In this document: positions 1 through 64,000 of the stretch, one piece after another
Layout of the letters: every line of letters starts with the position of its first letter
Position numbering within the stretch: position 1 is the stretch's first letter
NCBI GenBank assembly: GCA_050246115.1
Contig: JBFWWP010000032.1
Span: forward strand, 1,078-65,077
Length of the DNA stretch: 64,000 nucleotides
Origin: Planctomycetota bacterium
GTDB lineage: Bacteria; Planctomycetota; UBA8108; UBA1146; JAJFFE01
Direction: 5' to 3'
Position numbers and translations under genes: made by a program
The notes under the pieces: model-generated
Database searches by the model: none
What the model was told of the DNA's origin: nothing
The model's input: the letters and a program-made list of their open reading frames with translations, nothing else

Positions 1-60
1 GATGTTCTGTCGACCGAAGGAGACCCCCTCGATGCCGAGATTCGGGGGACCGGCAACCTC

Positions 61-753
61 ATGGTTCTCGCGACAACCGACGAGGAGGCAAGACTGCGCG
101 CAAACCTCGACGAGTTGTACGGTGTACTCCGACGCACCAGCACCTGGCGCGTTCACTTCGGCTGGCTGCCCGAGGGGCAAATCACCGCCGGTGGACTGCT
201 GCCCGATGCGACTCTGCAGGCGCTCGTCAAACAGCTCGAGCAAACGCAGACGCTCAGCCTGGCCGCTTTGGATACTCAGAACGTGACGGCTTCGCGCGAG
301 GTAGCCCGCTCTTTCGTCCGCGACGTCGACATCGATCTAACGGGTCTCGACCCGGTGATGAACCCCGCCGTGGACACGGCGAGCGATGGACTCGTCGCCC
401 AACTGAGACCCCTCATCGGCCTCGAGAGCACGCTACTCGTCTTTCACGCGGAGTGGACCGAACTCAGTCCACCGGCGAAGAGGGAAACCGTTCGGGTGCC
501 AGCGACCACGAGCCCGGCAAGTGCCTCGACGACCTCGAAGGCCGAGGACCGGCAGGGTGGAGCCACCGTCACCCAAACGACATCGTCGAGGCCGACCCAC
601 CTGGACCCGGGGGTAACCCTCGAGATTCAACCGGAGGCACGTTGGGAATGGAGACCCAGCGGAGAGGTGTTCGTACCCCGGGGCTACGGACTCGTTCTCG
701 TGGGGCCCGGAGGCAAGCGCTCCCGCGTCATCGTGTTCGAGGAGGTGAGATAG
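61..753 (+). CDS. Hypothetical protein; probably 5'-partial because the frame stays open to base 1
   Basis: 230-aa ORF in track. No stop in-frame upstream to the window edge, so the N-terminus may lie outside. Ends TAG 751-753, overlapping the GTG start of the next gene. No recognisable domain. Confidence 0.4.
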   Translation: MVLATTDEEARLRANLDELYGVLRRTSTWRVHFGWLPEGQITAGGLLPDATLQALVKQLEQTQTLSLAALDTQNVTASREVARSFVRDVDIDLTGLDPVMNPAVDTASDGLVAQLRPLIGLESTLLVFHAEWTELSPPAKRETVRVPATTSPASASTTSKAEDRQGGATVTQTTSSRPTHLDPGVTLEIQPEARWEWRPSGEVFVPRGYGLVLVGPGGKRSRVIVFEEVR

Positions 754-1886
754 TGCAGACGCGAGCCCTGGCACGTTGGGTCGCCTGCGCGGCAATCGTC
801 GTGAGTTCCACGCTCGCCGCAGCTGCGCCACCCGAGACCGTCGATCTCCGGGTCGAGTCCCAACCGCTGCTCGTTCTTTGTGAGCGGCTCGCCCGTCAGT
901 GCGAAGTCGGCCTGGTGGTTCACCGCGAGGCCGTCGAGTCGCTCCAGCAGTCCGTGAGCATCTACGCCAAGGACGCGAAGTGGGACGACGCCTTGAAGCT
1001 CTTTCGCGAAGAGTATGGCGTCGAGTTGCGCCTCACGGAACGGCGCCTCGAGGTCCTCGACGCGGCGGCGGACTTCCGCAAGCGCATCCAGCGCCAGTAC
1101 TTCCCCACGGCGCAGATCACAGCGTCCGTTGACGACTACCCCGCTCCGAAACTGGGCTTCGAGGCGGAAGAAGAGTTCGGCGGAGGAGTCCTCAACTTCA
1201 GTGACGAGGATGGTCCCCCGCCTCTGATCGCCGATCTCGCGGGGCTCGTCGAGCACTCGGTCGGGAGCCTGGAACACTGGGAAAGGGATGGTGTCGGGCT
1301 CACGCTCACCGACGACGGCGGCCTTCTCTCGGTCCAGCAAGTCCCCGAACTCCAGGCCGGCGTTCGGACGTTCCTGGCGACCCTGGAACGAAACGCCACC
1401 CGCCAACTCGTCTGCCGGCTGCACCGACTGCCCGACGAAACGGTGCCGGGACAGTCCATCGCGAAGAGCGCCTACGCCGAACTCACTCGCAACCGGCGCC
1501 CCGAGGCGAGCTTCATGGTCGGGGACGGGCAGCGCAATCACCACTACGCGGGAAACGTCCGAACTTTCGTCGCGGAGTCCTGCGCGGTCGGGAAGTGCAT
1601 CGACCCCGTCGTCCGCGAGCTGCGCAGCGGCCTGGCGCTCGACGTGGAGCCCCACGTCACACGCGAAGGAGTCCTCGCCAACATCTCCTTGTCGCGCTGC
1701 ACCAACTCGGGGAGCACCCGGACTGGGGTGGTCACGGCGGATGGTCTGTCCCAGGTCGAGATCGAGCTCCCCATCCTGCAACACGAGAAGACCGGCGACA
1801 GCCGCCTCGTCCCGTTGGGAGGCGCGGTGGTGTACCTTTTGGGTGACGAGGTCTATGGCGTGAGCTTCGAGGTGTTCGAGCAGTGA
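753..1886 (+). CDS. Secreted protein with N-terminal STN-like (secretin/TonB short N-terminal) motif; function unknown
   Basis: GGAGGTGA Shine-Dalgarno then GTG at 753, within the longer 453..1886 track frame. Signal-peptide-like VQTRALARWVACAAIVVSSTLAAAAP. Motif VDLRVESQPLLVLCERLARQCEVGLVVH...VSIYAKDAKWDDALKLF resembles STN domains. Confidence 0.5.
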   Translation: MQTRALARWVACAAIVVSSTLAAAAPPETVDLRVESQPLLVLCERLARQCEVGLVVHREAVESLQQSVSIYAKDAKWDDALKLFREEYGVELRLTERRLEVLDAAADFRKRIQRQYFPTAQITASVDDYPAPKLGFEAEEEFGGGVLNFSDEDGPPPLIADLAGLVEHSVGSLEHWERDGVGLTLTDDGGLLSVQQVPELQAGVRTFLATLERNATRQLVCRLHRLPDETVPGQSIAKSAYAELTRNRRPEASFMVGDGQRNHHYAGNVRTFVAESCAVGKCIDPVVRELRSGLALDVEPHVTREGVLANISLSRCTNSGSTRTGVVTADGLSQVEIELPILQHEKTGDSRLVPLGGAVVYLLGDEVYGVSFEVFEQ

Positions 1887-2021
1887 CGACGGACGCGCGC
1901 ATCGTCGCTTGCCCGGGAGTCGCTCGAGATCTCCATCGGCCAAAGTCCCCCGTCACGTCGTGGCGGGTGTGGCACCGCTACCACTTGAGCCTCTCGCCGG
2001 GGCAGAGGAGGCCGTTAGGCT

Positions 2022-2567
2022 GTGACACGCTTCTGCAAGCTGTGCGCAATCTTGAGTGTCGCGCTTCTTGGATGCCGAAGCTCGGCACAAGTCATTCCTC
2101 TTGGGGAGTGGCTGTCGGACGACGGACTGGTTTGCATGAGAGTCTGGCAAGAAGGGTACTTTATGTGTGCAGAGCGAAAGCACCCGGCAACAGGTGGCGT
2201 GGGTCCAGAGATTAGCTGGGCTGTTGGCCAGTTCCATGCCGATGGGGTGTCCGTATACGGTCCGACCATGCGGGTGAACGACTATGCACCGCGGCAGAAG
2301 TGGGAAGTGCGTGACGAGGAACTCTTCTTTGACGGAGACTCCACCGGCCTGAGACTGTATCGACTCGCCCGGCACTATCGAATGCAAGTGGGGACGCTGC
2401 CATCGAACATCCGTGAGCCCCCCAAACCAGAGTATGGATCAGCATTGCAGTTGCTCATGGAGGGAGTGAATCCGCTCGAGCATCCTGATTGGCCGCGGGA
2501 CTACCATGGGATCTACGAGCCCACACTGATACCCGCGCGAAAATGGGGCGAAGCCCCCGCCCGATGA
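2022..2567 (+). CDS. Hypothetical secreted/lipoprotein-like protein
   Basis: 181-aa ORF with N-terminal hydrophobic segment CAILSVALLGCRSSAQ (lipobox-like LLGC). Locally lower GC than flanks. No known domain recognised. Confidence 0.45.
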   Translation: MTRFCKLCAILSVALLGCRSSAQVIPLGEWLSDDGLVCMRVWQEGYFMCAERKHPATGGVGPEISWAVGQFHADGVSVYGPTMRVNDYAPRQKWEVRDEELFFDGDSTGLRLYRLARHYRMQVGTLPSNIREPPKPEYGSALQLLMEGVNPLEHPDWPRDYHGIYEPTLIPARKWGEAPAR

Positions 2568-2942
2568 TCGCCTTGCAATCATGACCGATCATGTTCGTTG
2601 ACGGGGAACCTCGGCGGTCGGAAGCGAGGCGAGGCGTCGCGGAGGAGTCGTGGAACGGCGAGTCTTAGCCTCAGCCTCGATGGCCCAAGTCAAGGCAAGC
2701 GGGAGCGTTGCTGGCCCTGGCGGGACGGCTCATCGGGGGGCATGGTGATCCAGGTTGCGGAGGTCGGGATTCGAGCGGCTTGAACTTCGGAAGACGCTTC
2801 TCCGAGTACGACATGATCGTATGCAGGTGCTTTTCGAGAAAGCAGATTGAGTGGAGGCCCACTTGGAGAGAATCTTGGGCCCGAGGCAAGCGCGGCGCGC
2901 GCTGGATTTGGGTCTAGAGTTGCGGCGTGAGGGAGATTCGCG

Positions 2943-3902
2943 GTGGAGCCTTGGAACTCTGATCACGACCTGACGCGCGAGCAGCTGGCGGCGGCACTGG
3001 CTCGGGCGATCGAGAGCCGTGAGTATGTTGGCGAGGTGGACTTCGACGGCAGACCCCGACCGGTTTGGTTTGCGGAGGGTTGGGACTGCGATGTCTTTCG
3101 GGTGTGCGATGCCCGGGGGTGCACGTGGCTGTGCAAGCTCCCGAAACGCGGTGGGGTGCAGCCACACCTTCGGCGAGAGGCGTTGCTCCTCGACGATCTT
3201 CGGCGAGTCGCCGCTGGGTTGGTGCCCCGGATCGGGATGCGTGGTCCGTCGGGGACGTTGCCGTATGAGTGGATCGCGCTCTCCCTAGCTCCGGGGCAAC
3301 CGGTTTTCCCGCTCCTCCGCAGCATCGACCCCGGATCGTTCGGGCGCTCTTACGGGGCGCGCCTGAGCGAACTCCATCGTTGGCATCCGGAGCCGATCGG
3401 TCCGCGTCCGACCTCGACCGTTCACTCCTTCGGGAGACTCATCAACGATGCGCGAACCGCCGCCGATTCGCTGCGACCCCACGTGAGCCGTGATGGCATG
3501 AGGCGGATCGAGAACATGCTGACGCGCGCGGCGGATTACCCAGAGGTCGAGCTTCCCGCGACGTTCGTTCACGGCGATCTCTTTCCTGAACATGTGTACG
3601 TCGATCCCGAAACTTGCCAGGTCATACACCTGATCGACTGGGCCGACGCCAAGTGGGGCGATCCGGCTGTCGACTTCGCACTGCTCGGATGGCTGCTCGG
3701 GGACGACTTCCTGCGTGCTGCGACGGAAGCCTATGGCGGTGAGGACACCGACTCGTTGCGGCTGCGGGCGGCCCAGTTGGGCATGCTCTTCGGCATGTGT
3801 GACGTGCCGGTTGCCGAGCGTGGGGCGCCGAACGTTCCGCTCGCCGAACGCGTCGCGGTGCTCCAGCGTCGCGTGGCGGGGGGCTGGTTGGAGCGAATCT
3901 GA
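2943..3902 (+). CDS. Aminoglycoside/choline-kinase-type phosphotransferase (APH family)
   Basis: Motifs VHGDLFPEHVYVD (catalytic HGD loop) and HLIDWADAKWGDPAVDFALL (DxxD/Mg-binding region) are typical of the APH / protein-kinase-like fold. Confidence 0.7.
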   Translation: MEPWNSDHDLTREQLAAALARAIESREYVGEVDFDGRPRPVWFAEGWDCDVFRVCDARGCTWLCKLPKRGGVQPHLRREALLLDDLRRVAAGLVPRIGMRGPSGTLPYEWIALSLAPGQPVFPLLRSIDPGSFGRSYGARLSELHRWHPEPIGPRPTSTVHSFGRLINDARTAADSLRPHVSRDGMRRIENMLTRAADYPEVELPATFVHGDLFPEHVYVDPETCQVIHLIDWADAKWGDPAVDFALLGWLLGDDFLRAATEAYGGEDTDSLRLRAAQLGMLFGMCDVPVAERGAPNVPLAERVAVLQRRVAGGWLERI

Positions 3903-4139
3903 GCCAGAGGCAAGCCCGCTTGGATTCGCTTTCGTCTGCCGGAACAGACCCGCTCGACCCCTCACTCCCCGTCCGCCACCCGGGAGGGGCAGGCCTCGCG
4001 TGGAAATCGGCTCCGTGGGGGACTTCGCACTCCCATCGGCTTCGCGCTGGGGCGGGCACCCCAACCGGCGCGCTGCCCTGGGTCGCTTCCGCCCTTGAGT
4101 TTCAGGCGGCGCGTTTCAGAATGCGGCGCGGGGGAATCC

Positions 4140-4655
4140 ATGGATGATGATGCGAGCCCGAGATCCGAGAAGAGCACCTCCGAATGGAGCACGCCGATTC
4201 CGTCCGAGAAGGTCGTGGTCGGGTGGCGTGAGTGGTTGTCCCTCCCCGAACTCGGGGTGGACCGGATCAAGGCCAAGATCGACACCGGCGCACGCTCGTC
4301 GGCGATTCACGCGTTCGACGTCGTCGAGTACCACCGCGCTGGACGCCATTGGCTGCGCTTCAATCTGCATCCGCTGCAGCGAAGTAGCGACGTGATCGTG
4401 CCGGCCAGGGCCCGGGTGCTCGATCGCCGCGAAGTCCGGAGCTCGACGGGACATCTGCACCTTCGTTGGTTGATTCGCACCGAGGTGGTGCTCGCCGGGC
4501 AGCGCTTCCCCATCGAACTGACTTTGAGCCGCCGCGACGAGATGGGGTTTCGGATGCTGCTCGGGCGCCAAGCGCTTCGCGGCAGATTCGTGGTCGACCC
4601 GGGGAGGTCGTTCGTCAGCGACCCTCGGCGGCGACGGGCCCGACGCCAGGCCTGA
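4140..4655 (+). CDS. ATP-dependent zinc protease-like / retropepsin-like domain protein (RimK-associated family, PF05618-like)
   Basis: VGWREWLSLPELGVDRIKAKIDTGARSSAIHAF matches the conserved DTGA-containing core of the putative zinc-protease family. Start chosen at ATG 4140 (MDDDASP) inside the 4095 ORF. Confidence 0.6.
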   Translation: MDDDASPRSEKSTSEWSTPIPSEKVVVGWREWLSLPELGVDRIKAKIDTGARSSAIHAFDVVEYHRAGRHWLRFNLHPLQRSSDVIVPARARVLDRREVRSSTGHLHLRWLIRTEVVLAGQRFPIELTLSRRDEMGFRMLLGRQALRGRFVVDPGRSFVSDPRRRRARRQA

Positions 4656-4858
4656 CACGGCACTCGACCCAGATCAAGCACGCACCGCGCTTGATCTGGG
4701 CCTGAGTTCCTTTCACAGGGCTTTCGCAGAGCCCCTTCGTGGATGCGGCAGAGCCGCGTCTACTTCATCCAGACGCACGCTTCCGGTGGAGTGCGCTCCA
4801 ACGGGAACCAGCCTCGATCTGGCGCCGCCCACCAGTCACGTTGCCCGCCAGCTGCTCG

Positions 4859-7477
4859 TCACGGGCAGCTGCTCGGCGGGAACAGGCAACCGAGGAGCAC
4901 GCTGGCCGGGTGGCACGCGGGCAGGGCACCACCCCAAGCCGGCGGAGGAGGTCCGCCGGCAAAGAGCCACGCAAGAAGATAGATCGGGTCGGCGATGTTG
5001 AAGAGGTTGTCACTATTGCAGTCGAGCGCGGCAGTGCAAGACCCTGCGCCCGGCGCGAACGGCGTCGCGCCGAACGGGCCGGAGCCGCCGGCGCCGGGTG
5101 GAAACAGATTGCTCAGCGAGATGATCGCGTCGCCCACGGTGATGTTCCCGGTGCCGTCCGGATCGCCCGCGATGATCATCGTCGGACCTCCGAGCGTGAC
5201 CGAACAACAGGCCGGGGGTGCAATGAGTCCCAGCCCTTGTTCCTCGGCCCGAACGCAGAACTCGACCAAGCCGACGAGACCGGTCACAGTCTGAGTGTAG
5301 CTGAAGGAGAGCGGCCCGAACGGGCTTCCCGGGACTTCCGCTCCGTTCTGGAATACGCGGTAGTGGGTCGGCAGCGGCCCTATCGACGGCGGACTCCACG
5401 TCACGGTCAGCAAGTTCGCGATCGAGGCGTCGCAGTTGACATTCTCGGCCGGGGACAACGCGCCCGTTCCATCCAAGTTCAGACTCGCGAGGGATCCTTG
5501 GTTTCCGAGGGCCGTGATGACGCCGCCCAGAGCGAGGTCGTTGAAGGCCATCTGAGAGTCGGGCGGTAAGAGCGCCAAAGGGTGGCCGGGAACGCTGAGT
5601 TCCAGAGTTTCGTTCGAGCTGTTGGTGATCCACAGTCCGTGCTGGGGATTGAGGTTCTCCGGCGCATGAAGGTCGATGTTCGGGACGCTGAACTGCCCGG
5701 CCCCCGGAGGTCCGGCGAAGTCCACGACCGCCACCGGCCCCAAGTCGTCGACGTTCTCGAGTACCAACGCGTTGTCGACCACGCTGCCCAGGAAGGGGCT
5801 GCCTGCCGGGTCGTTGGAGGTGTCGGAGAGCTCCACTTCGATCTCCGACAGAAACTCGGCGATCGTCGAGAAGTTTACGACCTGGAACACCACATAGATG
5901 GTGAGGGTGGCGCCGGGAGCGCCGGGGATGATCTCGATGGTGGTCGTCTCCTCACAGGCTTCGGGCATATAGCGCGTGCCATCCAGCAGCGTGTCGTAGT
6001 CAGTGTTGTTCTTGCCCTTGAACATGCGGCGCATGCGATCGGCCGCCATTTGGTCTGCGGGGTCGATGCTTGCCTGCGCCATCGCGATCTTCCGGGCCTG
6101 GGCCGCCCAGTAGTTCTTACGTCCGCTGTTGATCACGGCCTGGGCTGCCGGGGAGATCTCGAACGCGGCGGCCCGGCGGATCTTGGTCTTCACGAAGCGG
6201 AAGGTCGGTGGCGTCGGCGGCAGTTGGATGTTCAGGCAGATGATCACGATGCCCGCCCGCGGATCGAGCGGGTCGACCGCGAAGTCGTTCATGCGCACGA
6301 GGATTCCGGTTTCATTCGGATCGTCGGGCCCGGGGAACGTCCCGAATCCGAGGCCGCCGCTCGCAAGCGAACCCGTGAGCGGGGAACTCGGGTCGAACAG
6401 ACGGGAGCGAGGAACCCCACACTCGACGTTCGCCGGGTTGCCATTGACCACTTGGAGCTCGGGTGGGCAAGGGCCGCCTGCATAGTGGAAGATGGGGATG
6501 CTGGTTCCCAGCTCGCGTATCTCGAACTGACCGATGCCGACCGAGGAAGGCCCGAAACCCCCGATCTGGATCAGCACCGTTTGCCCGGCGCTGGCAAGGA
6601 AGCGCACGGTCGACGTGAAGTTGTTGCAACCGGGTTCGTCGTCTTGGCACGCGATGGGGGGGAAGAGTCCCGGGTCGGGCGGGCACGGAACGCTATTGTC
6701 CCAGACAGCGATCCGAGTGTCGAAGTTGCCGATGTTGCACGTCGTGATCTCGATCTCGCCGCCATGGGTTACGGTATAGGTCCACCACAGGTCGTTGTGG
6801 ATGATCGGGTCGAGGCCGAACCACGGTGCACAAGTAGCCGGGATGATCCCCAGGCCGTCGGTTGTTGCCGTCGTCGTGTCGAGCGGGTTGAGTCCTTGGA
6901 CGGCCGCCAGAGGGTTCGTACAGCTGTCGTTGAGCGCTGGCGGGCCGCAGTTGACCGTGATCTGCCCAGCCCCGACCGCGCCATTGTATCCGCAAACCTG
7001 GAGGAGGTAGGTGGCGCCCGCGACGACCGGCCACATGACTACCGACTGCAGCCCACACGTGTCGTCGTCGCAGCCGACCTCCAAAGCCGGCGGGCACACC
7101 GTGTCGGCGTAGACCACGAGGCGAGTATCGTAGCTGCTTCCGCACATCGTGGCCGTCGCAAGACCGGTACAACTCGCCGTGTAGGTGTACCAAATGTCGA
7201 CCGGCTCGAGGGTGCCGCCACAGCTCGGGATCGGACCATCGTTCGAGTCGAAAGTCGTGTCGAACGACTGAGTCCCACCGTCGCTGAGCGGGATGGCGGA
7301 GAAGCAGCTGTTGTTCACCGACTGCGCATCGACGATCGCGATCCAGGAGGTTGCGATGAAACACGCCAGTCGTACCCACACGGTCCCGAGTGATCTCGAA
7401 GCGAATCGGGCCGTCGAGCCATGCGTCGGACTGGAGCGAGACCTGGTTGCCGGTAGCTGGATCCTGGTTCGGAACAT
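4859..7477 (-). CDS. Large secreted protein: two N-terminal PPC-like (pre-peptidase C-terminal) Cys-rich domains and a C-terminal dockerin-like double Ca-loop module
   Basis: Start taken at internal ATG 7477 (MFRTRIQ), ahead of the hydrophobic signal LACFIATSWIAIVDAQS. Two tandem ~120-aa repeats carry the DIWYTYT...SSYDTRLVVY...TYLLQVCGYNG and DLWWTYTV...NFDTRIAVW...TVLIQIGGFG patterns. C-terminus has DPDGTGNITVGDAIISLSNLF and NSDNLFNIADPIYLLAWLF loops and ends ...SSCP. Confidence 0.6.
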   Translation of the reverse strand: MFRTRIQLPATRSRSSPTHGSTARFASRSLGTVWVRLACFIATSWIAIVDAQSVNNSCFSAIPLSDGGTQSFDTTFDSNDGPIPSCGGTLEPVDIWYTYTASCTGLATATMCGSSYDTRLVVYADTVCPPALEVGCDDDTCGLQSVVMWPVVAGATYLLQVCGYNGAVGAGQITVNCGPPALNDSCTNPLAAVQGLNPLDTTTATTDGLGIIPATCAPWFGLDPIIHNDLWWTYTVTHGGEIEITTCNIGNFDTRIAVWDNSVPCPPDPGLFPPIACQDDEPGCNNFTSTVRFLASAGQTVLIQIGGFGPSSVGIGQFEIRELGTSIPIFHYAGGPCPPELQVVNGNPANVECGVPRSRLFDPSSPLTGSLASGGLGFGTFPGPDDPNETGILVRMNDFAVDPLDPRAGIVIICLNIQLPPTPPTFRFVKTKIRRAAAFEISPAAQAVINSGRKNYWAAQARKIAMAQASIDPADQMAADRMRRMFKGKNNTDYDTLLDGTRYMPEACEETTTIEIIPGAPGATLTIYVVFQVVNFSTIAEFLSEIEVELSDTSNDPAGSPFLGSVVDNALVLENVDDLGPVAVVDFAGPPGAGQFSVPNIDLHAPENLNPQHGLWITNSSNETLELSVPGHPLALLPPDSQMAFNDLALGGVITALGNQGSLASLNLDGTGALSPAENVNCDASIANLLTVTWSPPSIGPLPTHYRVFQNGAEVPGSPFGPLSFSYTQTVTGLVGLVEFCVRAEEQGLGLIAPPACCSVTLGGPTMIIAGDPDGTGNITVGDAIISLSNLFPPGAGGSGPFGATPFAPGAGSCTAALDCNSDNLFNIADPIYLLAWLFAGGPPPPAWGGALPACHPASVLLGCLFPPSSCP

Positions 7478-7790
7478 GAGATTCCCCTTTCGGTTGCGTG
7501 CCGGCCTGTGCTTCGCTCCTCGCGAGCACCCAGGTCGAGCACCGTTGGCGGGGCAACCACGGCGTTGTCGTGGAGTTGCTCCAGCTCCTCGTTGAGGAAT
7601 GGAGCCAATTGCGGACACACAATTCGGTGAGAACGAGGGGTCGTAGCGATTGTGGCCCACTCCCGGGACCCGGGTCGTCGCGCGTCTTGGGTGGCCAAGC
7701 CGCGATCGCGTCACCCCAGAAACGCTCGCCTTCGGCTCATAGCGCCAGCGCCAACTGGAGGCGCTCGTAAGTGTGCTCGCTCTTGGGGCA

Positions 7791-8489
7791 CTAGTCTGGG
7801 GCGGGACTTTCTTCGATGCCCAGGCGCCGCAACTGCTCGCGCAGTCGCGCGACCGCGCGTCGGTGGCGTTGGCGGGTCGCGTCCTCGCGGAGGCCGAGCG
7901 CCTTCGCGGCCTCGGGTAGGGGAACGTCCTCGTAATCGAGGAGCACCAGGATCTCCTGGTCAGCTGGGGCGAGTCGGGCGAAGGCCCGTTGCAGCCAGGC
8001 CGCGCCTTCGGTGCGCTGCAGGGCCTGCGATGGGGTCGATTGGTCTCCGGTGAAGCCGTCGAGACCTGGGTGAGCGTGGCTGGTCTCTCGGACCTCGGGT
8101 TTGGCTTCTCGGTCTACGCTCCGCTTTTGGGCGCGCTCGCGCTCGATGGCCTTGAGGAGGCTGTACTCCGCGATTTGGTCGAGATACGCGCGAAACGCGG
8201 TCGGGCCCAGATTCTCGAAACGATGGCGCAGCGAGACCAACTCGAGTGCCGTGAGTTGCACGATGTCGCTCGCTCCCAACCGCGCGCGGTACTTTGCCGG
8301 CAGACGCGCCGCGATGCGCTCCCGCAGCCGCGGGCCCTCCAGTTCGACGATCTCGCCGAGCGCCGTGTCATCGCCGGCAGCGAAACGAGCCAGCAGAGAC
8401 TCAGCGGCGCGCTCCGATCGCGCTTCGTCTTCGGGGGGATTCTCGGAACGCGCCACCGGTACGGCCTCCAGCCTGGGTACGATCGACAT
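7791..8489 (-). CDS. ECF-type RNA polymerase sigma-70 factor
   Basis: Region-2-like DIVQLTALELVSLRHRFENLGPTAFRAYLDQIAEYSLLKAI and region-4-like LAPADQEILVLLDYEDVPLPEAAKALGLREDATRQRHRRAVARLRE. Start at ATG 8489 (MSIVPRL) inside the longer track ORF. Divergent from the Ser/Thr kinase gene. Confidence 0.75.
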   Translation of the reverse strand: MSIVPRLEAVPVARSENPPEDEARSERAAESLLARFAAGDDTALGEIVELEGPRLRERIAARLPAKYRARLGASDIVQLTALELVSLRHRFENLGPTAFRAYLDQIAEYSLLKAIERERAQKRSVDREAKPEVRETSHAHPGLDGFTGDQSTPSQALQRTEGAAWLQRAFARLAPADQEILVLLDYEDVPLPEAAKALGLREDATRQRHRRAVARLREQLRRLGIEESPAPD

Positions 8490-8622
8490 GCCAACCCGCA
8501 GTCGGGCGATGCAGGGACGAGACGACCCCCGCCCGTCCGGGTGCTCCATTGTAGCCCCCGCGCCTACCCCGGCCACTGACGTGACCCTTGTCCGATCCTC
8601 GCCCCTGTGATTCGATGGACAA

Positions 8623-11418
8623 ATGATGCCTGCCGATTCCGCCGATCCCACCCGTCCGAGTTCCGCGTCTGCTCCCGAGGTCGTTGCCGACAGCTACGTC
8701 GACTTCCTGGTTCAGCAGCGCGTCGACTCGGGGGCCGACTTCGACCGCTTTTGTGGTGAGCGCCCGGCGCTCGCCCAAGCGCTCCGGCGCTTGCACGACC
8801 GCTTCCGAGCGGGTGTGGCCGAAGCGAGCGCTCCCATCTCGCTCGCCTTCTCCGAGAAGCTGCTCGGGCGGTACGGGCCGTGGACGGATTCGGGCGCCCA
8901 GGGTTCCGCGGCACCGGCGGGCGGTCCGTCGGCGACGGGAACCGCGACCGGCGCGCTGTCGGCTTCCGAGCCGCGTTACCAGGTTGGGGAAGAAGTCGCT
9001 CGCGGCGGCATGGGCGCGATTCTTCGGGTTTGGGACCGTTCCTTGGAGCGAACGCTCGCGATGAAGGTGATGCTCGCCGAGCGTCGAGCCTCCGGGGAGA
9101 ACTCACCGCTACTCCAACGCTTTTTGCGCGAAGCGCGGATCACCGGACGACTCGATCACCCGGGAGTGGTTCCTGTGTACGAGATCGGAGTCGACGCCAC
9201 GCAAGGGGTCTTCTTCACCATGCGTCTCGTCGCAGGGCGTGACCTCCGGCAGATCTTCGACCTCGTGCGTCGACGGGTCGATGGGTGGACCCGACGGCGC
9301 GCCCTCGAGGTCGTGCTGAAGGTCTGCGACACAATGGCTTACTGCCACGAGCAGGGAGTCGTGCATCGAGACCTCAAGCCCGCCAACATCATGGTGGGCA
9401 GCTTCGGTGAGGTCTATGTGATGGACTGGGGGCTGGCGCGGCTCGCCGACGAGTCTTGCCCGAACGTAAGCACCGACGATGGCGCCCAAAGCGCGCTCGC
9501 AATGGACGGACCGGACGCGAGCCTCACTCACGCCGGGCTGGTGCTCGGCACGCCGGCCTACATGCCGCCCGAGCAAGCATTGGGTCTGAACGAGTTGGTC
9601 GGGCCACGTGCCGACGTCTACTCGGTGGGGGCCATGCTGTACGCGTTGCTCGCGGGCTGTGCTCCCTATCGAGATGGCGAGGCGCCGCCGGCCGAAGTGA
9701 TCGCGGCCGTCCGCGTGGGGCCGCCCACAGCGATTGCGGTGCTGGATCCGCAGGCACCCGCAGGACTCGTTGCGATCTGTGAACGAGCGATGGCGCGCGA
9801 CCTGGAGCAGCGCTACGGCAGCATGGCGAGTATGGCCGATGCCCTTCGCGAGTACCTCGAGTCGGAGCAACAGGCCGCCCGGGAAGCGGAACGGGCGCGA
9901 GCCGAGGCGGAGAACGCGCAACGCGTCGCGAGCTTCCTCGCTTCCATCTTCTCGGTGTCCCACCCGGAGGAGGCCCGGGGGGCAAGCGTCTCTGCACGAG
10001 AGATCATTGACCGCGGCGCCGAGCGAATCGACCAAGATCTCGCGGATCAGCCCATCGTCCAGGCGACCTTGCGCCACACCCTCGGCGAGATCTACCGCAA
10101 TCTCGGACTCGTCGAGCCCGCCAGTCGCATGCTCGAGGCCGCGCTGGCGATGCGCGAAGCGGGACCGTGTGCTGACCCGGTCGAGGCCGCCCGCACACTG
10201 ACGGCGCTCGCCTCCGTTCGAGCGCAACAGGCTCGCAGTGGCGAGTCGCTGCCGCTGTTCCGACGCGCCCTCGAACTCCGGCGTTCAGTCTTGGGCAACG
10301 AGCATCCGGCGATCGCCGCGAGTGCGAGTGACCTCGCGGCCGCCTTGTGGGAAAGCGGCGACTATCGCGCGGCGGAACCTGTGATCCGTGACGCCGTGGA
10401 CCTCATGCGACGACTGGGTCTGGGAAAGACCCGCGAGATGGCGCCGGTGCTCCTGAACATGGCGCTCGTCTTGTTCGCCCAACAGCGGTGGAGCGAGGCG
10501 GTTCCGTGCTACCGTGAGGCGCTCGAGATCTTCCGGGAACAGGCGCCCGACTCCATCGAAGCGGCTTCGTGCGCCAACAACTTCGGAGACTGTTACTTCG
10601 CCATGGGAGACTACGCAGGTGCCTGGGAGTTGCACCAGGAGTCCCAGCGTTTGCGCCAGAACCTGTATGACGCGAGACATCCGGCCACGGCGATGGGCTA
10701 TCAGAATCAGGGAACCACCTTGGTGGCATGGGGTGACGCTGCGCGTGCCATACCGCTGCTCGAACTCGCGCTCGATATCCGCAGGGAGAGGTTTGGGAGC
10801 GAGCACCCTTCCGTCGCTACTTGCTACGCGAATCTCGCGACGTGTGCACGGGACCAAGGGCGCCTGACCGACGCCGAAGCGCTGCACCGGGAAGCGCTCC
10901 GAATCCGTGAAGCCAGCTTGGGACCAGAGAGCCCGGTCGTGGCCTCGAGTCTTGCTGGTTTGGCGGCTATCCTCGTGGCGGTCGGTCGGTTGGAGGAGGC
11001 CGAGTCCTTGTACGAACGCTCCTTGCGAATCCGCCGTCAGAAGATTGGCGATGACTACTTCGGCAACTGGACGAACGAGTTGGGACTGGCGACGATCGCG
11101 CATGCGCGCGGCCAACTGGCGGTAGCTCGAGCGAGTGCCCAGCGGGTCATCGATGCCTACGAGCGCCATTTGCCTCGGCACCCCAATGCCGCTTCGGCAC
11201 GTCACCTGCTCGCCACCATCCTAGCCGACCTGGGTGACCTCGAGGCTGCGGCGACACAGGCCCGCGAAGCGGCTGCCATTCGTCGCGAGCGTTTGCTTCC
11301 GACGCACCCCGCGCGGGCCGAATCGGAACAGCTCTGGCTGCGCCTCGAGGATGCGGGCCGGGACGGGGCGGGGCCACGCACGACGCACCCGCCAAACGAA
11401 ACGGAGAATCCTTGCTGA
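8623..11418 (+). CDS. Serine/threonine protein kinase with C-terminal TPR repeats
   Basis: Kinase subdomains GGMGAILRVWD...LAMKVM (GxGxxG / VAIK-like), HRDLKPANIMV (catalytic loop), DWGLAR (DFG-like) and APE-like PAYMPPE. C-terminal half is repetitive TPR-like (NLGLVEPASRMLEAALAMRE etc.). Confidence 0.85.
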   Translation: MMPADSADPTRPSSASAPEVVADSYVDFLVQQRVDSGADFDRFCGERPALAQALRRLHDRFRAGVAEASAPISLAFSEKLLGRYGPWTDSGAQGSAAPAGGPSATGTATGALSASEPRYQVGEEVARGGMGAILRVWDRSLERTLAMKVMLAERRASGENSPLLQRFLREARITGRLDHPGVVPVYEIGVDATQGVFFTMRLVAGRDLRQIFDLVRRRVDGWTRRRALEVVLKVCDTMAYCHEQGVVHRDLKPANIMVGSFGEVYVMDWGLARLADESCPNVSTDDGAQSALAMDGPDASLTHAGLVLGTPAYMPPEQALGLNELVGPRADVYSVGAMLYALLAGCAPYRDGEAPPAEVIAAVRVGPPTAIAVLDPQAPAGLVAICERAMARDLEQRYGSMASMADALREYLESEQQAAREAERARAEAENAQRVASFLASIFSVSHPEEARGASVSAREIIDRGAERIDQDLADQPIVQATLRHTLGEIYRNLGLVEPASRMLEAALAMREAGPCADPVEAARTLTALASVRAQQARSGESLPLFRRALELRRSVLGNEHPAIAASASDLAAALWESGDYRAAEPVIRDAVDLMRRLGLGKTREMAPVLLNMALVLFAQQRWSEAVPCYREALEIFREQAPDSIEAASCANNFGDCYFAMGDYAGAWELHQESQRLRQNLYDARHPATAMGYQNQGTTLVAWGDAARAIPLLELALDIRRERFGSEHPSVATCYANLATCARDQGRLTDAEALHREALRIREASLGPESPVVASSLAGLAAILVAVGRLEEAESLYERSLRIRRQKIGDDYFGNWTNELGLATIAHARGQLAVARASAQRVIDAYERHLPRHPNAASARHLLATILADLGDLEAAATQAREAAAIRRERLLPTHPARAESEQLWLRLEDAGRDGAGPRTTHPPNETENPC

Positions 11419-12182
11419 CGCCGATCACGAGCACGCGCAATCCCGAGGTGCGCCGACTCTGCACCCTCGCCACCGCCGCGGGCCGCCGCGAGCAAGGGAC
11501 GTTCTTGGTAGAGGGTTTGCGAGCCATCGACGGCTTTCTCGCCGCGGGCTGGATACCTCGACAGGCCTTCTTCGTCGACACCGGCGAGGCGCCACCTCAC
11601 TGGTCGCCGCTGTGGGCGCGTCCCGTCGCGAGTCTGGTGGCCCACAAGCTCAGCGGGCAGAAGACTCCATCCGGCTTCGCCGCAGAGTTTGCGATTCCGG
11701 TGCCCGCGGAACTCGACGAGCGGCACGGCGGCCTTGTCTGCGCAGGGGTCGCCGATCCGGGCAACCTCGGGACACTGCTGCGCAGCGCGGCCGCCTTCGG
11801 GGTCGAACAGGTGCTGCTGGTTGGGGGAGCCGATCCCTTTGCCCCCAAGGTCGTGCAAGCGAGTGCTGGAGCCCTCGCCTCATTGCGCCTCCGACGTGTG
11901 GACTCGATTCGGCTCGGTCTGGGGGGGAGCGCACGCGCCCCGATCGTCGGACTCGTCGTGGACGGCGGCGAGTTGCTCGGTGCCCAGCCCCGTTGGCCCG
12001 TATGGCTCGCAGTCGGCGGTGAGGCGCATGGGCTCGACAGCGAGGCGCTTGCTTGCTGCGACCATCGCTTCACACTGCCCATGCCGGGCGCGGCGATCGA
12101 AAGCCTCAACGCGGGTGTGGCTGGAGCCCTGGCCCTGTTCTTGCTCCGGGGGCTGCACCGCGACTCGCTGGCCGGTGCGTAG
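11412..12182 (+). CDS. SpoU/TrmH-family RNA 2'-O-methyltransferase
   Basis: TTG start overlapping the kinase stop. N-terminal TSTRNPEVRRL. SpoU motifs GVADPGNLGTLLRSAAAFG, ASAGAL and LPMPGAAIESLNAGVAGALALF. Confidence 0.75.
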   Translation: MLTPITSTRNPEVRRLCTLATAAGRREQGTFLVEGLRAIDGFLAAGWIPRQAFFVDTGEAPPHWSPLWARPVASLVAHKLSGQKTPSGFAAEFAIPVPAELDERHGGLVCAGVADPGNLGTLLRSAAAFGVEQVLLVGGADPFAPKVVQASAGALASLRLRRVDSIRLGLGGSARAPIVGLVVDGGELLGAQPRWPVWLAVGGEAHGLDSEALACCDHRFTLPMPGAAIESLNAGVAGALALFLLRGLHRDSLAGA

Positions 12183-12462
12183 ATCGGAGCTTCGCTCCGA
12201 ACGGACCGGCTGGCCCAGCGACTCTTCACCGGCGGAACCGCCCGAAGCCGCCCGCACCACGGCCCCTGTCCGTGTACTCCAGTGCTTCACGGCATCCGCC
12301 CCGACCCCCGAGCAGACGTGACCCAGCAACGAAAACGCGGTCGACCGACACGAACGTCGGACCACCGCGTTTTCTTCTTCGAAATCGGTGCTCGCCACGC
12401 CGCCTCCGAGGAGGCCAATCAGGCGGCGTGCGCGCTGCACCCGATCCAATCCCCGATGGAGG

Positions 12463-15400
12463 CTATGGGCACGGCATGTCGGCCGAGCACCCGAGCGTGT
12501 CCTCCTCGCCTGGGTCTGTGCCGCATCCCTCCACGAAGGGCTCGGGCGGGTTCGAGCCATTGGCGAACAAGTATCCAAGGAGGTAGATCGGGTCGCTGAT
12601 ATCCAAGTTGCCGCTGTCGTTCACGTCGCAGGCATCGTCGCAGGCTGCCGCTCCGCCGCCCGCGAACAGGAGTGAGAGCATCCGCACCGCGTCCGCGATA
12701 TCGACCGCACCGCTGGGGTTGCAGTCGCCGCGTACGAACTGCGGCAATCCAATCGCCGTGACCCCGACCGAGACCACCCAGTCCTGGACCGTAGTGCCAC
12801 CGGGCGCCGTGACGATCACGCGGAACGGGCGGTTGCCTGTCTGTACCCCGGTCGGCGTCCACTGAATCTGGCCAGTGTCGGGATCGATCGCAGCTCCTTG
12901 CGGTGCCAACGGCAACTGATAGTCGAGGCTACCGGCTTCCAAGCCAGGCAGGTAACCGTCTACGTCGTAGAGGTACGCCACGCCGACGGCGGCAGTCAGG
13001 ACCGGGGTGCTCACGACGACCGGGCCTGACAGGATCGGGCACGCGAAATCGACGGTGCAGCAGTGAGTGTTTCCGGGTATGCCCACCGAGTCGATGCAAG
13101 TGATGCAGTAGGTGCCCGCCTTGCAGTTGGGGACTACATACATCCCGTCGCTCGCTGCCACGAAAGCGATCGTCATACCGTTGAGGCTGATCTGCATCTC
13201 TCCGCAGCAGTCGGAGGGGGCCGGCGGTGGGGTCCAAGTCAGCACGAGGTTGCTCCCTTGGAACATACACATGACGCCGTCCACGCAGGGATCGCTGCAG
13301 TCTTCGGGGTCCACGGTGCAGCAGAGTACGGTCGGCGGCGTGCCCTGGTTGCTGCACTGCAGGCAGTACTCGCCGGGCTGGCATACTCCGGGAACCGTGA
13401 AGGTCGTTGTGCCGGGAGGAACCGGGAAGGTCGTGCCGCCGGCGGTGGTGACGCTGAGCGATTGGCAGCAGTCATGGCCCGATAGGGTCCAGGTCAGTAC
13501 CACCTGGCCGTTGACCACGTCGCACACGAAGTTCGACACGCACGGAGTGGGCCCGCAGGGCGGCAACGTGATGCAGCGATCGATCGCGCAGCAGTCCTGA
13601 AGGGTGGCGTCGTGGACCGAGATCTGGAAACAGAGAACCTGGCCCGGAACACCGCCCACGACCTGAGTCGACAAGGTCACGGATCCGCCAGGCGGGACCG
13701 GTGAGAAGCTGAACGCACTCGGCGCGAAGCTCACGCCAGCCGGGAGCGCCCCCAACAGGAAGGCGTTCTCGAGGGTAAAAGGAGAGACGTTCGTGAGCGT
13801 GAACTGATAGGTGTACTGGCCCGGGTTGAGCGGGTCACAGACGACCGACGCGTTCGAGACCTGGACGCAACCACAATCGGGTAGGTCCACACAGAACTCC
13901 GTGCCGCAGCAGTCCTCGAAGTTCGAGTCGAGCAACCCGAGGCGGAAGCACGCCTGGGTTCCACCCGTGCCGTTCGTGATCACGAACGTGACGGTCGCGC
14001 TGGCGCCGTTGGCGAGCGGCGGGCTCTGCGGAAACACGTTGGGCGAAGCCACCACCGGCGCCCCGGGAACGGTGGACGTCGGTGGAATCACGATGTTGGT
14101 GACGGGCACCCCCGAGTCGTTGGTCACCGTCATGTTGACGACGAACGTCGTGCCGGTCGGGTCGGTGAGGTCGCACAGGACTTCTACGTCGGTGATGGCC
14201 GCGCAGTCCGACGATGCAAACACCTCGGGAATCAGCACAAGGGTGCCGAGCGAGGTCTCCATCGAAGGGCCGCCACTCGCGGCGATGAAGGTGCTGTCGT
14301 CCCACTGCCCGCGAAGGTAGAGGTTGGCGTTGGTGTTGTCTTGATTGCGCACCAGCCAATTGAAGTAGCCCTCCCGCGGCGGGCCGGCGACGTTGGGTGC
14401 CAACCCGAATCCGGGTACGACTCCGGGGTTGCCCGTTTCCTCGCCGAACTCCCAGTCGAACGTCACGGCGCCGTTCACCAGCGGCACTTTCGCGATGTTG
14501 AGTGCGTCCGCTGTGATCCGAAGCGTGCGAGCTACGGTCCACATGGTGTAGTAGTTGCCACGGTTCCCTTCGCCGAGTCCGCCGATCGAGTCCTCGTGCC
14601 AGCCGGCCCCGAGCCAATCAATGGCTGCCTGACGTTTGGCTGCGATCGTGTTCAGCGGCGCCGGGGCCGCGGCAATCACGGCGCCCACCGGGACGATCGA
14701 CTCGGTTTCCACGAGTGCCAGCCCCGAGAGACCCGCGGACGTCGTCGATCGTCCTTGGTTGGTCGGCCAGGTAATGAGGGGCGAGTTCGAGTCGTAGCCG
14801 AACCACTGGGGGCCCGCCGCGTTCGGCTGGTGGAAGACCAGGCAGTACTCGGCTTCCTGCTTGATCCAGTCGGGAACAGGAATGTTGTAGTTGGTGGCCT
14901 CGGCACCCTCGAGTGTTACGAACATCCAGCTGTTGATGGACTGGTCGCTGCGCACCGATGGACCGGTGTAGTTCCAACCGCCGCGCGGGCCGCTCGGGGG
15001 AGCGCTGTTCTGTTGGGTGCCGATGAAGTCGATGAGATCCTCGACAACGGTCTTGTAAGAGTCACCGGCAAATGGACCCACCGTAACGAGACGGGCCGGT
15101 GACAGCGCGGCAATGATGGCCGCGGTCGAGATGGCGACCTGGTAGTTGTCCGAGGTGCCCATGCACGGCCGAATGCTACGTCCGTTCCCGTTCAAGTCGG
15201 AAACCCCGTTTGCGACCGCGCCCCGAACGACGTCAGCGTTTGCGGCAACAGTGCCCGCCACCACGAGGTTCGCGAACAGCTGATCGAGGCCACGTTGGAC
15301 GAACTCGGCGTAGATGTCGTCGTCGCTGGCGATTGGAGTGGTGGGCTTGTGTCCCTTGTTGCCGAAGCACCAGAGTGCGAACCCGCCCTCTGCACAGGGG

Positions 15401-15942
15401 TTGAAGCCAGGCCAGGCTCCGCTCGGAAGCTGCTGCAGGTAGAGGCGACGGAGACCGTTCTCGATGGCAATGTTGACGTCGATTTGCAGGCCCGCTGTTT
15501 GCGGGACCGAGGACGGGTCGGTGGGATCGATGATTTGAATGAACACGGAGTCAGAGAAGGTGTTGCTGAACCCATCGACGGCGGTCAAGGTTGCAAGGAT
15601 CGTCTCGTTGGTACTGAAGTTCAGGAGGTTGAAAGTCACCTCTTCGACGATGAACTTGGGGTCGGAGACGATGCCCGACAGGTTGCCGTCATCCACCACC
15701 TGTACGTTTGCGTTGGGGGCGAAAGACCAAGTGTAGCTGGAGCCAAGGGCGCCGGCTCCGCCACCGTTGGCATTGCCCCAGACGAGCGTTCCAACCGCAG
15801 GACGGGCGGGGTGCGGGGCAGTCCGCGGCATGTGCGGCGCGCCGGGCATAACGTTGACCTGGGTCAGCTGCGCATGCGCCGCGGTGGCGACGAGGAGGCA
15901 GAAACCAAGGGAAGTGAGCGACACAGCTCGGCAGCTCGTCAT
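12463..15942 (-). CDS. Very large secreted multidomain protein (1159 aa): signal peptide, possible alpha/alpha-toroid (prenyltransferase/terpene-cyclase-like) region, five DCC/CC Cys-motif repeats, C-terminal dockerin-like module
   Basis: Signal MTSCRAVSLTSLGFCLLVATAAHAQ. Repeated motifs FEDCCGTEFCVDLPDCG, LQDCCAIDRCITLPPCG, HDCCQSLSVT, SDCCGEMQISLNG, HCCTVDFACP. C-terminus GDCNPSGAVDIADAVRMLSLLF ... CDVNDSGNLDISDPIYLLGYLF ... CGTDPGEEDTLGCSADMPCP. Confidence 0.7.
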   Translation of the reverse strand: MTSCRAVSLTSLGFCLLVATAAHAQLTQVNVMPGAPHMPRTAPHPARPAVGTLVWGNANGGGAGALGSSYTWSFAPNANVQVVDDGNLSGIVSDPKFIVEEVTFNLLNFSTNETILATLTAVDGFSNTFSDSVFIQIIDPTDPSSVPQTAGLQIDVNIAIENGLRRLYLQQLPSGAWPGFNPCAEGGFALWCFGNKGHKPTTPIASDDDIYAEFVQRGLDQLFANLVVAGTVAANADVVRGAVANGVSDLNGNGRSIRPCMGTSDNYQVAISTAAIIAALSPARLVTVGPFAGDSYKTVVEDLIDFIGTQQNSAPPSGPRGGWNYTGPSVRSDQSINSWMFVTLEGAEATNYNIPVPDWIKQEAEYCLVFHQPNAAGPQWFGYDSNSPLITWPTNQGRSTTSAGLSGLALVETESIVPVGAVIAAAPAPLNTIAAKRQAAIDWLGAGWHEDSIGGLGEGNRGNYYTMWTVARTLRITADALNIAKVPLVNGAVTFDWEFGEETGNPGVVPGFGLAPNVAGPPREGYFNWLVRNQDNTNANLYLRGQWDDSTFIAASGGPSMETSLGTLVLIPEVFASSDCAAITDVEVLCDLTDPTGTTFVVNMTVTNDSGVPVTNIVIPPTSTVPGAPVVASPNVFPQSPPLANGASATVTFVITNGTGGTQACFRLGLLDSNFEDCCGTEFCVDLPDCGCVQVSNASVVCDPLNPGQYTYQFTLTNVSPFTLENAFLLGALPAGVSFAPSAFSFSPVPPGGSVTLSTQVVGGVPGQVLCFQISVHDATLQDCCAIDRCITLPPCGPTPCVSNFVCDVVNGQVVLTWTLSGHDCCQSLSVTTAGGTTFPVPPGTTTFTVPGVCQPGEYCLQCSNQGTPPTVLCCTVDPEDCSDPCVDGVMCMFQGSNLVLTWTPPPAPSDCCGEMQISLNGMTIAFVAASDGMYVVPNCKAGTYCITCIDSVGIPGNTHCCTVDFACPILSGPVVVSTPVLTAAVGVAYLYDVDGYLPGLEAGSLDYQLPLAPQGAAIDPDTGQIQWTPTGVQTGNRPFRVIVTAPGGTTVQDWVVSVGVTAIGLPQFVRGDCNPSGAVDIADAVRMLSLLFAGGGAAACDDACDVNDSGNLDISDPIYLLGYLFANGSNPPEPFVEGCGTDPGEEDTLGCSADMPCP

Positions 15943-16033
15943 GGGGACACCTTACACTTTCGGCTGAGCCGGGAACCGCGCTCTGCGGTCCTTCGGTTTG
16001 CGGATCGGGGATTCCTCGTCGTTCTTCTGATCA

Positions 16034-16705
16034 CTACGAGCACGGTGGAAAGTCGAGACAGCTGAGTTGGTCGTTGGTCGGATCGGTCCCGCAGCCGGGG
16101 TAGGGCGCCGGCGGAGGCGCGGCGCCACCGAACAGCACGGACAACGTACAAATCGCGTCCGCGATGTTCGCTTGCCCGTCGTCGTTACAGTCGCACGCGT
16201 CGAAACAGACCGGAGTCACGCCCTGTGAGAACAGGTAGCCCAAGAGAGAGATTGGATCTGCAATGTTGAAGTTGCCATCGGCGTTGCAGTCGCCTCGGAT
16301 GAGGGACGGTGTTCCGCAGCCCGGGAAGGTCAGGTCGAGCGCGACCGCGCAGCATTCCCCGAGGTCGGCATCGTGCAGGGACAAGAAGAGGCTTAGTTCC
16401 TGACCAGGGAATGCGCCGAAGACGGTGGCATGGAGGATCAGAGTCTGATCGGCGGCAAGGCCGAGGGATTCTTGCGGAGTGAGGGAGAAACCGATGTTCG
16501 GCGGCAGCGTTGGGTCGCCCAGGATGAATGCGTACTCCAAGGTGAAGCTCGCGAGGCTGTGGACCGACAACTCGAGGTCGTAGGTCGCCGTCGCCACATC
16601 CAGGCATTGGAGCGTCGGCACGACTTCGATGCAGTTCGCCACGAGGGGGGGGCCGCTCGACCCAACGGCGACCAACACCGCCACAGCAAGGAAGTTTCCG
16701 CGCAT
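16034..16705 (-). CDS. Small secreted protein with one CC Cys-motif and C-terminal dockerin-like module
   Basis: Signal MRGNFLAVAVLVAVGSS. LSLHDADLGECCAVALDLTFPGCG parallels the repeats in the 12463..15942 protein. C-terminus IRGDCNADGNFNIADPISLLGYLF ... CDCNDDGQANIADAICTLSVLF ... CGTDPTNDQLSCLDFPPCS. Confidence 0.6.
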   Translation of the reverse strand: MRGNFLAVAVLVAVGSSGPPLVANCIEVVPTLQCLDVATATYDLELSVHSLASFTLEYAFILGDPTLPPNIGFSLTPQESLGLAADQTLILHATVFGAFPGQELSLFLSLHDADLGECCAVALDLTFPGCGTPSLIRGDCNADGNFNIADPISLLGYLFSQGVTPVCFDACDCNDDGQANIADAICTLSVLFGGAAPPPAPYPGCGTDPTNDQLSCLDFPPCS

Positions 16706-17072
16706 GGTATTCCTAACGGCCGAACTGGCGGCCCTCTGGTCGAGCCGCCGCGTGGATCGGCACGATGAGCCTTGTCCAATCGAGAATCCGAAGTTGTGGT
16801 CCCACAGAAGAAAAGCCCGTCAGAAAAGCCCGTCTACGTCACGAGATGTTAGGTGCTGTCGAGGTGCTTGTAAAGGAATTGTGAAGCCCGCCGCGAATCG
16901 AACGGAGTGGGTGGTGACGGTATGGGGAGCGGGCTCGGGCGGCGCTTGGTGGGGGGGGGCGGTGGGGCATCCGTAGAACTGCTGAGTCGTTGACGCAAAA
17001 GAAGGTGAACCAAGGCCGGGCGACAGCCGATGACCGAGCAGGGAACACCGACCATCTCGAAGGGAGGCCAAG

Positions 17073-17450
17073 GTGAAGTCTGATCGAGTCGAACGCCGGC
17101 GAACCGTACGAGTGCCCTTCCGAGAGTCCACGACCGTCACCCTAGGTGGACGGTCGTGGACTGGGTGTACGCTGGACATGAGCCTGGGAGGTATGCGTTT
17201 TCGCGCCGACGAGGACGAGGGCCTGCCGAGTCTCGGCACGACGATCGACGGGTTGTTGCCGATTGCGCCTGGGCAACCGGTCACGGCGCTCTTCGAGGTG
17301 ATTCATCGAGAGCAGCGCGACCTCGGTCTGGCTTTGCGTGCCATCTCCGCGGACGGATTCGCTCACCTGCGCGAAGTGGTTCGCTGGAACTCGCCGACGG
17401 GTCACGATGGCTTCGCGGAGCTCACGGAGCTTCTCCGGGACGGCGACTGA
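17073..17450 (+). CDS. PilZ-domain c-di-GMP-binding protein
   Basis: RRRTVRVPF (RxxxR) and DMSLGGMRF (D/NxSxxG) PilZ signature motifs. GTG start after the AGGCCAAGG SD-like sequence. Confidence 0.7.
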   Translation: MKSDRVERRRTVRVPFRESTTVTLGGRSWTGCTLDMSLGGMRFRADEDEGLPSLGTTIDGLLPIAPGQPVTALFEVIHREQRDLGLALRAISADGFAHLREVVRWNSPTGHDGFAELTELLRDGD

Positions 17451-17524
17451 CCGTGACCCAAGAGGTCCGCCCGATCGATACGCCTGCAAGTGCGGGTTCG
17501 GGCGGTCGTCGATCGACGGGATGA

Positions 17525-18409
17525 TCAGGCCGGTTGGGGGCTTCGCGTCCTTACCGAGACCACGGGGCACTCGCCCAGACGTTGGAGCAGGTTGGCGTCG
17601 GCGCCGGCAACAATGACCGCCCGTGGACTGCTGATTGCCCCCGGCTCCAGCGCTTCCTCACGAACGAACTGGACCTGACCGGAGCGCGCCGCCTGCCGTA
17701 GGAACCGGAGGACCAGACCCGTGTGATCGACGAACATGACCGGGCAGGGTGCCGTGGTCGCCGTCTCCCGAGCCGGGCCGCCGCCGCCACCGGGCGCGGC
17801 CTCGGAGCCCGACGCCGGGGCAGTCCGGCGCACGAACGGCACGTCGGAAGGGATGGTCGCCTGCGTCGCGTGGAGCTCTCGGACAGGGAGGAAGACTGCG
17901 ACGTCGCTAGCCTCGCCGCCGACCCGCATGACGATGCGCAACGACTCCGGATGCACTCCGGCTTCCGGAGGAAGCGCGAGCCCAGCGGGGTAGTGTTCCA
18001 CCGCCCGTTCATCGACCTTCGTGGACATCCGCGCATCCGGGCTCGCGAGTCGATTCCACGACCCGAGAAGGACGTTCCAGATCTCAGTCAGCGCTTCCTC
18101 GACGAAGCCACCGAAGACGAACGGCTCGTCCGCGCGCGGTGGGTCCATGAGCATGGCGGCGTATGCCATGAGTAGCGCGAGCCGCTCACTCACTAGGATT
18201 CCGCCGACTCCGGAGGCATTGCGAATGTAGCAGGCGCGGCAGCACACGTGGCCGGCCTTGCCGGCACCGAGCAGGTCGTGAACCGAGGCGATGCTCAGGT
18301 TCCCGAGATCGAATGTCACCGGCAAGCCCAGGAGATTCGTCAGGTCGGTCGCAACGCCTTCGAAGCTCTTTCGGAGCTCGGCCTCGAAACTACGGCTGAT
18401 TCGCGCCAT
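17525..18409 (-). CDS. CheC/CheX-family chemotaxis phosphatase-like protein
   Basis: FEGVATDLTNLLGLPVTFDLGNLSI and EALTEIWNVLLGSWNRLASP resemble the paired E-x2-N...P repeats of CheC-type CheY-P phosphatases. Sits last in the cheX-cheY operon. Confidence 0.5.
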   Translation of the reverse strand: MARISRSFEAELRKSFEGVATDLTNLLGLPVTFDLGNLSIASVHDLLGAGKAGHVCCRACYIRNASGVGGILVSERLALLMAYAAMLMDPPRADEPFVFGGFVEEALTEIWNVLLGSWNRLASPDARMSTKVDERAVEHYPAGLALPPEAGVHPESLRIVMRVGGEASDVAVFLPVRELHATQATIPSDVPFVRRTAPASGSEAAPGGGGGPARETATTAPCPVMFVDHTGLVLRFLRQAARSGQVQFVREEALEPGAISSPRAVIVAGADANLLQRLGECPVVSVRTRSPQPA

Positions 18410-18491
18410 GAAGTTCCTCCGCGGCTTCGGGTGCCCGGCGATCAGGAAGGCCCGAAGGCCTTCACGACCGGCTCAACGCCCGGACCCGGTC

Positions 18492-18851
18492 TCATGCCGG
18501 TACGACTTCCTTGATCTGGCTGGCCAGTTGGTCGGGGGTGAAAGGCTTCGCAACGAAGCCGTTGGCGCCAGCGTTCTTGGCCTCCGTCTGCTTCGAGAAG
18601 TGGGTCTCTGTCGTCACCATCAACACCGGCGTCGTCGATCCCAGTTTCCGTAGTTCGCGCACGAAAGTCAGCCCGTCCATGTTGGGCATGTTCCAGTCGC
18701 ACAGGATCAAGTCCGGGTCGTTGGGAACTTGCGCGAGCGCAAGCTGTCCATCACCGGCTTCCAGGATCTCGGCTTGAACCCCGCCCGACGCCAACGCGCG
18801 CTTGATCATGTTCCGCATTACCGCCGAGTCGTCTACGATCAAGATCTTCAT
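18492..18851 (-). CDS. cheY: CheY-like single-domain response regulator
   Basis: MKILIVDDSAVMRNMIKRAL, phosphoacceptor region LILCDWNMPNMDG, LMVTTE, AKPF. 119 aa. Start overlaps upstream cheX stop (ATGA). Confidence 0.85.
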   Translation of the reverse strand: MKILIVDDSAVMRNMIKRALASGGVQAEILEAGDGQLALAQVPNDPDLILCDWNMPNMDGLTFVRELRKLGSTTPVLMVTTETHFSKQTEAKNAGANGFVAKPFTPDQLASQIKEVVPA

Positions 18852-19360
18852 TGAGCTCCTCCTGCACGGGCACGTTCATGGTTCGAACTGCACACCTTGT
18901 GTGGCTTCATCTGTAGCACGGTATCGACGACCAACCCACTCGCGAAACGGAAGCGATCGGCCTGAGACGCACAAGTCACGCATCCCGCCAAGCGTAGGCT
19001 GCGGCCCTGGATCACGGAGGGCAACCCAAGGCTCAGGTTGTGGGGCTCGAGTCGGGTCTTGATCCCGCCTGCCGCCAGATTGGCGATCTCTCCGAGTCCG
19101 TCACTCGTCGTCGCGTCATTGGTCGATGGCGCCCCGAGCATGGAGGCGACCAGCTCTTCCGCCGCCGTCGCCGTCACCAGGAGATGGAGCACTGCGTCCA
19201 TGGACTCGCCTTGTAGGGCGATCGTGGCGATGAAGTCGTTGGCTCCGTGGACATCGTCCCGATCGGGACTGACGATACGCTCGACCTCGACGCCAAACAT
19301 GCCGAGTGCCTCGCGCAACGCGGGCTCGACGGCACCGAACAACTCTGGGTCCAAGTGCAT
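18848..19360 (-). CDS. cheX: CheX-type chemotaxis phosphatase
   Basis: DGLGEIANLAAGGIKTRL...LSLGLPSVIQG matches the CheX/CheC GE-x-N-x3-G motif. Start at internal ATG 19360 (MHLDPELF) by frame arithmetic. Confidence 0.65.
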   Translation of the reverse strand: MHLDPELFGAVEPALREALGMFGVEVERIVSPDRDDVHGANDFIATIALQGESMDAVLHLLVTATAAEELVASMLGAPSTNDATTSDGLGEIANLAAGGIKTRLEPHNLSLGLPSVIQGRSLRLAGCVTCASQADRFRFASGLVVDTVLQMKPHKVCSSNHERARAGGAQ

Positions 19361-19595
19361 AGCTCCTTTCCCGACGAACGACCTGGCCTTTCGAGGTATC
19401 GGCGTTCTCCGGGGCGGTACTTTTGGGGAGGTTGAGACACGCTTGTCGTCCACGGCGCTTCGGGGGCCCGCCGGGACGCAGCTTACCGGCTCGTCCTCGA
19501 CCGGCGTCGAGGCGGGACCCCGGTGGACGAATTGGCCGGTTCGGCTGCCTCGGGGTATGTTTCTTAGGGGCTGCTACACCGGAAGAGAGTCCAAA

Positions 19596-19967
19596 ATGCG
19601 CACCATCGTCATCGATGATTCCCGGGCCATCCGCAGCATTCTGCGTCGTATCCTTACCGACCTCGGGTTCGAGGTGCTGGAAGCCGGGAATGGCAAGGAA
19701 GCGCTTTCGACACTCGCAGCCAGCGGTCCCGTGGAACTCGCGCTCGTCGACTGGAACATGCCGGAGATGAATGGTTACGAGTTCCTGAAAGCCTTTCGAG
19801 CGGACCCTAGTTCCGCCAATACGAAGATCATCATGGTGACCACGGAGACGGGCACCGAGGAGATGATCAAAGCGATCGAAGCCGGCGCCAATGAGTACGT
19901 CATGAAGCCCTTCGACAAGGAGATGATCGCCTCCAAGCTCGAGATCCTCGGGATCCCGGCCTGCTGA
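19596..19967 (+). CDS. cheY: CheY-like single-domain response regulator
   Basis: MRTIVIDDSRAIRSILRRIL, LALVDWNMPEMNG, IIMVTTE, MKPF. GGAAGAGAG SD upstream of ATG 19596. The upstream part of the 19038..19967 track ORF was rejected. Confidence 0.85.
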   Translation: MRTIVIDDSRAIRSILRRILTDLGFEVLEAGNGKEALSTLAASGPVELALVDWNMPEMNGYEFLKAFRADPSSANTKIIMVTTETGTEEMIKAIEAGANEYVMKPFDKEMIASKLEILGIPAC

Positions 19968-19980
19968 AAGAGGTGCGCTC

Positions 19981-21060
19981 ATGAAGGCGCGTGTTCTGAT
20001 CGTCGACGACTCCGTGGTGATTCGCCGGGTGCTGAGCCAAGCGCTCGGGAGCCATCCCGACATCGAAGTGGTCGGCACTGCTGCCAATGGCCAGATTGGG
20101 CTGGCGAAGATCGCTCAGCTCGAGCCAGACGTGGTCACCATGGACATCGAGATGCCAGTCCTGGACGGCCTCGAGACTTTGGCTGAGCTGCGGAAGACCC
20201 ACCCCCGGCTACCCGTGATCATGTTCAGCACACTGACGGAACGCGGTGGACAGGCAACTCTCAAGGCACTGTCGCTCGGGGCCTCCGACTATCTGACCAA
20301 GCCGAGCCAGACCGAGAGTCCGGGTGAAGCCATCGAGCAAGTGAAAGACGACTTGATCGCGCGGATCCTTGCCCTTACCGGCCGTGGTGAAGCGCCGGTG
20401 CGCACGCCGAGCCCCGCTCCTGCGCGCCCGCGGGATCCCCAGCCCGGCCGCGTGGACATCGTTGCGATCGGGGTCTCGACCGGCGGCCCCAATGCGCTCG
20501 CTGAGATCTTCCCGCGCTTGCCCGCCGACCTGCCGGTGCCGATCGTGCTGGTGCAGCACATGCCGCCGCTGTTTACGCGCTTGCTCGCCGAGCGGCTGGA
20601 CAGCGTCTCGCCGCTCAAGGTATCCGAGGCCAGCGACGGACAGGTGATCGCGCCGGGCACAGCGTGGATCGCCCCCGGGAACTTCCACATGACGGTCGAG
20701 CGGAGCGGCACTGACGTCGTTCTTCGGACCCATCAGGGTGCACCCGAGAACTCGTGCCGGCCGGCGGTCGATCCACTGTTTCGCTCAGTGGCCAGCGTGT
20801 ACGGCCGGCATACGCTGGCGGTGATCCTGACCGGGATGGGACAGGACGGTAAGAAGGGCTGCGAAGTGCTGCACGAACTCGGTGCTCAGATCATCGTGCA
20901 GGATCGCGCCAGCTCGGTCGTGTGGGGCATGCCTTCCGCGGTGGCCCTGAATGGCTTGGCACAAGCCGAGCTGCCGTTGAATGCGATTGCGGACGAAATT
21001 GGTCTGCGGACGCGCGCTCACCGAACCTCTCGGACGCGACGGTCCTTGGCCTCTTCCTGA
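19981..21060 (+). CDS. cheB: Chemotaxis response regulator protein-glutamate methylesterase CheB
   Basis: N-terminal REC domain (VLIVDDSVVIRRVL...VVTMDIEMPVLDG). C-terminal methylesterase DIVAIGVSTGGPNAL, VLVQHMPPLFT, GMGQDG. Confidence 0.9.
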   Translation: MKARVLIVDDSVVIRRVLSQALGSHPDIEVVGTAANGQIGLAKIAQLEPDVVTMDIEMPVLDGLETLAELRKTHPRLPVIMFSTLTERGGQATLKALSLGASDYLTKPSQTESPGEAIEQVKDDLIARILALTGRGEAPVRTPSPAPARPRDPQPGRVDIVAIGVSTGGPNALAEIFPRLPADLPVPIVLVQHMPPLFTRLLAERLDSVSPLKVSEASDGQVIAPGTAWIAPGNFHMTVERSGTDVVLRTHQGAPENSCRPAVDPLFRSVASVYGRHTLAVILTGMGQDGKKGCEVLHELGAQIIVQDRASSVVWGMPSAVALNGLAQAELPLNAIADEIGLRTRAHRTSRTRRSLASS

Positions 21061-21071
21061 ACGAGAGCTTA

Positions 21072-21905
21072 ATGCCGCCGAAGACTTCTGGTTTGGAGTT
21101 CGTCCGTACCCTGGTCCGAGACCGAGCGGGTATCGTCCTGGAGAGCAACAAGGACTACCTGATCGAGTCCCGCCTCAGTGCGGTCGCCCGTAAGTGCGGT
21201 CATAGTTCGCTCGACGACTTCTTGGACGCCATTCAAGGCAAGCGTGACCCCGAGGTCCTCGCGACCGTCGTCGATGCAATGACTACGAACGAAACCTCGT
21301 TCTTTCGTGAGATGCACGTCTTCGAAGGACTGAGGAAGACCGTGTTGCCGGAGTGCATCGAGTTCAACAAGTCTCGGAGGCAGCTGAACTTTTGGTGCGG
21401 GGCCGCCTCTAGCGGACAGGAACCGTACACGATCGCCATGGCGCTTCAGGACTGGTTCCCGGAACTTGCCACCTGGAAGATCCAGTTCACGGCCACGGAC
21501 ATCTCGCAGGAGATGCTCGCACGGTGCCAGGAGGGGGTTTACTCCCAGCTCGAGGTCAATCGTGGGCTGCCCGTACCCATGCTCCTGAAGCACTTTCAGA
21601 AGCAGGGTGCGGACTGGCGTGTCAAGGACCACCTGCGTCGGTACGTCACCTTCCGTGAGCTCAACCTGATCGGCAAGTGGCCGCCGTTCCCAACGCTCGA
21701 CGTGGTGTTCCTCCGCAACGTGCTGATCTACTTCGACGTCGATACCAAGAAGAAGATCCTCGCCAACATCCGCACCTTTCTTCGCCCGCAAGGATTCTTG
21801 TTCCTCGGCTCGGCCGAGACGACTTTGAACCTCGACAACGACTTCGAGCGCGTCAAGTTCGATCGCGGTTGCTGTTACCGTCACGTCCCCAGGAAGGCAA
21901 CCTGA
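21072..21905 (+). CDS. cheR: Chemotaxis protein methyltransferase CheR
   Basis: TNETSFFRE, SAdoMet-binding NFWCGAASSGQEPYTIAM, FLRNVLIYFD. Start at ATG 21072 (MPPKTSG) inside the 20922 ORF, just after the cheB stop. Confidence 0.85.
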   Translation: MPPKTSGLEFVRTLVRDRAGIVLESNKDYLIESRLSAVARKCGHSSLDDFLDAIQGKRDPEVLATVVDAMTTNETSFFREMHVFEGLRKTVLPECIEFNKSRRQLNFWCGAASSGQEPYTIAMALQDWFPELATWKIQFTATDISQEMLARCQEGVYSQLEVNRGLPVPMLLKHFQKQGADWRVKDHLRRYVTFRELNLIGKWPPFPTLDVVFLRNVLIYFDVDTKKKILANIRTFLRPQGFLFLGSAETTLNLDNDFERVKFDRGCCYRHVPRKAT

Positions 21906-21906
21906 C

Positions 21907-22368
21907 ATGCAGGCTCATATGCAGGAGATCACCCGCTTCACCGAGAGCATCTGGAGCACGATGCTCGGATTCATGGTGCAAGCCCAAGTGGGGTCGAGCG
22001 AGCGGGAACTCAGCGAGGTCTCGGACCACGAAGTCGTCGCTTCCGTGGCCATTGCGGGCGCCTGGAACGGTTCGGTCGCGGTCGTCTGTAGCGAGAATCT
22101 GGCGCGCCGTGCCGCTGGCGCCCTCTTCGAGAAGCCCTTCGGGGAGGTCACTCTCGAGGAACTCTCGGACGCCATGGGCGAACTCGCGAACATGATTGGT
22201 GGCAACCTGAAGTCGTTGCTGCCCGCTCCCTCGCATCTCGAAACGCCGTGGATGGCGTGTACTCGTCGCGGGGCCCGGTTCTTGCCCGAGCAGGCCATCA
22301 TCACCCAGGCTGCGTTCGAGTGCGATGGGGCCGGGTTCCGGGTCTACCTTCTCAAGCCGTCTTCCTGA
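21907..22368 (+). CDS. cheX: CheX-type chemotaxis phosphatase
   Basis: LSDAMGELANMIGGNLKSLLP is the CheX/CheC signature. 153 aa. Immediately follows cheR. Confidence 0.6.
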   Translation: MQAHMQEITRFTESIWSTMLGFMVQAQVGSSERELSEVSDHEVVASVAIAGAWNGSVAVVCSENLARRAAGALFEKPFGEVTLEELSDAMGELANMIGGNLKSLLPAPSHLETPWMACTRRGARFLPEQAIITQAAFECDGAGFRVYLLKPSS

Positions 22369-22512
22369 GTCCGGAGCCCAAGAGAGTCCTGCGGCAGTAC
22401 CGGGCAGACGTCACTTCTCCCCGCCACAGACCCCTTCGAACCAACCGGAGACCGGAGACGGCTAGCCGATCCCGACCACGGTGACAGGAACCGGCAACCA
22501 CCCAACGACGCG

Positions 22513-22543
22513 CCGGGGACGCCCCGTGGAGGGACGTCCCCAG
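22513..22543. terminator. GC-rich hairpin between convergent cheX and chemoreceptor genes; candidate bidirectional terminator
   Basis: GGGGACG-N13-CGTCCCC inverted repeat in the 185-bp gap between convergent gene ends (22368 and 22554). No U-tract, as expected in a high-GC genome. Confidence 0.3.
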
Positions 22544-22553
22544 CAGCCGGGCC

Positions 22554-24734
22554 TTACTCGAACTTGAACCGACCGACCAGCTTCTGGAGCCCCGCGGCCA
22601 TCTCCGAGAGTTCTTGGGCCGCCTTCTGGGTATCGCTTGCCCCGGAAGACGTGCTCTCCGCCGCTTGGGCGACTCCCGTGATGTTCTCGGCGATCTCGGT
22701 AGTGCCGCGGGCCGCCTCGGCCACGTTGCGTCCGATTTCGTTGGTGGCAGCGGTCTGCTCCTCGACCGCACTGGCGATGGTGTTCGAGATGTCGTTGATC
22801 TGCTTGATCACGCCCGAGATCTGGGCGATCGCGTTGACCGCGCTCTTCGTGTCCTCTTGGTTGGCCTCGATCTTCTGACTGATCTCCTCGGTTGCCTTGG
22901 CGGTCTCCTTGGCGAGCTCCTTGACCTCGTTCGCAACGACCGCGAAGCCCTTGCCGGCCTCTCCGGCGCGCGCCGCTTCGATGGTGGCGTTCAAGGCGAG
23001 CAGGTTCGTCTGTTGAGCGATCGAGGTGATCACTTTGATCACTTGTCCGATCTCCGCGCTGCTGTTCCCGAGCTTGGCGACGATCGCGTTGGTCTCGTCG
23101 GCCACGCGAACTGCTTGCGTCGCGACGCGCGCCGCTTCGTTCGCGTTGGTGGCGATCTCCGAGATGCTCGCGGTCATCTCCTCGGCGCCGGTTGCCACGG
23201 TTTGCACACTCTTGCTGACCTCGCCGGCCGCGTTCGACACCACACTGGCTTGGGCCGAGGTCTCCTCGGCGTTGGCGCTCATCTGCTCGCTGACGGCCGT
23301 GATCTCGTCCGCGGACGCCGCCAGGCCCTGGGCGCTGTGGGCGATCGTCGAGATGCTCCCGCGCAGGTTCGAGAGGAACTTGGACAGTCCGACCGCGAGC
23401 TGACCAATGGCATCGCTGCCATCGAGGTCGATGCCGCGGGTCAGATCGCCGTCCTGGGCCGACTGCACCACGTCCAGGATCAGGCTCACCTTCTCGCGCA
23501 GCTCGGCTGCTTGAGCGCGCTCGCGCTGCTGCGCCGCCTCGATCTCCTGCTCCTGCTTGAGCTGATCGGTGATTACCGCCCATGACACCATGGGCCCGAT
23601 GTAGGTGCCCTTGGCGTCGTTGATGGCCGACACCTGGAGGTCCAGCGTTTCCGGACCGAGCTGGATCTGTGCGCGGTGTGGCAGGTTGCGCGGGTCGCTG
23701 AGCATCTTGCGCTGATGCTCCGGTCGTTTGTGGAAGATGTCGATGCTCGCGCCGACGACCTTGTCGGCGGGAATCGGCAGGTACTGTTCGACTTTGCGCA
23801 GCGTGGCGAGCGATGCAGGGTTCATGTAGGTGATACGGAAGTCGAGGTCAGTCATCATGATGTTGATCGGCGCGTTCTCGACGAGGGCGAGGATCCGCGC
23901 CTGATCGTTGGCCATGCGGAGTTTGTCGGTGATCACCTCCCAGGTGACCATCGGACCGACGTAGTTGCCGTTGGCGTCGTAGATTGGGCTGACGAGCAGG
24001 TCCGCGGTCTCCGGGCCGATCTGAATCGACGTCCGGTGCGGCAGGTTCGCCGGGTTCTTCAGCAAGCGTCGCTGGTGCGAAGGGTTCTTGTGGAACACGT
24101 CGATGCTGGCGCCCACCATCTGATCCACCGGAATCGGCAGGTACTGCTCGAGCTTCTCGAGCGTGGTCCGTGAGGCCGGGTTGACGTACGTCAGGACGAG
24201 GTCTTCGTCCGCGAGCAGTACGTTGACTGGTGCGTTCTCGAGCATGGCCAGGAGGGTCTCCTGGGTCATTTCCTTTTGCCGCGTCTGCGTCTTCGTCATT
24301 GCCAAAGCCTCTTTTCCACCGACCGATTCGTCCGGGGTATTGATGATTTGTGCTGCCAGGGGACCGATCCGCTGCATGACCTCTCGAACTAGGTCGTCTT
24401 GGACACCGGCAGACGTGAGCGTTGCCGTGAGATGCTGGGCGATCCGCGAGAAGTGACGTCCTTGGATCGAGAGGTGAGAGTGGGCGGATTCCATGTCGCG
24501 CCCCTTGTAGCTGCGCGGCCCGTCCAAGGCCTGGGAGAAGAATGCAACTTGCTGCTTCTTCAGCCACTGCATGTCCGTACGTTCAAAGAACGTCGACACC
24601 AAGGGGTCATCCAGAACCAATTCATAGAAAGCATCCACGACGCTCTTGAGCGCTGCCTTGCCCCCGAGGCGGTCGTAGAGCGACTGCGTCGCGGGAGTTC
24701 CGGGTACTGAGGGCGTCTCGTTGCGCACGGTCAT
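22554..24734 (-). CDS. Methyl-accepting chemotaxis protein with N-terminal truncated haemoglobin (group I trHb), two PAS domains and C-terminal MCP signalling domain
   Basis: trHbN signature [32 protein letters not shown]...[15 protein letters not shown] (B10 Tyr, GG motif, proximal His). Two PAS-like segments follow. Highly conserved MCP core [33 protein letters not shown]. No transmembrane segment seen. Start at ATG 24734 (MTVRNET). Confidence 0.8.
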
Positions 24735-24762
24735 TGGAGTTCCGTTCACGCTGGGCAAAGAG

Positions 24763-25221
24763 TCAGAGCGACGGGGAAGACGCCACCGCAGTGTCGAGCG
24801 CCCTGCGGGTGTCGAGCACGAGGAGGAGTCGACCGGGGTGTTTGTAGACGCCCTTGATGAGCTCGCGCACCGACGCAGCGACCGTCTCGGGTGGAGATTC
24901 GTAGCTCTCCGGGTGGACTTCGAGAACGTCGCCGATGTCATCGACGAGGAGGCTCACCGCGCCTTCCGACTCGCGAACCACGACATTCATCGGCAGCTGC
25001 CCGGGCTCGCGATCGGGTAGGCCGAGGCGCCGTCGCAGGTCGATCGCGGTGACGATCTCCCCCCGCAAGTTGATCAGGCCGCTGACCTCGGGGGGGGCCA
25101 ACGGCACCATGGTCATGCGCTGGTAGCGGATGACCTCTTGAACGTCGAGTACGGGAATCCCGAGGAACAACTCACCCAGGTAGAAGGTGCAGAGCTGTCG
25201 GGTCTGGCTTTCGCTATGCAT
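24763..25221 (-). CDS. cheW: Chemotaxis coupling protein CheW
   Basis: [22 protein letters not shown]...[18 protein letters not shown]...LVLDTRRAL is a typical CheW fold. Start at ATG 25221 (MHSESQT), overlapping the cheA 3' end. Confidence 0.85.
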
Positions 25222-27448
25222 GAGCGACCTCCTGGAGCAAGCTGGGATCGAAGGCGGAAACGATCGAGTCGAGGTCGACGAACTGCGTGACGCGGTCATG
25301 GACGACGGCGGTTTGAGTGACGCCCTTGCGCGGGATCTTGCGTTGAACCTCGATCGTCTCATCGACGATGTCGAGGATGCGCCCGACGACCAGGCCAACG
25401 CTGGACGAGCCACGCGAATGAACGATGACCTGATAGACCTGCCGTTCGCTCTCCTCCGTGGTTACATTGAAGAGCCGTGGCAGGTTGAGGAGTGGCATGA
25501 TCTCGCCGCGGTACTGAACGACTTCTTGACCGCCGACGAGTTCGACGCGGTCGAACGGGATCTCTTCGAGCCGGGCAACCGCAGCCAAAGGCATGGCCAT
25601 CTGTTCTTTGCCGCCGAGGCTGAACAGGAGCAGGGCTTGGCGGCGCCCGACGCTCTTGCTGTCGGCATGCTCGAAGCGGCCGACCTGGCGCTCCGCGTGT
25701 TCGGTGACCACCTGGGCGCGCTGAGCCAAGCCCATGACGTCCAGGATCAGCGCTACCTTGCCGTCGCCACGGACGGTGGCTCCGGCGAAAGCACTGGCAC
25801 CCTTGAGTTGCCGACCGAGCGGTTTGACGACGATCTCCTCAGTGTCGTTGATCCCTTCGACGACGAGGCCGAACTGACGGTCGTCGGCCTGGAGGACGAC
25901 GATGTTGACGATCGAGTCGGTGCGCGGCGTGTCGGCAGCCTTGGCGATTCGCAGTTCCTCGTCCAGGAAGACGAGTGGGAGGATGTTCCCGCGGAGTCGG
26001 TAGACCGGGGCGCGGTGGACATACTCGATGCCGTCGCGGGCTTGGTCCCCCTCCAGGCGGACCAGTTCGAGGAGGTTGACCTGGGGGATCGCGTACTGCT
26101 CGCCGCCGGTCGAAACCACCAGCGCGGGGATGATGGCCAGGGTCAGCGGGATCTTCACCCGCAGCGTCATACCTTGGCCGAACACGCTTTGCACGTCGAC
26201 CGTGCCGCCGATCTTCTCGATGTTGGTGCGGACCACGTCCATGCCGACGCCGCGGCCGGAGACGTTGGTCACCTTTTCTGCGGTCGAGAAACCTGGACGG
26301 AAGATGAGGTTCACCGCCTCACGATCGCTCATGCGTGCGTGCTGCTCGGCGGTGATGACGCTACGCTGCAGGGCCTTCTCCTTGACCCTTTCGATGTTGA
26401 TGCCAGCGCCGTCGTCGATGATCTCGATATTGACCTGGCCGCCCTCGTGGAACGCTCGTAGGAGGAGGCAGCCTTCTTCGGGCTTTCCTTTCTGACGGCG
26501 GACTTCGGGGGGTTCGATACCATGGTCGACCGAGTTGCGAATGACGTGTGTGAGCGGGTCCTTGATGGCCTCGATGATGGTCTTGTCGAGCTCGGTGCCC
26601 TCACCCTCCATCTCCACACGGACCTTCTTGCCACAGGCGCGCGACAGATCGCGGACCACGCGTGGGAACCGACTCCACACGGTGTGGATGGGCTGCATGC
26701 GGGTTTTCATGACACCGCCTTGCAGTTCTGTCGTCACGAGGTTGAGTCGCTGAGTGGTCGCGAGGAAGGTGTTGTCGTTGAGGTTGGCGGAGAACTGGAG
26801 AATCTGGTTCCTGGCCAGCACGAGTTCGCCAACCAGGTTCATGAGCTTGTCGAGTTGGGCGACGTCGACCCGGACGGCGGTGTCGGCCAACGAGGCGGCC
26901 TTGGACTCGTTGGGACGGCTCGGCTCGGGCGCCGGTTCGCCGGGCGGCGACGAAGCAGGCGCTGCCCCCGCTTCGGCCGGACGAACTCGTTCGGCCTTCT
27001 CGACCATGGGCGGAACGGGCTCAGGTGGAGCCGCGGGGACCGCTTCGGCCACGGCCGGATCGGCTTGGCGGCTTGGGTCCTGCAGGCGCGTGAGCAGTGC
27101 GATCAGTCCGGAGTCGTCGCGAACCCCCTCGTTCCCGGAGTTCTCGATGGAGGAGAGCATTTGGCGCACCGCGTCGACCATGGCGAGCAACGCGGTGGTG
27201 ATCTCCTGGTTCAGTTGCAGCTTGCCGTCGCGCAGCATGCTGAGGAGGTTCTCCCCGTTGTGCGTGACGGACTCGAGCTTGTGGAAGGCGAGGAACCCGC
27301 AGGTACCCTTGATCGTGTGGATACAGCGGAAGATCGCCGCCAGGAGATTGCGGTCGGTTGGGTCCTTCTCGAGCGCGATCAGGTCACGGTCCAACTGGTC
27401 GAGGCCCTCGTAGCTCTCCACCAGAAACTCTCGGATTAGGTCGTCCAT
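25214..27448 (-). CDS. cheA: Chemotaxis histidine kinase CheA
   Basis: HPt site FRCIHTIKGTCGFLAF. Dimerisation and HATPase_c regions (HLIRNSVDHGIE, GRGVGMDVV). Two C-terminal CheW-like domains. Start at ATG 27448 (MDDLIREFLV). Confidence 0.9.
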   Translation of the reverse strand: MDDLIREFLVESYEGLDQLDRDLIALEKDPTDRNLLAAIFRCIHTIKGTCGFLAFHKLESVTHNGENLLSMLRDGKLQLNQEITTALLAMVDAVRQMLSSIENSGNEGVRDDSGLIALLTRLQDPSRQADPAVAEAVPAAPPEPVPPMVEKAERVRPAEAGAAPASSPPGEPAPEPSRPNESKAASLADTAVRVDVAQLDKLMNLVGELVLARNQILQFSANLNDNTFLATTQRLNLVTTELQGGVMKTRMQPIHTVWSRFPRVVRDLSRACGKKVRVEMEGEGTELDKTIIEAIKDPLTHVIRNSVDHGIEPPEVRRQKGKPEEGCLLLRAFHEGGQVNIEIIDDGAGINIERVKEKALQRSVITAEQHARMSDREAVNLIFRPGFSTAEKVTNVSGRGVGMDVVRTNIEKIGGTVDVQSVFGQGMTLRVKIPLTLAIIPALVVSTGGEQYAIPQVNLLELVRLEGDQARDGIEYVHRAPVYRLRGNILPLVFLDEELRIAKAADTPRTDSIVNIVVLQADDRQFGLVVEGINDTEEIVVKPLGRQLKGASAFAGATVRGDGKVALILDVMGLAQRAQVVTEHAERQVGRFEHADSKSVGRRQALLLFSLGGKEQMAMPLAAVARLEEIPFDRVELVGGQEVVQYRGEIMPLLNLPRLFNVTTEESERQVYQVIVHSRGSSSVGLVVGRILDIVDETIEVQRKIPRKGVTQTAVVHDRVTQFVDLDSIVSAFDPSLLQEVAHA

Positions 27449-27782
27449 GCACTTCCCTTGGAGTTGTTCGACGTGGCGATGGGGTACGCTAGGTCTCGGC
27501 CTGACAGCTTTATCGACAGAACTGCGCGGTTCCCTTAGCGACCGAGGCGTGGGTCCCGGAAGCGTGGCGAGGCCGGCCGTCGGGAGGGAGGAGCCCGGGG
27601 GCGCGCGACCGCAGCGCACCGGCGGGTTCGCCGCGCACGATGCAGGCTTGCCAGGGGGCTAGCGAGGAGCACCGTTGGCCAGTATCCTCGGAAGCCTTGC
27701 GAGCCGCTGGCGGGGAGGGCGGCGCGGCGACCCCGGTCTCGGGTCACTGTTTCGACGCCAACTCCCTTTCAGAAAACAGCTT

Positions 27783-28757
27783 ATGGACCAGGGACGGGCA
27801 CTCCAGAGGGAGCTTCCGCCGCCCTCTGGGCAAGAGCAGATGGACGATCAGCGTAGACACAACGAAACCTCCTTCCTCGCCGGGGCGCCGTTTCATCGCC
27901 TCACGCCAGCCCAAGAGTTGCGCCCATCCCTGGTCGTGATGCAGGGCGCCAACGTAGGGCTGCGGTATCTGTTGAACGAAGCCCGACTGGTCATGGGCCG
28001 TGGGCTCGACCAGGCCCAACTGGTACTTCCCGACCGTTCCGTCTCGGGTGTTCATGCGGTCGTTACGCGCACCGGCGAAGGCGTGACGGCGACTTACTCG
28101 GTACAGGATCTCGGAAGTCGGAACGGGACCTTCGTGAACGGAACCCGACTCGAGGGCTCGGAGACCCGGGTGTTGGTGTCCGAGGATCGTATCGCCCTGG
28201 GGGAGACGGTCCTCAAGTTCACGCTGATGGATGACGCCGAGGGCGACTTCTACGGCAAGATCAGCTCGCTCATGTATCAGGATGATCTGACGGGCCTGGT
28301 CAACAAGCGGCGCTTCGACACGGACTATCACGTCAGTTTCGAGTCCGCGGTCCTTCGCCGCCGCCCGATCGCCGTGGTCATGATGGACATGGACCGCGTC
28401 AAGCAGATCAACGACACCCACGGTCACCACTACGGGGCCTACACGATCGCCGCTACCGGGAAGTTGATCGGCGCGGCTTTTCGGCCGCCGGCCTTGGCCA
28501 CGCGATTCGGGGGGGACGAGTTCATCGCGTACATCCCGGGACTCCGGGCCGACGCCGCCGTGGAGGTCGCGCAGTCGGTCGTGCAAGCGGTGCGGGACTT
28601 CGTCTACGAACTCGATGGCGTCCGCGTCTATCCGACCCTCAGCGTTGGGGTCGCGGCCTACCCCGACGCCGGTCCGACCCCGGAGGAACTCGTTCGAGCT
28701 GCCGACGCGGCGCTCTATCGGGCCAAACAGAACGGACGCAACCAAGCGTCCGTGTAG
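27783..28757 (+). CDS. FHA-domain diguanylate cyclase (FHA-GGDEF)
   Basis: FHA core LVMGRGLDQAQLVLPDRSVSGVHAVV...GSRNGTFVNG. GGDEF domain with LTGLVNKRRF, RFGGDEF active site, and LYRAKQNGRNQ. Start ATG 27783 or 27840 (uncertain). Confidence 0.8.
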   Translation: MDQGRALQRELPPPSGQEQMDDQRRHNETSFLAGAPFHRLTPAQELRPSLVVMQGANVGLRYLLNEARLVMGRGLDQAQLVLPDRSVSGVHAVVTRTGEGVTATYSVQDLGSRNGTFVNGTRLEGSETRVLVSEDRIALGETVLKFTLMDDAEGDFYGKISSLMYQDDLTGLVNKRRFDTDYHVSFESAVLRRRPIAVVMMDMDRVKQINDTHGHHYGAYTIAATGKLIGAAFRPPALATRFGGDEFIAYIPGLRADAAVEVAQSVVQAVRDFVYELDGVRVYPTLSVGVAAYPDAGPTPEELVRAADAALYRAKQNGRNQASV

Positions 28758-28781
28758 CGCTTGACCGATCCGGTGAGGCGG

Positions 28782-30116
28782 CTACAAGCGCTTGATCGAT
28801 CGCAAGTAGTCGCGCAGTTCGTCGTACTGCCCACCTTGGTTTCCGTAGCTCGCGTAGTTCCGCGCGGTAGCCAGCCATTCTTCGGCGCTGGACGTCATCC
28901 GTGCCAGCTCCCGCTCGAGGTCGGCTTGGGTCACGGGATGGACTTCGTCGGTCTCGAGAGAACGTTCGAGGGCTCTTTCGGCGGCACGTTCACAGAGGGC
29001 TTCGAGGTCCGCTCCTGTGAACAACGCGGTTTTGCGGATGAGTTTCTTGGCATCGAGAGACTTGGCGCCGGGCAGCTTCGCCAAGCGTCTTGCAAGCATT
29101 TCGCCGCGAGCGGCCTCGTCCGGTGGCGGCACGAAGAAGGTGCGGTCGAAACGTCCAGGCCTGCGGAACGCGGCGTCGATGTGCCACGGTACGTTGGTCG
29201 CGGCAAACACCAGCACACCCTCGTTCGAAGCCACGGCTCCGTCCATCTCCTGCAGGATTTGGTCAGTCAGCGTCTTGTAGAACTGGGAGGTGGTGCCGCC
29301 GCGGCCGCCAGCAAGCGCGTCGAACTCATCGAAGAACAGCACCGTCGGCGTGCGCCGACGCGCCTCCTCGAACAGGCCGTGCACGAACTTCTCGCTCTCC
29401 CCGTAGTACTTGTCGAGAACGTCATGGATGCCCACGATGACGAAGCGCGCTTGGCACTCTCCCGCCGTGGCCCGCGCCAGGAAGGTTTTTCCACAACCCG
29501 GTGGTCCATAGAGCAGGATCCCACCCCCGGCCTTGCGGCCGAATGCGCTGAAGATCTCCTGTTTCTGAAACGGAGCGATGATCTTGAGGCGAATCGCGCG
29601 CTTCACGTCCTCGAGCCCGACGACGTCGGCGAACCCCGTGTGGAGATCTCCCCAATCGAACTGCTTGGCCCACTCGCTGACGTTCGTCGTATCGTCGTGT
29701 TCGATGGGCACGGCCACGCGCCCGAGCGGGGTTTGGACTCGAGTCTCCGGGGAGTCCGGGTTCTTCGCCTCTTTTGCCGCTTCGGGTGGAGCCTCAGCCT
29801 CACCGCGGCGGGCAGCCAGGATACGTTCCAACTCGGCACGGATCTCCGGGTCATCTCCGCGTTCGAGGATCTGGTCCGCCCGAATCAAGGCCTCGGCGAG
29901 GTGACCGTGCTGGCGCAGGAGCGGGATCAAGTTTCGGCCCACCTCGTCCGCCGGCGCACCCACCTGCTCGGCACTGCGGAGCGCTTCGATCGCCGCGGCC
30001 TCGCGACCGGCACGTCGTAGCAGGTCGGCATAATGCATCCACAGGGCAGGTTGCCGAGCGTTTGTCTCGAGTGCCAGTCGCAGCGCCGCGAGCACGGGGT
30101 CGAGTTCCATGAACAC
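28782..30116 (-). CDS. AAA+ ATPase with N-terminal TPR/MIT-like helical domain (Vps4/SpoVK/katanin-like architecture, no protease domain)
   Basis: Walker A GPPGCGKT, Walker B VLFFDEFDAL, second region of homology ATNVPWHIDAAFRRPGRFDR. N-terminal helical repeats. C-terminal helix. Confidence 0.75.
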   Translation of the reverse strand: MFMELDPVLAALRLALETNARQPALWMHYADLLRRAGREAAAIEALRSAEQVGAPADEVGRNLIPLLRQHGHLAEALIRADQILERGDDPEIRAELERILAARRGEAEAPPEAAKEAKNPDSPETRVQTPLGRVAVPIEHDDTTNVSEWAKQFDWGDLHTGFADVVGLEDVKRAIRLKIIAPFQKQEIFSAFGRKAGGGILLYGPPGCGKTFLARATAGECQARFVIVGIHDVLDKYYGESEKFVHGLFEEARRRTPTVLFFDEFDALAGGRGGTTSQFYKTLTDQILQEMDGAVASNEGVLVFAATNVPWHIDAAFRRPGRFDRTFFVPPPDEAARGEMLARRLAKLPGAKSLDAKKLIRKTALFTGADLEALCERAAERALERSLETDEVHPVTQADLERELARMTSSAEEWLATARNYASYGNQGGQYDELRDYLRSIKRL

Positions 30117-30144
30117 TCCTGAACGAAGGCGGTCCGCGATTCGG

Positions 30145-31059
30145 TTACAGCCGAGCCGGAAACAGTCGTACCCAGACTTTCATGAGAGGACTAGCAAGCC
30201 ACGTGTAGACACAGAGGCCGAGGTACCCGAGCGAGATCCCAACGACCACCGCACGCGGGACTCCCAGGGAGTCGGACAGGAACACGAAGGCCACGACTGC
30301 GGCCCACACGGAGAGCGCGCCGCCGGGTATCTTGCCGCAGAGTTTCCCGAATCCATAGTAGAGGAGAAACGGCCACCGGCAGTGTTTGTCGATGTCGTGG
30401 AAGGCCTCCTGAGTGTCGGTGTTCTCCGGGTCGATCCGCAGGGCTTCACGAACGTGCCGCCGCGCTCGAAACGGCTGGAACCTCTCGAAGGCCGCGGCCG
30501 CAGCGGCCAAGTGCGAGACTTCATCGTCGGGCGACAGGCGCAGGCCGACCTGGTTCGAGAGCGTCGCTTGCTTGCTCGACCCTCGGGCGAGCTGAACGAT
30601 CGACAGTAGATTCTGAGCGTCGGCATCGGTGGGGGCTATACGAAGAGCTTCGCGGACGAGGAGCTCTGCCTTCTCGAGTTCGCCGACACTGTTCTGTAGC
30701 CAGGCGTAGCCACACAAAGCGTCGACATCGGTCGGGTCGCGGCGGAGCAGTTCGAGGAAGTGGGCCTCCGACTCTCGATTGCGTCCTTGAAGCATCGTCG
30801 ACCGTGCCAGCACTCGCGTGGCCGCCGTCTCCTCCGGATCCAGGAGTAGTGCCTCACGGGCGGCGGCCTCCGCATCGGCCGGCCGGGACTGCCTCAGGAA
30901 CACCAACGCGCGCAACGCATGGAGCGACGCAGCGTCCGGCTCCTCCGCGAGCGCCCGCTCGATGAGTTCATGTGCGCGCCCATACTGCCTGATCTCCAAG
31001 TTCTGGTGGACGACCTCGAAGAGGCGCGATCGCGACGATTGTGACGAAGGGCGCTCCAT
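30145..31059 (-). CDS. TPR-repeat protein with C-terminal transmembrane segments
   Basis: Start at ATG 31059 (MERPSSQSS). Multiple TPR-like helical repeats. Hydrophobic C-terminus VWAAVVAFVFLSDSLGVPRAVVVGISLGYLGLCVYTWLA. Confidence 0.55.
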   Translation of the reverse strand: MERPSSQSSRSRLFEVVHQNLEIRQYGRAHELIERALAEEPDAASLHALRALVFLRQSRPADAEAAAREALLLDPEETAATRVLARSTMLQGRNRESEAHFLELLRRDPTDVDALCGYAWLQNSVGELEKAELLVREALRIAPTDADAQNLLSIVQLARGSSKQATLSNQVGLRLSPDDEVSHLAAAAAAFERFQPFRARRHVREALRIDPENTDTQEAFHDIDKHCRWPFLLYYGFGKLCGKIPGGALSVWAAVVAFVFLSDSLGVPRAVVVGISLGYLGLCVYTWLASPLMKVWVRLFPARL

Positions 31060-31117
31060 CAGTGAACTCACTTCTTCCGGCGGCCAAGCCGCGCACCGGT
31101 CACCCCAGCGGACGACC

Positions 31118-31726
31118 TCACAGAATCCAACGGTAGTCGTAGATCCAGTAGTAGAGTCCGCATTGCACCGCCAACCCGAGTACCGCCGCACCGAGCGCCG
31201 GCCAGAGCAGTCGTCCCACTCGAACTTCGTGATGGCGAGTGAGGTGGAAACGAGCCCATTGCGGACGAGCGGCGAGGTACAGCGCGAGCAAGGTGATGCC
31301 ATCCCACACGTACCGGTGCAGTCGACCCCACTTTCGGAGCGCGGCCTTTCGCGCAGCGGCCGCTTCTCCCATCTGCTCGAGCAGGCCAGGGGTCTGGAGC
31401 GTCGCGGTCAGGGAGGTCTTAGCCACGGTATCCGACGCGACTTTCTCCGACGGCACCGAGCCCCGCCAATCGTGACTCTGGGTCGCGTTCAGCATCCATC
31501 CAGTCGAGAGCAGAGCGCCGACCAGGAGCGCAGCCGCGGTCGCAATGATGCGCAAGCGGATCGCGGGCAGCCCCAGCCGAGCGCAGTTGGCGGTGAATAG
31601 GAGGCCACCCGTCAGCGGTCCGCAGAGGAACGTCGCGATCATCAGATGTCGCGGGTCCCACGGTTGTCGGAGACCTGCTACGTCGTGCCGTGCCTCGAGG
31701 GTCGGCTTGAACAGCTCGTTGTTCAT
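31118..31726 (-). CDS. Hypothetical integral membrane protein
   Basis: Start at ATG 31726 (MNNELFK). Three or four predicted TM helices (IATFLCGPLTGGLLF, IIATAAALLVGALLS, ITLLALYLAA, AVLGLAVQCGLYYWIY). Co-directional with the TPR and AAA genes. Confidence 0.45.
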   Translation of the reverse strand: MNNELFKPTLEARHDVAGLRQPWDPRHLMIATFLCGPLTGGLLFTANCARLGLPAIRLRIIATAAALLVGALLSTGWMLNATQSHDWRGSVPSEKVASDTVAKTSLTATLQTPGLLEQMGEAAAARKAALRKWGRLHRYVWDGITLLALYLAARPQWARFHLTRHHEVRVGRLLWPALGAAVLGLAVQCGLYYWIYDYRWIL

Positions 31727-32113
31727 GACTCTCTCCAAGGGGCCTTCGAAAGTCCCCTCGCGGCTGCGGCCAAGCCGCATCCACTTCACCCTAAAACGCT
31801 CGTCTTCGGCTCGTAGCCAAAAGCGCGAACTCGAGTTGCTTTCGTTTCACCCGAAAATGCTCGCCTTCGGCTCGTTCCGCAAGGCGCAGACTGGGGTTGT
31901 GGAACAACGCGCTTGATTGGGCACTAGTTCGGAACTCCAGGTGGCTGCCAGACCGACCGCCGAGAATAGTAGCGGGGCGTGCTCGAGTCGAGCCCAACGC
32001 CAGAATCAAACGCGTGCCGCGCTCGTGGGGGGGCGAGGGGTAGAGAAACCCAGGCCGAGTTCGCGGCGCTCGTCGGTTGGCGCCAGGCCCGTTCTGGCGT
32101 CACCCGCCGCAGT

Positions 32114-33967
32114 TCACGGGCAGGCGGCGGCGCACCCCAGAGTGTCCGCCGTCGGATCCACTCCGCAAGTTCCAACGGGCGGGCGTAAGGGGATGGGGGG
32201 TTGTCCGAACAGCGACCCGAGTAGGATCACGGCGTCCGCGAGGTTCAGCCCTCCGTCATCATTCGCGTCACAAGCGTCGCTGCAGGTGACCGCGTTTGGA
32301 GTGCCGGTAGGAAAGAGGAAGCCCAACAGGAACACCGCATCGGAGATGTTCTCTGCGCCGTCGACATTACAGTCTCCGCGCACGAGCGTCGCCGTTGCCG
32401 AACACTCATCCGGGGTTCCGTCGCCGTCGGTGTCCGTACTCGTTCCACTCGCGATGTCGCATGGGTCCGGAGTGCCATTGCTGTTGCAATCGGCGAAGGC
32501 GGGCGCGGTGAACAGAAGCCACAAACTCCCGAACCCGGTGGTCGGGAAGTCGCCGACGGCCCCGACCGCGATCTCGCGGTGTCCGTCTCCATCGATGTCG
32601 GCGAGCGCCTGGAGCGAGCGACCGAACGAGCTCGTGTCGATCAGTGCACCATCGAAGTCGCCGGCGGTGTCGCTGATCTTCTGCCCACCGAGCACCGTGC
32701 CGCCAGGTTGCAGCGTGAGCACCCACACCGCACCGCGGTTTGCGAAGTTGCCCACGCCGCCATCGTCGTCCAACGGGGCGCCGACCAACAAGTCGGGGAT
32801 GTCGTCGCCATTCAGGTCACCGGGCGCCCCGACCGCGGAGCCGAAGGCATCACCACCGCTCAGTCCCGCAGGGAGATTGCCGGCGAGCGCGCTGATCTTC
32901 TGCGTTCCGGAAACCGATCCGAGCGGGCTCAGAAACAAGATCCAAACGGCGCCCGTGTCGTTTGCGCCGTCGTCGTCGAGGCGCGCGCCGACCGCGATGT
33001 CGCCCACGAGGTCCCCATCGACATCGCCCACCGCTGCCACCGAGCTGCCGAAACCGTCGAGGTCGTCCAACACTCCCGCGAACGCCCCGGAGGTTGCGCT
33101 GATCTTGTGCTCCGCCACGACGCTCCCGGTGTTCGTCAAATCGAGGAGCCAGACCGCGCCGCGGTCCATGCCGCCATCGTCCGTTCCGCGGGCACCGACC
33201 GCGAGGTCCGGGACGCCGTTCCCATCACGGTCGCCCAACGCTGCCAGCGACTCGCCAAAGAAGTCGAATGCGGCGAGCGTGCCCATGAATGAGCCCTGCG
33301 TCGCGCTGACCTTGGCGAAGCCGCTCACCGCGGGGCCGGGAGCGAGAAACAAAATGTACACGGCACCCGCATCGCTGGCGCCATCGTCATCACCAGTAGC
33401 TCCTACCGCCAGGTCCACTGTGCCGTTCTGGTCGACATCGCCTACTGCAGCGACGGCGGACCCGAAGCGGTCGCTCGCGTCGAGTGGGCCCGTGAATCCG
33501 CCTTGGCCCTCCGCGATCTTCGTGTGGCTGGAGACCGTGCCATCGGCCGCGAGGAGCAAGATGTAGACGGCGCCTTGGTCCGATCCGCCATCGTCATCGC
33601 CGGGTGCGCCCACCGCAATGTCGGGGATCCCATCGCCATTGAGGTCGCCCACCGAGGCGATGGCTTGGCCGAAGCGGTCGAAGGGGTCGAGGTCCACGCC
33701 GAACCCGCCGGTAAGGTCACCGATCTCCGTCTCCCCCGTGAGCGCCCCTGCCCACGCGCCGAGGTCGCACTCGTCAGGAATGCCGTTGACGTTGCAGTCG
33801 GCACTGGTGCCGCTGCTCAAGTCCAGCGCGTCGTCGATGCCGTTGCCATTGCAGTCAGCACCCCGAAGTGCAGTTGGCTCGCTCAGCGTACCCGCGAGCA
33901 GCAGGGTCACTCCCGCCAGCCAGCCCTGCCAGCGCGTGAGCGCGGTGAAACGGAACAACGAAGCCAT
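32114..33967 (-). CDS. Secreted FG-GAP/VCBS-repeat (integrin-alpha-like beta-propeller) protein with C-terminal dockerin-like module
   Basis: Signal MASLFRFTALTRWQGWLAGVTLLLAGTLS. At least 7 repeats of the DxNGDGxxDLAVGAxGDDDGG type. C-terminus LVRGDCNVDGAENISDAVFLLGFLF ... CDANDDGGLNLADAVILLGSLF ... CGVDPTADTLGCAAACP. Confidence 0.7.
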   Translation of the reverse strand: MASLFRFTALTRWQGWLAGVTLLLAGTLSEPTALRGADCNGNGIDDALDLSSGTSADCNVNGIPDECDLGAWAGALTGETEIGDLTGGFGVDLDPFDRFGQAIASVGDLNGDGIPDIAVGAPGDDDGGSDQGAVYILLLAADGTVSSHTKIAEGQGGFTGPLDASDRFGSAVAAVGDVDQNGTVDLAVGATGDDDGASDAGAVYILFLAPGPAVSGFAKVSATQGSFMGTLAAFDFFGESLAALGDRDGNGVPDLAVGARGTDDGGMDRGAVWLLDLTNTGSVVAEHKISATSGAFAGVLDDLDGFGSSVAAVGDVDGDLVGDIAVGARLDDDGANDTGAVWILFLSPLGSVSGTQKISALAGNLPAGLSGGDAFGSAVGAPGDLNGDDIPDLLVGAPLDDDGGVGNFANRGAVWVLTLQPGGTVLGGQKISDTAGDFDGALIDTSSFGRSLQALADIDGDGHREIAVGAVGDFPTTGFGSLWLLFTAPAFADCNSNGTPDPCDIASGTSTDTDGDGTPDECSATATLVRGDCNVDGAENISDAVFLLGFLFPTGTPNAVTCSDACDANDDGGLNLADAVILLGSLFGQPPIPLRPPVGTCGVDPTADTLGCAAACP

Positions 33968-34172
33968 CGAGGCACCTCCTGGTTCGGCGTGGAGTCGCTG
34001 CGGCCTTGCGGGCAGGCTCTCGCGGCCGGGCCCGGTGAGCACCACGACCGGAGGCGTTGCTCGAGGTTCCGGCGGCTCGCTGCTGCGATCGAGAGTACTG
34101 ACTGCGCGCCAGACGCGCGAGCGCGGATGGCCGCGTTTCGCGTATCCAGCCGTGCGCCACGGACGGGTCCGC

Positions 34173-37100
34173 TCAGAAGCGGGATCGTGGCAGCGGCTCG
34201 AGTAGGTCCTGGTAGCGGGCGCGCTCCGATGGCGTGAAGTCGCGGAAGAGACGACCGCGGACGGCGTCGAGCAGAGTCTCCGGACTGGCCCACCACAAGC
34301 GCGCCGTGCGGTCGAACGACGACGTCGCGACGCGGGTCCCGTCGGCGGAGAACTCGGCCGACCATACGACTCCGGAGTGGCCGTTCAACGTGAGCACGAG
34401 GGTGCCGTCCAGGCTCCAAATGCGCGCGGTCTGATCTCGCGACGCCGTGAGTACGCGTTGCCCGTCGGGCGAGAAGACCGCGCTGAGGACCGCTCCTTCA
34501 TGACCGCGAAGGACGGCGAGGCACGCGCCGTCGGCCACGCGCCAAACACGCGCGGTGCCGTCGTCGGAGCCGCTCACCAGGGTACTGCCGCTTGGGTCGA
34601 ACCGTACGCTATGAGGCAGCCCCGTGTGACCGTCGAGCTGGGTGATCAGGGCGCCCTGCGGGGTCCAAACGCGAATGCTCTTCGCGCTCGTCGTCGCCAA
34701 TCGCTGGCCGTCCGGCGCGAAGACCGCCGACCACACGAGGTCGTCGTGCCCCGTGAGTCGAGCGAGGACTCGTGCGTCGGCGTCGAGCACCAATGCGGAG
34801 CGATCGTTGCCGCGGGCGACGAAGCGCCATGCGGTCCCACCGAACCAGCCGCAGAGGACTCTCTTCTCGGGACTCGCGATCGTCCAGTGGAGGGTGCCAT
34901 CGAGGCTCCACACGTAGGCGCTTGGACCACTGGTGGTGGTGAACACGCGCGCCCCAGTGGGCAAGAAGGAAGCCGAGTAGACGAGCTCATCGTGGGGCAG
35001 TACGAGCCGCTCCCGTCCGTCGCGACTCCACACTCGCGCCGTGCGGTCGCGCCCGCCGGTGACGACGAGGTCGCCGTCGCACGAGAACGCCGCTGAGTAC
35101 AAACCCAGAGAGTGACCGCGAAAGACAGGGAGTCCCGCCGGTTGCAGGTCCCAGAGGCGCACGGTGGTGTCGGTCGAGGCCGTGACCACCGTGGTCATGT
35201 CCGGCGCGACCAGCGCCGCGTTGACGCTGGCGTCGTGCCCTCGAAAGAAGCTGACCGGTGTGCCGTCGAGGCGCCAGAGACAGGCCGATTGGTCGGCGCT
35301 CGCGGTGACGACGTACTGATCGTCGGGCGTGATCGTTGCATGATGGACGGCTCCGCCGTGGCCGCGGAACACGGCGATCTCGCGTCCGGCACGGTCGAAG
35401 AGACGCGCGGTCTGATCCGACGAAGTGGCGAGGATCTCACCGCGCGGCGTGAAGGATACGCTCTGCACGCGATCGTCGAGGGCGAGTTGCGGCCCCAGGG
35501 ACTCACCGTCGGCACCGAATCGCAGCAACTCGCGGTTCCCGACGGCCACGAACTCCGGTTCGCCGAACGCGGTCGCGAGTCGTGGAGGCCCACTGAAGTT
35601 CGTCACGCGTTCCCATTGCTCCTTGCCGGTCTCGACTTCGAAGCAGCGGAGACTTCCGCCGGCGCCCGCAACGATGAGAAGTCGGTCGCGATCGATGAGC
35701 GCTGCGTCGTGGAGCCGACTCATGCCCATCGGAAACTGGGAGCGAACGGCTCCGGACGCCGCGTCCCGGATGGTGCAGCGCGCGCACTCGACCTCGAAGA
35801 GGGTCGCACCCAGCGTGTCGAAACGAAGTATCCGCGGTGAGCGCTCGGGATCTGAGTCGCCAGCCGCCACGTGGGCGTCGCCCACGAGGGTCGGGCTGGG
35901 TGTCTGGGCCAGATTCCAGGCGAAGGTGTTCCCAGCGCTCGTAGCGAACGCGAGGCGTCGGCCGCTCGGCGCGACGGCCACCGTCACGATCTCCTCGGTC
36001 GACGCGAAGCTCGCGATCCGGACGCCGCCCCAGGTCCACGCCTGCAGGGTATGGCGATCGACGCTGACGAAGCCGGTCGCGTCGCCCAATGCGTAGAGTT
36101 GCTCGACACTCTCCTCGTGGCCCGTGAGCACCTGGCGCTCGTGGAGCGCCGCCATCACTTGATGGAGTTGCGATAGCGTCCGTGGGGTGGGCTCGGTGTC
36201 GACGGCTTCGCGAGCGAGGAGTAGCGCCAGCAACGGATCTTGACCCGCGGCTTCGGCGGACGCGCTCACGAAGGTGACCGCGCGCGCATGCCTGAGGCTC
36301 CGATCGCGGTGGTCGATCGCTTGATTCAAGCCATGAACGTAAACCGCCGTGGTCGCGAGCAAAACGATGGTCGTTGCCGCCAGCGTGGCGGCGAGGATGG
36401 GGTTGCGCGCGATGGCCATCTGCAACAGCTCGCGCACGCTCGGCCGACGCGCCGCGATGGGGCGCGCCTCGAGAAAGGCGCGCAGATCGCTCGCCAACTC
36501 GGCCGCGGAGGCATAGCGTTGATCCGGCAGGGGCAGCGTGGCGCGGCGGATGATGACATCGAGATCTCGGGGTACGCGCGGCTCCAGGCGACGCACGCGC
36601 GGCACCATCCCACGAGCCCATGGGTGCGACCGGGCGTCGGGGTTCATGCCGACCAGCGGATGCTGCTGCGCCAAGAGTTCGAACAAAGTCACGCCCAAGC
36701 TGAAGATGTCGCTCCGCACTTCCGCCCGGCCTTGCAGGCACTCTGGCGCCAAGTAGCGGAGCGTGCCGACGAGGTCACCGGTACGGGTGAGATCGCTTCC
36801 TTCCTCGGTCTTGCACAGGCCGAAGTCGGTGACCCACGCATGGTCCTGGTCGTCGAGCAGGATGTTCGAGGGCTTGATGTCGCGGTGCACGACCCCGTGC
36901 GCGTGCGCATGGGCCAAGGCTTCCGCTACTTCGAGGCCGATCCGAGCCGCGCGCCGCAGATGCGCCTCCCATGCCTCCGCGGCGCTCAGTGCGCTCGCGT
37001 CCAGACCCTGGATCACGGCGTCGAGCCCCCGACCCTCGATGTATTGCATCGCATAGTAGTGCCGGCCGCGGTCCGTACCCACGTCGTACACGGGAACGAT

Positions 37101-37520
37101 GTGGGGGTGGTGGAGGCGTGCGGCGGCACGCGCTTCACGGTGGAAGCGCAGGGCGAGCCCTTTGGGATCGCCGCCCGGGAGTTCCAGAACCTTGAGGGCG
37201 ACGCGGCGACCCAGCGCAGGGTCCAGGGCTTCGAAGACGACGCCCATCCCGCCTCGCGCCAGTTCGCGAAGGACAGGGTAGCCGCCAAGTTCCGTGCTCG
37301 CGGTCAGCCGCTCTCCCGGAGGGGGCGGGAGTTCGACGAGTGCGGCGTGCAGGTCGAGAATCTCCTCCGCGAGATCCGGGTGTCGGGTGACGAACTCGCT
37401 CACCGGTGGAATCGATCCGTCGACGAAGCCTTGCGCGAGCGTGTCCGCGATGCGCCCCAAGGTTTCGTCTGGAGTCGCGGAGGGCGCGTGAGGTGGTGGG
37501 GAGGGGAGCACGTCGCTCAT
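34173..37520 (-). CDS. Serine/threonine protein kinase with C-terminal WD40 beta-propeller repeats (~14 repeats)
   Basis: GGMGVVFEA, ALKVL, HRDIKPSNILL, DFGLCK, LAPE. The C-terminal ~700 aa is made of WD-like repeats (GHxxxVxxxxFSPDG...WD). Start overlaps the upstream ECF sigma gene by ATGA. Confidence 0.85.
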   Translation of the reverse strand: MSDVLPSPPPHAPSATPDETLGRIADTLAQGFVDGSIPPVSEFVTRHPDLAEEILDLHAALVELPPPPGERLTASTELGGYPVLRELARGGMGVVFEALDPALGRRVALKVLELPGGDPKGLALRFHREARAAARLHHPHIVPVYDVGTDRGRHYYAMQYIEGRGLDAVIQGLDASALSAAEAWEAHLRRAARIGLEVAEALAHAHAHGVVHRDIKPSNILLDDQDHAWVTDFGLCKTEEGSDLTRTGDLVGTLRYLAPECLQGRAEVRSDIFSLGVTLFELLAQQHPLVGMNPDARSHPWARGMVPRVRRLEPRVPRDLDVIIRRATLPLPDQRYASAAELASDLRAFLEARPIAARRPSVRELLQMAIARNPILAATLAATTIVLLATTAVYVHGLNQAIDHRDRSLRHARAVTFVSASAEAAGQDPLLALLLAREAVDTEPTPRTLSQLHQVMAALHERQVLTGHEESVEQLYALGDATGFVSVDRHTLQAWTWGGVRIASFASTEEIVTVAVAPSGRRLAFATSAGNTFAWNLAQTPSPTLVGDAHVAAGDSDPERSPRILRFDTLGATLFEVECARCTIRDAASGAVRSQFPMGMSRLHDAALIDRDRLLIVAGAGGSLRCFEVETGKEQWERVTNFSGPPRLATAFGEPEFVAVGNRELLRFGADGESLGPQLALDDRVQSVSFTPRGEILATSSDQTARLFDRAGREIAVFRGHGGAVHHATITPDDQYVVTASADQSACLWRLDGTPVSFFRGHDASVNAALVAPDMTTVVTASTDTTVRLWDLQPAGLPVFRGHSLGLYSAAFSCDGDLVVTGGRDRTARVWSRDGRERLVLPHDELVYSASFLPTGARVFTTTSGPSAYVWSLDGTLHWTIASPEKRVLCGWFGGTAWRFVARGNDRSALVLDADARVLARLTGHDDLVWSAVFAPDGQRLATTSAKSIRVWTPQGALITQLDGHTGLPHSVRFDPSGSTLVSGSDDGTARVWRVADGACLAVLRGHEGAVLSAVFSPDGQRVLTASRDQTARIWSLDGTLVLTLNGHSGVVWSAEFSADGTRVATSSFDRTARLWWASPETLLDAVRGRLFRDFTPSERARYQDLLEPLPRSRF

Positions 37521-38146
37521 GCGGAGTTCATTCCGTGGTTTGGCTCGGCAAGGGTTCGCAGCGCGCGGCCAAGGCGCTGCAGTGCGCGCGCGTAGCGCAA
37601 GCTCGCGGCGGGCTCCGACAACTCGAGCCGCTGCGCCACTTCTTGATTGGTCAGACCTTCGAAGTGCCGGAGCCCCAGCACTTCCCGATCCGAGTCGCCG
37701 AGACGGGCGAGTGCGGTCCGTAAACGAAGCGCGTGTTCCCGTTGTGCCAGGAGCACCGACGGAGAGTCGCCGCTGGCGGCCAGAGTCCCGACGGTCGCCT
37801 CGGAGTCACCCTCCCGGGCCCGACCCGCGAGTCGGGCCTCGCGCCGGACGTCGCGCTTGCGCCGGCCGAGGTGATGCCGGTGCACCTCCGCGATCTTCTG
37901 AAGGGCGAGGTAACGAACCCAAACCGAGAGCGAGACGCTGGGCTCTTGGGCTTCATAGCTCGGCAGGCGGGTCACGGCCTCGACGAAGATGTCCTGCACC
38001 ACGTCGGACGGGTCGACGCGTCCGCGGAGGCGTCGGTCGAGTCGGACAGCGACCATGCGCCGGATCCACGCGCGATGGGTTTCGAGGCGTTCGTACGCGT
38101 CGAGTCGTGCAGGTACGTTGGGCGTCGGCGCGGATTCGGCGCGCAT
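37517..38146 (-). CDS. ECF-type RNA polymerase sigma-70 factor, translationally coupled to the downstream Ser/Thr kinase
   Basis: Region 2 DVVQDIFVEAVTRLPSYE...VWVRYLALQKI. Region 4 DREVLGLRHFEGLTNQEVAQRLELSEPAASLRYARALQRL. Confidence 0.8.
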   Translation of the reverse strand: MRAESAPTPNVPARLDAYERLETHRAWIRRMVAVRLDRRLRGRVDPSDVVQDIFVEAVTRLPSYEAQEPSVSLSVWVRYLALQKIAEVHRHHLGRRKRDVRREARLAGRAREGDSEATVGTLAASGDSPSVLLAQREHALRLRTALARLGDSDREVLGLRHFEGLTNQEVAQRLELSEPAASLRYARALQRLGRALRTLAEPNHGMNSA

Positions 38147-38401
38147 GGCTCTCCAGTCGTTCGCTGGCCGGTGGGGTCCCTCGCACTCGGACGACCCAAT
38201 GGTAGCGGACGCGCGGCGAATCGGCTGCCCCCTGGCGCGTGGCGAGGGCTGAGCGCAGGTCCCGAGGACGAGTTCGAGATTCTCGGTTAATTCCTTCGGC
38301 GGCCGTCAGTACTACCGGGGTGGCGAATCGGCGAGTTCGGTGCCCCCGGCGAGCGCATTCGCTCCCGATTCAGCCCTCGGTCGAACGAAAGGACCCCTGC
38401 C

Positions 38402-39283
38402 ATGGACTACTCGATCCGGGCGACATTCCGGCTCGTCTTCGTGTCTGCGACTCTCTGCGGTGCGCTCGGCGCGCAGTCGATCAACGTGAACTTCGGAACG
38501 ACAGCGTTGCCCGTCGACTACGCCGGGGTCGGCCTGCCGGGCTTTTGGAACGTGACGAGCGGTGCGCAGGGGCCGGTCCATCCCTTGATGAGCCTGGCGG
38601 GACAGCCGACGTCCGTGAACTTCACGAACATCGGCGGCACCGCCCTCCTGACGCAAGCGAGCCCCGCCCCGGGTGTGGACGGAGACCTCATGACGCAGTA
38701 CCTCGTCACCCACAATCCCAACCTCGAGGTGTGCATCTTCTTTCACAACTTGCAGCCTGGCACCTATCTCGTGATTGCGTACACCTGGCTTCCCAATGCC
38801 AGCAGTCTGGTGAGTGTCGATCAGGCAGTGGGTCCGGACGAACTGGTAGGGGGCCCATGGCCCGGGGGGCTTGCCGAGGGACGAACTCACTCCGTGCGAG
38901 TGGCCCAGGTCACCAACGGCAACCTGGGGCTGCACTCGGGGGTGCCGCCGGGAGCCAGTCCGGTGGTGGCGGCACTCAACGGCGTGCAACTCGTGCTACT
39001 GCCCGTGTCGAACCCCTTCGTTCGGGGCGACGTCAATGGCGATGGGTCGCGCGACATCGGCGACGCCGTGGGTACGCTGCAGCACCTCTTCGGTGGGGTA
39101 CCGAGTTCGTGTCTGGATGCGCTCGACTTCAACGATGACGGCGCCGTGGACATCGGCGACGCCGTGGCGTTGCTCGCGAACTTGTTCCAAGGACAGCCGG
39201 GACCGACGCTCCCGAGTGTTGCCTGCGGACCCGACCCGTCGTTGGACCCGATCGGTTGCACGAGCACCGCGGCGTGCCCCTGA
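38402..39283 (+). CDS. Secreted protein with C-terminal dockerin-like module
   Basis: Signal MDYSIRATFRLVFVSATLCGALGAQS. C-terminus FVRGDVNGDGSRDIGDAVGTLQHLF ... LDFNDDGAVDIGDAVALLANLF ... CGPDPSLDPIGCTSTAACP. Confidence 0.6.
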   Translation: MDYSIRATFRLVFVSATLCGALGAQSINVNFGTTALPVDYAGVGLPGFWNVTSGAQGPVHPLMSLAGQPTSVNFTNIGGTALLTQASPAPGVDGDLMTQYLVTHNPNLEVCIFFHNLQPGTYLVIAYTWLPNASSLVSVDQAVGPDELVGGPWPGGLAEGRTHSVRVAQVTNGNLGLHSGVPPGASPVVAALNGVQLVLLPVSNPFVRGDVNGDGSRDIGDAVGTLQHLFGGVPSSCLDALDFNDDGAVDIGDAVALLANLFQGQPGPTLPSVACGPDPSLDPIGCTSTAACP

Positions 39284-39373
39284 TGGGACCTGTTCGCGGT
39301 CGAGTCCCGGCGCTGCTTGCGGCTCCGGGTCCCTGCCGAGCGTCCCGACGAGACACGCGCTGTGATCGATTCG

Positions 39374-42106
39374 TCAGCGGATCTCGAGCGAACGCGCAGC
39401 GATCGAGGCGGTGAGATCGTGCTCCATCAGCAGATAGGGCAGAACCTCGACGAGCCGACCGGAGAACGGAACGAGCGTCGCTTCATCGAGGCGCGAAGAG
39501 GCCGTGAGCGTCGGGGTCAGAGTCAGCTCGACCCGGCACTGGGTCGAGAGCCAGCCAAGAAACTGGCGTAGCGTCAGCCGGGACTCGACGGTGACGAACA
39601 GGTCGTTCGAGAAGCACGAGCTCAGGTCCAGTGGGTGATCGTCCGGAGCCAGAGCGCGGAGGCGAACCTCGACGGGCTGGCCATCCCTTGCAGCCGATAC
39701 GTTGCGCATCGTCGCGACATCGTGGTCTGGTGCCGCAACGGTGAGGTCGTAACGACCGGGCGGCAAGGTCAGCGCCAGAGAGTCTGCGGCTTGGTGGGTC
39801 GAGAGTGCGGGAGCGCCGAGTTCTGCGATGGTGGCTTGGGCAAAAGCTGCGGATATCGGCAAGCCGTCGTTCGATCGAAGTCGCAAGACGAGGTTCACGC
39901 GGGAACTCGGGACGTCGGCGATGGTGACGCTTCCGGCACCCTGGCCGTCGGCAATCTCGACCGGTTGTACGGCACACAGGACCACTTGGTCCCACTCTCC
40001 GGTCCGGTAGAGCAGTGCGAGATAGGAGCCTGCCGGAACATTTCTGGCGACGAACTCGCCGGCGACGTCGCAGCGCGATGTCACTTGCGGTTGCTCGCCC
40101 CGCCAGGATCGGGTGAGGCTGACCCAGCGAACCTGGTACTCGTCCGGATTCACACCCGGAGCCGGCAGCACTCGTCCACTCACCGTGTTTCCCAGCGGCA
40201 GGGGCAGGGTGAGCGCTGTCTCGCTGCCCGGCGTCACGACGACCGAACGACGAATCAGCGAGAACGGGCCGCGCCCGGCCTCGATCTCGTACGACGCTGG
40301 CGCCAGGTTGGCGAAGACCGTAGCACCTTCCAGCGAAGTCAGCCCGTGGCCGACAATGCGGGTTCCGGTGATGACCGTGACCTCGATCTCGGGCAATGGC
40401 TCGCCTGAGTTGGTATCGAGGACTGCGACGCTGACGGATCCGCCGCGGTTCAGCTCGAGGCGCAAGTGCTCGTCGCCGGCATTGGCTTCCATCTGGCCTG
40501 TTGTCCAACCTGGCGCCTTGGCGGCGACCAGCACTCGCCCTGCGGGCACTCCGTCGAGCCGAAAGCACCCGGCCGGATCGGCGGTGGTGGCGCGATCACC
40601 CTCGGCTAGCGCACTTGGCCCGTTGTGAGCGACGATGGTCACGACGGCTCCGGGAATCGGGTAGCCGTCTCCGAACACGCAGCCGCCGAGGAGCAACGCG
40701 GAAACCAAGGCAAGGTCGATCGACTCGGTTGCCTGTGCAGGAAGCTCGAACGAGATCGACCGGCGCGGCGCATAGCCGAGGGCCGAGGCTTGCACTTGGT
40801 GCCGTGGGCCGTTGCCTTCGAGGAGGAGCATTGATCCGCCCAGTGTGACGAGCGCGTCGCCGTCACGTTCAGCCTGCATCCCCGCTTCGCTCTCCGGCGA
40901 TGGGCTGGTCGTAGACCCATCGGCAGGAGTTCCAGGGTTCGAGCTTGCGGGCGGAACCGCAAGTTCCGGCCGTGCAAAGAACGCATAGAACCCGTCCGTG
41001 TCGGAAACCGTCGCGGCGACGCGAACGAGCGAGGTCGAGGCCTCGGGGTTCTCGCCGTCGGCGTCCGCGGGTTGCTCGCCGAGGAGTTCCACGACGGCGC
41101 CAGCGATCGGATGACCGACGGGATCCACGACGCGGCCGGCGACACTTGGGACCTGCGCCACTTCGGATGCCGCCGGCGTGCTCGGGGCGAACCGCGACTC
41201 GGACGCAGTCTGGGCTCCCGTGGAGGCGACGGTGTCTGGCAGTGGGCGTGGCATCCCGCTCGCGTTGGCGGTCTCGGCGGTGACGTCACTCGCGCCGTTG
41301 GCCAGCGACGGTGGCTTCGGGTCGTTCGCAGCCGTGTCACCCGAGGAGGAGTAGACGGTCAGGATTACGCCGGGGCCGAGCACGACGCAGAGGAGCAGCA
41401 CTGCCCACTGACGCGCGCCGATCCCCGCACTCAGGCTCGCGTTCGACGTGGGCGCGAGAAGCGGGGCTTCGAACGCAGCATCGACTGCGGCATGGAGTCT
41501 GGCGGCGAGCGCGGTCGGCTCGGGGATGCGAGCGGGTCGCGCCAGCCAGTGCTCCAACTCGCAGAGGGATGTGGGCGCTAGACCGAGTGCGGCGGCCGGC
41601 CCCAGGAGTTCGCGCAGCCGTTCCTTGGCAGTCGCAATGCGCCGGGCAACGGTGCCTTCCGGGCAGCCCAGCGTGACGGCGATCTCGCGATACTTGAGGC
41701 CTTCGTGATAGTGAAGGACCAGCGGCATGCGAAGGGTGTCCGGCAGTTCGGCGAGCGCAGTGACCAGGGCTCGATTCGTCATCTCGACCTCCGCATCCGA
41801 TTCCGGGTTGGCGCGCGTGTCGGGCTCGACCGGCGCCAAGGCCTCCCGACGACGCCGACGTGTATCGTCGCGTCGCGCGCTGCGGGCAGCGTTCAACGTG
41901 ACCCGCACCAGCCACGGTGTGAGCGTCTGAATCGGCGGCGAATCGGTGCGGCTGCGGACGAGGCGGAGGAACACTTCCTGCGCCACATCTTCGGCGTCTT
42001 CCGCGTTTCCCAGCGCGCGATACGCCACCCGGTAAACGAGTCCACGGTGGCTCTCGACCGCCGCGTGGACGAACTGGCGAAACGACTCCGTGCTGGCGTG
42101 GGACAT
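39374..42106 (-). CDS. ECF sigma factor fused to a transmembrane helix and a large extracytoplasmic domain with carboxypeptidase-regulatory-like beta-sandwich repeats (single-polypeptide sigma/anti-sigma-like protein)
   Basis: N-terminal sigma regions 2 and 4 (DVAQEVFLRLV...; LVLHYHEGLKYREIAVTLGCPEGTVARRIATAKERL). Hydrophobic helix QWAVLLLCVVLGPGVILTV at about aa 225-245. Then a ~650-aa periplasmic region with GRVVDPVGHPIAGAVVEL-type repeats. Confidence 0.7.
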   Translation of the reverse strand: MSHASTESFRQFVHAAVESHRGLVYRVAYRALGNAEDAEDVAQEVFLRLVRSRTDSPPIQTLTPWLVRVTLNAARSARRDDTRRRRREALAPVEPDTRANPESDAEVEMTNRALVTALAELPDTLRMPLVLHYHEGLKYREIAVTLGCPEGTVARRIATAKERLRELLGPAAALGLAPTSLCELEHWLARPARIPEPTALAARLHAAVDAAFEAPLLAPTSNASLSAGIGARQWAVLLLCVVLGPGVILTVYSSSGDTAANDPKPPSLANGASDVTAETANASGMPRPLPDTVASTGAQTASESRFAPSTPAASEVAQVPSVAGRVVDPVGHPIAGAVVELLGEQPADADGENPEASTSLVRVAATVSDTDGFYAFFARPELAVPPASSNPGTPADGSTTSPSPESEAGMQAERDGDALVTLGGSMLLLEGNGPRHQVQASALGYAPRRSISFELPAQATESIDLALVSALLLGGCVFGDGYPIPGAVVTIVAHNGPSALAEGDRATTADPAGCFRLDGVPAGRVLVAAKAPGWTTGQMEANAGDEHLRLELNRGGSVSVAVLDTNSGEPLPEIEVTVITGTRIVGHGLTSLEGATVFANLAPASYEIEAGRGPFSLIRRSVVVTPGSETALTLPLPLGNTVSGRVLPAPGVNPDEYQVRWVSLTRSWRGEQPQVTSRCDVAGEFVARNVPAGSYLALLYRTGEWDQVVLCAVQPVEIADGQGAGSVTIADVPSSRVNLVLRLRSNDGLPISAAFAQATIAELGAPALSTHQAADSLALTLPPGRYDLTVAAPDHDVATMRNVSAARDGQPVEVRLRALAPDDHPLDLSSCFSNDLFVTVESRLTLRQFLGWLSTQCRVELTLTPTLTASSRLDEATLVPFSGRLVEVLPYLLMEHDLTASIAARSLEIR

Positions 42107-42232
42107 GCCGAATTCCGTTCTGGACCAGGCGCTCGAGCGCGAGCCGAGCGATCGTCGGGCGGGCTGCTACCGGGGATCGGGCACGCGGCAGTTTCGACCC
42201 TCCATCGACCCTGCCGCGTGCAGTGGCAGTAG

Positions 42233-42805
42233 CTACTGCTCGCTGCCACCTTCGATGATCTCACCGACTCCCGTGGTCTCGCCACCGGCATACGCCGGTA
42301 CCTTGCCGGTGTCGACCATCGCCTGAGCCTCTTGGATCTCGCGCTGCGCTCGCACCAGGGCCATCAGCACGAGAGTGTTGACCTCCGCCGCCGGCTTCCC
42401 CTTCTCGAGCTTGCTCAGAGCGACCCCGAGTTGTTTCACTTGGGCTTTGAAGTCGGCCAAGGTGAGAGGATACAGCCCGGCTTCGCCCAAAGCGCCGAGA
42501 ACGGCGTCGATTCGCAGCTGCACCTTCTCGTTCTCGTGACGCCGCATCTGGGTGAGGGCATGGATGACTTCGACGCGATCGACGCCCCGCGCGCGCTCGA
42601 GCAGCTTGCCCTTGGCCTCCGTCCAGTTGTCGTCCTTCAGTTGGAAGACCAGTGGATAGACGCCGTCTTCCTCGACGAGCACGAGCGCGGTCCCGTCCTG
42701 TCCCCCTTCGATGATGATTTGCCCTTGGGTAGGCCCGGCTCCCACCATCAGCACCCAGCCCAGCGCGAACGAGACCAGAACCGACCAAGCAAACACGCGT
42801 ACCAT
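42233..42805 (-). CDS. Hypothetical secreted protein
   Basis: AAAGGAG SD then ATG at 42805. Signal MVRVFAWSVLVSFALGWVLMVGAG. Helical, Lys/Glu-rich, no known domain. Confidence 0.5.
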   Translation of the reverse strand: MVRVFAWSVLVSFALGWVLMVGAGPTQGQIIIEGGQDGTALVLVEEDGVYPLVFQLKDDNWTEAKGKLLERARGVDRVEVIHALTQMRRHENEKVQLRIDAVLGALGEAGLYPLTLADFKAQVKQLGVALSKLEKGKPAAEVNTLVLMALVRAQREIQEAQAMVDTGKVPAYAGGETTGVGEIIEGGSEQ

Positions 42806-43102
42806 CGGAACTCCTTTCGTTGGGTCCACCCTGTAGACTCCGCGGACGGAGTTTTCTTCGCTCGGGATCGAGATCATGGGCGTTCTGGTCGAGGCCGTTC
42901 GCGGGGAGGCCGGGCCGAGGTCAACGGTGACTTGGGCGCGGAGGGGCAACCGGGCTCCCGGGGTGGGGGCGCGAGCGCGAGGCCGAATCTTCGGGCCGGC
43001 CTCCCGAGCCGGCCGATGTGTGGGGAATGGCAAGGCGTGGGACCGGCGGCAGCGACGCCGTAGTGACCGGCTTGGCGGAGGCCGCGTTACCGGTCGGCAG
43101 CC

Positions 43103-43681
43103 CTACGAGGCGTACTCCCGCTTCAGGTGATCCACGGACTCCCGAATGAGGGTCGCCAGGGTGGGCTGGTCGATGTCGGCGAGCGACTTCACGTACAAGC
43201 ACGACTTCCCGGTCTTGTGCTTGCCGAGTCGGCTCATGAGCGCCGGGTAACGCGCAAAGCCCGACATGATGTAGATGGTCAGGTTCTGCTTGCGCGGCGA
43301 GAATCCGGTGAAGAACCAGTCAACTTCGCGGCCGCTGTCGTAGGTCATCGAGAAGGCGCCGAAGCCGACGATACTGGTGCCATACATGAACGGTCGCTCG
43401 CCGGTCAGCTCTTGCATGAGCTTCAGGAGCGTATGCGAGTCCTGTCGTTGCGCTGGATCCGGGATGGAAGCCAAGAAGTCGTGGACGCTCGCGCTCGTCT
43501 TCTGCGTCTTGTTGGTGTTCTTGGCGACCTTCTTTGCTTTTTTTGTCTTCTTTGCCACCTGCTTGCGGGTGGACCCGGTCAGGGTGCGCGCCGAAGCGGA
43601 AGTCTTGGTCGACGTCTTCGCCGCGCTCTTCGCCGTGCTCGCAACCTTCTTACCGCGTCGGGTCTTTGCCGTCTTGGCCAC
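43103..43681 (-). CDS. DUF1801 (YdhG-like) domain protein with lysine-rich histone-H1-like N-terminal tail
   Basis: N-terminus AKTAKTRRGKKVASTAKSAAKTSTK...KKTKKAKKVAKN. DUF1801-like core DFLASIPDPAQRQDSHTLLKLMQELTGE...IVGFG...GFSPRKQNLTIYI. Confidence 0.55.
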   Translation of the reverse strand: MAKTAKTRRGKKVASTAKSAAKTSTKTSASARTLTGSTRKQVAKKTKKAKKVAKNTNKTQKTSASVHDFLASIPDPAQRQDSHTLLKLMQELTGERPFMYGTSIVGFGAFSMTYDSGREVDWFFTGFSPRKQNLTIYIMSGFARYPALMSRLGKHKTGKSCLYVKSLADIDQPTLATLIRESVDHLKREYAS

Positions 43682-43862
43682 CGTTCACACCTCGCGTCGT
43701 GTTCTGTTGACCGGGCAATGGGCCGAGCCCATCGGCCCGTGAGGGTCGCCGGGGCGTGGCGTGGCGCGCAAACACTCGCTCCCTCGGCCGACGAGGGGGA
43801 GGGCGCGTGCCCCCGCGCGTCAGGCTAGCGTGGCGATCCGCCGGTCGTCAACGCGTCGCGGC

Positions 43863-45293
43863 TCAGGTCTTCGCCAGCACTGCCCTTTGCGACGGCGCAT
43901 GACCGAGCGCCGAGCCGCGGTCCGTGAACGGCGGGCGCGAAGGTCCAGGGTCGACGTCGGTGCGGCCCTTCCGCTCCTGGATCAGCCGATCCAAGAGCGT
44001 CACCACGGCCTGCGACGCCAGTTCCATCTGCTCGAACCGTTGCTCCGCTTCCTCACGGCGGCCTTCGGTGTGGGCCTTGGCTGCCTCGCGACCGAATCGA
44101 TGGACCTGAGCGTGCGGCTCCGCGAGGGCTTGGAAGTCGGGATTGTGCACGAACCAAGAGTCACGAAGCGAGTCGTACCACTTGCCGAGCCGGCATTGGT
44201 GGTGATCGGCCAGTTCCTCGTAGCGCAGGTTCGTGCGGCCGACGAACAGCTCGGCGAGCCGCTTCTTCCAGATGAAGTGATCGGACTTGGCTCGGAAGAG
44301 GACGTAGTCGGGGATCTCCATCGCTTCGAGTAGCTTGAACTGTTCTTCGACGAGGCACTCCGTGGCTCCCACGACGGCGAGCGTTCGGTGGGTGCGGTGT
44401 CGATTGCGGCTCGAGAGTTCGGCCACGGTGGCGGTCCCGGATCCGATTTCCTCGACGGCTTGGGTCTGCTCGGACAGCATCGATGCGACCTGCGCCATGC
44501 GGGTGGACACGACGGAAGCGTCCTCGCTGATCCTCTGAACTTCCGCCTGCGCTGCGGCGGCAGCGGCCTTGCCGGCCTCCACCTCGCGGGTCACTTCGGA
44601 GACCGATTGGGATAGCGCGACGATCTCGGTGGTGACGACCTGAATGCGCTTGCGAATGTCCTCCGTCGCGGACGATGTCTGCTGTGCGAGCTTCTTGACT
44701 TCATCGGCGACGATGGCGAAGCCGGCTCCGTGCGCGCCCGCCCGCGCCGCTTCGATCGTCGCGTTGAGGGCGAGCAAGTTGGTCTGGCGAGCGATGGCGT
44801 CGATCGTGTCGACGATCCCCGAGATCTGGCGAGAAGCGCTCGAAAGCGTCTGCGCGCGAATCTCGACCATTGCGACCACGTCATTGAAGTGGTCCATGCG
44901 CTCGACGACGTCCTCCATTCTCGACACGCCTTCGCTCGCCGCATCTTTCGAGGCCGTGGCGAGGTCGGACGCCGACCTGCTGGCTTCGGTCAGGCTGCCG
45001 ATCGAGGCGGTGAGCTGTTCGATGGCGGCAGCCATGGCTTGGGTCCGTTGATCGGTCACTTCCAGGATGCTCGACATTTGAGCGACGGCAGTCATGGCCT
45101 CGCTCGCGTTCATGGAGAACCGTACGGTGCGATCCAGGCTGTCGCGCGCTTCTGCCGCGAGCGACAGTCCGAGTTCCCGAATGGCGCAGGAGAGTGGATC
45201 TTCGCCGGTCGGGAGGCACGAGAAGTCGCGGACCAGTAGAGACTGAGCGGCAGCGATCAACGGGTCGGGGTTGGTCATGGATGTCCTGATCAT
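43863..45293 (-). CDS. Soluble methyl-accepting chemotaxis protein with C-terminal CZB (chemoreceptor zinc-binding) domain
   Basis: MCP core [36 protein letters not shown] motif [12 protein letters not shown]...H at the C-terminus. No transmembrane helix. Start ATG 45293 (or 45278). Confidence 0.8.
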
Positions 45294-45502
45294 CGAGCGG
45301 GCCCCTCCCGAGTCGTGTATCGACCCTCCGGGCTCTCGCGCCTTCGCGCTTTGTGCGGGGCCCGTGACAGTGACTAGGTAAGTTGATTTCCCGTTGCGAC
45401 TTGAGTAAGTGACCGCACCCCGGCCCAGGCGGCTTTCGCGGATCCTTGGGAACGGCTCCGAGTCCCACCCGACGGTACGCGTCCCGGTAGCCACCGTGAC
45501 CG

Positions 45503-45557
45503 CGGAGGTCGAGCGGAGGTCGAGCGGAGGTCGAGCGGAGGTCGAGCGAAGGTCGAG
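45503..45557. repeat. 11-bp tandem repeat (CGGAGGTCGAG)x5 in a divergent intergenic region
   Basis: Directly visible: cggaggtcgag x4 plus one variant cgaaggtcgag, between the CZB chemoreceptor start (45293, minus) and the next gene start (45686, plus). Confidence 0.8.
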
Positions 45558-45685
45558 GGGTGGGCAGGGCCGGTCGCGGACTCAACGCCCACCGGTTCAG
45601 AATCGACCGGCGACGTGCTAGAGTCAGCGGCGCCAGGCGCGCGCGTAGCGCCCCCTCGATCACCCCCATCGGAAGGAAACACGAG

Positions 45686-46384
45686 ATGAAGGTGACCCCA
45701 ACCACTCGAGCGCTGGCCCTGATCGCTCTCCTCCTCGTCGCGACGCCCGCCTCCGGCTTCATTCGGGGCGACGTGGACGGGGGAGGAAGCGTGGATATCG
45801 GCGACGCGGTCGTTCTGCTCAACTCGTTGTTCGCACCCCAACCGCCGCAGGTCGCGTGCGCGGACTCCGCGGACACGAACGATGACGGAGCGGTGAATCT
45901 CGCTGACGCCATCTACTTGTTGGCGGCGCTGTTTCAGCCTTCCGCTCCGCCCATTCCTCCCCCGTACCCGAGCGATGGTATCGACCCGACTGCGGACCCA
46001 CTGCCACCCTGCGGTCCGCTGGGACTGCTGACCGTCGCAACGTTGTCCCAGGGTCCGGTCTCCGGGGACAGCACGCCGACGCAAGAGATCATCGTCGACG
46101 CGGTCGCCTGGAGTGCTTTCTGGGCGCAGCACTCGTCCGATCCGCAACCGTTCGTCGACTTCAGCACCGAGATGGTCGTCGCCATTCGCGAGGCGTTCGA
46201 TAACGCCGGCGTCACCATCAACATCGACGAGATCGAGGCGCTTGGAGCGACGCTCGAGATTCGCTATACGCTCACGCTTCCCGGTGTGCCACTTTCCCAG
46301 GCGGAGCAACCGCATCACTTCGTGCGTTGCCCGAAGGTGATTGCGCCGCCGGTCTGGGTGGCGACCGTCATCGCCTTGCCGTAG
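45686..46384 (+). CDS. Secreted protein with the dockerin-like module at the N-terminus, directly after the signal peptide
   Basis: GGAAGGAAAC SD-like then ATG 45686. Signal MKVTPTTRALALIALLLVATPASG. FIRGDVDGGGSVDIGDAVVLLNSLF ... CADSADTNDDGAVNLADAIYLLAALF ... PSDGIDPTADPLPPCGP. Confidence 0.6.
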   Translation: MKVTPTTRALALIALLLVATPASGFIRGDVDGGGSVDIGDAVVLLNSLFAPQPPQVACADSADTNDDGAVNLADAIYLLAALFQPSAPPIPPPYPSDGIDPTADPLPPCGPLGLLTVATLSQGPVSGDSTPTQEIIVDAVAWSAFWAQHSSDPQPFVDFSTEMVVAIREAFDNAGVTINIDEIEALGATLEIRYTLTLPGVPLSQAEQPHHFVRCPKVIAPPVWVATVIALP

Positions 46385-46525
46385 TCCAAGGATCTTCACC
46401 TCGGCGCGTCCGTCCGAGTTTGGGGGAGTCCAGGCCGAGTGGGTGCTAACCACGCGCGCACCCTCACGGTCGGCGGGCGCGTATCACCCCTGATGAGACC
46501 CGGTCCGATGTTCGAGGAGGATCGA

Positions 46526-49500
46526 ATGCGCCGATCGAGTGGCCTTGGTGCGTGGAGCGTCGTCCTGCTTTGGGCCATGGCCCTCGTGTGCCGGCCTGGG
46601 GCCGCCTTCGCGCAGGACATCGACATTGACCTGCTCGCGGGCATGAAGGCACGTGCGATCGGGCCCGCCACCATGAGTGGGCGGATCGCCGCGATCGACG
46701 CCGTCGTCGCCGATCCGCGGATCATCTACGTCGGCGCGGCGACGGGCGGGTTGTGGAAGACCACCAACGGCGGCCTGGAGTGGACGCCGCTCTTCGACGA
46801 TCAAGAAGCGCATGCCGTCGGAGCGGTCGCGATCTTCCAGCGCTCGCCTGACCTCGTCTGGGTTGGCACGGGAGAAGGCAATCCGCGAAACAGCGCTTCC
46901 GTCGGCAACGGCGTGTATCGCTCGCGCGACGGCGGGAAGACCTGGGTCCATCTGGGCCTCGCGAAGACCGAGCGGATCCATCGCATTTGCCTGCATCCCA
47001 CGGACCCCGACGTGGCCTATGTCGCGGCCATGGGGACATCTTGGGGCGAGAACTCCGAGCGCGGCGTCTATCGCACGACCGACGGCGGCCGCAGCTGGGA
47101 GCGCATCCTGTTCGTCGACGAGCGCACCGGGTGTGCCGACCTCGCCATCGACCCCACGAACCCCGCGAAGCTGTTCGCCGCGATGTGGGATCACCGCCGG
47201 TGGCCGTGGTCGTTTCGCTCCGGCGGGCCCGGATCGGGGTTGTTCGTGACCGACGACGGCGGCAACCACTGGCAGCGGCGCACCGAAGACGACGGCCTGC
47301 CGGCGGGAGATCTGGGGCGCATCGGGCTCGCGATCGCGCCGTCGGCCCCGCACGTCGTGTATGCGTACGTCGAGGCCCGCGAGAACTGCATCTGCCGGTC
47401 GGACGATGGCGGTGTGACGTGGCGGGTGGTGAGCACCGGGCAGGACATCGGCAATCGTCCCTTCTACTACGCGGATCTCCGAGTGGACCCGGTCGACCCG
47501 AAGCGGGTCTATAGCCTCTGGTCTCTGGTCAGCGTTTCCATCGATGGCGGCAAGAACTTCGAGATCCTCGTGCCCTTTGCCGAAGTGCATCCGGATCACC
47601 ATGCGTTGTGGATCAATCCGACCGACCCCCGGCACTTGATCAATGGCAACGATGGCGGCGTCGCCATCAGCCATGACCAGGGGCGCACCTGGCGTTACGT
47701 TCGGAACCTTCCCCTCGCGCAGTTCTATCATGTGCGCTACGACCTCGAGCGCCCCTACAACCTGTACGGCGGTCTGCAGGACAACGGCTCTTGGAAAGGA
47801 CCGAGCACCGTTTGGGAGAACGGCGGGATCCGCAACTACCACTGGCAGGAGGTGGCGTTCGGTGACGGTTTCGACACCGTGCCGGATCCTCGCGATCCCA
47901 CGACCGGGTATGCCATGAGCCAGGAGGGGTATCTGTGTCGGTGGAACACCGTGACCGGCGAGCGCAAGATGATCCGGCCGGAAGGGCCAGCGGGCGTAGA
48001 GCTACGCTTCAACTGGAACGCCGCGATCGCGATCGACGGGTCCCAGCCCGACACGATCTACTTCGGGAGTCAGTTCGTGCACCGCTCGCGAGATCGGGGG
48101 GAGACCTGGGATGTCATCAGCGGGGATCTGACCACCAATCACCCGGAGTGGCAGCAGCAGACCCGCAGCGGGGGACTCACGCCCGACGTGACCGGGGCGG
48201 AGAACTTCACGACCATCGTGGCGCTTGCGCCGAGTCCGCTCGATTCGTCGATCCTCTGGGTCGGAACGGACGACGGTCGGCTCCACGTCACGCGCGATGC
48301 CGGAGCGAGTTGGACCAGCCTCGAGGAACGGGTGCCCGGAGTGCCCCGGCACGCTTGGATTCCCCACATCACACCGTCGCAGCATCACGATGGGACCGCG
48401 TACGTCGTGTTCGACGATCATCGACGGTCGAACTGGGAACCCTACCTGTTTCGCACTCGTGACTTTGGCCAGACTTGGACCCGGCTCGCGGGCGCCGGGG
48501 TTTCGGGCTACTGCCTAGCCGTGGCCGAGGATCCGGTCGATCCCGATCTGCTCTTTCTCGGTACCGAGTTCGGTCTCTACTTGAGCTGTGACGGCGGGGC
48601 CCGTTGGCAGCGATGGAGTCACGGAGTTCCCCATGCATCGGTCATGGACCTTGCCATCCATCCGCGCGAGCATGACCTCATCGTCGCGACCCACGGGCGC
48701 GCGCTCTTCGTTCTCGACGACATTCGTCCGCTGCGGGGCCTGACCGGGGAGAAGCTGGCGGCACCGCTCACCTTGTTCGAGATCCCGCCGGCACAGCAGT
48801 ATTGGGTCGCCCAGACCGGATCGTCGCGGTTCGCGGGGCACGAGGAGTTCCGCGGTGCGAGCCGACCCTACGGTGCCCTGATCACGTTCGCGCTCAACGG
48901 TGACGGGTTGCCGCATCCCGACGAGCAGCAAGAGCGCTTGCGCAAAGAGCGAGCGCGCGCGGCCCGGGCCACGCTGGGGGACGGGCCGGAACCCCGAGCG
49001 CCGGGGGAGGGCGCCGCAGAGTCCAAGGCGGATCCGAAGCCCGAAGTCGAGATTCAGATCGCCACTCGCGACGGCACGGTCATTCGCACCTTCAAGCAGT
49101 CGGCGAAGCTCGGGATCAATCGAGTCGTCTGGAACCTGCGGCAGAAGGGGTTTCGCAGCCCACGCGACCCGGACGCGCCCCAGCCGTCGGCGGACGCCGA
49201 AGAGCCGCAGGGCCCCGAGGTGGTTCCCGGCGACTATCGGTTGACCGTCAAGTACCAGGACTACGTGGCTTCCGGTGTCGTGCAGGTGCTCGCCGATCCA
49301 CGCCTCCCGATCCCGCTGGCCGAGCGTGAGCGGAAGAGATCCGCGCAGTTACAGGTTGCGCAGTGGATCGAGACTCTCGCCATTGCCCTCGAACGAATTG
49401 GCGAAGTGAGGGGCGACCTGACGCGGGTGACGGAGAAGAGCGTTCAGCGCGACCGCCAACTCGGTGTGAAGCGCAAGGCCGGTGAGGAGACGGAACTCGC

Positions 49501-49825
49501 GCAGCGCGTGCAGCAGCTTCGCAAGGGACTCGATGAGGTCGAGAAGCGCCTGCGCAAGCCCGACGAGAGCAAGGGCATTCTCGCCGACGACACCGCCCTC
49601 GACCTCCTCTACCGGGCCAGCTGGTTCCTCGGCTCCTCTTGGGACGCTCCGACTGCTGCGCAGCAGGTCCTCATGGAGCGCGCGAGTAGCCAGCTGCAGT
49701 CGGTGCTCGACTCCCTCGACGAACTGCTCGCGCGCGAGGTGCCCGCACTCCGCGCGCTCGCGGTCGGAGAGGGATTCGACCTGTTCCAGCCCCAGGAGCC
49801 CTTGCGGCTATGGTTGCCCCGATGA
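46526..49825 (+). CDS. Large secreted BNR/Asp-box-repeat (sortilin/Vps10-like) beta-propeller protein
   Basis: GAGGAGG SD then ATG 46526. Signal MRRSSGLGAWSVVLLWAMALVCRPGAAFA. Repeated S-x-D-x-G-x-T-W Asp-box motifs (YRSRDGGKTW, YRTTDGGRSW, SDDGGVTW, SHDQGRTW, TRDAGASW, TRDFGQTW, SCDGGARW). Confidence 0.7.
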   Translation: MRRSSGLGAWSVVLLWAMALVCRPGAAFAQDIDIDLLAGMKARAIGPATMSGRIAAIDAVVADPRIIYVGAATGGLWKTTNGGLEWTPLFDDQEAHAVGAVAIFQRSPDLVWVGTGEGNPRNSASVGNGVYRSRDGGKTWVHLGLAKTERIHRICLHPTDPDVAYVAAMGTSWGENSERGVYRTTDGGRSWERILFVDERTGCADLAIDPTNPAKLFAAMWDHRRWPWSFRSGGPGSGLFVTDDGGNHWQRRTEDDGLPAGDLGRIGLAIAPSAPHVVYAYVEARENCICRSDDGGVTWRVVSTGQDIGNRPFYYADLRVDPVDPKRVYSLWSLVSVSIDGGKNFEILVPFAEVHPDHHALWINPTDPRHLINGNDGGVAISHDQGRTWRYVRNLPLAQFYHVRYDLERPYNLYGGLQDNGSWKGPSTVWENGGIRNYHWQEVAFGDGFDTVPDPRDPTTGYAMSQEGYLCRWNTVTGERKMIRPEGPAGVELRFNWNAAIAIDGSQPDTIYFGSQFVHRSRDRGETWDVISGDLTTNHPEWQQQTRSGGLTPDVTGAENFTTIVALAPSPLDSSILWVGTDDGRLHVTRDAGASWTSLEERVPGVPRHAWIPHITPSQHHDGTAYVVFDDHRRSNWEPYLFRTRDFGQTWTRLAGAGVSGYCLAVAEDPVDPDLLFLGTEFGLYLSCDGGARWQRWSHGVPHASVMDLAIHPREHDLIVATHGRALFVLDDIRPLRGLTGEKLAAPLTLFEIPPAQQYWVAQTGSSRFAGHEEFRGASRPYGALITFALNGDGLPHPDEQQERLRKERARAARATLGDGPEPRAPGEGAAESKADPKPEVEIQIATRDGTVIRTFKQSAKLGINRVVWNLRQKGFRSPRDPDAPQPSADAEEPQGPEVVPGDYRLTVKYQDYVASGVVQVLADPRLPIPLAERERKRSAQLQVAQWIETLAIALERIGEVRGDLTRVTEKSVQRDRQLGVKRKAGEETELAQRVQQLRKGLDEVEKRLRKPDESKGILADDTALDLLYRASWFLGSSWDAPTAAQQVLMERASSQLQSVLDSLDELLAREVPALRALAVGEGFDLFQPQEPLRLWLPR

Positions 49826-50213
49826 GTCGCTGGCGGACGCGCGGCGCGTAGCGGTCGTCCCCGCGCGAGTGCTCTCATCGCGAGCTTCGCAGCCCGGCAC
49901 GTGGTTCCACCCGACGGCCGCCGTGGCGACCGGATGGCGCCGACCCCGAGGGGTCAGGGTCGACCCCCGACTCACGTTCTCGAAAATCGTTTCGGCGAAC
50001 CGGGCGACTCGCGACGTGTATGAGGTAGGACGGACGTTGGGCGTCGGTGAACCCTCGCCCGGCGAGGGCAAGGGGTGCCGCCCCTTCGCCCTCGGCCGGG
50101 TTTCTTCACGGTTCGGGTCCACCCCGGACGTGACCGCCCGGAAACCGCGATGCCCGGCCACCGGATCGCTCGTTTCGCGTCTCATCTTCGTGCGTGGTTG
50201 ACGAGGCAATGTA

Positions 50214-52166
50214 ATGTCACCCGAGTATCGATACCTACGATCTGACGCGCTCCCCGACCGCGTATCCCTCGAGGCTTGTGTGGAAACATGCGCCGAGCGG
50301 GCATGGCGGCTCGCCTACGCGCTGTTGCGCAGCCACGACGACGCGTTCGACGTGGTGCAGCAGGCGTGTCTCGTTGCCGCCCTCAAGCCCGGGCAGATCC
50401 CGCGTCCACCCGCCGATCCCTGGCCCTGGTTCAGTGTGGTCATTGCGAACGAGGCTCGCAACTCCCGGCGCAAGGCTCGGAGAAGTCCACTGTCGCTCGC
50501 GAGCGGTGAGAAAGGAGAGTCCATGGATGTCGTCGACCATCGCGGGGTGGATCCAACGGACGCACTCGCCGTCGAGGACTCGCACCGCGCGCTGTGGCGA
50601 GAGATCGATGCGCTCCCTGAGCCGGAGCGCACGGCGTTGGTGCTCACCCGTATCGGCGGCCTCAGCCATGAAGCCGTTGCCCGCTCGGTCGGAGTGCCGC
50701 GTCAAACGCTGACGTCTCAGATCGCGCGCGCGATGGAGCGTCTGCGCGCTCGACTGCGGCGGGAGGATCCCGCGATTCTTGCGCAAATGGCGCTCTTGCC
50801 GGTGGCGCTCCCCGACCGCGGTTGGTCCGCGGCGATCGCCGCCTGGAAGACCACGGCTTCGGCTGGTCTGGCTGCGAAAGCGGCCGCCGGCACCATGACC
50901 CTAGGAGGTATCATGACACTCAGCAAGCCAACGCTGGCAGCGGCGATTTCGGTGGCACTTGGCGTCGGCTTGACCACGGGCTACTTCGCGGGCGATCACC
51001 GGCCGACTGCGCTGCGGGGAGTCGAGGAACGAGCCCAAAGTGAGCACGCAGCGATCGCGACGCTCGCAGACGCACCTGCGGCCCTACGACCGGTGATCGA
51101 CGCAGCCATCGCGGAGGCCTGCGCGACGACCTCCGCCCGTGTCCGCGAGTCGTTCGACTCCGAGCTTGCGGCCCTTCGCGCCCAGCACGAATCCGTGGTC
51201 GCCGAGCGCGACGCGCTCCGCGGCCAACTGGCTGAACTCGAAACCCCGAGTGACCCCGCAGGCCCGACCTTCACCTTCGGCGAAGGCGGACAGCTCCCGG
51301 AGGTGGCGCAGGCGAACTGGGCGGAGATGGCAGAGGCCTCCCACATCGTCGCTGGCGCGATCAAGGACATGGTCGCCTACCAAGATCGCGGCGAACCGGT
51401 CCCGACGAGCGTCGGCATTGCGATGCAGGAGAACGTCGAGAAGATGCGCAAGTACGAGTATCGCGTCTTCCAGAAGCTCCCATCCGAGGCCCGGTTCAAC
51501 GGCGAGTTCACGCACCCGATCTCGGTCACCAACCTGCTCGCAGCCGAGCTGACGCGTTCCGGGCTGCCGCTCACCGCCCCGCAGGTCGAGGCCATCAGCC
51601 GAGTCGGGGAGCAGTACGAGCAAGACGCCGCGCGCTACCGCGACAACTACCCGCCCGACACGCTTCGAGTGCGCAGGATCCTCGACGAGTACCTGCTCAA
51701 GAGCGACTTCACCGAGGCGGTCTACGAGGTGCTCACTCGTGAGCAACGACAGATCATCATCGATCCGGCGACGAACCGCATCGCGTTCCTCGATCTCTAC
51801 TGCCCCTCGCTGATGATCATCCACACGTCGCCGATCCTCCAGGGTGCGACGCCCGAGGAGTTGAAGACCAAGCTGGGGCAACTCGTGAGCGCTCGCTACT
51901 CGTTGGCCGACGCCGAAGGGGTCTGGCTCGAAGGGCTACTCCAAAACTGGCGCGCCCGCGTAGCCCCGATCCTGCACGAGGTTCCACCCCATCGCGTCCG
52001 CTACTACACTTTCGAAGAGAGCGTGATCGCCGGACACGCCACAGTGGAGCTACTGACCGAGCTACTCGGCCACGCGACCGACGACGCCGCGCGCGCCACG
52101 ATCCTGGATGAGGCTGGCTTCCTCATCCCGCGACTCGTCGCGGCGCCGACCGTCAGTCAAGGCTGA
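50214..52166 (+). CDS. ECF sigma factor fused to a transmembrane segment and a ~400-aa extracytoplasmic domain (second sigma/anti-sigma-like single polypeptide)
   Basis: Region 2 DDAFDVVQQACLVAAL...PWFSVVIANEARN. Region 4 ERTALVLTRIGGLSHEAVARSVGVPRQTLTSQIARAMERL. Hydrophobic segment LGGIMTLSKPTLAAAISVALGVGLTTGYF. Long helical C-terminal domain with no recognised family. Confidence 0.7.
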   Translation: MSPEYRYLRSDALPDRVSLEACVETCAERAWRLAYALLRSHDDAFDVVQQACLVAALKPGQIPRPPADPWPWFSVVIANEARNSRRKARRSPLSLASGEKGESMDVVDHRGVDPTDALAVEDSHRALWREIDALPEPERTALVLTRIGGLSHEAVARSVGVPRQTLTSQIARAMERLRARLRREDPAILAQMALLPVALPDRGWSAAIAAWKTTASAGLAAKAAAGTMTLGGIMTLSKPTLAAAISVALGVGLTTGYFAGDHRPTALRGVEERAQSEHAAIATLADAPAALRPVIDAAIAEACATTSARVRESFDSELAALRAQHESVVAERDALRGQLAELETPSDPAGPTFTFGEGGQLPEVAQANWAEMAEASHIVAGAIKDMVAYQDRGEPVPTSVGIAMQENVEKMRKYEYRVFQKLPSEARFNGEFTHPISVTNLLAAELTRSGLPLTAPQVEAISRVGEQYEQDAARYRDNYPPDTLRVRRILDEYLLKSDFTEAVYEVLTREQRQIIIDPATNRIAFLDLYCPSLMIIHTSPILQGATPEELKTKLGQLVSARYSLADAEGVWLEGLLQNWRARVAPILHEVPPHRVRYYTFEESVIAGHATVELLTELLGHATDDAARATILDEAGFLIPRLVAAPTVSQG

Positions 52167-52292
52167 GCCCACGCTCGAGGCCCGGAGTTCCTGCAGACCC
52201 AAGCGGAGCTGCAGCGGTTGCGCGCCGATTTCGAGGAGCTCGTGCCGAGCGACGAGCGCGAGGCCCTGAAGCAAGCGCATGCCGCGCTTGCT

Positions 52293-53090
52293 TCAGGCCG
52301 AGGTTGGTTCAGGCCGAGGTTGCGCACTGCGGTTCAAGGGTTCAAGGGGCGGGCCCTTTCGGAGCTGCTCCAATTCACTTCGGAGCGCCGCCCAGTACCT
52401 CCGGTCGACTTCACGTTCGGTGCGTTCCTCCGTCGCGATCTCGTTTTCGACTCCGACGAGGTCACCTTTGCAAGCGGCGGACACCGCGGGTCGTTCGTCG
52501 GCACACTCGGCAGCAAGTTGCGGTTGTTGGGTACAGAGTTCGACCAGAAACTCGGCCGTCCTCAGTTCCGCTAGCCAGAAACGGACTTTGGCCGGGTTTG
52601 CCGCCGCTCGGCCGGAGACATAGCTTGCTTCGACGAGGCGCCGCAGCATCCCCCGGTCCTGGTCACGCTGAGTCTTCTTGGCTCGGACGAGGTCCGGTAG
52701 CGACATGACCTCGATCGTCGCGCCGCCTCCGACCTCGATGGTAGTGCGTCGTGCGCACAACCGCTCGAAGTCTGCCACACCGCGCATGACCGCCATCACG
52801 TCCACCCTCATGCCGCGAGCCTCGGGATGATGACAGCGAAAGTGGATGCCATGACCGCGTTGGAGCTACTCGAGTTCGAGGGGAGGAACTGCGATCGTCT
52901 CCGCTTGCAGTTCCCGCAGAGCCTCACGGAGCCGGACGAGGTTCTCTTCGGACGAGCGAATCGCCAGGTTTGTGTCCCGGCTAAACTCCGCCCCTCCGTA
53001 CAATACGCAGGCTTGCCCCCCCATGAGGAGGCTCTGCACTTGGTGCCTTTGCATCGTAGAAAGGACTTTGCGTATCGGGCTCGGGGTCAA
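52293..53090 (-). pseudogene. Nucleotidyltransferase-like ORF interrupted by an in-frame TAG (52863-52865); candidate pseudogene
   Basis: Track ORFs 52866..53090 and 52293..52811 are in the same frame, separated only by TAG. Translation across it reads ...AVPPLELE*LQRGHGIHFRCHHPEARGMRVDVMAV.... Family assignment (minimal nucleotidyltransferase / AbiEii-like) is low confidence. Confidence 0.35.
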
Positions 53091-53541
53091 GGCTACCTCC
53101 CAGCATGAGGAAGTCGTTCCACAACTTCATGGACTCGGCGAATCGCTCGGCCGGGCTCAGCAGGTACCAAGCGGACCACTCGTACCCGCACACGTCGGCG
53201 GGTATCCAATCGGGCTGAGTCCCCACCCAGAGTTTCCTTCCACTGGCGCTACGCTACGCAGATCGTTCCACCGGGCTCGAGGGTGGGCCCAGCGACGCGT
53301 GCTGGAACGCTCTCGGGCCCCAAAGCCCCAATGCGTTGAGTCGAGTCTACGCGCCTGCCCCCGCAGTTCTCAAGGCCCCGGCACGCGAGTTCAGGGGTTC
53401 GGCATCCTCTGGCCCGGCGAACATCGCGCTCGACGCGAACCTCCCGCGCGAACCTCCCGCCCGAGAGTACTCCGCCCAGTGTGCACGAACACCCCGCCGG
53501 GCCGGCCGCTCGAGACTCGTTTCACGAATCGACCCACTGCC

Positions 53542-53620
53542 TATCGGCGGCCTCAGCCATGAAGCTCGTTGCCCGCTCGGAGGTATCATGACACTCAGCG
53601 AGCCAACGCTCGCAGCGGCG
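53542..53620. other. Chimeric remnant of the 50214..52166 sigma-fusion gene: two non-adjacent segments joined
   Basis: tatcggcggcctcagccatgaagc...gcccgctcgg matches 50651-50690. It is joined directly to aggtatcatgacactcagc.agccaacgct.gcagcggcg, which matches about 50906-50945. Confidence 0.5.
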
Positions 53621-53932
53621 GGGCTGCCGACTCCCCCGCGGGTGCGTCGCCCGCAGGCGCCACTCCCAGGCCACGCTCGCTTTCGGCTCCTAGCGTGAGA
53701 CGTGGTTCGGGAAGCCGATGAACGCGTTTCGCTTCGCGTGCAGCCTCCTGCTGCCTTCTCCAGCGCTGCCGCGCGTTACGGGGCAGTTCGGCCTCGTCGG
53801 CCTCGTTCCCTCGGAGTAACCCCTGCGATTCCGGACGTGGCCATTGTTTCGAAGGCGGGCGGAGCTACAGTCGTCGCACCAGCGCTCGCACAGGCGGGTG
53901 GCAATCTCGGCGGTGTTGACGGGAGGTCTCGG

Positions 53933-54226
53933 ATGCTCGAACTCGTGGCATGGGTCGTAGGCTGCGTCGTCGTGAGCTCGGAGCCGGCGGCGCCGCCACG
54001 CTTCGAAGCGCCTGTGCGACTCATGGCCGGTGAGAAACCGATGGGCGGCGACCGGCTCTATCCGTCGCCAGTGTTGCACGATGTCGATGGCGACGGGGTC
54101 GCGGATATGGTGATTGGCGATCTGGTCGGGAATCTCACTGTTTCGAAACGGGTCGCCGGCGCCTGGCTGGCCCCGACGCCACTCACCGCGGCCGACGGCA
54201 AGCCGCTCAAGTTCAACAACTGGTGA
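53933..54226 (+). CDS. N-terminal part (signal peptide + first FG-GAP repeat) of an FG-GAP/VCBS protein, ended by in-frame TGA 54224-54226
   Basis: MLELVAWVVGCVVVSSEPAAPP signal-like. VLHDVDGDGVADMVIGDLVG repeat. Same reading frame as the following 54236..55240 ORF. Confidence 0.35.
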   Translation: MLELVAWVVGCVVVSSEPAAPPRFEAPVRLMAGEKPMGGDRLYPSPVLHDVDGDGVADMVIGDLVGNLTVSKRVAGAWLAPTPLTAADGKPLKFNNW

Positions 54227-54235
54227 TGCATCGGC

Positions 54236-55240
54236 ATGGCTCCACAGTTCGTGGAGTTTAGCGGCGATCGGCATCTCGACATCGTCACTGCGACTTTCGA
54301 TGGTTCCGCGCACGTAGCTTTCGGAAGCGAAGGTGGGTTCCTCGCGCCCGAGCACATTCTCGACTCGAAAGGTCACCGGGTGTTGCTTGCGCAGTACTGG
54401 GACTATGAGCGCAAGGACTGGTTGGAGAACGCCAAGCAGCCCAAGGGACACTGCACCTCTGCCGTGGCGTTCGATTGGGACGGCGATGGCGACCTCGATC
54501 TGCTTCTCGGATCCTACGGTGATGGGCAACTCTATCGGCAGATGAACGAGGGCAAGGCCGGAGCCCCGCAGTTCACGGGCGTGAACCTGCCGATCTCCGC
54601 GGGGGGACAACCGCTACGCGTCGCAGGAGGCATCACGACCCCGCAGCTCGTCGACTGGAACGGCGACGGCCTCACCGACATCTTGTGTGGTGGTTTCGGC
54701 GACAGCTACGGCGACGGGCCCGGTGGGGGCGTCTGGGTCTACCTGAACTGCGGTGCGGCCAAGTCACCGAGCTTCGACGCACCGATCACGCTCATCCCAA
54801 CGAGTCCCAAGGGCGCGAAACAGCCGACCCGCCCCGACTCTGCCTTGTACGCACACGCAGTCGACTACGACGCCGACGGCGACCTGGACCTCATCGTCGG
54901 CGGATACAGCCACTGGAGTCCGCCCGCCCGATCGCTGAGTGAGGCCGAGCAAACGCGAGTGTTGGAACTCCAGCGCCAAATCGAGGGCGTAGAAGAGCGA
55001 GTCGCGAAGCTCTACGCCGCTGTCGAGAAAGGGCTCGAAGCCGCCACTCCGGAAGCGCAAAGCGCCGCGATCGACAAGCTCTTCGAAAGCCCGGAGTTCC
55101 TGGAGGCTCAAGCGGAGCTGCAGCGGCTGCACGCCGAACTCGACGGACTCGTGCCCAGCGACAAGCGCGAGGCCTTCGTCTGGTACTACGAGAGATCGAC
55201 CGCGAGCCAGTCGACGACGAAGACCACCGGTACCTTCTGA
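54236..55240 (+). CDS. FG-GAP/VCBS-repeat protein (C-terminal portion if the TGA at 54224 is a disruption)
   Basis: Repeats FDWDGDGDLDLLLGSYGDGQLY, VDWNGDGLTDILCGGFGDSYGDG, VDYDADGDLDLIVGGYSHW. Helical C-terminal tail. Stop TGA 55238-55240, immediately abutted by an IS fragment. Confidence 0.6.
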   Translation: MAPQFVEFSGDRHLDIVTATFDGSAHVAFGSEGGFLAPEHILDSKGHRVLLAQYWDYERKDWLENAKQPKGHCTSAVAFDWDGDGDLDLLLGSYGDGQLYRQMNEGKAGAPQFTGVNLPISAGGQPLRVAGGITTPQLVDWNGDGLTDILCGGFGDSYGDGPGGGVWVYLNCGAAKSPSFDAPITLIPTSPKGAKQPTRPDSALYAHAVDYDADGDLDLIVGGYSHWSPPARSLSEAEQTRVLELQRQIEGVEERVAKLYAAVEKGLEAATPEAQSAAIDKLFESPEFLEAQAELQRLHAELDGLVPSDKREAFVWYYERSTASQSTTKTTGTF

Positions 55241-55242
55241 GG

Positions 55243-55770
55243 ACCCCGGTGCCCACACGGTCTCCCACTGACCCTGGTGGCAGTTGAGGGCACGGGCGAC
55301 CTGGCTACCTGAGAACTGCATGAACTTGGGAAGGGTCTTTCCAGAGTACGAGACGACGAGGTGCAAGTGATTGCTCAAGACCTGGAAGGCGTGGACCCTG
55401 ACCGAGTAGCGCTCCGCCGCGACGGCGAGCAGATACAAGATGAGCTGGTTCACCTCCCGGCTCGGCCGAAGTCGATGCTGACGTTTCAAGACGCGTCGCG
55501 TCACCATGACCGTGCCGCTCGGCGGCAGCAGGCGTGGGGGTGTCGCCATGCGAACTCCTCTCACGGAGGATGTTCGCAATCCGCCAGCCGGGCTGTTATC
55601 AGCGACCCCGAAAGGCCGCAACTGCAGACTACCACCGCGATTGAACCTCCGACGTCAGGGAATCGTCGGCCCTGGGGCCAACGACCGAACCAGGACGAAG
55701 CACCGGAGGCGGTTGCCCGAGTGGTGGGGGGCGGGGCACGGGGATTTCTCTCGGGCGGGTGTTTCCCCCC
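55243..55770 (-). mobile_element. IS fragment: right-end sequence plus the 5' ~105 codons of the HUH transposase gene (55243..55558), truncated
   Basis: Near-identical to 57845..58391 of the complete copy. Homology begins exactly 2 bp after the FG-GAP gene stop and ends near gggcgggtgtttcccc. Confidence 0.75.
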
Positions 55771-55803
55771 AAAGGCCTAAAGGGCCCGGAGGACTGCCCC
55801 GAG

Positions 55804-56052
55804 ATGCTAAAGGTCATCGAAAGGCTAGAACTGGTGATTCGATTGCGCGAGTTGCGCGCAAGACTCAACTGCCGCAATGCACGAAACGCGGGGCATGCGG
55901 AAGCATGGGAGAACTATAGACTGGCACTTTTGTATTGTCGGTACAAAATCCTGACCGAGTGCTCGGAGCCACGCGCTCCCGGGCTTCCTGACCTGATTCC
56001 GCCGACGCCGATGGAGCCGCCACCAGACCCGCCGATCGACGAAGGAGGTTGA
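55804..56052 (+). CDS. Small hypothetical protein (83 aa), lower-GC cargo between IS copies
   Basis: ATG 55804 (MLKVIERLELVIRLRELRAR...). Stop overlaps the ATG of the next ORF. No known domain. Confidence 0.35.
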   Translation: MLKVIERLELVIRLRELRARLNCRNARNAGHAEAWENYRLALLYCRYKILTECSEPRAPGLPDLIPPTPMEPPPDPPIDEGG

Positions 56053-56771
56053 TGGATATCGAGTTGTTCCCTGGCGGCTTCAGTGAATGGCGTGAAGTTG
56101 TCTTCCGGACTCCGGACAGCGACCTGATTGACAAGTTGATCGACGCCGACCCTCGCCGGGCGCTTCGCTACTTTGCCGCCTGTCTTTCGCTGGCACGTGA
56201 ACTTGCGCAGTACGACGCGTTGGACGTACGTGCCGGCCTCTACTGCCTGGCGATTGAGAGTGACTATCTGCGGCTGTGGAAGAATCATCTCCTTCCGTTA
56301 GATGATCGCCTGTCTGCCGTTGCGGCCATGGGTGTTCTGTTCGAAGACTACTTTGCATTGCACTGTCAGCCGACGCATTCTCGTGAGACTGAGTTGGGTA
56401 AACAGCTAGAGAATCTCTCTGAGCCTTGGTGGGAGATGGACCGGCTGCCGGTCAGTAATATCGCCAGGGTGCCTGGAGCACTGGAGCTACTTGCAACCAA
56501 CTGGTGGGACGAAGTGCCCTTTCATCCCAAGAGAGACGACCACGCGTTCATTTCGGTTTTGAGGAGACTGCTTGCCAGGTTGCTCGGCAGTGACGCGCTG
56601 GTTTGTCAAGAGTCAGCGCTATACGGAATGTCGGAGAATGAAGACGTGTTGTCGGTGAGTTGGCGTAAGCGGCTTGTGGGAGCATATTACGCAAGGACAT
56701 CTGACTGCCATCCGCTGCGTACACTAACTGTCGAAACACTCGTACATCTGAATCATCTCGCTCCGGAGTAA
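56049..56771 (+). CDS. Hypothetical protein (240 aa), lower-GC cargo between IS copies
   Basis: GGAGG SD then TTG/ATG at 56049/56052. Helical and Trp-rich (WWEMDRLP, TNWWDEVPF). No recognised domain. GC clearly below the window average. Confidence 0.5.
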   Translation: MMDIELFPGGFSEWREVVFRTPDSDLIDKLIDADPRRALRYFAACLSLARELAQYDALDVRAGLYCLAIESDYLRLWKNHLLPLDDRLSAVAAMGVLFEDYFALHCQPTHSRETELGKQLENLSEPWWEMDRLPVSNIARVPGALELLATNWWDEVPFHPKRDDHAFISVLRRLLARLLGSDALVCQESALYGMSENEDVLSVSWRKRLVGAYYARTSDCHPLRTLTVETLVHLNHLAPE

Positions 56772-56841
56772 GGTGAGGTGTCGGCACGCGTGCGTCACGA
56801 GGAATTTTCTGAGCTTCGGTGAGGCGGGTCGAGGAGCATCC

Positions 56842-58391
56842 GGAGCATCCCGCCCGAAAGTAATCCGCTGAGTGAGCCCGGTAGCACGTTCGTGTCTTCC
56901 GCGAAGTGCGCCCTCGGTGTCGAGAACGGCATGATGAGTCCATCGCGACCGAGTCCTGGGCGTGCCAGTTGGCCTCGGTCGGTCGGTGAGGGGGCCGGTT
57001 GCTGAGTGGCGTGACCGTCGGCAATCGTCGTTCAGGCTGGCCCGATGGCGGGCGGTGTTGGCGAGTGTTGCTGGTGACGAGCGCCAACGACTTAGTGTTC
57101 AGCGATCTCTGGCACTCGGGGTCCGCGCCCACGAGAACCGAGTCGTGCCACAGACCTTCACGAGTGAGTCGGCGGGGGCTGCGAAGCGAGCCAAGAGTGC
57201 TGCCGCAGAGATCTCAAAGCCGTGTCGTGAGCGACGCACGTCAGGAGGGGGCTGGATCCTCGCAGCGCGCGCCGAGAAAGACGTGCATCCGGTATGTGCC
57301 ACTCGGGAAGACGACGGAGCGCTGGCCGGACACGAAGCGCGCGAGTGCATGTGCGTAACGGGCGAGGAACTCCTTGAGTCGTTGGATCGCCTCGAGGCGC
57401 GCCCAGCGATTGGAGGCCGCGATCCTCGGGTTGAGACCCCGCCGTGGTTCGCCGCCTCTTGGGTAGGAGTGCGGCGACTGCGCGAGTATGGCCTGGGCGC
57501 CGAGGAACCCCAGGCCCTTCGCTTTGCGATCTCGGCGGATCGTGCGCTCGCGCTCTCTGCAGTTGGCGATGAGTTGGCCCCGCGCTTCCTCCGCGGACAG
57601 CCCGGGGATGCGCGGCATCGAGGTCTCGAGCACCACCGACTCGGGCATGCCTCCCTCCGCGTCGAAGAAGAAGTCGGGACGGTCGACCTGCCAAGATCGT
57701 CGACCGATCTCATGCGCGAGAATCTTGACTCCTGGCCACTCCTTGGCGCTCCGCACGAGTCCGGCCGCGACGACGTTCGTCAGCACGTACAGCATGTACT
57801 TGAAGATCGTCGCTCGATCTCGGAGGAAGTCGAGTTTGTTGTAGGACCCCGGTGCCCACACGGTCTCCCACTGGCCCTGGTGGCAGTTGAGGGCCCGGGC
57901 GACCTGGCTACCTGAGAACTGCATGAACTTGGGGAGGGTCTTCCCAGAGTACGAGACGACGAGGTGCAAGTGGTTGCTCAAGACCTGGAAGGCGTGGACC
58001 CTGACCGAGTAGCGATCCGCCGCGACGGCGAGCAGATACAAGATGAGCTGGTTCACTTCCCGGCTCGGCCGAAGTCGATGCTGCCGTTTCAAGACGCGCC
58101 GCGTCACCATGACCGTGCCGCTCGGCGGCAGCAGACGTGGGGGTGTCGCCATGCGAACTCCTCTCTCGGAGGACGTTCGCAATCCGCCAGCCGGGCGGTC
58201 ATCAGCGACCCCGAAACGCCGCAACTGCGGAGTTCCACCGCGATTGAACCTCCGACGTCAAGGAATCGTCGGCCCTGGGCCTTCGTCGTCGAACGACCGA
58301 ACCAGGACGAAGCACCGGAGGCGGTTGCTCGAGTGGTGGGGGGCGGGGCACGGGGATTACTCTCGGGCGGGTGTTTCCCCGGTGTTTCCCC
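56842..58391 (-). mobile_element. Complete copy of a ~1.55 kb IS-like element encoding an HUH-type (IS200/IS605-like Y1) transposase; imperfect terminal repeats around a CCCGCCCGA core
   Basis: Left end GGAGCATCCCGCCCGAAAG is shared by the copies at 59563 and 63578. Right end ...CTCGGGCGGGTGTTTCCCC is shared with 55770. The reverse-complemented ends share CCCGCCCGA. Confidence 0.7.
57241..58152 (-). CDS. Transposase, HUH superfamily (IS200/IS605-like)
   Basis: GAGAGAGGAG SD then ATG 58152 (MATPPRLLPP). HUH-like motif VLSNHLHLVV. 304 aa. Same protein repeated (partial) at 55243..55558 and 59958..60252. Confidence 0.55.
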   Translation of the reverse strand: MATPPRLLPPSGTVMVTRRVLKRQHRLRPSREVNQLILYLLAVAADRYSVRVHAFQVLSNHLHLVVSYSGKTLPKFMQFSGSQVARALNCHQGQWETVWAPGSYNKLDFLRDRATIFKYMLYVLTNVVAAGLVRSAKEWPGVKILAHEIGRRSWQVDRPDFFFDAEGGMPESVVLETSMPRIPGLSAEEARGQLIANCRERERTIRRDRKAKGLGFLGAQAILAQSPHSYPRGGEPRRGLNPRIAASNRWARLEAIQRLKEFLARYAHALARFVSGQRSVVFPSGTYRMHVFLGARCEDPAPS

Positions 58392-58437
58392 AAAAGAGAG
58401 CCACTGGAACAAAGATTGGCGAACATGGTTAGAAGGC

Positions 58438-58695
58438 ATGGAGGTGCAACAGATTACGGAAGCGGACATAGACGATCAGCTGGCCAGAATGGAGAATGAC
58501 GCAAAGTACGCGGAGAAGCTGAAGCACGGCACGCCCGCCACCACGGTAGATGGAGGCAAAGGAGTCGGTTACAGGGAGTGGAAGAGTGACAAGGGCGGGA
58601 TTAAGACCCGCTGCAACAAGAACTTCCACGCAGGACTCGGAGTAGTCGACAAGAAGATGGGGAAGATGGGCAAGGCCCTCGGGCGTTGCGGATAA
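58438..58695 (+). CDS. Small basic hypothetical protein (85 aa), lower-GC cargo
   Basis: ATG 58438 (MEVQQITEADIDDQLARMEND...KTRCNKNFHAGLGVVDKKMGKMGKALGRCG). Lys/Gly-rich C-terminus. Coding-like codon usage. No domain recognised. Confidence 0.35.
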   Translation: MEVQQITEADIDDQLARMENDAKYAEKLKHGTPATTVDGGKGVGYREWKSDKGGIKTRCNKNFHAGLGVVDKKMGKMGKALGRCG

Positions 58696-58940
58696 CGGGA
58701 AAGCTCGGAGGTTTGCTTGGAGTAGTGCTTAGTGCAACGTCGATAGCGTCTGCTGCTACGGAGGGCGACATAGAAGGAGTAATGTTGGAGGCGACACCAG
58801 CGGGGTTGTTGCGGGACGTTGGGAACTACGTTAATGACGAGGTTGTCAGTGTGCTCCAGAGGGCCGTTTCGAAGGGCCCGGGAACAGCGTCGGGCTATGA
58901 TAAGGCCGGCCAGGATCTGAGTAAGCCAGAGGGATATTAG
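58686..58940 (+). CDS. Small hypothetical secreted-like protein (84 aa)
   Basis: MRITGKLGGLLGVVLSATSIASAATEG signal-like N-terminus. Overlaps the preceding ORF by 10 nt. Confidence 0.3.
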   Translation: MRITGKLGGLLGVVLSATSIASAATEGDIEGVMLEATPAGLLRDVGNYVNDEVVSVLQRAVSKGPGTASGYDKAGQDLSKPEGY

Positions 58941-58944
58941 ATCA

Positions 58945-59478
58945 ATGAGGAGCGAAGTGATTTTTAAGATTGACACGTGCCCGCCGGGCGGGGATTACGG
59001 GCATGAACTCATGAACGGATCTTCCTCATGGGATGGTAGCGTGTTCCGTTACGTGCGGTCGGGCCCGTATGTCCCGCCACTTTCGCTCGTCATCGGGACA
59101 GCAATAGGAACTCGTGAGTTCGTGAGCGCCTACGATCGAATGGAGGGGTGGACCCTCTTTGCGTACGCGGTCACCCCGGGGAAGGTGTACCGTGCGAATT
59201 GGCGAGAGTGGGGCGACAGGTGGAGGTACCCGTCGGACTTGCAGCCGGACCTTGAAGAGCCGGAAGACTACCATGAGCTGCCTGAGGATGCAGAAACGAG
59301 AGCGGCTTGCCCGGAGCTGTTCGTTCTTGACTTCAAGTTGAGCGAGTCGCCGCCCAAGTACGGGGGGTTCTTTCGGCGGTTCCCAATGGGGCGGATTTTC
59401 TGTACGCAGAAGGAGAAGGACTGGTTTGAGAACGAGTTTAACAGCGATGGCCTTTACCACTTCGTCGAAGTTGAGTGA
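58945..59478 (+). CDS. Hypothetical protein (177 aa), lower-GC cargo
   Basis: MRSEVIFKIDTCPPGGDYGHELMNGSSSWDGSVFRYV.... Acidic and Trp-rich. No known domain. Bounded downstream by IS fragment 59563. Confidence 0.45.
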   Translation: MRSEVIFKIDTCPPGGDYGHELMNGSSSWDGSVFRYVRSGPYVPPLSLVIGTAIGTREFVSAYDRMEGWTLFAYAVTPGKVYRANWREWGDRWRYPSDLQPDLEEPEDYHELPEDAETRAACPELFVLDFKLSESPPKYGGFFRRFPMGRIFCTQKEKDWFENEFNSDGLYHFVEVE

Positions 59479-59562
59479 GCCGTGTTGTCCCGTCATGTTG
59501 CACTACCAGGGGGCGTTGGTGCATGGTTGCTTCGGGGTCGGAAGTTGTTTATCCTACGAGAG

Positions 59563-60252
59563 GGAGCATCCCGCCCGAAAGTAATCCGCCGAGTGAGCCC
59601 GGTAGCACGTTCGTGTCTTCCGCGAAGTGCGGGCTCGGTGTCGAGAACGGCATGATGGGTCCATCGCGATCGAGTCCTGGGCGTGCCAGTTGGCCTCGGT
59701 CGGTCGGTGGGGGGGCCGGTTGCTGAGTGGCGTGACCGTCGGCAATCGTCGTTCAGGCTGGCCCGATGGCGGGCGGTGTTGGCGAGTGTTGCTGGTGACG
59801 AGCGCCAACGACTTGGTGTTCAGCGATCTCTGGCACTCGGGGTCCGCGCCCACGAGAACCGAGTCGTGCCACATTCACGAGTGAGTCGGCGGGGGCTGCG
59901 AAGCGAGCCAAGAGTGCTGCCGCAGAGATCTCAAAGCCGTGTCGTGAGCGACGCACGTCAGGAGGGGGCTGGATCCTCGCAGCGCGCGCCGAGAAAGACG
60001 TGCATCCGGTATGTACCACTCGGGAAGACGACGGAGCGCTGGCCGGACACGAAGCGCGCGAGTGCATGTGCGTAACGGGCGAGAAACTCCTTGAGTCGTT
60101 GGATCGCCTCGAGGCGCGCCCAGCGATTGGAGGCCGCGATCCTCGGGTTCAGGCCCCGCCGTGGTTCGCCGCCTCTTGGGTAGGAGTGCGGCGACTGCGC
60201 GAGTATGGCCTGGGCGCGGAGCAGATACACGATGAGCTGGTTCACTTCCCGG
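59563..60252 (-). mobile_element. IS fragment: left end plus 3' transposase segment with a ~0.5 kb internal deletion, truncated at 60252
   Basis: 59563..~60215 is near-identical to 56842..~57500 of the full copy, then jumps to the ...cagatacacgatgagctggttcacttcccgg segment (about 58028-58060 in the full copy). Confidence 0.75.
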
Positions 60253-60345
60253 CAGCTTGGGTCGCCGAGGATGTCGGTGGCTTCAGCGCGAGCGAAGGCC
60301 GACGTGGCCATCTCCGTCATCCGGTCCAACGCGCGCCGCCACTCG

Positions 60346-61284
60346 TCACGCGGTTCGTGCGGGCCGCTCCAGCGTTGCACCGCGGCGCGCCGCTCCTCCA
60401 CCTAGCCGCTGCACCTTCGGGTGGTGGAACAGCCGGGTGAAGGACGCCCGCGCCGGCGCACGCCAGGTGCGCAGGAACCGCTCGAGTTCGTTCAGGAAGC
60501 CGACCCCGCAGTTGTGGTCCGAGACCTCGTCGTGGGTCGATCTCGCCGTCGGCCGCTCGGTTCGGATGCGGAGGACCATGCTCGTGGCTCGTGGATGCGT
60601 GACGGCGGCATGCAGAAAGCGCCACGTGGCCTCCCGCTGCCGGCCCAACTCGTGCGCGGCGAGGGCGGCGATGAGATTCTGTTCCGGGTACAGCTCGCTC
60701 AGCCCTTTCGCCGCCTCGAAGGACTCGGCCCAGTTGCTGCGGTTCAGGTGAATCGTGGCTCGGTGAGCGGCCGCCGTGATGTCGTCGCCGTATCTCCTGT
60801 CCAGTCGGTCGCACAGATCGAGCGCCTCATCATCGCGCCCCGCGCGGGCCAGGGTGAGGGTCAGGTTGCGGAGGCCGCGCAGGAAGGGCCGTATCTCGAG
60901 TAGCGTCCAGTAGTGTTGCTTCGCGAGCCGGCTCGGGAACTGCTTGCGGCCCACCTCGATGGTGCGCCGGAAGTGCTCCTCCGCCGGTTCTAGTTGACCC
61001 CGGTCGAGCGCGATGAGTCCAAGGTAGTTGTACCCATTCGCGAATGCGCCGAAGCAGTCGAGGAGCAGGCGGAAGACCGACTGGGCCTCGTCCATGCGGC
61101 CTTCTCGGTAGAGATTGGCCGCCATCTCCTCGACCTCTGGCGGGACCCCGGATGGAGACAGGGTGTAGCTCCAGCCGAAAGCGTCGGCCAAGAACGGCGA
61201 GCCCTCCGCTCCGGTGCAGACCCGGACCCGCGTTTCGATGAGGTCGCGCAGGAATGCGAGCTCGTGGCGGTGCTCCTGGATCAC
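60346..61284 (-). CDS. TPR-like helical repeat protein (hypothetical)
   Basis: GTG start (MIQEHRHELAF). Repeats such as YNYLGLIALDRGQLEPAEEHFRRTIEV and AGRDDEALDLCDRL. The C-terminal ~60 aa are low-complexity and may be over-extended. Confidence 0.45.
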   Translation of the reverse strand: MIQEHRHELAFLRDLIETRVRVCTGAEGSPFLADAFGWSYTLSPSGVPPEVEEMAANLYREGRMDEAQSVFRLLLDCFGAFANGYNYLGLIALDRGQLEPAEEHFRRTIEVGRKQFPSRLAKQHYWTLLEIRPFLRGLRNLTLTLARAGRDDEALDLCDRLDRRYGDDITAAAHRATIHLNRSNWAESFEAAKGLSELYPEQNLIAALAAHELGRQREATWRFLHAAVTHPRATSMVLRIRTERPTARSTHDEVSDHNCGVGFLNELERFLRTWRAPARASFTRLFHHPKVQRLGGGAARRGATLERPARTA

Positions 61285-61626
61285 CTGCGCAGTGGGGGTT
61301 CGCCGTGGCGAGCTCGCGCGTGAACCCGATCAGGCGGTTTCGGAAGCCATTGGTCAGCTGGGCGCCCCTTGGCGGGTAGGTGTCCGGCAACGTGTCGAGC
61401 CCCTCCCTTTCGAGTTGTGTTTTTGGTTTGTGCGAACACAACATCAAAGTCAATGGGCCGAATCGGGAACTGTGCTCAGGACATTTCTGGACGTTCTTCC
61501 AGGGACCGGGGTCGCGAACCAGCGCCCACCGGACAGGATCGGACGGGATCGGGAGAACGGGCACTTTTGACACAAGAATGTTCTATTCACTGGACCTTTG
61601 GTGCGCTGAAGTATATTTTACTCAAC

Positions 61627-61941
61627 ATGACCAAGCGGACGGTTCCGGTCTTCCCCCAAGGGCAGCGCCAGCTCGAGCAGCTCGGGGAACGGCTGCGGCT
61701 GGCGCGGCTGCGGCGGCGTCTGACCCAGGCCATCGTGGCGGCGCGGGTCGGGGTGTCGAAGCAGACGCTCGGCAAGCTAGAAGCGGGGAACGCCTCGACG
61801 AGCCTCGCGACGCTCGTACGGCTCCTGGGTGTGCTCGGCCTCGCCGAGGACCTCGACCGCCTCGCTGCGGACGACGAACTCGGGCGGCGCCTCCAGGACC
61901 TCGAGCAGAAGGCCCCGCCCCGGGGCAAGGCGAAGCCGTGA
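61627..61941 (+). CDS. hipB: HipB-like XRE-family HTH antitoxin
   Basis: LRLARLRRRLTQAIVAARVGVSKQTLGKLEAGNASTSLATLVRLLGVLGL is a Cro/C1-type HTH. AT-rich TTGACA-containing promoter-like stretch upstream. Stop overlaps the hipA GTG start. Confidence 0.7.
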   Translation: MTKRTVPVFPQGQRQLEQLGERLRLARLRRRLTQAIVAARVGVSKQTLGKLEAGNASTSLATLVRLLGVLGLAEDLDRLAADDELGRRLQDLEQKAPPRGKAKP

Positions 61942-63185
61942 TCGAGCGCGTCGAGGTCTGGATCGACGACGAGCTCGCGGGCGAAGGCCCCGCGCGCGTC
62001 GGGGAGCTGCGGGCAGCCGGTGAGCGTGGCCGTATGGTGACGCGCTTCCGCTACGACTCGCGCTGGCTGGTGCGCGGCGCCGGCGGCTTCGCGATCGACC
62101 CGGAGTTGCCTCTGGGTGAGGGGGATTTCTTCCCCGGGGCCGGCTGCGCGCTCCATGGCGCCTTGCGGGACACATCCCCGGATCGCTGGGGGCGCAGGCT
62201 GATGGACCGCCGCGAGCGGGACGAGGCCACTCGGGAGCGCCGCCGCGCGCGCGCGCTGACGGAGTGGGACTACATGTTGGGCGTTCAGGACGCGGGCCGA
62301 CTGGGCGCCCTGCGGCTGCGCGACCCCGAATCCGGGTGCTGGCTCGATGAGCGGACGCCCGGGATTCCGCCGGTCGCGCGCCTCCGCCAGCTCGAGGCCG
62401 CCGCCGCCCGTATCGACGCGGATTCCACAGCGCCCCTCGATCCGGCGATCGCCAGCCTGATCCAGCCGGGAAGCAGCCTGGGCGGCGCGCGCCCCAAGGC
62501 GACCTTCCGGGAAAGCGACGGCTCCCTTTGGCTCGCCAAGTTCCCCTCGCGGGACGATCGTCTGGACGTTGGCGCCGCGGAGTATCTGCTGAACCAGCTC
62601 GCCCGCGCCTGCGACATCGAAGTCCCCCCCGCTTGGCACAAGGCGCTCGGCGGTCGCGGTCGCACCTTCTGCGTCCAGCGTTTCGATCGCCGAGGGTCCC
62701 GTAGGCGCATGTTCTGGTCGGCGATGACCCTGCTCGGCAAGTCTGACCGGGACGACGCAGGCTACCTCGACATCGCCGAAGCGTTGCAGAACCAGGCTGA
62801 CGCGAACACCGTCGTGCCCGATCTGCACCAGCTCTATCGCCGCGCCCTGTTCAACATTCTGGTCGGCAACCGTGACGACCACCTGCGCAACCACGGGTTC
62901 CTGCGTCAGCCCTCGGGCTGGTCTCTGGCGCCGGCGTTCGACTTGAACGTCGAGCTCGATCGGCTCGAACACTCCCTCTCCATCGACGAGTCCGACCACC
63001 GGCCGAGCCCCGAGAACCTGCGGGCTACCGCCGAACTCTACCGCCTGACCCCGGCCGCAGCCGCGCGCATCGAGGACGAATTGCGCGCTCGGCTCGCCAA
63101 TTGGCGCGCGATGGCGAAGAGCATCGGCATTCCTGGGAATGAGATCGATCTTCTCGACTCAGTGATCTTGCGGGCGGGGATCTGA
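61938..63185 (+). CDS. hipA: HipA-family serine/threonine kinase toxin
   Basis: N-terminal couple_hipA-like VEVWIDDELAGEG...RFRYDSRW. Catalytic motif VGNRDDHLRNHGFL. GTG start within the long 61380..63185 ORF. Confidence 0.75.
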   Translation: MIERVEVWIDDELAGEGPARVGELRAAGERGRMVTRFRYDSRWLVRGAGGFAIDPELPLGEGDFFPGAGCALHGALRDTSPDRWGRRLMDRRERDEATRERRRARALTEWDYMLGVQDAGRLGALRLRDPESGCWLDERTPGIPPVARLRQLEAAAARIDADSTAPLDPAIASLIQPGSSLGGARPKATFRESDGSLWLAKFPSRDDRLDVGAAEYLLNQLARACDIEVPPAWHKALGGRGRTFCVQRFDRRGSRRRMFWSAMTLLGKSDRDDAGYLDIAEALQNQADANTVVPDLHQLYRRALFNILVGNRDDHLRNHGFLRQPSGWSLAPAFDLNVELDRLEHSLSIDESDHRPSPENLRATAELYRLTPAAAARIEDELRARLANWRAMAKSIGIPGNEIDLLDSVILRAGI

Positions 63186-63392
63186 GCACCGAATGGGCCA
63201 CGCAGGATGCTCTTTCGTAACGATGACCCGCTGTCTCTCGGGCGTGGTGGCTTCGTTGGTCATGGCGTCGGCCAGCAGGAGCGAACCCGGTCTACTTGAT
63301 CTCGGATCGGCGGGGTCGCACGAGCCAGCCCGCGCACTTACGCAAGGTGGTCGAGAGCGAGCCGTGGGTGCGGGTTTGGCCTGGATAGTGGC

Positions 63393-63577
63393 TCACAGCA
63401 ACTGGGAGACGAAGGTCCTCGCCGGCACGGTGACGGGTCGCCCGGGTGCCGAGAAACAGTCGAGGTCGACGTAGTCTGCGTTCAGCACGACCTGGAACGG
63501 GAACGCAGCCCCGAGTTGCCGTTGGAAGTACTCGAGCGCTGGGGTGAGAGAGTCGTCGGTGATCTTCACTTCTACGG
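63393..63577 (-). pseudogene. 3' remnant of a gene whose upstream portion is replaced by an IS insertion
   Basis: The track ORF 63393..63668 reads out of the IS left end. Only ...PVEVKITDDSLTPALEYFQRQLGAAFPFQVVLNADYVDLDCF... is native sequence. Origin unknown. Confidence 0.3.
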
Positions 63578-64000
63578 GGAGCATCCCGCCCGAAAGTAAT
63601 CCGCCGAGTGAGCCCGGTAGCACGTTCGTGTCTTCCGCGAAGTGCGCCCTCGGTGTCGAGAACGGCATGATGGGTCGATCGCGATCGAGTCCTGGGCGTG
63701 CCAGTTGGCCTCGGTCGGTCGGTGGGGGGACCGGTTGCTGAGTGGCGTGACCGTCGGCAAGCGTAGTTCAGGCTGGCCCGATGGCGGGCGGTGTTGGCGA
63801 GTGTTGGTGACGGGCTCTAACGCCTTGATGTTCCGCGATCTCTAGCACTCGGAGTCCGCGCCCACGAGAACCGAGTCGGGCCACATTCACGAGTGAGTCG
63901 GCGGGGGCTGCGAAGCGAGCCAAGAGTGCTGCCGCAGAGATCTCAAAGCCGTGTCGTGAGCGACACACGTCAGGAGGGGCTGGATCCTCGCAGCGCGCGC
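63578..64000 (-). mobile_element. Fourth copy of the IS element (left end + 3' transposase region), running off the window end
   Basis: GGGGAGCATCCCGCCCGAAAGTAATCC... is near-identical to 56842.. and 59563... Carries small indels (e.g. tgttggtgacgggctctaacgcc) relative to the other copies. Confidence 0.75.

Follow-up and report, generated by a model that had tools for sequence, protein, structure and literature searches.

The locus at the end of this Planctomycetota MAG contig is probably a transposon-scarred accessory patch and not a functional cassette system. In the window, i.e. the whole stretch of 64,000 nucleotides analysed, two blocks of ORFs lie between IS copies as an earlier note had described; all five ORFs are present, and the IS copies on either side are a single repeat in direct orientation (Table 1). 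The blocks are compositionally foreign. Their GC content is about 4 standard deviations below the background (0.657, sd 0.022, minimum 0.595 in 1-kb windows outside the region) and is the lowest in the window. The lower GC seen in the earlier note is thus confirmed, with the correction that the background is about 65.5% instead of 68%. The codon check that it proposed agrees, with GC3 of 0.59-0.73 in the cargo genes compared with 0.78-0.84 in host genes. Host codon usage fits both blocks (about 1.1-1.2 kb each) poorly, and the two have a common composition (56.7% GC, low GC3).

Table 1. Features of the locus, in window coordinates.
Feature	Position	Strand	Remarks
Copy A, truncated	55240-55768	-	94% identical to 57843-58380
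Cargo block 1	55769-56841	+	GC 0.568 (56.8%)
82-aa orphan ORF	55804-56052	+	82 aa plus stop; best of six frames
240-aa gene, AB7O52_17080	56049-56771	+	TTG start; NCBI annotation: ATG at 56052, 239 aa
Copy B, sole complete copy	56842-58380	-	1,539-bp repeat
Left terminal inverted-repeat core CCCGCCCGAAAGTAATCC	56849-56866	+	Motif match
HUH/Y1 transposase-like gene, 327 aa	57241-58224	-	REP_Tyr_transpos and Y1_Tnp matches
Right terminal inverted-repeat core CCCGCCCGAGAGTAATCC	58354-58371	-	Motif match
Cargo block 2	58381-59562	+	GC 0.566 (56.6%)
85-aa orphan ORF, AB7O52_17090	58438-58695	+	Called in NCBI annotation; Lys/Gly-rich C-terminus
84-aa orphan ORF	58686-58940	+	TTG start; called only in Logan gene set
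177-aa gene, AB7O52_17095	58945-59478	+	Annotated as 173 aa
Copy C, defective	59563-60253	-	Left end and end of transposase gene; without right end
Chimeric ORF of copy C, 147 aa	59958-60401		
TPR protein, 312 aa, third inter-copy block	60346-61284	-	Host-like GC
HipBA pair between copies C and D	61627-63185	+	HTH_31 2.8e-11; HipA_C 2.8e-44; Couple_hipA
Copy D, left end onward	63578-64000	-	93.7% identical to 56842-57272; cut by window end

The repeat element is found in four copies, one intact and three partial, which share one orientation, are regularly spaced at about 2.6-2.7 kb and are 94-98% identical. Its termini are imperfect inverted repeats of about 18-27 bp. The left and right 18-bp ends match at 17 of 18 positions, which none of 2000 shuffles reached, and they are non-palindromic and fold no better than shuffles. 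Copy A starts exactly where an FG-GAP gene ends and retains only the first ~127 transposase codons, the region upstream of them and the inverted repeat of the right end (55742-55759), while copy C has an internal deletion equivalent to 57505-58029. The termini of copy B show odd tandem duplications of their own terminal 9 and 11 bp, which the main model does not explain. Only one extra solo end motif was found in the 64 kb, at 53456 beside gene relics, and represents a further upstream scar of the element.

The element carries the gene for a HUH tyrosine transposase of RAYT/IS200-like type, in which an HUH motif (SNHLHLVV) and a tyrosine motif (YVLTNVVAAGLV) are recognised by eye. The N-terminal ~175 aa resemble RAYT and IS200/IS605 TnpA proteins in having HUH and the Y...N.V.AGLV tyrosine motif, and short inverted sequences lie on either side of the gene, as in RAYT. 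However, the protein scores below both curated cut-offs (best match, NCBIfam REP_Tyr_transpos: E=2.2e-12, 47 bits, cut-off 80; Pfam Y1_Tnp: E=7e-4, 17 bits, cut-off 55) and has a C-terminal extension of ~150 aa that matches no family, Pfam included. REPs and IS200/IS605 ends form hairpins, unlike the terminal repeats here, and one extra solo motif per window is not a REP-like abundance. Occurrence in several nearly identical copies on one replicon is a trait of IS elements and not of typical RAYTs (PMC5581495), and in this respect the multi-copy element is IS-like.

The two larger cargo ORFs are real genes, with relatives only in other phyla, where their uncharacterised families are centred. 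The absence of recognisable domains holds for all five ORFs, with no match at E<=0.1 in Pfam, NCBIfam, PADLOC or PHROGs. The suggested search for remote homology placed the 240-aa and 177-aa proteins in families, but it gave no toxin-type assignment and no homologue for the small ORFs.

The 240-aa protein belongs to a widespread, uncharacterised all-alpha solenoid family of ~220 aa, from which it has diverged. The family lacks a Pfam model and is recognised by the motifs F..W..VFDHP, CYMWWD and ACQESALHGLGHW. A word-indexed search found one identical protein and full HMMER 22 distant relatives, and the family has at least 265 confirmed loci in species genomes from Alphaproteobacteria, Verrucomicrobiota, Chloroflexota, Planctomycetota, cyanobacteria and others, with fusions to LRR domains in the cyanobacterial relatives. 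The AF2 model (pLDDT 85, pTM 0.83) is a confident stack of ~15 helices like those of ARM/HEAT/TOG alpha-solenoids, and the top Foldseek and profile matches are designed armadillo, TOG and importin-alpha repeats. These matches are weak (Foldseek E~0.07, TM ~0.3; profile E~0.003 over ~55 residues) and the similarity is generic, whereas the family has motifs of its own. The product is likely to be a stand-alone alpha-solenoid (ARM/HEAT-like) protein-binding scaffold. Thr replaces the Cys of CYMWWD and Tyr the His of LHG in the window protein, two family-conserved residues that this copy appears to have lost.

The 177-aa protein falls, as a divergent member (~30% identity), into an uncharacterised alpha/beta family of ~203 aa with 485 members, the few named ones being Acidobacteriota. 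No structural or Pfam match was obtained, the pLDDT of the AF2 model is 66.6, and the likely role would be that of a stand-alone cytoplasmic alpha/beta protein.

The three ORFs of 85 aa or less are possibly expressed orphans. The 82-aa ORF has an alternative GTG start at 55759, giving 97 aa; by eye its N-terminus is helical and its C-terminus Pro-rich. No family match or relative was found for it and its exact sequence is absent from a collection of 15 billion proteins. The 85-aa ORF likewise has no family match or homologue. The 84-aa ORF has a candidate signal peptide, as the earlier note had suggested; by eye, its N-terminus shows a K/R n-region followed by a hydrophobic core, along with an A-x-A-like site. 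A serious, although not the favoured, possibility is that these three are not genes at all but merely frames that happen to be open in debris beside the IS copies; a frameshift may also have split one gene into the 85-aa and 84-aa ORFs. All three lack homologues in every collection searched; the 84-aa ORF begins with TTG and is missing from the NCBI annotation, and it overlaps the 85-aa ORF by 10 nt in a different frame. On the other hand, a codon model trained on both validated cargo genes ranks the annotated frame first of six in each of these ORFs, the plus strand of block 2 has a strong purine excess of the kind usual for coding strands, and the small ORFs are tightly spaced, in an operon-like manner, to the validated genes. 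With two codon models the proposed frame is best or tied best of six for all five ORFs; that of the 85-aa ORF is best though weakly so, and that of the 84-aa ORF is best under the cargo model but tied with an antisense frame under the host model. The earlier note had named lack of coding signal or of conservation as the mark of debris: frame bias is coding-like in all five ORFs, and relatives elsewhere were found for the 240-aa and 177-aa proteins only. All sequences covering the locus come from one population, without variation for testing selection on the small ORFs.

Mobility of the blocks is improbable. Each could be a mobile cassette bounded by a right and a left element end in inverted orientation, moved by the transposase of copy B in trans (inside-out or as non-autonomous cargo) or excised as a circle through recombination between direct copies; the array itself would have been built through HUH-mediated gene capture. 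The inverted 18-bp end motifs do flank block 1 (55742-55759 with 56849-56866) and block 2 (58354-58371 with 59570-59587), the copies are direct and evenly spaced, and one intact transposase gene exists. Against this, searches of the window, of 5.8 billion clustered proteins and of metagenome, plasmid and phage collections turned up neither block a second time. The relatives of both genes elsewhere lack a conserved neighbour, and their commonest neighbour domains include no transposase family. The locus resembles composite transposons and IS-bounded translocatable units in having cargo between direct copies of one insertion element. However, a composite transposon needs both outer element ends intact, and each candidate here is short of one, the left end being absent from copy A and the right end from copy C. 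The composite-transposon-like mobility suggested earlier is thus not supported; nor is there a selectable cargo function. No target-site duplications were identified, and insertion and recombination are therefore not distinguished.

A role of the blocks as toxin-immunity, toxin-antitoxin or defence modules is very unlikely. In such a reading the 82-aa and 240-aa pair and the 85-, 84- and 177-aa trio could, for example, be small-protein/partner systems in which the solenoid or alpha/beta protein confers immunity. In favour of such modules, the 82-aa and 240-aa ORFs have an overlapping stop and start (TTGATG), as the earlier note reported, which suggests translational coupling; the mobile patch adjoins a true toxin-antitoxin module, HipBA; and the distribution of the 240-aa family is patchy and cross-phylum. 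Small all-alpha repeat architectures are also common among immunity proteins. However, the toxin/immunity, bacteriocin and defence readings of the earlier note find no support. No Tox/Imm, toxin-antitoxin, PADLOC or PHROG family matches any of the ORFs, and the 85-aa Lys/Gly-rich and 84-aa ORFs, which had been considered the most suggestive, are both orphans. The 240-aa family has no conserved partner in 80 loci of other genomes. Its commonest immediate-neighbour families are housekeeping enzymes and include no toxin-type domain, and the proposed association with Rhs, WapA or CdiA toxins was not borne out, with no Rhs, CdiA, WapA, PAAR or LXG among the neighbour families listed. Tandem paralogues in the style of immunity arrays occur in just two loci of this family, homologues of the small ORFs were not found next to family members, and the 177-aa family is found between housekeeping genes in three different contexts. 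The small genes of foreign composition, the mobile context and the overlapping stop/start pair recall the orphan-module arrays of Rhs, CdiA and WapA, but neither a core toxin gene nor an orphan fragment of one was found in the window, and the relatives of both conserved genes elsewhere are not beside toxins. No Rhs, CdiA or T6SS gene was seen among the larger ORFs of the window. Polymorphic-toxin domains were likewise not seen, either among the ten largest ORFs at 1-50 kb or in the precomputed Pfam annotation of the genes called at 46-64 kb. From this absent linkage, and with no positive functional assignment, we infer that no set of ORFs here acts as a toxin-immunity pair.

There is also only a slight chance that the arrangement is partly an artefact, the 1.5-kb repeats having caused a chimeric MAG join of blocks that are not truly adjacent: the sister assembly breaks within copy B (contigs end at window position 57235 and start at 58039), each block is an isolated ~1.2-kb contig in the Logan assemblies and block GC is unlike the remaining contig, but the unbridged part is limited to the ~800-bp middle of copy B. 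Both element ends are reproduced with block 1 in Logan contig L006 and sister-assembly contig L005, and with block 2 in Logan contig L001 and sister-assembly contig L011. L005 begins in host genes and continues without a mismatch across copy A and block 1 until 394 bp into copy B. L011 covers 342 bp of copy B, then block 2, copy C, the TPR gene and HipBA, and reaches into copy D; the copy-specific SNPs in both contigs agree with the window. Block 1 is thus tied directly to host genes, and block 2 only to the inter-copy genes of the L011 path. Only the present assembly spans the middle of copy B (57236-58038).

If the locus is a scarred accessory patch, both low-GC blocks may be fragments of a single horizontally acquired, dispensable segment within which the element then spread. 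Insertions there would be cost-free, with the transposase transcribed divergently from the cargo, and copies A and C might have been truncated by later deletions and inter-copy recombination. It counts against this explanation that the GC of the third inter-copy block is host-like or higher, so that the patch has no single origin. That block holds a bona fide type II toxin-antitoxin pair, a HipB-like HTH protein (61627-61941) and a HipA kinase (61938-63185), which differs from the cargo ORFs in lying outside the cargo-block coordinates, in its host-like GC and in having no sequence relation to them. This neighbouring addiction module might aid the persistence of the patch, and its presence shows that the patch gathers selfish or accessory modules.

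The region around the transposase copies is an ordinary IS-scarred accessory patch with two real genes, encoding proteins of 240 and 177 amino acids, and three small ORFs that are unverifiable as genes. The two segments between copies A, B and C are the lowest in GC of the whole window: block 1 (55769-56841, with the 82-aa and 240-aa ORFs) has a GC content of 0.568 and block 2 (58381-59562, with the 85-aa, 84-aa and 177-aa ORFs) 0.566, about 4 sd down from the mean of the 1-kb windows outside the blocks (0.657, sd 0.022). The low GC described in the earlier note is thus confirmed, from a background measured at about 65.5% rather than the 68% or so assumed there. The second-lowest stretch of the window is found at 20800-22200 (0.595-0.602 in 1-kb windows starting at 20801-21201).

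All five proposed ORFs are present where they had been placed, with the stop of the first (82 aa) overlapping the start of the second (240 aa). Their GC3 is 0.59-0.73, compared with 0.78-0.84 in host genes. Coding signal was scored with two codon models, one built from 18 long host ORFs and the other from the two cargo genes that had been validated. In every ORF the proposed frame ranks first of six under both models, with a single tie for the 84-aa ORF under the host codon model. Under that model the ORFs score about -0.1 bits per codon (-0.27 to +0.02) and host genes +0.2 to +0.3. As had been remarked, none has a recognisable domain; there is no match in Pfam, NCBIfam, PADLOC or PHROGs (E<=0.1 in the first three). 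The marks of a horizontally acquired islet are found together, namely atypical GC and codon usage, transposase copies and cargo relatives in other phyla, and a horizontal origin of the blocks is supported. A tRNA scan of the window found none, so there is no tRNA-linked island. Rfam gave no match on 52-64 kb at E<=1, and promoter and terminator signals show no excess over shuffled expectation.

Self-comparison of the window gives a single 1,539-bp element, with all four copies in direct orientation and only copy B intact (see table). The minus strand of copy B holds a 327-aa ORF with the HUH motif SNHLHLVV and the tyrosine motif YVLTNVVAAGLV, both recognised by eye. The top match of this ORF is NCBIfam REP_Tyr_transpos (E=2.2e-12, 47.1 bits, below the curated cut-off of 80), followed by weak matches to the IS200 models Pfam Y1_Tnp (20.2 bits, cut-off 23) and NCBIfam transpos_IS200 (17.1, cut-off 55); the C-terminal 150 or so amino acids match no family. 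The transposase has no match in metagenome contigs, and in plasmids only Skermanella transposases of about 31% identity were found. The element ends carry the motif CCCGCCCGARAGWAATCC, with an 18-bp inverted-repeat core CCCGCCCGA[A/G]AGTAATCC that is identical at 17/18 positions (21/27 when extended), a score attained by none of 2000 shuffles. The inverted repeat is neither palindromic nor hairpin-forming, and shuffled sequences fold as well as the ends do (z -0.43 to +0.52). Only one extra, solo copy of the motif occurs in the 64 kb. The description of these repeats as IS copies was therefore essentially right: they belong to a RAYT/IS200-like HUH element whose ends are plain inverted repeats.

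Coordinates of the element copies, end motifs, neighbouring genes and scars (window positions)
Feature	Position	Remarks
Copy A	55240-55768	94% identical; retains only the stretch next to the transposase gene start; abuts the FG-GAP gene stop codon
Copy B	56842-58380	
Copy C	59563-60253	97.6% identical; internal deletion, right end missing
Copy D	63578 onward	93.7% identical; continues past the window end
End motif	56849-56866, 58354-58371	
End motif, further sites	55742-55759, 59570-59587, 63585-63602	
Solo end motif	53456-53473	1 mismatch
Tandem duplication of 9 bp	56833-56850	GGAGCATCC x2
Tandem duplication of 11 bp	58370-58391	GGTGTTTCCCC x2
Chimeric 147-aa ORF	59958-60401	in copy C, minus strand
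Relic	53576-53620	93% identical to 50901-50945
Relic	55089-55174	86% identical to 52180-52265
FG-GAP gene split	54226/54236	
312-aa TPR gene	60346-61284	opposite strand to HipBA
HipB-like HTH (104 aa) and HipA kinase (415 aa)	61627-63185	toxin-antitoxin pair between copies C and D; HipA_C E=2.8e-44

IS200/IS605 elements have hairpin ends and no terminal inverted repeats, and the element here is the reverse. It resembles RAYT/REPIN systems in that inverted motifs flank the transposase gene. REPs are palindromic and abundant throughout a genome; the motifs here are non-palindromic, with one solo copy in 64 kb. A RAYT gene is usually single-copy, and the gene here is present four times, in full or in part and with little divergence. 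Such duplication within a single replicon resembles IS behaviour and is uncommon in RAYTs (PMC5581495). The inverted-repeat, non-hairpin ends fit neither IS200/IS605 nor typical single-copy RAYTs. The combination of a RAYT-like HUH enzyme, such ends and several copies is unusual and of interest for the classification of insertion sequences.

Other assemblies reproduce the joins between the blocks and the element ends. Where it covers the window, a sister assembly (GCA_050250155.1) agrees with it at 100% identity. Each block is assembled alone in a Logan contig (L006 and L001), with 27-58 bp of element ends on both sides. Of the sister-assembly contigs, L005 takes in host genes, copy A and block 1 and then 394 bp of copy B, and L011 opens with 342 bp of copy B and extends across block 2, copy C, the TPR gene and HipBA into copy D. 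All four contigs match the window without a difference, also at the positions that distinguish the copies; the middle of copy B, about 800 bp, is bridged by the window's own assembly alone.

Only copy B has its terminal bases duplicated in tandem; copies A, C and D do not. The chimeric ORF in copy C consists of 48 unrelated N-terminal amino acids, transposase sequence from REVNQL and then the C-terminal third across a deletion of about 525 bp.

The composite-transposon-like mobility suggested in the earlier note is unsupported because such a transposon needs both outer ends and a target-site duplication: the left end is gone from copy A and the right end from copy C, so one outer end is missing from each candidate, no target-site duplication is seen at the junctions and no second copy of a block was found wherever it was searched for. 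The DNA of both blocks also has no match in plasmids or phages.

A role in toxin/immunity, bacteriocin production or defence had also been proposed for the ORFs of the blocks. This is unsupported because the ORFs show no such domain, no toxin gene turned up among the window ORFs examined and the relatives show no linkage to toxins. Rhs, CdiA, WapA, LXG, PAAR and T6SS/T5SS/T7SS components are absent from the ten largest ORFs of 1-50 kb and from the called genes of 46-64 kb, the latter checked by precomputed Pfam marks. The ten largest ORFs encode Ser/Thr kinases with TPR/WD40, chemotaxis proteins, an ECF sigma fusion, FG-GAP and BNR/sortilin proteins. PADLOC matches neither the five ORFs nor the transposase, only HipA, weakly (PDC-M03A). 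The adjacency to toxin genes expected in other genomes is likewise not found among the commonest neighbours of the 240-aa family, and the 177-aa family is found in three housekeeping contexts.

The proteins looked up from the blocks have the locus tags AB7O52_17080, AB7O52_17090 and AB7O52_17095. For the 240-aa protein, a word-indexed search of 5.8 billion clusters found only the protein itself; HMMER, run in full over 1.84 billion representatives, gave 22 relatives of about 200-240 amino acids at E<=1e-3, the best at 9e-16 with 34% identity. Their alignment has the motifs F..W..VFDHP, PLNS.CYMWWD, ACQESALHGLGHW and YA..AR.G.V. The protein in the window is divergent, with an insertion of about 28 amino acids, Thr for the Cys of CYMWWD and Tyr for the His of LHG. 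No Pfam domain was found in any of ten members tested. AlphaFold2 predicts a confident all-helical solenoid (pLDDT 85, pTM 0.83), for which Foldseek and profile searches, including the PDB, give only a generic ARM/HEAT/TOG likeness (E about 0.07 and TM about 0.3; profile E about 0.003), and BFVD nothing.

Scanning one genome per species gave 265 confirmed loci of this family, in hosts including Microvirga, Bradyrhizobium, Rhizobium, Dongia, Scytonema and Brasilonema as well as Verrucomicrobiota, Chloroflexota, Planctomycetota and Acidobacteriota. Clustering of neighbouring ORFs at 80 loci shows synteny within genera only and no conserved neighbour. Among 50 upstream and 53 downstream neighbours scanned with Pfam, the commonest are aldo-keto reductases, glycosyltransferases, DNA ligase, dienelactone hydrolases and methyltransferases, among others, and no toxin-type family is found among the 25 commonest listed per side. 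Tandem paralogues are present at two of the 80 loci (L043, 5986-7340, and L059, 5296-6660; Dongiaceae). Three Dongiaceae loci (L049, L061 and L069) have a homologous ORF of about 213 amino acids directly upstream of the family gene; the one scanned, in L069, is an HhH-GPD DNA glycosylase. Two cyanobacterial members, in Brasilonema (L033, 5442-6653) and Scytonema (L034, 5035-6666), have N-terminal LRR fusions (LRR_4 E=1.9e-23 and 6e-38), which fits a protein-binding role of the family. In L033, a Pnkp-type RNA repair ligase lies 16 nt downstream of the fused gene. This alpha-solenoid family of about 220 amino acids, from at least 265 species in many phyla, has no Pfam or NCBIfam model and is a candidate domain of unknown function.

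The 177-aa protein retrieves two 203-aa proteins of about 30% identity in a single-sequence search and 485 clusters of about 200 amino acids in a profile search, the few named members being Candidatus Acidoferrum and Acidisarcina. Pfam at E<=1 gives four chance-level matches, each in a single member, among 44 members and no Imm/Tox family. The family has no sequence-related solved structure. The AlphaFold2 model is mediocre and alpha/beta (pLDDT 66.6), with neither a Foldseek nor a profile match in the PDB. A possible likeness of the C-terminal DLFR...SERARDWF to Imm11/DUF1629 was backed by no search and was dropped. Members lie between dihydropyrimidinase and der, between peptidase M20 and an HD hydrolase, and between ferrochelatase and dienelactone hydrolase, and the gene is therefore a stand-alone one. 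The family of about 203 amino acids, with named members in Acidobacteriota, has no Pfam or NCBIfam model and is also a candidate domain of unknown function. The 177-aa profile finds nothing at the 80 loci of the 240-aa family in a test of co-occurrence, and neither family has a match in viral contigs.

The 85-aa ORF is in the NCBI annotation and the 84-aa ORF in the Logan gene set only; the 82-aa ORF as such is absent from the protein collection. A concatenate of the three has no relative in metagenome contigs, and matches to 88 fetched loci of relatives of both families are at chance level. The 85-aa and 84-aa ORFs share 10 nt, read in different frames, and may be parts of a single disrupted gene.

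The solo end motif adjoins short relics of neighbouring genes, which suggests that the element rearranged a paralogous sigma/anti-sigma-FG-GAP gene at an earlier time. At 52293-53090, where GC is slightly low (0.61-0.64), a minus-strand ORF of 172 amino acids, called in the sister assembly and without a Pfam match, follows a 74-aa ORF that lies in a different frame, and this may be a disrupted gene. Pfam confirmed neither these two as a split nucleotidyltransferase nor a 91-aa ORF at 63393-63668 as a DUF4143 fragment. Elsewhere in the window, a 150-nt direct repeat with 72% identity (22882-23031 and 44656-44805) lies within ORFs 22554-24941 and 43863-45494, which have MCP signalling domains, and probably represents paralogous chemoreceptor domains.

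The most economical account is acquisition followed by spread and decay of the element. A foreign, dispensable segment would have been acquired first, and both blocks do have the same GC; the element would then have spread there, its copies later decaying through deletion and recombination. The solo end motif beside gene relics and the presence of HipBA in the next block between copies are consistent with this account. The host-like GC of that third block and the terminal duplications of copy B are unexplained by it. It is very improbable that the element instead represents an undescribed HUH/Y1 RAYT-like kind that has plain terminal inverted repeats in place of hairpins and builds tandem arrays of captured foreign cassettes, each lying between an inverted pair of element ends and mobilisable in trans. 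If it did, its cargo would be the orphan small ORFs together with the two uncharacterised families, possibly new addiction or immunity modules like the HipBA nearby. Read as acquisition followed by spread and decay, the region carries little mechanistic weight and is another case of insertion elements accumulating in dispensable acquired DNA beside a toxin-antitoxin module.
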